Counted from the first letter of the stretch, positions 1 to 30,202 are shown. The stretch is DNA of 30,202 nt from an uncultured virus (IMG/VR IMGVR_UViG_3300035180_001708) (IMGVR_UViG_3300035180_001708); one strand, 5' to 3'. Made by a program: numbers and translations. The notes: generated from the letters alone by a model not told the origin.

Positions 1-310
1 CTGGAAAGCCACCAAGAATGGATTCTATTTTTGGTGCTCAAAGTTATTGGACTACAACGAGTATGGGGCTCGCCGAGCTTTTCTGCGAGAAGCTATAAAC
101 TTTGACTTTCACCTGGAAGAGGTGAAGCTTGCATCTGCTAGCCCCAAGAAGTTTCCAGGAGGACCAATAAAGTGGAAAGCTGCCACTGACCCTGCTCCTG
201 CAGATGATTTCTGGAATGCAGGGATTGGCGCACAAGAAGAAGGCCCGGTCCATATGGCTGATGTGCCTGCAGCCAACAATATTGTACTGAACCCCGGCGA
301 GGAGTTCTAA
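1..310 (+). CDS. 3' part of a hypothetical phage protein, truncated at the window start
   Basis: The frame is open from position 2 (WKATKNGFYFWCSKLLDYNEYGARRAFL...) to TAA at 308-310, followed directly by a terminator. It converges on the minus-strand late region. Confidence 0.65.
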   Translation, partial: WKATKNGFYFWCSKLLDYNEYGARRAFLREAINFDFHLEEVKLASASPKKFPGGPIKWKAATDPAPADDFWNAGIGAQEEGPVHMADVPAANNIVLNPGEEF

Positions 311-365
311 AAAAAAAGGACCCTTCTGGCATTACGCCGGAGGGGTCCACTTTCTTTTTTTTTTC
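309..365. terminator. Bidirectional intrinsic terminator
   Basis: A-run 309-317, then hairpin GGACCCTTCTGGC-ATTAC-GCCGGAGGGGTCC (318-348), then T-rich run 351-365. It sits exactly between the convergent stop codons at 310 and 369. Confidence 0.9.
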
Positions 366-368
366 TGA

Positions 369-590
369 TCAACAACCAGCATCAAAACCGGAGATTAGTT
401 TCTCTCCAGCAACAACAGACACAGGGCCTCCATCTACCAGGAGAGCGTCATTCAAGTTGTCAATCAAGGGTGACAATCCGTCACAAACACCACGTTCAGT
501 TACTACCGGGCTTATTTTTACGAGCGGCTTGCCTTGCTCGCAGGCGCTCAAGAGCAACGGCAGTACTGTTAGGAACACTAGTAGCTTCAT
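369..590 (-). CDS. Outer-membrane lipoprotein spanin (o-spanin, Rz1-like)
   Basis: Start at 590 (SD AAGGAGAG). MKLLVFLTVLPLLLSAC is a signal peptide with lipobox LSA-C. It overlaps the upstream i-spanin in another frame and is the last gene of the lysis cassette. Confidence 0.8.
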   Translation of the reverse strand: MKLLVFLTVLPLLLSACEQGKPLVKISPVVTERGVCDGLSPLIDNLNDALLVDGGPVSVVAGEKLISGFDAGC

Positions 591-693
591 TGATTCTCTC
601 CTTGGTCTTGTCAGCCTTTGCAGAGGCAAAAATACTAAGCAACTTGTAGAGACTATCTACAATTGCAGACAAAATAGACACAAAATTAATCAT
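496..693 (-). CDS. Inner-membrane spanin (i-spanin, Rz-like)
   Basis: N-terminal hydrophobic segment followed by a short helical/basic tail. It lies between the holin and the overlapping lipoprotein gene, with ATGA coupling to the holin. Confidence 0.65.
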   Translation of the reverse strand: MINFVSILSAIVDSLYKLLSIFASAKADKTKERINEATSVPNSTAVALERLRARQAARKNKPGSN

Positions 694-857
694 TGCTTCT
701 TTTCCTGTTTAGTCCACCAGTCAGCTCCAAAAGCAGCACCAGCAAAGGTTGTAAAGGGCCAAGCAACGATTTTCAAGGCCTCTAGGTGATTATACCAGAG
801 CAGTACTCCAAGAGTCAAGAGGAGTACCGATGCAATTTCACGTTTCCAAGTTTTCAT
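690..857 (-). CDS. Putative holin, 55 aa (absent from the ORF track)
   Basis: Manual translation: MKTWKREIASVLLLTLGVLLWYNHLEALKIVAWPFTTFAGAAFGADWWTKQEKKQ*. Two hydrophobic segments, a charged C-terminus, and ATGA overlaps with the endolysin and the i-spanin. Confidence 0.7.
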   Translation of the reverse strand: MKTWKREIASVLLLTLGVLLWYNHLEALKIVAWPFTTFAGAAFGADWWTKQEKKQ

Positions 858-1327
858 TTAATCAACTCAAAATGTGGCCAATCATTAAAGTCAGAACCAG
901 GATGTTTCAAGTTGTAACGTAGAGGTGCTGCCTTGATATCCGAAAGAGAAGAGCCATAGTCTCTCATGTCTTCGTACCAGTTACCACCCCAAATCAAACC
1001 GAGATCAAGGTGTTTAGCTGCCAGAGACATGGCGACAGCAATGGTCAACTGCCTCGGAATAGAGTTTACGTCAAAGCCTGAGCCTGCTACGTAGGGAGTT
1101 AGATCAACTGCTCTACCTGATTGATGGTTAGATTTTTTGTTGTAGCCATCCAATTGTGACAAGCCTCGTTTAAACAACTGGTTTTGATAGGCTGCTGTTC
1201 GGTAGGCTACATCAGTAACACCAAAATCTTGAGTGCTAACAGACAAAGCGTACTTTACAAGATCAATCATACGAGGATCAACTCCACGAAGGTTTTCTAG
1301 TGAACGAGTACTCAGTGTGTAAGGCAT
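854..1327 (-). CDS. Endolysin, M15-family zinc peptidase (L-Ala-D-Glu peptidase type)
   Basis: Motifs SNHQSGRAVDL (SxHxxGxAxD), WGGNW and DWPHFEL. The N-terminus LSTRSLENLRGVDP is typical of T5-like M15 endolysins. Confidence 0.9.
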   Translation of the reverse strand: MPYTLSTRSLENLRGVDPRMIDLVKYALSVSTQDFGVTDVAYRTAAYQNQLFKRGLSQLDGYNKKSNHQSGRAVDLTPYVAGSGFDVNSIPRQLTIAVAMSLAAKHLDLGLIWGGNWYEDMRDYGSSLSDIKAAPLRYNLKHPGSDFNDWPHFELIK

Positions 1328-1740
1328 TAGCTGACTCCTAGAACAGTCAAGACTGTTTGTTTGTCAAGAGAAAGACTTTCAATTACGTCATCAAACAACG
1401 CAGAGGTGCAGTCTACTTCAGACAACACAAACCATTCTATTTCATTTTCAAAACAAGTAGTTGGGTCTGGGTTAGTTGAGCTATAGCCGTTCAGAACAAG
1501 AGAGTAAGCTACTTCTCGGGAAATTAGCGCGTTGTAGAAAAGTGTCTTGACAAAGTCTACTTTTTTTACCTTGTGTTGTAAAGAGGTAACAGGCGCGCCT
1601 GAGTTGACCCAACCAGAAGTGGACCAGACTTGATCTCCAACAGGTTCAGGGACTTCAATTGCTCCTTCAGGTGGTTCGGCCCCGTCAATAAAGGCTCCGA
1701 GCAAGTTGCCTTGGTCATCTTTATAAAATTTAACTGACAT
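1327..1740 (-). CDS. Putative tail fibre assembly/chaperone protein
   Basis: Likely start MSVKFY at 1740 (TAATG coupling). The YKDDQGNLLGAF..PPEGAIEVPEP..QVW...W pattern is typical of small genes that follow fibre genes. Confidence 0.55.
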   Translation of the reverse strand: MSVKFYKDDQGNLLGAFIDGAEPPEGAIEVPEPVGDQVWSTSGWVNSGAPVTSLQHKVKKVDFVKTLFYNALISREVAYSLVLNGYSSTNPDPTTCFENEIEWFVLSEVDCTSALFDDVIESLSLDKQTVLTVLGVS

Positions 1741-2564
1741 TACAGCCAAGCCCTCACAATCAAGTTCCAGTAGTTCTTATCAAAGCCCATTGTGCTACCA
1801 GCTGGTGCGTAGGTAGTTGCTGGGTAAGTAGCAGAAAGTTTTAGATAAATGTTAGTGTCGTCTGCAAACATACCAAAAGTCAAGGTAGTAAGGTGAAACT
1901 GAACTTCGGTACCAACTGTAAAACCATAGGTTCCTATTTTACAAATAAAACTACCATTCAGCAGCAAGGGTACATCACCAAGCCCGTGAGCAAAAGTGTA
2001 GCTGGTACTATAGTTGAAGACTGTAGGGCTAGAGACATAAAACTTAGAAAAGCTAGAAGATGAAGAAATTACAACATCACCCGCAATACCTTTTGGATTG
2101 GTAATAGTAATACCCGTTCCCGCGGTAATGCTCCTCGCAGCAACGCTATTAGGCCCTGTCTTTGTCAAGAAGCCAGTAGTACCTGAGAGAATTGCAGCAA
2201 TGTTTGAAAGAATTGTGGAGGAAGCCTGTTTTCCATTCAACTGAGTTTGGATGGGTCCAGTAACGTTGTCTACGTAGTTTAGCTCTGTTACTGTTGATGC
2301 TAGTCCTGCAAGGCTGATGCCTGTTGCAAGGGTAATAACACCGCCTGAGTAAGTCAGCACAGGTCTCCAGGCACCAGACCAGTAAATATTGAGCACCTTA
2401 GTGCTAGCGGAAGAGTCAATCCAAAGTTTACCATTCACTACGTCTTGTGTAGGAGCAGTGGAACCTTCATGACAAGAGTTGACAGCTGCCAAGGCCGCAT
2501 TGAGGGCCGCCGTGAAGGCGGTCCCCGATTGCGTAGCAGCCACCACTAGAGAAGCTTGGGTCAT
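1740..2564 (-). CDS. Tail fibre / receptor-binding-type protein
   Basis: N-terminal LNAALAAVNSCHEGSTAP...GKLWIDSS attachment-like segment, a TELNYVDNVTGPIQTQLNGKQ fibre motif and a C-terminal AHGLGDVP beta-rich domain. It follows the central tip protein. Confidence 0.7.
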   Translation of the reverse strand: MTQASLVVAATQSGTAFTAALNAALAAVNSCHEGSTAPTQDVVNGKLWIDSSASTKVLNIYWSGAWRPVLTYSGGVITLATGISLAGLASTVTELNYVDNVTGPIQTQLNGKQASSTILSNIAAILSGTTGFLTKTGPNSVAARSITAGTGITITNPKGIAGDVVISSSSSFSKFYVSSPTVFNYSTSYTFAHGLGDVPLLLNGSFICKIGTYGFTVGTEVQFHLTTLTFGMFADDTNIYLKLSATYPATTYAPAGSTMGFDKNYWNLIVRAWL

Positions 2565-2567
2565 TGT

Positions 2568-5500
2568 TTAAATTCCTGATGCATGCCAATCGATGTCGCG
2601 AACGACTCGTGCCCCTGCGTTGTATACAGAGACAGTAAAACTCGTCTTACTACGAGCAACAACAACAACGTTGTCGCCAGAAGAACCACCAACAGGGGTT
2701 ACTGCAACTGTAGGCACAACTGTCCCAGAAATGCCTCCATAAAAAGGAGTCGGGAAAGTCACTACAGTATCTGCTGAGCTGCTTGTGGTTGTGTTTCCTC
2801 TGTAGTTCTTGTTCTTGATATCAATTATCAAACTTAGAGAGGTAAACTGGAAGAAAGAGTTTGAGTCTGCGGTATTAGCATTAACTCTGATTTTGAAATA
2901 CCTACCTGTTAGAGTAGCCGAAGTAATGAGCGAGTAAGGAGTGAAGGTGATGTTGTCCTCTGAATAAGAAACATAGAACCTAACATAACCAGAGCCCACA
3001 GGCCCACTAAAGGAAGTCATGGAGCTGATGTCTGAATAGTCGGAAACCAGTGTGCCACGAGTAGTACAACTAGCAACATACTGTGGAGTTATACGGACAT
3101 CCACTACTTCATTGATATCAATAGGGTTACTTGCATAGTAGTACGACATATTAGTCGTTCCAGTATCTTGGGTAAGAACACCAGAGATAACAGAACATCT
3201 TGTCTTGAGACCAGTATAGGTGTTTGGTATAACTGTGTTTGTAACAACAGTGTAGTTAAAACCACCATACTTGTTCACAACACTAGCAAAGTTAGCTGAC
3301 TGCTGGCCGGTAGAGTCTATAAACTTGATAAAGTAAGTCCCAATCATTGTTGGCACTGAGTAGGTAATCATGCTACCCGGAACCTTAGATGTTACTTCTG
3401 TCGCAGCTTCCCAAGTGGCCGACCCGTCAATTGCTGGGTGCAGTCTTATAAGCACAAGCCCACCGTAGGCAACATCAATGTCAGGAGTTGGATCCCAGGA
3501 CAAAATAGTCTGCCCGCTGGCCCCGTTGGACAAAGTCAGGTTAGTTGGGTCTGCTGGCAGGGCTGTCAACCCAAGAGCAACAAACTCACGGTAGACATAG
3601 TCTGAAATGTATCCATTACGACCTATGGCGTTAAGTCTAACAACATATGAGCCAGCCAACACATCATCAATACGAATACTTGTGCCAGAAGTTTCACCAA
3701 CAAAGATCCAGTCAACTGCTGTTGACAAACGATAGCTTACTGCGTATCTGGAAGTAATAACAACTCCTGAAGAAGGATTTGCATTCCAAGAAACAACAAG
3801 TCTTGATTTAACTCCTGCTGCTTCATTGAGGTAGTAAAGCTCTTCTGTAACAGTAGGAATTGACGGCTCCGGAGGAGTGTTGTCAAGGTAAGTGTAACGA
3901 GTCACTACACCTGAGGACAGTCTACCAAGTTGAGAAATAGAACGGACTCTGAAGACATAAGTCCCAGTTTCAAGACCAGTGATGCTATAGCTCTGAGCGG
4001 TAGTTGTTCCCAGTGGCAAGTAAGTAGTATCCGGATCAACAACCCACAATCCAAGACCAGAGTCAAAGTAAGAATTGTCAATATAGTAATCAACAATATA
4101 ACTGCTCGGAGTCTGAGTAATTGGGCTATCCCAACTAATTTTCATAGTTCTATTAGGATCTTTAGTTTCAGCACCAAGAGAAACAGTCACATTCCTGGGA
4201 TTTTTAACCCCGTCGTAGTAAGTTATTTTCTTGACATAGGCGACATCGTCAGGGGCATTGAAGGCATAGTTAGTGTAGCTATGGTAGTCAGCCTCAAGGT
4301 TTGCTGTAAAGTCCTCATTGAGTTTTACAGACTTGATTTTGAAGATCTCACCGTTCACATAGGTATTTCGATCATTGATAAGAACAAGATCGCCTGGTTC
4401 AAGAAGAGTTGCTTCCCCTCTTGCCTTAAAGGCTATGGAGTAAGAGTTTCTTGAAGTTCTGACCATTTGCTCGGCCTTGGCCTTAGCATGGTAAGGGTCT
4501 GTAGTTCCCGGCAAGTAAACTTCTGTTTTAAGAACCTGTCCGCTGTCTTCTGTTACATAAGTGTTGTAGACAGTCGAATAGGTTTCTGGCCAAGTTTTTA
4601 CATCATCCTTAAAATTTTCATTCTCGTTCTTAAAGGAAGCAGTGACTTGAGCGTAGCGAGTGCTAGAGTCAGGCCAGGTCAAGGTAATAGTATCTCTAAC
4701 AAGGTTGTCGTTGTTGATTTCCAGAACAACCAGGGCAGATTGTTTTGCTTCGTTGGTAGGGTACATCAGCGAGAGTTTATAGGTGCCTGATGACCAAATC
4801 AACTCGGCTTCACTCATTGTTTCTAGAATTAGTTCAATATTGTCTCTGATCGACCGCTCGGTGTCAACAACCATATTACACTCGTACAAAGGCAAAGGAC
4901 GATCAGGACTAGGTGGCTGAGCTATGGTGTTGCCATCTTCATCTTCTTCGTCGGGTCTACGACCAAAAATCTTACCATCGGTAGCAACGGCGGGAATTAC
5001 CACAGTATTACAAATCTTTTGAGCATTGTAGAAGCTTTTAAGATCAATTTCACTGAGGTCTAGCCCTCGGCCATAAACAGGATTAGTTAGGTAGTCCAGC
5101 AAAACTCTTGCTGGATTGTTAGAATAAGTTTTTGTGTCTGACAAGTAGTAGGTAGCGCCTGACTTCATTACCTCATAGATCATCATACCTTCAACATAAA
5201 AAGACAAAGAAGGATTACCATTGTACTGGTAAGAGTCCCGGTTTAATTCGTAGGCACTAGAGCTGTAGCAAGTGTTGGAAAAGATGTTAGTTGAAGGAAA
5301 AGAGTTAGCGGTAGCCATTGGGTCAGCAATGTTACCATCAAGGTAAACATTGATTTGCTGACCAAACTTTAGTGTTTCATGATCCCAGTTTTTCCCATCG
5401 ACTTCGATATCAACAATTCTATTGATTCCACCGTAGCAAATAGCTTGCTGAGAAAACAAATAAGGGTGATTAAAACTGATATGGCTTGCATTGAGTGCAT

Positions 5501-5819
5501 TGCCATTAGTGTAGCGATTGATCCGGGGGTCACTAGTTCCTGGTGCGTAGTTAAAGTACTTGCTGAGTTTTACTGAGGTAACCCCCCCAGCAACCTTGCC
5601 ACGTCCATAAACTAGAGGCAAATAGAAAGGTTCACCTTGAACGGCAACTTCTACCTGTTTTCTCTTATCCATTTCAGTGGCAAGTTTTTTCTGCCGGTAT
5701 TGCTGCCAGGCAACAGACCCAAGAAAAGTTGCTACCTGGAGACCTGTAATTGTGATAGTGGCTCCCGCCGCAGCTGAGGCAAAGGCAGATAGCCCTACTG
5801 CAATAGTTGAAAAGATCAT
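2568..5819 (-). CDS. Central tail fibre / tip attachment protein (lambda J-like, host specificity) with FN3-like repeats
   Basis: 1083 aa. Motifs LPLVYGRGKVAG, YSNNPARVLLDYLTNPVYGRG and LEPGDLV; FN3-like segments (ISWDSP...YVFRVRSI; GRNG); C-terminal DWHASG. Confidence 0.85.
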   Translation of the reverse strand: MIFSTIAVGLSAFASAAAGATITITGLQVATFLGSVAWQQYRQKKLATEMDKRKQVEVAVQGEPFYLPLVYGRGKVAGGVTSVKLSKYFNYAPGTSDPRINRYTNGNALNASHISFNHPYLFSQQAICYGGINRIVDIEVDGKNWDHETLKFGQQINVYLDGNIADPMATANSFPSTNIFSNTCYSSSAYELNRDSYQYNGNPSLSFYVEGMMIYEVMKSGATYYLSDTKTYSNNPARVLLDYLTNPVYGRGLDLSEIDLKSFYNAQKICNTVVIPAVATDGKIFGRRPDEEDEDGNTIAQPPSPDRPLPLYECNMVVDTERSIRDNIELILETMSEAELIWSSGTYKLSLMYPTNEAKQSALVVLEINNDNLVRDTITLTWPDSSTRYAQVTASFKNENENFKDDVKTWPETYSTVYNTYVTEDSGQVLKTEVYLPGTTDPYHAKAKAEQMVRTSRNSYSIAFKARGEATLLEPGDLVLINDRNTYVNGEIFKIKSVKLNEDFTANLEADYHSYTNYAFNAPDDVAYVKKITYYDGVKNPRNVTVSLGAETKDPNRTMKISWDSPITQTPSSYIVDYYIDNSYFDSGLGLWVVDPDTTYLPLGTTTAQSYSITGLETGTYVFRVRSISQLGRLSSGVVTRYTYLDNTPPEPSIPTVTEELYYLNEAAGVKSRLVVSWNANPSSGVVITSRYAVSYRLSTAVDWIFVGETSGTSIRIDDVLAGSYVVRLNAIGRNGYISDYVYREFVALGLTALPADPTNLTLSNGASGQTILSWDPTPDIDVAYGGLVLIRLHPAIDGSATWEAATEVTSKVPGSMITYSVPTMIGTYFIKFIDSTGQQSANFASVVNKYGGFNYTVVTNTVIPNTYTGLKTRCSVISGVLTQDTGTTNMSYYYASNPIDINEVVDVRITPQYVASCTTRGTLVSDYSDISSMTSFSGPVGSGYVRFYVSYSEDNITFTPYSLITSATLTGRYFKIRVNANTADSNSFFQFTSLSLIIDIKNKNYRGNTTTSSSADTVVTFPTPFYGGISGTVVPTVAVTPVGGSSGDNVVVVARSKTSFTVSVYNAGARVVRDIDWHASGI

Positions 5820-6394
5820 CTTTTACCCCACCTTAGAAGCACTTCCTTAGCGTCAACAATGACCTCGTCAAAGCTAGTGTCTGTTACACCAATTGGTTTA
5901 AGTCTATTAATTCCTGATTTTGACACAAGAACCCCAGAAATATTATCAAGACTAGCCATTGGAGAAGCAGCTTGTATTTTTACTAGTTTTGTAGATTGGT
6001 CATTAGAAACAATAATACTGTCAATAATGCCTCTATAGGCTATGGAAATATTACCTGGGCCTAGGTCACTTGGATAAAAAGTAGTACCATACAACCCAAT
6101 CCAAATTGTTAGAGTTGCCCCGTACATTCCATTTCTCCATAGAATTTGCATCTCATTAGACGGATCCGCTACGATAAACTCGTAGATCTCTCTGTCAATT
6201 GAGGTGGAAATCCTAGGAGAACCAAAACCTATGGCGTTGCTACTTGCAAGAAAGGTATTTCCATCCATCACAAGGTTAGTTGTGTGGCTTGTCATCCTTA
6301 CCGGAGTCGGAGAAACACCAATCTCTGCGTACAGAACGGTACGAACACTAGCATCACTCAGGCGAGCTTTAAAATTTGATCCTACACTTCTCAT
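5816..6394 (-). CDS. Tail tip / baseplate hub protein (gpL-like position)
   Basis: Position between the distal tail protein and J. The C-terminus DTSFDEV...LRWGK resembles siphovirus minor tail proteins. Confidence 0.6.
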   Translation of the reverse strand: MRSVGSNFKARLSDASVRTVLYAEIGVSPTPVRMTSHTTNLVMDGNTFLASSNAIGFGSPRISTSIDREIYEFIVADPSNEMQILWRNGMYGATLTIWIGLYGTTFYPSDLGPGNISIAYRGIIDSIIVSNDQSTKLVKIQAASPMASLDNISGVLVSKSGINRLKPIGVTDTSFDEVIVDAKEVLLRWGKR

Positions 6395-7005
6395 ATTGCC
6401 TCTATGATTGAAACTTTATCAAGAGCGATAATTTGACCATCAGAGTAGGTTATACCGTTGATGTTCTCTGCCCCATCGAAAAAAGATAGTTGTGGTTGAC
6501 TACCAACAGAACCACCTGGAAAATAAACCGTCTCCCCTCCCGCCAAATCTACTTGTAGGCGTGGAAACAAGGATACGTTAAAGGAAGTTGTGTTAGTCGT
6601 GACAGTGTTGTTAACCATGTAAATTTTTGAATGGTTACTGAATTGGATGAAGGCACCCCTTGGAAGGATGCCCCCAGTCTGGCTACTCACAACAGGAACT
6701 AGCACAGTGTTAGCGGTTGTTGCACTAACAACTGTGCCATTTACGGTAGTGGTTGCAAGCCGATCTACTGAAACTAATTGTGGCATTGTCATTGTTTGAA
6801 CATTGACAATGTTGGTCACATTATCATAGAACAGTTCATTCTCGCTGCCAGTGTAGCTCACAGTGAAGTCAAGTTCCCAACGTTGGACGTTCATTGAGAT
6901 ACGTTGATGTTTTAGGCTCACGGAGTCTGAAGAGAAGAAAGGCTCGTTAGAGCGGATAGAAAGGGGTGCCAAAATCGGGTACCCCTTGTAGTAATAAACT
7001 GCCAT
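6391..7005 (-). CDS. Distal tail protein (Dit/gpM-like position)
   Basis: Immediately downstream of the tape measure gene with TAATG coupling. Motifs QRWELDF, GAFIQFSNHSKIYMV and FPRL. Confidence 0.6.
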   Translation of the reverse strand: MAVYYYKGYPILAPLSIRSNEPFFSSDSVSLKHQRISMNVQRWELDFTVSYTGSENELFYDNVTNIVNVQTMTMPQLVSVDRLATTTVNGTVVSATTANTVLVPVVSSQTGGILPRGAFIQFSNHSKIYMVNNTVTTNTTSFNVSLFPRLQVDLAGGETVYFPGGSVGSQPQLSFFDGAENINGITYSDGQIIALDKVSIIEAI

Positions 7006-10000
7006 TATCTGTTGCCTTTTTCGCGATTGGTCATGTTAACTCCAGCGGTAATATCCGGGATCATCTTAACGATTTCTTTGCGAGTTTGAGCAGAAACATC
7101 GCCAGTGACAGTTATATGGAAGTGTTGCTCAGCCTTCCCAGAAGCCTTACCACCACCCATGAGAGCAGTGGGAGGAGAACCAACCCGACCACCCCCGGCA
7201 AAGTGGGGAACAGAGCCAGAGTTAATAGAGTGCAGTAGTGGAGACCAACGTTTAGTAGCTGCTGCATTTACAACAAACTCTCCGTTAGACAACATTGCGG
7301 GAATAGAGTCACTAGTCCCGGTTCCTGGACCAGAAATATGGCCGCCGTCTGCCAAGTGGAACAACCCACCAAGCCAGCTGAGAGCACCAGCCAAGAATCC
7401 ACCACCGCCAGCGCCAGCGACTTTTCCGGCGACAGCAGTACCTACTCCAGCACCCATTTGTGCATTTCCAGAAAACATATTTGCAAAGATTGAATCGAGA
7501 TTCAGACCTTTGAAGATAGAGTTAGTGAAGGAGTCTACAAAACCAGAAATGATCTGGCTAGTAAAATCATCAATAAAACCAGAAATAGCTTGAAGAGGAG
7601 TTTCTGTTCCCGACAGTGCTGCCTTCAAGTGAGACTTCATTGAGTCAGACATAGACTTAGCACCGTCAACCCCAACTTGAGCAAAGTAATCTTTGTTCAT
7701 GTCAGAGGCTTCTTTGAGAGCTTGCTCAAGCTCCCAGACAGACTCTTCTAGTTTCTTAGCGTTTTCCTTAGTACGATCAGCAAGCCATTTGGCATGACGT
7801 TCCGCAGCTGTTGCAACCCTGATGCCCTTGGTTCGAGCGTCAGAGAGCTTATTTTCTGCGTCTGTTGCTGGTTCAATCCTTGTTCCTTGCCCACCAGTTA
7901 GGTAGTCCATAGTTGATTGAAAGAACCCAGGTTGCTCGGGTGCGAGACCATCTTTATGGTGGCCCATGCGACCGCTGTTGATCATTTGCAACACACCAGC
8001 AAACTTCTTAGATTGCTTAGCGTTGATCACAAACTCGCCATTAGACAGCATTGCGGGAATAGAATCGCTGGTTGCAGAGCCTGCACCAAAAACCCAACCG
8101 CCAGCTGCCCTACGTGTAGAGCCGTTAGCTTCGGGGTCTACTCGAGGAGTGGGAACATTCAACAACACGCCGCCGCCAAGACCACCACCCATGATGTAGA
8201 TGTTGGTTGCGTTGACCTTGAGATTGTCGAGAACAGCCTGAAACTCTCCAATTTTCTTATTAGAATCAGCAATCTGAACTGTAGCCATGGCCATTGTAGC
8301 CAGATCTTCGGGGTTCAGTCCAGTGTCCTCGTTAGATAAGGCATTAATTTGCAGTGAGTTCACTGGGAAAGCAGACAAGTAATTTTGGTTTGCAGTAAGT
8401 TTGTCTTGTTCTCTGCTCAACATTGCTTGGACTCTAGCAGGGAAATCTAGACCATCTAGGGCTAGCGCCCCAGGTTTACCTGCAATTGTTTTACCAAGAT
8501 TCTCATTAGCCTTGGACAAGGCATCAACCGCTAGAGCAAGCTTCAGGGGAGTGTCGGCAGTTGCAATGCTATCTTTAGCTACTGCAACACTATTCAGGTC
8601 CTTATCAAGGTTTCCTGTTGGGAATCCCATCTGCTGTTTCAGCCAGTCACTCAGTTCACTGCCAATTGACTTGACACCTTCCATAAAGTTCTTGATAAAC
8701 TCAGCACCTTGGTCACGAGCCATCTGAGGGTCAGTGTAGAGCAGAATGATCCACTTACCAGCACCAACAACAGCTTCGATACCTGCTTCGATTGCGTCTA
8801 GGACTCGATGCCCAATTTCCGCCATCTTCTCAGGACCCAGGAACCTTGCAATACCCAGACCAATTGCAGCAAGCAAACCAAGACCAAGAGCAAGAGGGAT
8901 ACTAGCACCAATTGCAATGGCACCTAGACCCACAACAAGCGCACTGGTTAGCGCATCAACAAACATACCCGCCATTTTTTGCGTGTCAGGAACAAGCTTT
9001 TCAACCATACCTTGCCCGTTCAGAGCAATAGACATAACTTCCATCACAGCAACAGAAAGAATAGCTGCATAGGCTACTTTGTTACCCCTGATAGACTCGG
9101 CCATTGCCGTAAACGCAGGGCCAAAGACAGTAATAGTCTTAGCAGCCATGTACTTTGTCAATCCAGTGGTCATACTAGCGGCAAGACCACTACCTACAGC
9201 CACTGCGAGTTCAGCACCTATGATAGCACCAACTTGTTGAGCGGCGCTCCAGTCTTGGTGAGATTCTGTTACCCAATCGACGACAGGTTTGACTGCAATA
9301 GCTGCACCAATGACAGCACCACGAGTACCTGCTTTACCACCAAACAATTTTGCCAACAAACTCTTAGTAATCTTTTGTTTGATAGTGGTCCAGTCTCGGT
9401 TTTGAATCCAGCCAACACCAGCTTCAGAAAACTGACTTGCAAGCAGGCCAATCATTGTACCGGCAACAGTAGAAACACCCTTGACAGCTAGTTCTTGGTT
9501 AGAGCTAAGCCCAACACCTTCAACCATTTGTCCACCAATCCACATACCAATAGCGGCACCAAGCCCACCAATCGCAACACGTTGAACACCCTTGACCTTG
9601 GTTGGGAAGGCATCAGCAATCATGTTTTCCATTGTTTTCACAAAGACAGCAGAAAGATTTTTAGTCTTTGATTTCATGCCTTGGGGCAGGGGCAAGCTCA
9701 TACCCATGGCCATTGAAGTTCCAAGCATGGTAATAACTGCAGAAGCAATTTTCATGCTTTGGGACAATGGACCACCAGTCAATTGCTCTATGATAGGATC
9801 AATAACTGACTGAGAAATAGCAAAACCAATAGCTGCACTAGTTACCAAACCAAAGGCACTTGACAAGAAGCCAGGGCCAACTTCTGCTGGTTGAGCTTTG
9901 CTCATCTTTCTGCCGTTAACAGTTACTCCAGGTTTTTTCCTTGCGTCCTTAACTTTTTTCGAAAGACCTTCACCAGTCATCATGGCGTAGGCAGCGTCAG

Positions 10001-12410
10001 TAATGAAGGCAGTGCCAAAAGCGGTTGCCAGCTCTGTAGCTGTGTAAAGCAAAGAACCCTTACCAAGCTTCAGCGAGTCTGCGAGTACTTCGCCAAGATT
10101 CCAACCAACAAACAATGAGCCAAAACTAGTAAACAATCGCTTGTAGAAAGCAGTTCGTAGCTTCGGGCTCAACAGGGCCCCAGCCAACACGTTGTCTGCA
10201 GTTCCTGTCAGGAAGCCAATCATGTATTTAATGCCGCTACGGAAAGTTCCGTTAAAGGCATACATAGCACCGAAGCCAAGAGCAGTACCAATAGTACCAG
10301 CCCAGTTAGCCGTCATAGCCTTGATTTGCGCTTCAGGTAAACTAGAAAACACACTACTGAACAAAACCGAACCAAGAGCTACACCAGCAGTAGTCAGAGC
10401 GTTACCAATGGCCCTAGAAATCTTTGGAATGAGTCGCTCAGTAGCTCCTGTGGAAGGAATATAGAGTTGGGCAATAACATCACCAAGAGCATTAGACGAC
10501 AAGCTCTTTGCAGATCCAACAAGCATGTTGTAGATACTGTAGAACCCAGCTTGTAGGTACCAACCAACAATGCTATTAACTTCTTCAACGTTAAAGGCAG
10601 TCAACAGCAGCAGCCCAAAACCAAGTTTGAAGCTTTGTTTAACCACACCTCTTACAGAGGCGTTGAACACAGCCATCAGTAGGGTAGACAAAATAAAGAC
10701 TGCTTGTTTTATGTCAAAGGTATTTACTGCGTAGTCGTAGATTGAGGTAAGCGGGTTTGCAATAGAACCAAAATCGCTAGTAACAACTGCTTTGTAAAAC
10801 TCAAGCACTTTCTTTTTCAAGGAGCCAAACTGAACTGACAAGAAAGAGCTAGTATCTTTAAAGCTTTCAATCAACTTTGCCTTAGCAATACTTAGGGCCG
10901 TTCCAATGGCCTTCAAGGGCAAGGTTGCGCTAAAGAAAGCACCAAGATCAATAGACTTACCATCTTTGCTATACGACTTTATCTTGTCTACTAGGTTCGT
11001 AATAGATTGTTTAATTACGTCAATACTACTCAACTGCGTAGCAAAGCTAACCACCCCTGCTCCAAACAGCAAGGCTGACAACAGACCACCCTTGGTACCA
11101 AAGTTAGCGTAGGCTCTCATACCGCGGAAAACAGTAGCCATGCCAGTTATAGTAATCAAGGCTAGTTTGAAGTAGTCGATAGAACCAAGCCAAGATTGCA
11201 GGTTAGAAAACATATTAACAACGTTATTTCTAAACTCTACCAGGTAAGCTTTTACCTTGGGCCACAAGGTCTTAGTGTATTCTGCAATTTGGTCGACAGT
11301 GTCTGGCCAAATAGAGTGACCAACAAGCACGTCCCACAACTCAGTGAAGATAGCAATGACACCGTTCTTGAAGTTGATAAAAATTGCTTCAACTTGTGGC
11401 CACAATTCCGAAGCATAAACAACGATCTTGTGAATCGAGCGAGCCCACGGGTTAATGAAGTCATCAACGGTTTTACCAATGGTTTTTGCGTGAGCTCGGA
11501 AGTAGTTAGCAATACCAAGCAGAGCTTTACCAATGTACTGGTTGATCCCGAGAGCTCGGTTCAACTCACCATGGTACTGCATCAGAGCATCCTTGGCCAG
11601 CATCCACCCAGCCGCAACAGTAGGCGTCTGGTTAGCAGCTTGCTTAGCAAGGTCTTCACGCTGAGACAGCAGAGCGTTGGTAACAGCATCAGTGGTCAGT
11701 TTACCTTCTGCAGCCAGTTTCCTGACTTCAGTGGTGCTCATCTTCATACCCTTGGCAATAGCCACGAGGATCATTGGAGCTTGTTCAGCAATAGACTGGA
11801 GTTCTTGACCCGAACCGTGCCAGTTACCAGACATAGCCTGACCAAACTGAACAAGAGCTGCTGACGTGGATTCAGGACTCTGAGCTCCAATTTTACTGGC
11901 ATTCTGAACAGTTTCAACCAGAGAAAGCAGCTTATCAGTGGTGTACTTGTCCTTTAAGGTCAACCCGAGAGAACCAAATAAGTCAGCAGAGTCAGACAGA
12001 GTAGACTTAGTATTTGCTGCAATCTCAGACAGCTGTTTTCTAACAACAGCTAGCTTTGCGGTGCGGCCAACAACAATCGAAATTCGATTGTCAATCATTG
12101 TCATGGCATCACCAGAGTTGACAACTTTGTTTACATAGGCAAAGGCCCCAGCAAAGGCAGCGGCTGCGATGGCAGCGGCCTTCAGCCCGCCAATGGTATC
12201 GAGAATTTTGTTATTAAAAGTAGCTGTAGACTTAGCAGCCGTATCCATCGACTTTGATAGCTTAGAATAATCGGAAGCACGATTCAGGGCCAGCATGTTA
12301 CGGTTCAGAGTGCTGCTAGACCGAGTAAGACGATTGAGACCATCGTCAATTCTCTTGAAGGCTGCCGTAACTTCCCTGTCTCTTGCTGTAAAGTCAATAG
12401 AAACTGACAT
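7005..12410 (-). CDS. Tail tape measure protein (about 1801 aa)
   Basis: Start MSVSIDF at 12410 (SD AAGGA). N-terminal tape-measure domain (ALVQFGQAMSG...QELQSIAEQAP...LAAEGKLT), a long Ala/Gly/hydrophobic middle, and two C-terminal G.G..TSDSIPAMLSNGEFV.NA motifs. Confidence 0.93.
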   Translation of the reverse strand: MSVSIDFTARDREVTAAFKRIDDGLNRLTRSSSTLNRNMLALNRASDYSKLSKSMDTAAKSTATFNNKILDTIGGLKAAAIAAAAFAGAFAYVNKVVNSGDAMTMIDNRISIVVGRTAKLAVVRKQLSEIAANTKSTLSDSADLFGSLGLTLKDKYTTDKLLSLVETVQNASKIGAQSPESTSAALVQFGQAMSGNWHGSGQELQSIAEQAPMILVAIAKGMKMSTTEVRKLAAEGKLTTDAVTNALLSQREDLAKQAANQTPTVAAGWMLAKDALMQYHGELNRALGINQYIGKALLGIANYFRAHAKTIGKTVDDFINPWARSIHKIVVYASELWPQVEAIFINFKNGVIAIFTELWDVLVGHSIWPDTVDQIAEYTKTLWPKVKAYLVEFRNNVVNMFSNLQSWLGSIDYFKLALITITGMATVFRGMRAYANFGTKGGLLSALLFGAGVVSFATQLSSIDVIKQSITNLVDKIKSYSKDGKSIDLGAFFSATLPLKAIGTALSIAKAKLIESFKDTSSFLSVQFGSLKKKVLEFYKAVVTSDFGSIANPLTSIYDYAVNTFDIKQAVFILSTLLMAVFNASVRGVVKQSFKLGFGLLLLTAFNVEEVNSIVGWYLQAGFYSIYNMLVGSAKSLSSNALGDVIAQLYIPSTGATERLIPKISRAIGNALTTAGVALGSVLFSSVFSSLPEAQIKAMTANWAGTIGTALGFGAMYAFNGTFRSGIKYMIGFLTGTADNVLAGALLSPKLRTAFYKRLFTSFGSLFVGWNLGEVLADSLKLGKGSLLYTATELATAFGTAFITDAAYAMMTGEGLSKKVKDARKKPGVTVNGRKMSKAQPAEVGPGFLSSAFGLVTSAAIGFAISQSVIDPIIEQLTGGPLSQSMKIASAVITMLGTSMAMGMSLPLPQGMKSKTKNLSAVFVKTMENMIADAFPTKVKGVQRVAIGGLGAAIGMWIGGQMVEGVGLSSNQELAVKGVSTVAGTMIGLLASQFSEAGVGWIQNRDWTTIKQKITKSLLAKLFGGKAGTRGAVIGAAIAVKPVVDWVTESHQDWSAAQQVGAIIGAELAVAVGSGLAASMTTGLTKYMAAKTITVFGPAFTAMAESIRGNKVAYAAILSVAVMEVMSIALNGQGMVEKLVPDTQKMAGMFVDALTSALVVGLGAIAIGASIPLALGLGLLAAIGLGIARFLGPEKMAEIGHRVLDAIEAGIEAVVGAGKWIILLYTDPQMARDQGAEFIKNFMEGVKSIGSELSDWLKQQMGFPTGNLDKDLNSVAVAKDSIATADTPLKLALAVDALSKANENLGKTIAGKPGALALDGLDFPARVQAMLSREQDKLTANQNYLSAFPVNSLQINALSNEDTGLNPEDLATMAMATVQIADSNKKIGEFQAVLDNLKVNATNIYIMGGGLGGGVLLNVPTPRVDPEANGSTRRAAGGWVFGAGSATSDSIPAMLSNGEFVINAKQSKKFAGVLQMINSGRMGHHKDGLAPEQPGFFQSTMDYLTGGQGTRIEPATDAENKLSDARTKGIRVATAAERHAKWLADRTKENAKKLEESVWELEQALKEASDMNKDYFAQVGVDGAKSMSDSMKSHLKAALSGTETPLQAISGFIDDFTSQIISGFVDSFTNSIFKGLNLDSIFANMFSGNAQMGAGVGTAVAGKVAGAGGGGFLAGALSWLGGLFHLADGGHISGPGTGTSDSIPAMLSNGEFVVNAAATKRWSPLLHSINSGSVPHFAGGGRVGSPPTALMGGGKASGKAEQHFHITVTGDVSAQTRKEIVKMIPDITAGVNMTNREKGNR

Positions 12411-12423
12411 TTGTTGTTCCTTT

Positions 12424-12452
12424 AAAAAAATCCCCACGGTGTGAGCGTGGGG
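12424..12452 (-). terminator. Intrinsic terminator just upstream of the tape measure gene
   Basis: Minus strand reads CCCCACG-CTCACAC-CGTGGGG-A-TTTTTTT. Confidence 0.7.
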
Positions 12453-12458
12453 CAAAAA

Positions 12459-12773
12459 TCAATCTTTTTTATCGGCGACTGGGTAAGTCGGGGTTCCAAG
12501 CGTTGCTAGTGCATGCTCAATGAAATATCGGGGAGCTATTTCGCTTGTCCCATAGTTTACGTAGAAAATGTATTCTTTGTCGTTGACGAGAGTTACTTTA
12601 CCTTTGTGAACTTCTAGATCCCAGGAAGCTTTTGCGGCACCTGTGTCTACAGGAGTAAAGTTACGGATTTGGTTTAGCCCTTCTTGAGCTTTTTCGAGCA
12701 ACTTGGCTTTTTCTTCCGCGATTACTCGAGCGACTTCGTAGGCTGTTGACCCTGCAATTTTGACTGAAAGCAT
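12459..12773 (-). CDS. HK97 gp10-family tail component
   Basis: Motifs TPVDTGAAKASW, YIFYVNYGTS and APRYFIE. Confidence 0.8.
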   Translation of the reverse strand: MLSVKIAGSTAYEVARVIAEEKAKLLEKAQEGLNQIRNFTPVDTGAAKASWDLEVHKGKVTLVNDKEYIFYVNYGTSEIAPRYFIEHALATLGTPTYPVADKKD

Positions 12774-12775
12774 TT

Positions 12776-13129
12776 TTAACCCTTAGGTGAGAGGAAGGAA
12801 ATATCTCCCTTGATCTTAGGAGCAAATCTTTCAATGAAGGCAAGAATACCTTTCTGTTGAACAAGTTCTTCTTCCTTAGCTTTCTCATGATCTCTCATGG
12901 TCTTGAGGCTAGTGAACAAATCTTCAGGCTTAACCTTGTCAGAACCTGCAAAGGCTGACACAATAAGGTAAGTTCGGTAGTCTTCCCTCCAGCCGCTAGG
13001 AAATCTCTCAAAGTACTGTAGCCAACCTTGAAGCTCAGGGTAAGGTAAAGACATCAACTCTGTTAGAGACATTCCTAGACTGTGGGCCAGGTCGTAGTAA
13101 GATAACTCTTCGTCAGTTAGGCGTTTGGG
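12776..13129 (-). CDS. C-terminal part of the frameshifted tail assembly chaperone (gpGT-like)
   Basis: The -1 frame is open from the slippery site: PKRLTDEELSYYDLAHSLGMSLTELMSLPYPELQGWLQYF..., a typical gpT-like pattern. Confidence 0.75.
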   Translation of the reverse strand, partial: PKRLTDEELSYYDLAHSLGMSLTELMSLPYPELQGWLQYFERFPSGWREDYRTYLIVSAFAGSDKVKPEDLFTSLKTMRDHEKAKEEELVQQKGILAFIERFAPKIKGDISFLSPKG

Positions 13130-13437
13130 GCTGCTACAGCCTTAGTGTCAATACCGGAATAAGCCAGAATAGCCTCGACCAGAGCACCGATTTCCGGGAA
13201 CGGGAAAGACTTGAGCTCGTCGTCAGTCAGCTCGTCTGCGGACTCAACAGCAATGCGAATCAGCTTGAACTGAATTTGAAGACCAGCGTCTTCGGCTTCG
13301 GAGTCTGCTCGCTCCTTGACAAAGGACTGAAAGTCCATGACCTCAGCCGAGGACATTTGACGAATAGTCACAGCGTCCTTGACACCCAGGAAGTCAACGG
13401 TCTTAGTGGGAAGCTTAACTTTAAGCAGGTTTTTCAA
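13117..13437 (-). CDS. Tail assembly chaperone (gpG-like)
   Basis: TTG start with SD AAGGA. Acidic 106-aa protein between the tail tube and tape measure genes, ending in a slippery heptamer. Confidence 0.75.
   Translation of the reverse strand: MKNLLKVKLPTKTVDFLGVKDAVTIRQMSSAEVMDFQSFVKERADSEAEDAGLQIQFKLIRIAVESADELTDDELKSFPFPEIGALVEAILAYSGIDTKAVAAPNA
13123..13129 (-). promoter_or_regulatory. -1 programmed ribosomal frameshift site C CCA AAC
   Basis: In-frame X XXY YYZ heptamer ending one codon before the TAA. A -1 shift enters the downstream chaperone ORF with no stop. Confidence 0.8.
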
Positions 13438-13655
13438 TTCAGAAGATCCTTATTTGTATCTTTAATGGAAACGATGAGCGCGGACAATTTGTGAAGGTTA
13501 CTAAGAGTCAGCAGAATTTCTGCCCCCAGTGAGGGTTGATCACTAGCTTCGGGTAGACGCGCAATTGTTTTGGCAATGGAAATTTCAACACTTGCAAGCA
13601 TGTGCTTCAAGGTTTCAGCAATGACATACTGGTTGGAAAAGGGTTTAGGTTTCAT
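13434..13655 (-). CDS. Hypothetical tail-module protein (73 aa)
   Basis: Probable start MKPKPFSNQYV at 13655 (SD AAGG). Helical, and coupled to the chaperone gene. Confidence 0.65.
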   Translation of the reverse strand: MKPKPFSNQYVIAETLKHMLASVEISIAKTIARLPEASDQPSLGAEILLTLSNLHKLSALIVSIKDTNKDLLN

Positions 13656-13673
13656 GATGACCTTGTATGAGGG

Positions 13674-13699
13674 GTTGCCCCCAGCGAACTGGGGGAAAC
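13674..13699 (-). promoter_or_regulatory. GC-rich hairpin with a TTCG loop after the tail tube genes
   Basis: CCCCCAG-TTCG-CTGGGGG directly after the stop at 13702. No U-tract follows. Confidence 0.55.
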
Positions 13700-13701
13700 T
13701 A

Positions 13702-14283
13702 TTAAACACCGGGGTTGGTGCTAGTGGGTCCAATGAGGTCCGATTGAACGCTAAGATTGATCGTAGCGGTGACAACGTCGTCTCTCATGGGAGTGTAGGT
13801 AATGGCCTCAAGGCGACCAACAAAGTAGAACTGAGTATTCTTTACAATGTTGGTGAGAGTACCACCGATGTTGGGGACTGAGGCTGAAGTAACATAAGCC
13901 GGAGGCAAACCACTCAACATGGCTACCATGAACAGCTTAGAAGTACCGTCATTAACTGCGTCCATTAGCGTACCCGTAGTAGCAAAGGAGTTACCATTAA
14001 CCAGCCAGAGGCTAGGGTCATAGTTAACCACCACGTCAACAGCTTCAAGATCACCTTGAACGTTTGCCTGAATAGTGGACTTGCTATTGTATTGGGCTAC
14101 CTTGATAATATTGTCTTGACTACCGAGAGTGGGCATGTCACGAACGTTATCAATACTGACAAAGTCAGCTGCAGTAGCAAAGGCTGCTCTGCAATTTGCT
14201 GCACTAAGGACGGCGGGAACTGATTGCCTAGACACCAACAGTACGGCGTACTGAGTTGATTGAATAGAGTTTAGGTTACCCAT
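13702..14283 (-). CDS. Tail tube (major tail) protein, paralog 2
   Basis: Shares DNVRD.PTLGS..NI.KV..Y, NTQFYF.GR.E and TP.RDD.VTA...LSVQS.L.GP with the upstream gene. Confidence 0.75.
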   Translation of the reverse strand: MGNLNSIQSTQYAVLLVSRQSVPAVLSAANCRAAFATAADFVSIDNVRDMPTLGSQDNIIKVAQYNSKSTIQANVQGDLEAVDVVVNYDPSLWLVNGNSFATTGTLMDAVNDGTSKLFMVAMLSGLPPAYVTSASVPNIGGTLTNIVKNTQFYFVGRLEAITYTPMRDDVVTATINLSVQSDLIGPTSTNPGV

Positions 14284-14284
14284 G

Positions 14285-14848
14285 TTAGATCGTAAACGGC
14301 CCGAGCAGTTCCGACTGAACAGACAACTGAACGTCAGCAGTCACAGCATCATCGCGAGCGGGCGTAACTTGGTAGGATTCGATACGACCGATAAAATAGA
14401 ACTGGGTGTTCAACACAGTACCAATACCACCTGCAACCATGTTATAGTTGGTGGGTTTTTGGTTCATCATGGTGAACTGGAACACCTTGGAAACGTTGTC
14501 ACTAACAGCGTCACCAAAGTTACCCGTACCAGCGCCCATGAAGCTAACACCCGTGGCAACCCAGTTCGTGGGAACAAAGTTGACCTTGACCGAGTAGTCA
14601 GGAGCGTCGCCCTGAGCACCAATCGAGTAGGTGCGGCTAGAGCCGTAAACAGGAACCTTGACAATGTTAGCGGTCGAGCCCAGGGTTGGGAAGTCACGAA
14701 CGTTGTCAAAGGAAAGGTAGGTGTTAGTCGTCAGACCCGTAAAGAGACCTTGAAGAACAGTAGAAGTGAGCGTACCGCCAGGAACAGCGGTTCGAGCAAC
14801 GCTCATCACAGAGTGATAAGCTGCGGTAATTGCAGTAATATGAGCCAT
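14285..14848 (-). CDS. Tail tube (major tail) protein, paralog 1
   Basis: 187-aa beta-rich protein after the tail terminator. It has a pattern typical of siphovirus tube proteins and strongly biased codon use (a long antisense shadow ORF). Confidence 0.8.
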   Translation of the reverse strand: MAHITAITAAYHSVMSVARTAVPGGTLTSTVLQGLFTGLTTNTYLSFDNVRDFPTLGSTANIVKVPVYGSSRTYSIGAQGDAPDYSVKVNFVPTNWVATGVSFMGAGTGNFGDAVSDNVSKVFQFTMMNQKPTNYNMVAGGIGTVLNTQFYFIGRIESYQVTPARDDAVTADVQLSVQSELLGPFTI

Positions 14849-14849
14849 T

Positions 14850-15236
14850 TTATACTCCGAAGAAAATGAAGGGAATTGAGTAATCAGTTCTCGACAAAGA
14901 GTTGTCTGAAGCGTCTAGTCCCATATAATTCAACGAGCTTGCTGTGAATTGTAGAGCGCCTAGTGTCTTACTCTGGAAGGTTTGGTCCAACTTATCTGCA
15001 ATGGTTGCTGCTGGCACTTGTCCTTGTCCGGACTTTGTATAGATTTGGAAAACAACCATACCTCGAATTTCTTGGTTATGGGTGTAGTCAATCAATTGCT
15101 TCCTTGGTAGAAGAATTGACACCTTTAGAAAAGGGGCCTCTGATTTTTTACCTACAAAGTCTTCAGGATAGATTGACTGTTGTAGTTGCAGACTGTTGAC
15201 CAGGTTGTAGACGTAAGTAATAATGTCACCATACAT
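14850..15236 (-). CDS. Tail terminator / tail completion protein
   Basis: Position before the tube gene. Motif GMVVFQIYTKSGQG..PAATIADKLD..F and C-terminal YSIPF. Confidence 0.7.
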   Translation of the reverse strand: MYGDIITYVYNLVNSLQLQQSIYPEDFVGKKSEAPFLKVSILLPRKQLIDYTHNQEIRGMVVFQIYTKSGQGQVPAATIADKLDQTFQSKTLGALQFTASSLNYMGLDASDNSLSRTDYSIPFIFFGV

Positions 15237-15571
15237 TACTCACCTTGCACTTCCAGGATAACAGCCCCCTCGTAGACCTCAATACACTTTACTCTGTAGG
15301 TAACAGAGTTCACAATAATCGAGTCATACAAGGAAGTTTCAAAGATAGCTTTTCTAAGTAGGAGCTTTTGGTAAAAAGATTTACCAGTTTCTAACTTGGT
15401 CTCAAGGACTAACGCCTTGGTGTTCACAGTGGTTTCCTGGACAACAGGTTCACCAAGAGCAAAGTTAAAGGCGTTAGAGCTAGAGTTTACAAGAGTTACT
15501 TCCACAGCGAGGTTGTCTAGCTGCTTGAATACTGTTTCTACTGCTGCTTCAATCGTAGTGCTAAGACTCAT
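15236..15571 (-). CDS. Head closure / head-tail adaptor
   Basis: 111 aa with a beta-rich C-terminus (DSIIVNSVTYRV). Gene order fits. Confidence 0.6.
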   Translation of the reverse strand: MSLSTTIEAAVETVFKQLDNLAVEVTLVNSSSNAFNFALGEPVVQETTVNTKALVLETKLETGKSFYQKLLLRKAIFETSLYDSIIVNSVTYRVKCIEVYEGAVILEVQGE

Positions 15572-16062
15572 CAGTTAGCCCTCCACCAGAGTAGCTCTGA
15601 GGAGTTGGTTGTGAGGGGTGCAATAAGATTAGAAACTTGCCTGGGTATCAGAGGGACACGGCCAGGGTCGCTTGTAGCATTAGTGTTTTTCAGTGTAATT
15701 GGACCGACAGTCAACTCGTCATAGTTCGCGTCATAGCCTTGAATAGCGCTAGGATAACGAAGATAGTGAAGTGCGAGAAAGGCGGTAGCCTTGGAGAGTC
15801 TGGTAGGAACTGTCAGGCTGTCGGTGGTTACAAGCAGGGCTAGACTTGAATCATAGTAGGTAAAAGAGGCACGAGGCCAGGACAAGACTTGAGTAGGCGA
15901 AACCGCGTACCCAAGCCAAGTCGTGTCGTCGAGGACTCTCGTCGCATTGATCAACGCCTGCTCTTGTTCAGCTACAGTTGCAGCGATCCATTCAGGGTCA
16001 GTGCCGATCCAGGGGGTGGCGTCAACCAAGAAAGTATTTGTAAAAAGAGTTAGCGTCATCAA
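15571..16062 (-). CDS. Head-tail connector protein
   Basis: Follows the capsid gene. Motif EQALINATRVLD...W.G......Q.LSWPR, then VP..L..A...LA and VGPI. Confidence 0.75.
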   Translation of the reverse strand: MMTLTLFTNTFLVDATPWIGTDPEWIAATVAEQEQALINATRVLDDTTWLGYAVSPTQVLSWPRASFTYYDSSLALLVTTDSLTVPTRLSKATAFLALHYLRYPSAIQGYDANYDELTVGPITLKNTNATSDPGRVPLIPRQVSNLIAPLTTNSSELLWWRAN

Positions 16063-16071
16063 TGAACCTCA

Positions 16072-17166
16072 TTAGCCGTGGAAGATGGGGAGAATTTTGA
16101 GGTTCAGCGGGTCAACAACACGCGTCCACGAAGCAGCGGTGCCCAGGAGAGCGTTCGTTGCGAAGGCGTTCGATGCACCTGCCCAGTTGTAGCCCATCGG
16201 GTGAGAGACGAAGCCATAACGGTACCACAGTTCAGTCGTACCACCACCACCATACGAGCGAGCATCACGTTGAATTTCAGTCGGAGTCGGAACCGCAACT
16301 TCATTGAACGAGATAGCACCCGGTTGGACCAGGAAGGTCGTCTTGGTGGAGTAGGTGTTGACGTTACCACCGGAGTTGTCACCTTGGTCTGCGCGCGACA
16401 CAACAAGACGGAACTTGCCGTTGAAGATCGTTTGGAAGTCCAGGTTACCGTCACGGATTTTGTCCAGGTCGATAAGGTTGGCTTCACGCAGGTCGGCGAG
16501 CACGGCGGGGGACGTAATCATGTACAGGTAGTCCGGTTCGTAGTCTTTCCAGAACATACCCATGGCGCGGAACAGGCGAGCACCGCGGTCAGCACCCTTG
16601 ACCGAGCTATCGATCAGTTTGCGAGCCGTGGGAGCAGACGCCACAACAGCACCGAATTCGCCAGCAGCGTTAAGGTCTACGAAGGCACCAACAGTAGCCG
16701 AGGGCACCGAGGTGAACGTAGTGATACCACCACCACTAGCAATCGACTTCTCGTACGCAGCAACACCCTTGAGCGTAGACAGAACAGCAGCGTGTTCGTC
16801 CTGAGCGCGGTTTTGAGCGAACTGGCCAGCCACGTAGGGAATACCTTCTTGGCGGCTGATGATCGATTGAATGTTTTCTTCCTGCACACCGAGCGTACGA
16901 ACGTTCTTGATGTAGTTCAGGATCGAGGTCGACATGGTCGAGTAGGACCCAGCAGTAGCCGTACCGATTACGGGCTGGTTAAAGACGCCCTGCACTGGTT
17001 TGAACCAGCGGAGCTGACCGATGAAGGATTCCCCGGTCGTGTCAATGCCGTTACCGGAAGTCACAAGGCCCGTGGAGTTAATGCGTTGCTCTTGCGTCCA
17101 GCGCTCTTGAGCGTAGGCAGAAATTGCGAGAGCCACGTTCTGAAAAAGAGTGTGGTTAATAGCCAT
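16072..17166 (-). CDS. Major capsid protein
   Basis: 364 aa, directly after the scaffold gene and before the connector. Strong codon bias. C-terminal GGGTTELWYRYGFVSHPMGYNWAG...W.R pattern of HK97-fold coat proteins. Confidence 0.85.
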   Translation of the reverse strand: MAINHTLFQNVALAISAYAQERWTQEQRINSTGLVTSGNGIDTTGESFIGQLRWFKPVQGVFNQPVIGTATAGSYSTMSTSILNYIKNVRTLGVQEENIQSIISRQEGIPYVAGQFAQNRAQDEHAAVLSTLKGVAAYEKSIASGGGITTFTSVPSATVGAFVDLNAAGEFGAVVASAPTARKLIDSSVKGADRGARLFRAMGMFWKDYEPDYLYMITSPAVLADLREANLIDLDKIRDGNLDFQTIFNGKFRLVVSRADQGDNSGGNVNTYSTKTTFLVQPGAISFNEVAVPTPTEIQRDARSYGGGGTTELWYRYGFVSHPMGYNWAGASNAFATNALLGTAASWTRVVDPLNLKILPIFHG

Positions 17167-17204
17167 AGTTTTTGTTGTACCTTATAGTGTGTTGACTGGT
17201 CGCC

Positions 17205-17873
17205 TTAATTACCAGACAAAGCAGTCTGTTTAGCCGCCCAGGCCAGTAGTTCTTCGGAACTCATTCCGATGAAAGACTTGGGAGCTTTATCTTTAGCAGT
17301 TGTCTTGTTAGTAGGGGCACCAGTACCTTGGTTATCCTTCGACTTAAGGAAGGTATCTCGAAACTCATCGTTCTTAGGAAGAGTTTTAATGTAGTCTTGA
17401 ATCGAGGCACCAGACTTGTGCACCCAGGCACCGTCAGTATCTTGAATCAGATCTTTTGCGATCAGGTCCGTAGCGCTGATCTTGGCAAAGTTAGTACGGA
17501 ATTCGAGCGAACTGAGAGCAGTCTCAAGTTCACGATCTCGCGTAACTGACACTAGTTTCGTTGAAGTCATTTTCAACTCTTCTTCTAGTTCAGCAATTCG
17601 CATGTTGGCAGCTTCAAGCTCTTTTCCATCGGCCTTGAGGGCAGCTCGCTGAACATCAGCAGCAGCTTTCTCAGCACGAACACGAGCCTTCGTCTCAGCT
17701 TCAAGCTTTTTACTCATCGCATCTTGGTTGGCCTTCATACGCGCCAGTTTGGCGTTAGCGGCTTCTTCAACCATGCGGTTAAATTCCTCGGAGCGTTCAC
17801 CACCAGTGGCGGCTTCTCCAGAATTCTCATTGTCAACCCCATCATCGAGGTTATCATCAGTGTCTTCAGTCAT
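17205..17873 (-). CDS. Capsid scaffolding protein
   Basis: Acidic N-terminus, long coiled coil, G.G linker and a short C-terminal helix (MSSEELLAWAA). Directly upstream of the capsid gene. Confidence 0.75.
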   Translation of the reverse strand: MTEDTDDNLDDGVDNENSGEAATGGERSEEFNRMVEEAANAKLARMKANQDAMSKKLEAETKARVRAEKAAADVQRAALKADGKELEAANMRIAELEEELKMTSTKLVSVTRDRELETALSSLEFRTNFAKISATDLIAKDLIQDTDGAWVHKSGASIQDYIKTLPKNDEFRDTFLKSKDNQGTGAPTNKTTAKDKAPKSFIGMSSEELLAWAAKQTALSGN

Positions 17874-17904
17874 TAGTGTTTCCTTTGCACAGCAATAGGT
17901 TAGG

Positions 17905-17956
17905 TTGGAAATTAAGGTACAACAATAATTTCAAGTCTAGAAGTAGGCGCTTCTAG
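17905..17956 (-). promoter_or_regulatory. Two tandem hairpins in the scaffold leader
   Basis: CTAGAAG/CTTCTAG stem (17937-17956) and GAAATTA/TAATTTC stem enclosing an 11-nt loop (17908-17932). Confidence 0.55.
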
Positions 17957-17957
17957 T

Positions 17958-18104
17958 TTATTTAGGAGCCTTGGGTGCTGCAGGCACTTCAAGACTGTCA
18001 ATAGTTTCGAACAGAACAGCCAACTCGTGAGAGTTAAGCAGGGTTTTGTAGTTGGTCTTAGACTTAAAGTCTTCAACCCAGGTTTTAAAGTCAGCTACCT
18101 TCAT
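17958..18104 (-). CDS. Small hypothetical protein, 48 aa (absent from the ORF track)
   Basis: MKVADFKTWVEDFKSKTNYKTLLNSHELAVLFETIDSLEVPAAPKAPK*, with ATGA coupling to the upstream gene. Confidence 0.6.
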   Translation of the reverse strand: MKVADFKTWVEDFKSKTNYKTLLNSHELAVLFETIDSLEVPAAPKAPK

Positions 18105-18250
18105 TTGTCAGCAGCATCGTTCGCAGCAACTCGAGTTTTGATATCATCGATAATTGCTTGAATGTGATCCCATTCTTGTTTGAAGTCGTCAATATGACTA
18201 ACCACAATCAGGAGATCTTCCCAGACAGATTTAAGTTTAGCAAAGTCCAT
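18101..18250 (-). CDS. Small hypothetical protein, 49 aa
   Basis: Start MDFAKLKSVW at 18250 (SD AAGGA), directly after the vWA stop. Confidence 0.6.
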   Translation of the reverse strand: MDFAKLKSVWEDLLIVVSHIDDFKQEWDHIQAIIDDIKTRVAANDAADK

Positions 18251-18251
18251 T

Positions 18252-18824
18252 TCAGGTTCCTTTTGTTGAGAGGTAAGTAGCAGTGTTAGCCGAGACAACT
18301 CCTGCCCTGGCTTTGTAGCCGCTAGAAGTCTTGTCAAAGGCAAAGAACTTAGCAATACCAATGTCATTGGCCATGGTTGAAACGTCAGCAACACTCAGGT
18401 CTGCACCAATGAAGCTAATATCCCAGCCAACAGCTGTTCGCTCACTGATTAACTTAGTCAACGTTCCGTGATTGAAGTTGATGCTTGAGTTTTCATAACC
18501 GTCTGTGTCGATGTACAGCAGCACATCTTCCTTAGGCCCAAAGTCGTAAAGTGCTTTACCCACAGCGTCATAGAGGGCAGTGCCACCAGACGGGGTATAG
18601 TTTTGTGGTGTCAGTAGTTGGGCTGACTTAATAGGAACACGGCTGTCGAGAACACGCACTACAGAGTTGAACAAGTAAGTAGTCACTACAAACTCAAAGT
18701 TAGTGTTGTCAGAAAGTTCTTTGTGACGAGACAAGAAGGCATTATAGGTACCTCGTACTCGGTCTGCCACAGACATCATCGATCCCGAAGAATCGAGGAC
18801 GCTAACAAGATTAATAGTCTTCAT
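18252..18824 (-). CDS. von Willebrand factor A (vWA) domain protein
   Basis: MIDAS motif LDSSGSM, plus PSGGTALYDAVG and TDGYENSS. SD AGGAG. Confidence 0.9.
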   Translation of the reverse strand: MKTINLVSVLDSSGSMMSVADRVRGTYNAFLSRHKELSDNTNFEFVVTTYLFNSVVRVLDSRVPIKSAQLLTPQNYTPSGGTALYDAVGKALYDFGPKEDVLLYIDTDGYENSSINFNHGTLTKLISERTAVGWDISFIGADLSVADVSTMANDIGIAKFFAFDKTSSGYKARAGVVSANTATYLSTKGT

Positions 18825-18847
18825 ATAGACTCCTAAAGGGTTATGGT

Positions 18848-18923
18848 TGGTTGCGCGGGAAGGACTTGCACCCTCGACCTGCAGAGTATGAGTCTGCCGA
18901 GCTACTTACTGCTCTACCGCGCT
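18848..18923 (-). tRNA. tRNA-Met(CAT), initiator-like, with encoded CCA
   Basis: AGCGCGG-TA-GAGC AGTAAGTA GCTC-G-GCAGA CTCATAC TCTGC-AGGTC-GAGGG TGCAAGT CCTTC-CCGCGCA-A-CCA. Full cloverleaf, 76 nt. Confidence 0.85.
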
Positions 18924-19256
18924 TCTCGTGTTGATCCAGTTCTTCACTTGTTCTTTTGAAACAATCAACCCATATCGATTCACCATTGTGACGATACGAG
19001 GAAAGACTCGTGACCAAAATTCATTTTCTTTACAGTGCTTAGTACTGGCTTCTACCGTCGAGTAGGATTGACCAGCCAGGTAAGCTCTTGCAAGATAGGT
19101 AGCTCTAGCTTCCCACCGGACAACAGTGACACGATGAAGGTGAAGACTGGTGAGCAGCTCAGTCTTACGTGCAGCACGAGCTCGTCTTTCTTCTATGCGA
19201 ATAATCGAGGCTTCAGCTGAAAGGCTTTTAGATTTAATTTTAAGTTCAATAGACAT
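18906..19256 (-). CDS. Hypothetical basic phage protein (116 aa)
   Basis: Strong SD (AGGAG). MSIELKIKSKSLSAEASIIR...HLHRVTVVRWEARATYLARAYL. The stop codon lies inside the tRNA gene. Confidence 0.75.
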   Translation of the reverse strand: MSIELKIKSKSLSAEASIIRIEERRARAARKTELLTSLHLHRVTVVRWEARATYLARAYLAGQSYSTVEASTKHCKENEFWSRVFPRIVTMVNRYGLIVSKEQVKNWINTRSAVEQ

Positions 19257-19276
19257 TTGATTCTCCTAAGATTGAG

Positions 19277-19327
19277 TTATGTGTGGACATAAACTCGAGT
19301 CTAGGGCGGTTTATCAATCTAGAACAT
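19277..19327 (-). promoter_or_regulatory. Candidate leader mini-ORF with two in-frame amber codons
   Basis: TAAGGA-TCTTTA-ATG TTC TAG ATT GAT AAA CCG CCC TAG ACT CGA GTT TAT GTC CAC ACA TAA. Confidence 0.4.
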
Positions 19328-19340
19328 TAAAGATCCTTAT

Positions 19341-19417
19341 TGGTGTACCTGGCCTGAATCGAACAGACACCCCCATGGGTTAGGGGCCACGGGTTCTACC
19401 TTAGATGATGCAGGAAC
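19341..19417 (-). tRNA. Degenerate tRNA or tRNA-like element with an 8-nt anticodon loop CCCCTAAC
   Basis: Acceptor GTTCCTG/CAGGTAC-A-CCA with one mismatch, canonical T arm GTCTG TTCGATT CAGGC, anticodon stem CCGTGG/CCATGG, weak D arm. Confidence 0.55.
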
Positions 19418-19426
19418 GGGGATGAG

Positions 19427-19487
19427 AAAAAAAAAGAAAAGAGGGAAGAGGAGAATCCACCCGGAGGTAGACTCTCACCCTTCTTCT
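19427..19487 (-). terminator. Probable intrinsic terminator
   Basis: Imperfect hairpin (GAGAGTCTACC-TCCG-GGTGGATTCTC on the minus strand) followed by a long T-rich tract, just after the stop at 19494. Confidence 0.55.
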
Positions 19488-19493
19488 TTATAG

Positions 19494-19721
19494 CTAAGAG
19501 GTGCCGAGCAGTGAAGCCTTGGCAAAAGATAGCAGGTAGTAGACCTCGGGAACAGTCATTGACGTAGACAGCAGCTTCAGGTAGCCATCTTCACCTTCAA
19601 CAAGAACAACAGCACTGACAGCTGAGCTTCGCAGGTCTTCGAGGTCCTTGATCAATTTATCAAAGGATTGAGTTTCAGTTTCTTCTTCCGTTTTATCAAA
19701 CAGATTAACGACTTTAACCAC
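19494..19721 (-). CDS. Hypothetical protein (75 aa)
   Basis: GTG start overlapping the upstream gene end. KVVNLF...acidic, small-phage-protein pattern. Confidence 0.6.
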   Translation of the reverse strand: MVKVVNLFDKTEEETETQSFDKLIKDLEDLRSSAVSAVVLVEGEDGYLKLLSTSMTVPEVYYLLSFAKASLLGTS

Positions 19722-20208
19722 TAAGTTTTTCCTTTTCAGTAATACTGAAGACGGGGATATCCCGCTTTACATGTTTAGTGGGCAACAACCAGCCAAGTGT
19801 TCCATCAAGAGCATCAGGCAAGAAAGAAGCCAGGGGTGTTACAGCTGTCCAGATAACTTCTCCGTAGTAAGACCCAGGAGGAAGGTTAGAACAGCGAGGA
19901 TCGTCAGGAGCCCACCAGGCTAGTGTTTTACCAACCAGCGGTCCTTTTTGTTGTTTGTATTCGAAGGGGCCACCGTGTGCTTCACAGGCAACTTCATTTG
20001 AGTCTACTGACCGTATAATGACAGCATACTGAATGTCGGTGGCTACTTTGATGTCACGAGTAAACACCAGGTTAACAGGCTGGCCAACCTCAGCACTAAC
20101 TAGTTGTGGTTGGTTGGGGTCAAACCAGAGCCATTCCATGGGAATCGAGGCTCCTACTAGGTACAGCCCTAGAACACAGGGTAAAATCCAAGAAGAAAAA
20201 CTCGTCAA
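19714..20208 (-). CDS. Exported or membrane-anchored hypothetical protein
   Basis: N-terminal hydrophobic segment, a Cys pair (VACEA...PRCSNLPPGSY) and ATGA coupling. Confidence 0.7.
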   Translation of the reverse strand: MTSFSSWILPCVLGLYLVGASIPMEWLWFDPNQPQLVSAEVGQPVNLVFTRDIKVATDIQYAVIIRSVDSNEVACEAHGGPFEYKQQKGPLVGKTLAWWAPDDPRCSNLPPGSYYGEVIWTAVTPLASFLPDALDGTLGWLLPTKHVKRDIPVFSITEKEKLSG

Positions 20209-20531
20209 TGTGGGGCTCCTTGTAGCCAGGAGACTACCCTGGACCAGTTCATTACTAGAACAACGACAAAGGCCAGGATAACCCCGATAGTTTTAGTTAC
20301 ACTTACAAAACCCTCCACAGCCTTCCAGGCCGTAGACATTCTTACCATGGTGTCAGCATTACCGTCGAAGGTTTCCACAAGAGCAATCAGTGGTCCTTTG
20401 TGTTCAATAATTTCTAGAATAGACCGAGACTGCTCAGGGGTGAAGACTACTGTGCCTGGTTGAAGCAGCTTTTTAATTGCCTCAACAGACTCTTGAAGGT
20501 GCTCGAGGCTGGTTGGTTCGTTGTTACTCAT
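20205..20531 (-). CDS. Hypothetical protein with a C-terminal transmembrane helix
   Basis: Start MSNNEP at 20531 (SD AAGGA). Helical N-terminus and TM segment TIGVILAFVVVLVMNW. Confidence 0.7.
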   Translation of the reverse strand: MSNNEPTSLEHLQESVEAIKKLLQPGTVVFTPEQSRSILEIIEHKGPLIALVETFDGNADTMVRMSTAWKAVEGFVSVTKTIGVILAFVVVLVMNWSRVVSWLQGAPH

Positions 20532-20579
20532 AGGATTCCTTTGGGTAGTCACCTAGTAGGTAACATTGATAGTTAGACC

Positions 20580-21047
20580 TCAAGCACGCAAGGACATTGC
20601 TGAGGTAAAGAGAGCATCGGCAGCAGCGGCATCTAGACCGAGTACATAGGCTAGCAAATCAACTAGCTCTGACACTCGTGGGATTGTTACAGCTGTGTCA
20701 ATGATTTGGCGCATTGCCCAGGTGCAGTCAGGATCATCACGGAAGGCTAGAATCTTAGCCCACTTTGACTCTCCAAGGGCAACAATCAACTGCCAACGTG
20801 TGCAGGTCATACTGGCCCGCTGTTCTTCAATAAACCACGACTGTGTCCCACACAAGACTGCCTCAACCCTGGCGTACGATTCCGGGTCATCTACCCATCG
20901 ACTACCATCCCATCGGGTGCCATAGCCTTCACCTTTGTCGAGCATTTCATCTGGGATTGGTAAAAAGCTTTGATCTGGGGGTGGAGTATTATCTTGACAG
21001 GATGCCGCAAAATCCATTGTCTTAGTCATATAGAATTTAATCATCAT
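20580..21047 (-). CDS. Putative fibre/spike assembly chaperone
   Basis: Coupled to the spike gene. RWDGSRWV motif and C-terminal LGLDAAAADALFTSA pattern of fibre-adjacent proteins. Confidence 0.6.
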   Translation of the reverse strand: MMIKFYMTKTMDFAASCQDNTPPPDQSFLPIPDEMLDKGEGYGTRWDGSRWVDDPESYARVEAVLCGTQSWFIEEQRASMTCTRWQLIVALGESKWAKILAFRDDPDCTWAMRQIIDTAVTIPRVSELVDLLAYVLGLDAAAADALFTSAMSLRA

Positions 21048-23737
21048 GCTACCCTGAAATAAACCATGTTAGTTGCTGCTTGAGAAGCACCTTCAGCATT
21101 AGAAAACCCCCAAGAAGCTGGTGCAGGCGTTGCATACGTAATTGTTCGTCGTAGTAGGTTCCTATTTTGGTTATTTGACGTAAGGCCGGTAGTCAGTCCT
21201 TGGATTGGTTGACGAGCAACTCCATAAATTAAAAGTGAAGAAGAATTAGTACGAGTTCCAATCCAATAGGTTTTACCTGCTACAAAATTGTATGCTTGTG
21301 CTACAAATCTATCGCCAGTAACAGAACCGTCAATATCCCCAGTCTCAAATAGTTTATTAGCTGGTCTACCTTGTGCGTCAGAATCGTATATTGCAACTTT
21401 GGCAAGACCACCCACTACTGCTGTTGCAATATTTAACAGAACTTGGTCACAAGTAAAATCAATACCAAAGATATGAGCATACATATTAAACTGGTCTGCA
21501 GTTGCAGATGGTGAGCCATAAGTATTAGTTCCACCTAGTGGTAATGTATGGATATAAGTTCCAGAAGGCGGCACCATAAATGGCAAGATTTTTTGTCCAA
21601 AAACAGGAGAAGTTACCCCGCTTTCACGAGCCTTGAGTCTCCCATCAGGAGATAGCCATTGGTCTCCGTTTGCAGGGCTGGCAGGATCACTACTGAGCGC
21701 GGTAAAACCTAGTTCGGAAGTAAAGGTTTTCTTACCCGCCACAGTTTGAGCAGTTGTAAGGTCGACAGCAGACGACGAAACGCTGCTTGTGTCCAGAATT
21801 TTGTACCAGGACATAGATGCAGTGTCAAGAACGTTGCCTCTTTTCCAGGTAGTAGCCCAACGAGTACCACCATTAGGCCCCCGTTCGACAACAACCAGGG
21901 CTGCAGCAAGTTGGTTACTGGTGTTAGCGTCTGTAACCCTGGTCCAGGATCCTGCGTTAACAGTGTACAGGCCATTTTGGCTAGCTGTAGTCTGACCAAC
22001 CAGCAATACTCGGTCACCGAGGGTAGTTGTGATGCCATCTACGGCTGCAGTACCACCAGTTGTAATGTCAATGTTTGTGGTTGACAACAACCTTGCGGGT
22101 TGTTTGAACCCGGACAGGGGCATGTAGGTCAGGTCGGCTGTCAGAGGCATGGCGTTGACGATACCATAACCAGCCAGAGTAGTTGGCAGCTCCGTGAGGC
22201 TACTGAAGCTAGGGTGTTCGGTCAGATAAGTTCCAGCAACAGCCAGCTCTGTGTTTACATAGTAAGTGACACTAGGACTTGCGAGGTTAGTTCCTACCTT
22301 GACAGTAGACCGACCATCGTAGGCAATCATTGTTGTGCAGTTCTTGGCTACGTTACCGGAGATAACTGTGCCAGTATCGCCAGCAGTAGTTGACGTGGTA
22401 CCACTTAGGTCAATGGCAATTGACTGACCGTCAAAGCTGTTGCCTGTAATAGTGACCCCTGTACTGGTGCCTGTGGCGTTGCCCATCCGGACACCCGATC
22501 GAGTTCCTGTACCCTTGAAGGTATTGTCAGCAATTACAGCTGTAGACACACCGTCATAGCCAATTTGCCCAATGCCAAAACCACCCTCGAGCGACCCTTG
22601 GTTGTTGTTTTCAAAGTGGTTTGAAACAACCTTGACTTGGCTTGCACCTTGGTCGAGAGTCAATCCCTCGAGTCCGTTTAACCGGAAGGTATTACCTATA
22701 CAGGTCAACCCGATCACCCCTGCGTTAGACAACCCAACACCATCGTTAGAGTCAAACAGAGTGTTAGTCACCATCAGTCGGGTAGTGGTCAGACCTGATG
22801 TAGCGTCATAGCCAGTAGCAATGCCATTCTTGGCACTACCTGTCAACCGAGAGTTGCGAACTCGAGCGTCGGCCCCATACACAAACAGCAGAGTAGTATC
22901 AGTGGTGTTTACAGCCTTCTGGCCGTCAATTGTTGGTCCGTCCAGGCTAAAGTAAGCCCCATAGACACGAAGCAAGTTGTTAGCAGTGTTAGTGCCTTTG
23001 CGGAAAACTCCGTTGCCAACCAGAGCTACATTGTCTTGACCAACATCAACGTTGATTTGAGTATCACAACGCCAGATGCCTCCTGACGTGTCAATCGACC
23101 CACCTCCGAGGCTAGCAACATAGTTCACAGCTTGTTTCACTCGCGTACTACAAGTAGTAGTGCCTGTAGGGTCTGCGCCCCAGTGCAGCAAGTGGACAGC
23201 AAAGTCAGGAACCCAACCTGGCAAGTCACTAATAGCTGTGCCTGTGCCTAGATATCGGTAGACTTGACCACCGGCTCGCATAACTAGCCCTACTGCAGGA
23301 GTTCGTCCTGTAGCCCAGGTAACAAAATCAGAGCGAGTAGCAAAGTCTTGTCGTTCCAGAGTTGTTCTTGCAGCTACTGGATCGGTGATACCATAGCCTG
23401 CTAGAGTAGTTGGTCGACCCGTGACCCGAGCCCAGGTTGGAGCCACAGTAGCGTTGATAATCGTGTAGTCTAGAGACCAGACAGTACCGCCATCAGAGAC
23501 AACCACATCACCCTTGTCACCATCTGCCACACCACCTGCACCACCCGCAGGGGTAACCCAGGTTCCGTCGTCTCGTAGGTAGGTCAGCCCACTTCCACCA
23601 GAAGCGGGGACCAGCCCGTCAGCAGTACTTGTAAAGCGACCATAGGACGGTACGGTTTCAATGACAACTTCATCACCAGTCGTGTCGTTTAACACAACTG
23701 ACTCTTGAGTATCATTAACATAGACAACTTCTGTCAT
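21044..23737 (-). CDS. Spike/fibre protein with a right-handed beta-helix (pectin-lyase-like, candidate depolymerase)
   Basis: WGADPTG...VKQAVN..GGG.I cap followed by beta-helix rungs (GNTFRLN, SNHFENN, DNTFKG, GNSFDG). Also fibre motifs PTTLAGYGI, GDRVLLVGQTTASQNGLY and QTVAGKKTF. Confidence 0.8.
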   Translation of the reverse strand: MTEVVYVNDTQESVVLNDTTGDEVVIETVPSYGRFTSTADGLVPASGGSGLTYLRDDGTWVTPAGGAGGVADGDKGDVVVSDGGTVWSLDYTIINATVAPTWARVTGRPTTLAGYGITDPVAARTTLERQDFATRSDFVTWATGRTPAVGLVMRAGGQVYRYLGTGTAISDLPGWVPDFAVHLLHWGADPTGTTTCSTRVKQAVNYVASLGGGSIDTSGGIWRCDTQINVDVGQDNVALVGNGVFRKGTNTANNLLRVYGAYFSLDGPTIDGQKAVNTTDTTLLFVYGADARVRNSRLTGSAKNGIATGYDATSGLTTTRLMVTNTLFDSNDGVGLSNAGVIGLTCIGNTFRLNGLEGLTLDQGASQVKVVSNHFENNNQGSLEGGFGIGQIGYDGVSTAVIADNTFKGTGTRSGVRMGNATGTSTGVTITGNSFDGQSIAIDLSGTTSTTAGDTGTVISGNVAKNCTTMIAYDGRSTVKVGTNLASPSVTYYVNTELAVAGTYLTEHPSFSSLTELPTTLAGYGIVNAMPLTADLTYMPLSGFKQPARLLSTTNIDITTGGTAAVDGITTTLGDRVLLVGQTTASQNGLYTVNAGSWTRVTDANTSNQLAAALVVVERGPNGGTRWATTWKRGNVLDTASMSWYKILDTSSVSSSAVDLTTAQTVAGKKTFTSELGFTALSSDPASPANGDQWLSPDGRLKARESGVTSPVFGQKILPFMVPPSGTYIHTLPLGGTNTYGSPSATADQFNMYAHIFGIDFTCDQVLLNIATAVVGGLAKVAIYDSDAQGRPANKLFETGDIDGSVTGDRFVAQAYNFVAGKTYWIGTRTNSSSLLIYGVARQPIQGLTTGLTSNNQNRNLLRRTITYATPAPASWGFSNAEGASQAATNMVYFRVA

Positions 23738-24036
23738 TTAAGGTAAACTCCAATAGGACCGTAGCCACGACCATCGGACAAGATTACCCGAAACTGAACT
23801 TGAGCTCCTGTGCCTGATGGCCAGTTGCCCGACCAAGGACAGGTGATCCGCAACCGTCCGTTGGCTGCATCAGCAACGATCACAGTCATTGACGATTGTA
23901 GACTTGTTGGAGACACCTCGAACAGGGTCGCAGTCAACCCTACCAGCGAGATAGGGTTTCCTGTTACCTTGTCACGAATTAAAAGGTCTCGAGTAAAGTT
24001 TGCCCCTCGAGTGAGACGGTAGTAAACAATAGACAT
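23734..24036 (-). CDS. Small beta-rich virion adaptor-like protein
   Basis: LTRGANF...NPISLVG.TA...DAANGRLRI pattern of small Ig-like proteins that precede fibre genes. ATGA coupling to the spike gene. Confidence 0.55.
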   Translation of the reverse strand: MSIVYYRLTRGANFTRDLLIRDKVTGNPISLVGLTATLFEVSPTSLQSSMTVIVADAANGRLRITCPWSGNWPSGTGAQVQFRVILSDGRGYGPIGVYLK

Positions 24037-24053
24037 TGAGACCTTTCTTAGTC

Positions 24054-27000
24054 TTACGGACCAAAACCATAGCGATCGAAGCCAGGTTTCAGTGGAGCCA
24101 GAATTTCTTCGGGAGTAAAGCCTTTGTCGAAAAACCCAAGTCGTTCAGCTTCGGCTAGGTACGAGTTGTACAATTCGCGGGGCAACCCGTCAGCCAACAG
24201 CGCATCCATTGTCTTGCGAATGTTGTTAGACTCACGAGCACGAGCATAGACCCGGAACATGGCGTTGATGCCCTCGGGCAACTCGTTGATGTTCTGGAAG
24301 ATAGCGTCGTGAATAGTCGACGTACCCATGTTGAGTTTTCGACCCTCGAGGTGGTAGCCACGAACCAGGGACGCGTCAAGAGCATGGTTGCCGTTAACGC
24401 CGAAGCCCAGTCGAACATCACCGATTTCGGCCTTGCCTAGTAGTTTGCCATCTTCCGCGTCCATCTGATAGATGTTACGGACGTAGCGACGAGACGCTGG
24501 GTCATAGAACCGAATCTCTTGTTGGATCTTTGGTCGATAGTCTTGATACAGCTTCTTGCCGTCAAAGGTAACCCACGGAATACGAACTTTCTTGGTTGTA
24601 CGAGCAAAGTCTGCCCCCACACGCTTCCAGAAGTCGATGTAGGTTTGAGTCACCGGAGCACGCTCGGCTAGTTTTTCAGACATCAGCTTAGCAATTTCAC
24701 GGAAGTGATCGGGACCTAGAGCTACGTTGCGATTGTTCGAGTACTTACGAACTAAGTCAGCCACTGCGGGGTGAATTTCTTCAGCCTCGGCGAGAATAGC
24801 TGACGCCTGAGCAGCGTCTCCTGTGTTGATGATCTCGAGCAACTCTTTCTTTATAGCTAAGAGGTCTACCTTAGTTTCGAGAGCGCCAAGAGCCTCGGCT
24901 TCCTTTGCTTTCTTGTCAATTTCCTTCGTGATAGCCAGAAATTCAGCCCGAGTGGTAACAAGAATGTCTTTTTTACGCAACACCTTTGCTAGCTCTAGAG
25001 CCACACGAGCAGTTTGCCCTGTTTGTCCAGCACCATAGAAGGCAATCATGACCTGGTACTTAGACGCCTTTGACAGGTCTTCCCAGGTCAACTTCAATCC
25101 TAGATCGTCCATTAGTTGCTGGAAGCGGGGGTCAGCAACCACGTCTTGAGCAACGAGGTCATAGATCCGCATCTTACGCGTTGTTGGCAACACATTGCTC
25201 GTCAACGCTGCCAGTCGGTTTCCCGTTGACAACGAGATGACCTGCAACCCGCTAGCACTAGCGTCAGCTTCACCCATCAACTTAGTCTTGTAGCCCGCTA
25301 GGCTGACTGCATCGAACCGACCACCTGTAGCCTGGTGGATACGATAGTACTCGAGACTAAATCTAGCAATCTTGGCAACCTCTTCCCCGTCGATGGATTG
25401 GATAAAGGGGTCGTCAAGGAACTCACGCAGTCGACGATCTCGTTGAGTAGTCTCGGAGATCAACCGACCAACACGAAGAATTGCCTCCTCGTTGTCTCGG
25501 AAAATCTGCAACCGCCCAGCGTCAGTCAAGGCCTCTGTGGCAGGCCCGATTACAGCAGCGAGCTGAATACGAATCTGATGCAGCCCCTCGGGTGTCATGG
25601 CTGTAGCTTCGGCTGAGTTCAGGAAAGGGCGAACAACCTCTCCGCCAGTAGGAGTGAGGTAGCCATTGTAGTATACACGACCCCGTCCATCAATCCTAGC
25701 CATTGCACGGAAACGACGACCTGTGGCGCGATAGTAGCGAAGGGCTTCCATGAGTCCATAACCTTGGTCACCACGTCTAATAATCTCCTCTCTAAAGGTG
25801 TTCAGCTCGTCGTAGTGAGCGGCTGCACCGCGATTGTCTTTGAAGCGGACAAGATCGTCCATGAAACTTGTAAACTCAGGGTCTACTTCATATTCCAGTG
25901 ACATGGTATGGTTTAACATGTCCGAGAAGTCACCGTCAATTTGCTTTGCATCAAAGTTAGCCTGAGCTGACCGGGTAATTAGGCTGATGCCTGAGTCTTT
26001 CCCCCGTGAGTTAACATAGGTCTTTCGACCAGGAACAACAACGTAGCGGTTCTCTGGGCGGTCGATGCCGAAGCGATTAGCTAGCTCTAGACGACGATTG
26101 TTTGACTGCAGTCGTAGCATGTCTGGGTCAAGAACTTGAACTTCACGAGAAACAGTGTCTTTCCAGGCTCCTGACGCTCGGTTAGTTTCAAGGTCGATGA
26201 CAGCTCGTCGAGTTACCCCTCGGCTGTTGATACGGATCAACCCCTGGGATCGCATGTACTCAAGGATCTTAGACCCTTCTTCATGATAGTCTTGCAGGCT
26301 ATGTCCTAGGTAAGGAACAATGTCACCCCAGGAATCAGCAACTTCACGACCGAGACTAATTGCCAGCGAGTCGTAGTCAGTGGTTCGGCCCTCTGCAACA
26401 ATGCGGAACATACGAGCGAGGTTAGACACAGACCGACCCTCTAGATCACGAAGGTTAGTCTTCAAGAAGTCACGCCACAAGTGGAAACGAAGAAACTCCA
26501 GGTCGATGATCGATTGATACTTTTCCTTGATTGTGCGAGTAGCAAAGTCCATGAACCCTTCTTCGTACACAGCTCTAAGGTCCTTGTACCAACCTGGTGT
26601 AAAGAAGCCCTTGATCTCATCGAGTATAATCTTCTTGATTGCAGGAGGCGTCTTGCCATAACGAGTATAGAATTCGAGGGGGTTGTTACGATAGAACACA
26701 GACCGAATAGTACGCTTGAAGAAAGAGTCCTTGACTCGGTCAACAATAGACTTAGGTTTATCAGGCTGGTCAAAAAAGTACGCCTTCCAGGGCGATCGGC
26801 CTGTGTAGTACATGCGACGAGCAAGAGCAGTACCCTGGTCAGCTGTCCAGTCCTGAGCATACAACTCATAAGACCGACGGTTAGCGAGCAAGTCTTCGAT
26901 CGAGATAGTCTCACCACCAATTTGTACACTAGGTTGTGATGGATCACCACGGAACCCAAGGAACAGGCTGTCACGAGCCCGAGACCGGCGGTCCAACAGT

Positions 27001-28568
27001 CGAGAAACGTTGACCACAGAGTAGTTAGTCTCTGCTCGGAAGGTAGCCTGGAAGTCCTCCCAGGGAACAGGAGTCTTCTGGTAGCGTTCAAACACCACAC
27101 GAAGAGTTTCTGTGACAACAGACTGTTGATTGACTGACACACGATCGGTCAGCGACTCAACAAAGTTCTCAATGAAGGCTTTTTGTCGACGATCAAGCAG
27201 CTTAGACTGCTGCATGTAGTCGAGTCGTTCACGATACAGAGTAAAGTCAGGGTTGTAGTAGTACGAAGAGCGAACTTCTCCCGTGAAGGGATCGAAGGTA
27301 GAGTTACGAGGGTCAAACTCATTAGTTGACGCAAAGCGAACTCCCCGTTTACCCGCAAGAGACGTACCCCGGTAGTCCACAAGAGACAGGGGTTGTCCTG
27401 CATTGGTAGTATCTGTGATAATCATCTTTGTCAGCTCGTCTGCTGCACGGGTTGACCGTACTAGCTGAAACGGGCGAGACACAGACACTAGACCGTCAAG
27501 AGTAGGAGCGACTGTAGCTGTACCCTCTAGCCCGAAGAACGTAGCAAGGTTGTCCTTGACACGCAACACAGACAGGCTAATCGGATTGCCACGAGCTGTG
27601 AAGAAGTCAGACATTGACAAGGTACCACGCTCAAACAGTCCTACTCGTTCCTCTGTTCCTAGGTGAGACAGCTTAGTAGACATGGACTGACGACGAAGCC
27701 AGTCAGTAAAGGACTCCTTGGCAGGGGCGAGACCGTTCAGTCGGGTCTCGTCAACAGCCTCAAGAGCAGTATGGTTCAACCAGGGAGACTGTACCGAGCG
27801 CAACACAGACTTAGCCTTGACAGTCAACACTAGGGTAGAGCGACAGTTCCAGTGCAGAGGGGGTACTACCTTGAGGTTGTCAGGAGTCTGAACCAACCCG
27901 TCTGTAGTTGCACAAATAGAGCTAGTGCGAGAGTCAAGGATAGCGGTGAAGACAAGCCCAGCAATCAGGTCACTGTTAGCCTGAGCTACACGACGCTTTA
28001 TGAGTGACTCTGCCTGAGTAAAGTTAGTGACCACCAAGGTCTTGGCCTGAGCCTCGGTCAACCGACTAGTACGGATAATGTCGTCGATCAACTCACGTTC
28101 GGTGGTGCCTGCCACAATGCCACGCCGTACTCTGGCGTTGATACGAGTCAGCTCGTCCGACCCTGCACGGTTAAGGTTCTCGAACAAAGTACCGTGCTCA
28201 GTGGACGTGTTAGACAACCGAAGAGGGGTTCGGGTAATGTCACGAGCTAACTCACCACGATTAACCGACTGGACCTTGAAGAAGTCACGAACAGAGCGAG
28301 ACAGACTGTTAACTTGAAAGTCAAGTTCAGCCCCCACAAAGTCGTCAATTGCTGACCGACCAATGCCATAAAGCTGTTGTACGTGGCGAGTAACTTCACG
28401 CTCTAGGTCGAGAGACAGCGAAGGGGGTTTAGTACGAAACAGTCGAGACAAGAAGCCACGGTGGGCTGCAGCTTCTCGTTCGATCAAAAGTTTTGCTGCG
28501 TCTTGGTAGCGTCTCGTCAGGATAAGATGTTCAACTTGTCGGTCAAACAAGTCCTGGTTAATAGACAT
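24054..28568 (-). CDS. MuF (SPP1 gp7-type head morphogenesis) domain fused to a T7-like single-subunit DNA-directed RNA polymerase
   Basis: MuF signature FTAILDSRTSSIC...DG...PPLHWNCRS (aa ~205-244). RNAP motifs DGRGRVYY (aa 960), DASASGLQ (D1102), KYQVMIAFYG (K1170/Y1178), NGNHALD (H1395) and IHD (D1421), in T7 order within one uninterrupted ORF. Confidence 0.92.
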   Translation of the reverse strand: MSINQDLFDRQVEHLILTRRYQDAAKLLIEREAAAHRGFLSRLFRTKPPSLSLDLEREVTRHVQQLYGIGRSAIDDFVGAELDFQVNSLSRSVRDFFKVQSVNRGELARDITRTPLRLSNTSTEHGTLFENLNRAGSDELTRINARVRRGIVAGTTERELIDDIIRTSRLTEAQAKTLVVTNFTQAESLIKRRVAQANSDLIAGLVFTAILDSRTSSICATTDGLVQTPDNLKVVPPLHWNCRSTLVLTVKAKSVLRSVQSPWLNHTALEAVDETRLNGLAPAKESFTDWLRRQSMSTKLSHLGTEERVGLFERGTLSMSDFFTARGNPISLSVLRVKDNLATFFGLEGTATVAPTLDGLVSVSRPFQLVRSTRAADELTKMIITDTTNAGQPLSLVDYRGTSLAGKRGVRFASTNEFDPRNSTFDPFTGEVRSSYYYNPDFTLYRERLDYMQQSKLLDRRQKAFIENFVESLTDRVSVNQQSVVTETLRVVFERYQKTPVPWEDFQATFRAETNYSVVNVSRLLDRRSRARDSLFLGFRGDPSQPSVQIGGETISIEDLLANRRSYELYAQDWTADQGTALARRMYYTGRSPWKAYFFDQPDKPKSIVDRVKDSFFKRTIRSVFYRNNPLEFYTRYGKTPPAIKKIILDEIKGFFTPGWYKDLRAVYEEGFMDFATRTIKEKYQSIIDLEFLRFHLWRDFLKTNLRDLEGRSVSNLARMFRIVAEGRTTDYDSLAISLGREVADSWGDIVPYLGHSLQDYHEEGSKILEYMRSQGLIRINSRGVTRRAVIDLETNRASGAWKDTVSREVQVLDPDMLRLQSNNRRLELANRFGIDRPENRYVVVPGRKTYVNSRGKDSGISLITRSAQANFDAKQIDGDFSDMLNHTMSLEYEVDPEFTSFMDDLVRFKDNRGAAAHYDELNTFREEIIRRGDQGYGLMEALRYYRATGRRFRAMARIDGRGRVYYNGYLTPTGGEVVRPFLNSAEATAMTPEGLHQIRIQLAAVIGPATEALTDAGRLQIFRDNEEAILRVGRLISETTQRDRRLREFLDDPFIQSIDGEEVAKIARFSLEYYRIHQATGGRFDAVSLAGYKTKLMGEADASASGLQVISLSTGNRLAALTSNVLPTTRKMRIYDLVAQDVVADPRFQQLMDDLGLKLTWEDLSKASKYQVMIAFYGAGQTGQTARVALELAKVLRKKDILVTTRAEFLAITKEIDKKAKEAEALGALETKVDLLAIKKELLEIINTGDAAQASAILAEAEEIHPAVADLVRKYSNNRNVALGPDHFREIAKLMSEKLAERAPVTQTYIDFWKRVGADFARTTKKVRIPWVTFDGKKLYQDYRPKIQQEIRFYDPASRRYVRNIYQMDAEDGKLLGKAEIGDVRLGFGVNGNHALDASLVRGYHLEGRKLNMGTSTIHDAIFQNINELPEGINAMFRVYARARESNNIRKTMDALLADGLPRELYNSYLAEAERLGFFDKGFTPEEILAPLKPGFDRYGFGP

Positions 28569-28578
28569 AGGTGGTTCC

Positions 28579-29868
28579 TTATGCGTAGATGAGATTCAAT
28601 CCTAGGATGTCTGCGGCAGCAATGGCTGTAGTATCAGTGTCAACAACTCCGCCTGAGATACCAAAGGCGATACCTGTACCGAGATACAACCCAATCGATG
28701 AGAAGTCTCGAATAAACATAGAGTTAGGGGGCAACACAAAGGTCAATACAGGGCTATCAGTGCCAACAGTAGGAGCAGACGCCTTGTTGTAGATCTTTAG
28801 GTAACGACGAGTAGCCGACGCGTTGTAACAGTCGATAGTGTACAGCCGACCAGCGCTAGCCTTTACAGAGTTGGGGTTAGTTGTAGCCAACGATGAAAAC
28901 AAGCTGAAGGTCGACGTCAACCCACCAGCTACAGCTTCAACTCGAAGCGAGGCAGGAGCCAGGGCGGACGCAGTTACCTGAACAGGCAGACTGTCACTAA
29001 GGTCTGAACGACCAGAGTAGCGGCTAAAGTCAACCGACATACGGTAGTCGTCCTGGACGCTGATAGCATGAACTCGCCAGCTGGTAGAGCTCGCGGGAGC
29101 AGTTGACCCGTTGATACAGCGAATACGAATCTTGTACAGCTTGGTCGGGTCAGGAATACCACCAGTACGTTTACCACCAACAAAACTAGTAGTAGCCGCG
29201 TCAACAAACTTACTAGTAAACACAACCTGGTCAGTGTCAGCCACAATTTCATACATCCAGCTGTGGATGAAGTCAGGGGTTGTACCCGTGGCGGCAGTGG
29301 TACCAAAGTTGAAGTTCGACGAGACGTACTCGCTAATGCCATAGCCACGAGTCACGTAGTTAGCAACAGCCACAGCAGTACCTGTCCAGCGATAACCAAA
29401 CAGGTTAGTTGCGTTCTCAGTCACAGTTCCAGGAAAAGTAGTGTCTGTCTCCACAGCACCGGTAGAGTCAACAGAGACCAACTCTACGTGGAAGGTGGTG
29501 TTGGCAATGCGCTGAGACGCTGACACAGCAACACTGAACTTCAATGGCATGGTAAACGTGTCAACTGACAGCAGCACGGTCTCAGACCCGGCAGTAGTTC
29601 CTGCAGCAATGTTCAGGTAACGGCTAGAGTTAGCTGTACCGTTAACAGTCACTGCTTGGCCTGCTCCCGTTGCAACAGTTACCCACCGAGCAGGGTCAAG
29701 CGTCATGAAGGCTTCACGATACGAGACCCGGCTGGTGGTGGTCATGGACTCGACATCACTGGCCAGTACAACAGGCAACGAGTCTGCTGCAAGCTTCTGA
29801 CCAGTCGAGTCGGCCTTGGCTGCTGTCGTAAACGCTCCATTTGCGTCCTTGATTAGAATTGTAGACAT
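28579..29868 (-). CDS. Putative virion structural protein (Thr/Ala/Ser-rich, beta-rich)
   Basis: 429 aa with SD AAGGAG. The C-terminal module VKASAGRLY.I..YN.....RYLKIYNKASAPTVGTD.P resembles phage structural/decoration proteins. Confidence 0.6.
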   Translation of the reverse strand: MSTILIKDANGAFTTAAKADSTGQKLAADSLPVVLASDVESMTTTSRVSYREAFMTLDPARWVTVATGAGQAVTVNGTANSSRYLNIAAGTTAGSETVLLSVDTFTMPLKFSVAVSASQRIANTTFHVELVSVDSTGAVETDTTFPGTVTENATNLFGYRWTGTAVAVANYVTRGYGISEYVSSNFNFGTTAATGTTPDFIHSWMYEIVADTDQVVFTSKFVDAATTSFVGGKRTGGIPDPTKLYKIRIRCINGSTAPASSTSWRVHAISVQDDYRMSVDFSRYSGRSDLSDSLPVQVTASALAPASLRVEAVAGGLTSTFSLFSSLATTNPNSVKASAGRLYTIDCYNASATRRYLKIYNKASAPTVGTDSPVLTFVLPPNSMFIRDFSSIGLYLGTGIAFGISGGVVDTDTTAIAAADILGLNLIYA

Positions 29869-30072
29869 TTATACTCCTTGCCCAACGTCCGGGTAACAGG
29901 TAGCGGTTGCCACCGGAATGTTAGCCGCCTTAGCGGACTCTAGTTGCGTTGAGAGCAGCAGTTGACAGTCAGTTAGAGACAGCAGCTCGGGGTTAATTGA
30001 TACATTACAAGTAGTTGCCGAGTCACCTGTGCACCACAGAAAAACAGCTAAAAACAGAGGGGTCATGGTCAT
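29869..30072 (-). CDS. Small exported Cys-rich hypothetical protein
   Basis: Hydrophobic N-terminus, four Cys, SD AGGAG, and ATGA coupling to the upstream gene. Confidence 0.6.
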   Translation of the reverse strand: MTMTPLFLAVFLWCTGDSATTCNVSINPELLSLTDCQLLLSTQLESAKAANIPVATATCYPDVGQGV

Positions 30073-30202
30073 TGATTCTCCTGAATTGACACTCTTTCGT
30101 TGGCAGGAAGCAGGGCGTCTTGTTGAATTTCGGCCACCCCGTCATCATCGGAGTAGTCGGAAGGTATGATATCGTGTTGCTTAGCAATTGCGAGCCACAC
30201 AG
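30069..30202 (-). CDS. C-terminus of a probable portal protein, truncated at the window end
   Basis: Manual translation: ...VWLAIAKQHDIIPSDYSDDDGVAEIQQDALLPANERVSIQENQ*. The acidic tail resembles siphovirus portal C-termini, and the position upstream of the MuF gene fits. Confidence 0.5.
   Translation of the reverse strand, partial: VWLAIAKQHDIIPSDYSDDDGVAEIQQDALLPANERVSIQENQ

Follow-up and report, generated by a model that had tools for sequence, protein, structure and literature searches.

A MuF head protein fused to a complete T7-type RNA polymerase: a candidate virion-borne transcriptase of siphovirus-type phages

T7 RNA polymerase (RNAP) is an early, non-virion enzyme. The podovirus N4 (Schitoviridae) carries in its virion gp50, a T7-family right-hand polymerase inside a 3500-aa protein that lacks a MuF domain and has ejection and encapsidation regions of its own at the N- and C-terminus, respectively, and it encodes a second, ordinary phage polymerase (RNAPII, gp15/gp16) elsewhere. 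The available text of a 2017 survey confines N4-like virion RNAPs to N4-like phages (PMC5512222). In the long-tailed phage P23-45 the virion polymerase gp96, a two-barrel (cellular-type) enzyme, is fused to the tape measure protein of the tail; according to the accessible part of that paper this carrier leaves the virion, and the enzyme transcribes the pre-early genes, including that of a second, non-virion polymerase, a relay shown by experiment (PMC10770324). A siphovirus virion RNAP fused to a structural protein is thus already published, with another polymerase type and another carrier than those described below. The giant myovirus AR9, a jumbo phage with dU-DNA, has two phage polymerases, both multisubunit and of the cellular type, one of which is virion-borne (PMC5312081, PMC9209446, available text). 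MuF proteins such as SPP1 gp7 and Mu gpF are short and have no polymerase; in SPP1, gp6 directs gp7 into the procapsid interior (PMC6316719, available text). Other MuF domains stand at the N-terminus of toxins and polyvalent proteins, encoded next to the portal gene, whose enzymatic C-terminal domains (toxins or host-modifying enzymes, often with an immunity gene and mostly in temperate phages) are proposed to be delivered along with the DNA; the accessible text of these two papers (PMC5576092, PMC5512222) does not mention RNAP as MuF cargo, and what could be consulted of a 2023 paper treats delivery of MuF-fused cargo as a still open question (PMC10083569).

Here we analyze a gene in a 30,202-nucleotide stretch of DNA from an uncultured virus (IMGVR_UViG_3300035180_001708; this whole stretch is called the window) whose product consists of a MuF head protein, a conserved middle domain and a complete T7-type RNAP (Table 1). 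We found no description of a MuF-T7-type RNAP fusion in the literature.

Table 1. Features of the fusion gene and its surroundings in the window.
Feature	Position	Strand	Basis or remark
MuF-RNA polymerase fusion gene, 1504 aa	24054..28568	-	stop codon 24054-24056
MuF / SPP1 gp7-like head-morphogenesis part, aa 1-345	27534..28568	-	Pfam, PHROGs, alignment, model
Phage_Mu_F Pfam core, aa 142-246	27831-28145	-	Pfam
Conserved middle domain, aa ~356-537	26958..27503	-	alignment and model
Complete T7-type single-subunit RNA polymerase module, aa ~556-1504	24057..26903	-	profile, model, fold, alignment
DGRGRVYY, aa 960-967	25668..25691	-	aligns to T7 palm block, residues 412-469
Motif A DASASG, aa 1102-1107	25248..25265	-	D1102 aligns with T7 motif A aspartate
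Motif B K-x7-YG (K1170...Y1178-G1179), aa 1170-1179	25032..25061	-	alignment
NGNHALD, aa 1392-1398 (H1395), and motif C IHD, aa 1419-1421	24306..24395	-	T7 residues 722-843
429-aa ORF between portal and fusion	28579..29868	-	only viral hypothetical clusters similar
67-aa ORF	29869..30072	-	without family match
Portal gene 3' end, last ~44 codons	about 30069..30202	-	remainder beyond window edge
Head scaffolding protein	17205..17873	-	annotation of window ORFs
Major head protein	16072..17166	-	annotation of window ORFs

The first-pass annotation of this DNA had read the gene as a single open reading frame, and translation bears this out: the frame begins with ATG and contains no in-frame stop, and the six motifs that it named (PPLHWNCRS at aa 236-244 in the MuF part and the five polymerase motifs) all fall where it had placed them. 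The domains that it expected are found by Pfam above their curated cut-offs as follows: Phage_Mu_F (PF04233) in the N-terminal part with 40.4 bits against 29.6 (E 5.5e-10) and RNA_pol (PF00940) in the C-terminal part, at aa 1091-1422, with 26.4 bits against 22 (E 3.9e-6). Among PHROGs, the head morphogenesis family phrog_241 matches aa 74-342 (E 7.5e-47) and the RNA polymerase family phrog_414 matches aa 955-1195 (E 2.2e-18); phrog_2166 is far weaker (E 6e-5). Pfam RPOL_N is unmatched in the fusion protein, and the protein used as a single sequence gave no match in the PDB, where a profile of the family found T7 RNAP in colinear blocks (E 1.7e-9).

In the predicted structure the MuF part has an alpha/beta core and four long helices; it resembles no solved structure that we found, so its proposed portal binding is read from family membership alone. 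The middle domain, to which no known family is assigned, is flanked by low-confidence linkers (aa 346-355 and aa 538-541). The model of aa 480-1504 (pLDDT 82.5, pTM 0.77) has a right-hand fold that includes a counterpart of the N-terminal, promoter-binding domain of T7 RNAP, a region that is partly of low confidence. T7 RNAP is its top Foldseek match (E 2.1e-20), and the superposition suggested at the outset aligned almost all of that enzyme (VIA-align Z 30.6, rmsd 4.4, 556 aligned residues, model 77-1023 on T7 35-882), with Z 27-28 for mitochondrial RNAPs and Z 17.1 at 9% identity for the N4 mini-vRNAP. The module shares with T7 and mitochondrial RNAPs nearly the whole fold, motifs A, B and C and the motif-B tyrosine, but it is only about 16% identical to T7-type enzymes, has an additional ~100-residue helical insertion in the fingers, is preceded by a ~555-residue head-protein portion and, unlike T7 RNAP, contains no cysteine.

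The residues expected to matter are kept. In an alignment of 37 relatives that are 71-28% identical to the fusion, L211, D212, T215, C219, P237, H239, C242, R243 and S244 of the MuF part and D960, R962, R964, Y966, D1102, K1170, Y1178, G1179, H1395, H1420 and D1421 of the polymerase are invariant (37/37), and the middle domain has invariant residues of its own (G401, K407, P440, L458, N480, R490, R495 and W503). Judging from the aligned sequences, this conservation exceeds chance. The active-site assignment of D1102, K1170, Y1178, H1395 and D1421 made in the first pass holds, as all five also align to T7 and ordinary phage RNAPs. The region of the specificity loop is strongly conserved across the family, and the promoter-recognition parts of T7 RNAP have counterparts. 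Relatives bear a group-I-intron-like insert inside motif B, between aa 1174 and 1175 (positions 25046 and 25047), as would be anticipated if this site is conserved and functional. These results demonstrate that the fusion starts with a minor head protein of the MuF / SPP1 gp7 type (~345 residues) and ends with a complete single-subunit RNAP of the T7 type (~950 residues), whose active site is intact and which, from its residues, is apparently active.

The fusion family is large and unnamed. It comprises 95 protein clusters, 66 of them with both Pfam domains precomputed, and the same architecture, for which a homologue search had been proposed, recurs in at least 786 viral-contig stretches. The cultured roseophages DSS3_VP1/PM1, which have dU-DNA (PMC8323127), encode it too; it is annotated there as a head protein only, and in the two papers on DSS3_VP1 no RNA polymerase is mentioned. 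When the polymerase module alone was the query (119 matches), the module began at residue ~550 or later in every long match, no unfused member of its clade was recognised, and ordinary 811-838-aa T7-like RNAPs matched only at E 2.6e-4 to 8.5e-4. All ten long variants scanned have the MuF domain, one of them below the cut-off.

The gene order is PhoH-portal-(two ORFs)-fusion, and the tail module of the window is of the siphovirus type, with a tape measure protein. The 429-aa ORF directly upstream of the fusion was considered as the portal and rejected: neither Pfam nor PHROGs match it, and the portal remnant lies at the right edge of the window, where the fragment is 48% identical to aa 481-511 of a relative's portal (E 2.7e-7); in the near-identical record L007 the 522-aa portal matches phrog_145 (E 3.3e-41). 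The fusion directly adjoins the portal in DSS3_VP1 and in the relative G003. About nine ORFs and a tRNA-Met fill the ~6 kb between fusion and scaffold genes. The earlier placement in a head module near the portal therefore stands as to setting, but the immediate neighbour is not a portal gene and the scaffold gene is some way off.

Is this, then, a variant of a known system? It is not an N4-like virion RNAP: its fold is closer to that of T7 RNAP than to the N4 polymerase domain, and the protein has 1504 aa, an N-terminal MuF domain and a siphovirus-type tail module in its genome. Nor is it a two-barrel virion RNAP like those of P23-45 (gp96), crAss-like or jumbo phages, since it is a T7-type right hand with no double-psi beta-barrel core, and its carrier is a portal-associated head protein. 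A MuF polymorphic toxin was also rejected, as the C-terminal part is a polymerase and the 100-aa ORF downstream has no family match; unlike a toxin, this cargo could act only on DNA inside the cell. As with SPP1 gp7 and Mu gpF, the family match is above the cut-off, the gene is near the portal and no other such gene is present in relatives.

On this last point, PF04233 matches nothing but the fusion in each of five relatives' records, and PF06152 is absent from all five; being their only MuF protein, it must, as far as gene content tells, perform the MuF head role. A separate, ordinary T7-like RNAP of ~730 aa is encoded in five of eight whole records (E 1e-75 to 1e-82), including all three complete genomes; within the window's own clade only the fusion was found (G001, G005 and G007, 32-65% complete). 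The ordinary and fused polymerases are only 16% identical and are thus old, separate lineages. Their cysteine contents also differ: the fusion has just C219 and C242, both in the MuF part and both invariant, and its polymerase module is cysteine-free in 35 of 37 relatives, whereas the free enzymes have 7-8 in ~730 aa. N4 has the same pattern, with none in the 3500 aa of gp50 and 13 in the 673 aa of RNAPII.

A promoter-like motif stands immediately ahead of portal-tRNA-fusion in DSS3_VP1 (at 19325), and in G003 the fusion sits between copies at 52497 and 69418; within the mismatch limits applied, the window has no copy. Neither an early promoter nor a recognition element was found for the fused polymerase. 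G003 has a sigma-70-like TTGAAC-16-TATAAT 148 nt upstream of its ordinary polymerase gene, which would fit a start by host RNAP, and its close relative G006 has lost the hexamers and kept the hairpin. The window contains 19 sigma-70-like sites against 15.2 +/- 4.9 in shuffles, that is, no more than shuffled sequence.

Why might a head protein carry a polymerase? That two neighbouring genes were joined by faulty assembly or gene calling is practically out of the question, because the uninterrupted frame is present in two independently sequenced cultured phages as well as throughout the clusters and contigs above, a recurrence that disposes of the chimera named at the outset as a refutation, and the conserved middle domain spans both halves. 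It is very improbable that the polymerase is an inactive relic serving as mere bulk within the head; the low RNA_pol score and the empty single-sequence PDB search would suit a relic, but none of the catalytic residues tested varies among the relatives, even at 28% identity, the structural match extends over nearly all of T7 RNAP, and the motif-B tyrosine and conserved C-terminal end are kept. We consider it probable that the fusion is a virion-borne RNAP, loaded through its MuF part and ejected with the DNA. Packaging and ejection are favoured by the sole MuF protein, the second polymerase in complete genomes, the head transcription unit and the cysteine-free module; these partly support the late-made, MuF-loaded delivery that the first-pass annotation proposed, for which no early promoter was found.

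Two readings that would limit this role both seem unlikely to us. The polymerase might act in the producing cell only, on late genes or in replication, through co-expression or through cleavage into halves of which MuF alone enters the head, while host RNAP starts the next infection. The sigma-70-like element of G003 and the linkers, as potential cleavage sites, are consistent with this, and SPP1 gp7 was reportedly (in a 2006 study) not detectably co-ejected in vitro but kept the released DNA attached to the particle; if so, a plain MuF protein may stay behind. Against it, the hexamers are missing in G006 despite the kept hairpin, the window's sigma-70-like sites are at shuffle level, total cysteine loss is unexpected for a cytoplasmic enzyme (the free paralogue retains its cysteines and injected N4 gp50 does not), the fusion is unbroken across at least 95 clusters with no unfused clade member recognised, and a polymerase made late with the head unit could not be present in time to activate that unit. 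There is likewise a small chance that the fusion is packaged yet is no general early transcriptase, the portal-held polymerase instead engaging the DNA end and mainly pulling or routing the genome into the cell by transcription-coupled entry, a role proposed for P23-45 and N4-type enzymes, or priming replication. All the packaging evidence applies equally here, no early promoter class was found, SPP1 particles without gp7 are only ~25% infectious (PMC6316719, accessible text), and the available text on P23-45 proposes that virion polymerases joined to large proteins couple DNA translocation to transcription (PMC10770324). The counterparts of T7 promoter recognition and the conserved specificity-loop region fit sequence-specific initiation; this reading overlaps with delivery of an early transcriptase and is hard to tell from it by sequence.

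If the fusion is such a delivered transcriptase, events may run as follows. Gene position and the motif in relatives suggest that it would be made late, in a transcription unit shared with portal and capsid genes, and so could not itself be what activates the late genes. On the SPP1 gp6-gp7 paradigm its MuF part would bind the portal, so that the procapsid takes in one or a few molecules of the polymerase. In the next infection the fusion would leave the capsid along with the DNA, probably in an unfolded state and perhaps once one of the linkers has been cut, and transcribe the first-entering genes, in relatives including that of the ordinary T7-like polymerase, which would then read the repeated T7-group-like promoter ahead of the replication and structural blocks. 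Such a two-polymerase relay would parallel those of N4 and P23-45. The dU-DNA common to AR9 and DSS3_VP1/PM1 (PMC8323127; PMC5312081, PMC9209446, available text) may be linked to self-sufficient transcription. Most likely, the purpose of the fusion is to have the polymerase carried in the capsid, so that it can begin transcribing once it reaches the next host cell.

The fusion gene is a single uninterrupted frame of 1504 codons with an ATG start, and it is a real feature of this genome. The first-pass annotation had assigned residues to six motifs in this frame, and translation gives the claimed residues in every case; it had also expected a MuF domain near the N-terminus and a T7-type RNA polymerase family near the C-terminus, and the Pfam matches are Phage_Mu_F over aa 142-246, with 40.4 bits against a cut-off of 29.6, and RNA_pol over aa 1091-1422, with 26.4 bits against 22. 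The PHROGs profiles agree, with head morphogenesis phrog_241 matching aa 74-342 (E 7.5e-47) and RNA polymerase phrog_414 matching aa 955-1195 (E 2.2e-18). A single-sequence query of the PDB sequences with the fusion gave no match; a profile made from 37 relatives found T7 RNA polymerase in colinear blocks (E 1.7e-9), followed by mitochondrial polymerases. Judged by sequence, the protein is a member of both PF04233 and PF00940.

Residues 480-1504 were modeled from 40 input sequences (pLDDT 82.5, pTM 0.77), and the top Foldseek match of the model is T7 RNAP (E 2.1e-20; 74 matches at E ≤ 0.001). Superposition on T7 RNAP and on N4 mini-vRNAP had been proposed as a check, and VIA-align 2 gave Z values of 30.6 for T7 RNAP (rmsd 4.4, 556 residues aligned, model residues 77-1023 on T7 35-882), 28.4 for the yeast and about 27 for the human mitochondrial polymerase, and 17.1 for N4 mini-vRNAP (9% identity). 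Because the model aligns to T7 residues 35-882, the polymerase module is, as modeled, complete at aa ~556-1504 with a counterpart of the T7 N-terminal domain included, and in the same model it resembles the T7 and mitochondrial polymerases more closely than it does the virion polymerase of N4. Among 37 aligned relatives (71-28% identity) the MuF signature residues, D960/R962/R964/Y966 of the palm block, the motif A aspartate D1102, K1170 and Y1178-G1179 of motif B, and H1395 and H1420-D1421 (motif C) are all invariant. The motif-B tyrosine of T7 RNAP has a role in ribonucleotide selection, and its retention here fits a ribonucleotide-selecting enzyme. Three longer family members (1821, 1890 and 2073 aa; P0109, P0111 and P0116) have 300-550 residues more than the fusion and a polymerase match that is broken into two or three stretches; the added residues are possibly inteins or extra domains, and Pfam finds no domains beyond MuF and RNA_pol in them.

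In the model of aa 1-560 (pLDDT 87.8) the stretch that ends at aa 345 shows four long helices with an alpha/beta core, and poorly defined linkers at 346-355 and 538-541 flank a separate, well-conserved domain at ~356-537. This model gave no Foldseek match at E ≤ 0.001, and all its VIA-align matches, with a Z of 12.0 at best, were helical bundles of a generic kind, none of them an informative solved relative.

The genes of the window's head and tail block are all on the minus strand, and coordinates are collected in the table below. The first-pass annotation had put the fusion near a probable portal, upstream of scaffold and capsid, in a siphovirus. The gene order bears this out: the portal 3' end is at the right edge, and the fusion is followed by ~6 kb of mostly family-less ORFs and a tRNA-Met, then by the genes for scaffold, major head protein, connector and tail, for a tape measure protein of 1816 aa, for a tail fibre and for an endolysin. 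No sheath gene is present in the window's tail module, and so the tail is of the siphovirus type. The 67-aa ORF next to the portal has no known family, and the 429-aa ORF has none in PHROGs, Pfam or a protein atlas, where only viral hypothetical-protein clusters are similar to it. The portal-fusion slot is variable, since the partial genome G005 of the same clade holds 132-aa and 1656-aa ORFs in place of the 429-aa ORF; in the cultured roseophage DSS3_VP1 a tRNA-Asn lies between portal and fusion. The ~6 kb between fusion and scaffold are largely absent from G005, from the complete relative G003 and from DSS3_VP1, and encode several small ORFs without a family besides an 897-aa protein, whose aa ~543-670 form a domain in common with head-decoration or virion proteins. 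Elsewhere in the window, a 31-nt repeat common to two adjacent major-tail-protein-like genes suggests a tandem duplication, and in the lysis cassette the ORF at 369-590 starts with a lipoprotein-type signal ending in cysteine (MKLLVFLTVLPLLLSAC) and, with the small ORF that it overlaps, resembles an overlapped spanin pair.

Coordinates of the fusion gene, its neighbours in the window, and related features in the relatives' records
Feature	Record	Position	Strand	Remarks
Converging ORF	window	2-310	plus	
Lysis cassette	window	~300-1327	minus	
Hairpin flanked by A and T runs	window	~305-365		faces the converging ORF
Overlapping small ORFs	window	496-693 and 369-590	minus	after endolysin
Sigma-70-like TTGACT-18-TATAAT	window	~789-818		in lysis cassette
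Endolysin	window	854-1327	minus	
Major-tail-protein-like paralogues	window	13702-14283 and 14285-14848	minus	both phrog_158
31-nt repeat	window	14123 and 14679		
Fusion-scaffold interval	window	17874-24036		
tRNA-Met (anticodon CAT)	window	18848-18923	minus	ARAGORN; Rfam 54.3 bits; inside head module
Gap with tRNA-like 3' end	window	19257-19493		called by neither ARAGORN nor Rfam
897-aa protein	window	21044-23737		right-handed beta-helix region aa 285-435
Fusion	window	24054-28568	minus	
Point homologous to insert site	window	25046/25047		gene uninterrupted
429-aa ORF	window	28579-29868	minus	
Portal 3' end	window	right edge	minus	order portal, 67-aa ORF, 429-aa ORF, fusion
Insert	L009	3478-4313		~836 nt
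Insert	L002 (EBPR siphovirus 1)	~8791-9625		
CGYTAAAG motif	G003	7543, 28513, 51875, 52497, 69418		each intergenic
CGYTAAAG motif	G002	24370, 24416, 41805, 74180(-)		two subclasses differ downstream of core
CGYTAAAG motif	DSS3_VP1	2332, 7407, 19325, 29395, 45925, 73992		19325 directly before portal-tRNA-fusion
CGYTAAAG motif	L008	11901		just after fusion gene
CGYTAAAG motif	L068	6324		just after fusion gene
CGYTAAAG motif	L009	5309, 5611		just after fusion gene
Gap with hairpin (6-bp stem, 7-nt loop)	G003	26006-26306		hairpin ~130 nt upstream of ordinary polymerase; kept in orthologous gap of G006

How widespread is this architecture? A word-indexed search found 95 clusters, and both precomputed Pfam domains are present in 66 of these (reporter's count), so that homologues with the same domain order, which the first-pass annotation had proposed looking for, do exist; at least 786 IMG/VR stretches encode a relative. 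The clusters are named only "SPP1 gp7 family putative phage head morphogenesis protein" or "hypothetical protein". The only annotated phages matching at ≥80% coverage are DSS3_PM1 and DSS3_VP1 (two records), together three of the 852 matching records, at 40% identity, and their fusion is annotated as a minor head or head morphogenesis protein only; the match to EBPR siphovirus 1 is broken into three. With the polymerase module as the sole query, exhaustive searching gave 119 representatives among 1.84 billion, and in all the long ones the module begins at about residue 550 or later. No unfused member of the fused-polymerase clade was recognized among the 119, of which the short ones are indistinguishable from fragments, and ordinary T7-like polymerases of 811-838 aa matched the module query only at E 2.6e-4 to 8.5e-4. 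No published description of the fusion was found in the open full-text literature. According to the accessible text of PMC8323127, DSS3_VP1 and DSS3_PM1 are lytic roseophages of siphovirus morphotype in which dT is replaced by dU, and an RNA polymerase is not mentioned in the accessible parts of the DSS3_VP1 publications.

Some clusters cover no more than the first 78% of the fusion. Truncated variants were ruled out as an explanation: these clusters represent first exons, and the reading frame continues beyond an insert of ~836 nt. In L009 the frame ends after aa 1174 and picks up at aa 1175; EBPR siphovirus 1 has at the same point an insert that carries an HNH/NUMOD1 endonuclease gene, and the corresponding ORF in the L009 insert has 209 aa and no assigned family. 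Both inserts align over the full length of the Rfam group I intron model, at 31.6 (L009) and 40.5 bits (EBPR siphovirus 1), which are under the gathering score of 50. The insert site is inside motif B, and homing introns favour conserved sites of this kind.

Is the polymerase carried in the virion? The fusion is the sole Phage_Mu_F match in all five relatives' records counted (two complete uncultured genomes, the complete DSS3_VP1 and two partial records), Phage_min_cap2 has no match in the same five, and because the fusion is the only MuF protein, the portal role of MuF must fall to it. Its only two cysteines are invariant residues of the MuF part, and aa 243-1504 are cysteine-free; the polymerase module lacks cysteine in 35 of 37 relatives and the middle domain in all 37. 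Free ordinary polymerases from four relatives have 7-8 each. N4 divides likewise: its virion enzyme gp50, of 3500 aa, lacks cysteine, and the 673 residues of RNAPII include 13. Cysteine is scarce as well (0.40%) in the remaining proteins of the window, most of which are structural. We consider packaging of the fusion, as predicted from gene context and sequence, highly probable.

An ordinary, unfused T7-like polymerase of ~730 aa was found in five of the eight whole records that were searched, among them each of the three complete genomes; it was not found in G001, G005 and G007, which are 32-65% complete and are the window's own clade. Could the fused enzyme be a recent duplicate of this polymerase, or a form of a known virion enzyme? 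The fused module and the ordinary polymerase are 16% identical over 481 columns, which rules out a recent duplication. Membership of the N4 family is ruled out by the PHROG scores as well as by the structural alignment, and the fusion is not in the P23-45 family either.

A simple gene call of G003 places all but one of its 98 ORFs on one strand, in the order small unknown ORFs, ordinary polymerase, replication and nucleotide genes (including one of the dCMP-deaminase family), terminase, PhoH, portal, fusion, capsid and tail. A strand-specific motif of ~20 nt with the core CGYTAAAG, presumably akin to T7-group promoters, recurs in genomes that range over 38-55% GC. Most copies are at gene boundaries, and many come directly after terminator-like hairpins; by crude gene calls two of the six DSS3_VP1 copies are intergenic, three are ≤10 nt from where an ORF ends, and the sixth falls within an ORF. 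From this promoter likeness the ordinary polymerase is likely to read the motif, and from gene order and motif positions the fusion therefore appears to be made together with the head proteins. In the window, repeat and pattern searches (family motif with ≤4 mismatches, clade motif with ≤5) gave no convincing coding-strand copy and two chance-like antisense matches. No early promoter for the fused enzyme was found, and sigma-70-like sites in 12000-30202 of the window are at shuffle level. The sigma-70-like site upstream of the ordinary polymerase gene of G003 is not kept in the related genome G006; the hairpin there is kept and its flanking hexamers are lost. The conserved hairpin may terminate transcription or may serve as a site that one of the phage polymerases recognizes.

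The fused polymerase would reach the cell with the DNA and carry out early transcription, and we lean moderately towards this full model of delivery plus early transcription. SPP1 gp7 is reportedly not detectably co-ejected in vitro. To our knowledge, virion-carried RNA polymerases are found in only a few phage lineages (N4-like, jumbo, crAss-like and P23-45), and each such lineage is informative on transcription and on the exit of large proteins from the capsid. The closest parallels to the predicted mode of action are the relays of N4 and P23-45. As in the N4 relay, a virion polymerase would be followed by a second polymerase, but the fused enzyme is nearer to T7 RNAP than to N4 gp50 and its carrier is MuF. 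In P23-45, as described in the accessible text of PMC10770324, a tape-measure-fused virion polymerase transcribes pre-early genes including that of a non-virion polymerase, whereas here a T7-type enzyme is on MuF. If true, the fusion would be a further, independent virion-polymerase solution. It would also be the first case of a carried T7-type enzyme in phages that do not belong to the N4 group, and the first in which the widespread MuF head protein serves as carrier.

Toxins and other effectors are known to occur as cargo fused to MuF, and a polymerase as cargo is not mentioned in the accessible portions of the papers describing them (PMC5576092, PMC5512222). Packaging and delivery of MuF cargo was called an open question in 2023 (available text of PMC10083569). 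The fusion bears on whether such cargo is packaged and injected, and a polymerase, which is of use only inside a cell, tests this more cleanly than a toxin would. The idea is directly testable with the cultured DSS3_VP1 on the model marine bacterium Ruegeria pomeroyi DSS-3; the present annotation of the phage calls the fusion a head protein and nothing more, and the accessible text of papers on these phages mentions neither of the two polymerases. More tentatively, and with less than even expectation that all of it holds, this globally distributed phage group as a whole (Naomviridae and relatives, the window's phage among them) may be independent of host RNAP from the first minute, with ejection of a portal-tethered T7-type polymerase with the DNA as an obligatory first step and MuF as a general protein-delivery module. 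If this is true, the family would be the first demonstration of MuF in that role in phage heads, and the arrangement may be an adaptation accompanying the replacement of dT by dU in the DNA, for which AR9-type phages, with their unrelated virion polymerases, offer a parallel.
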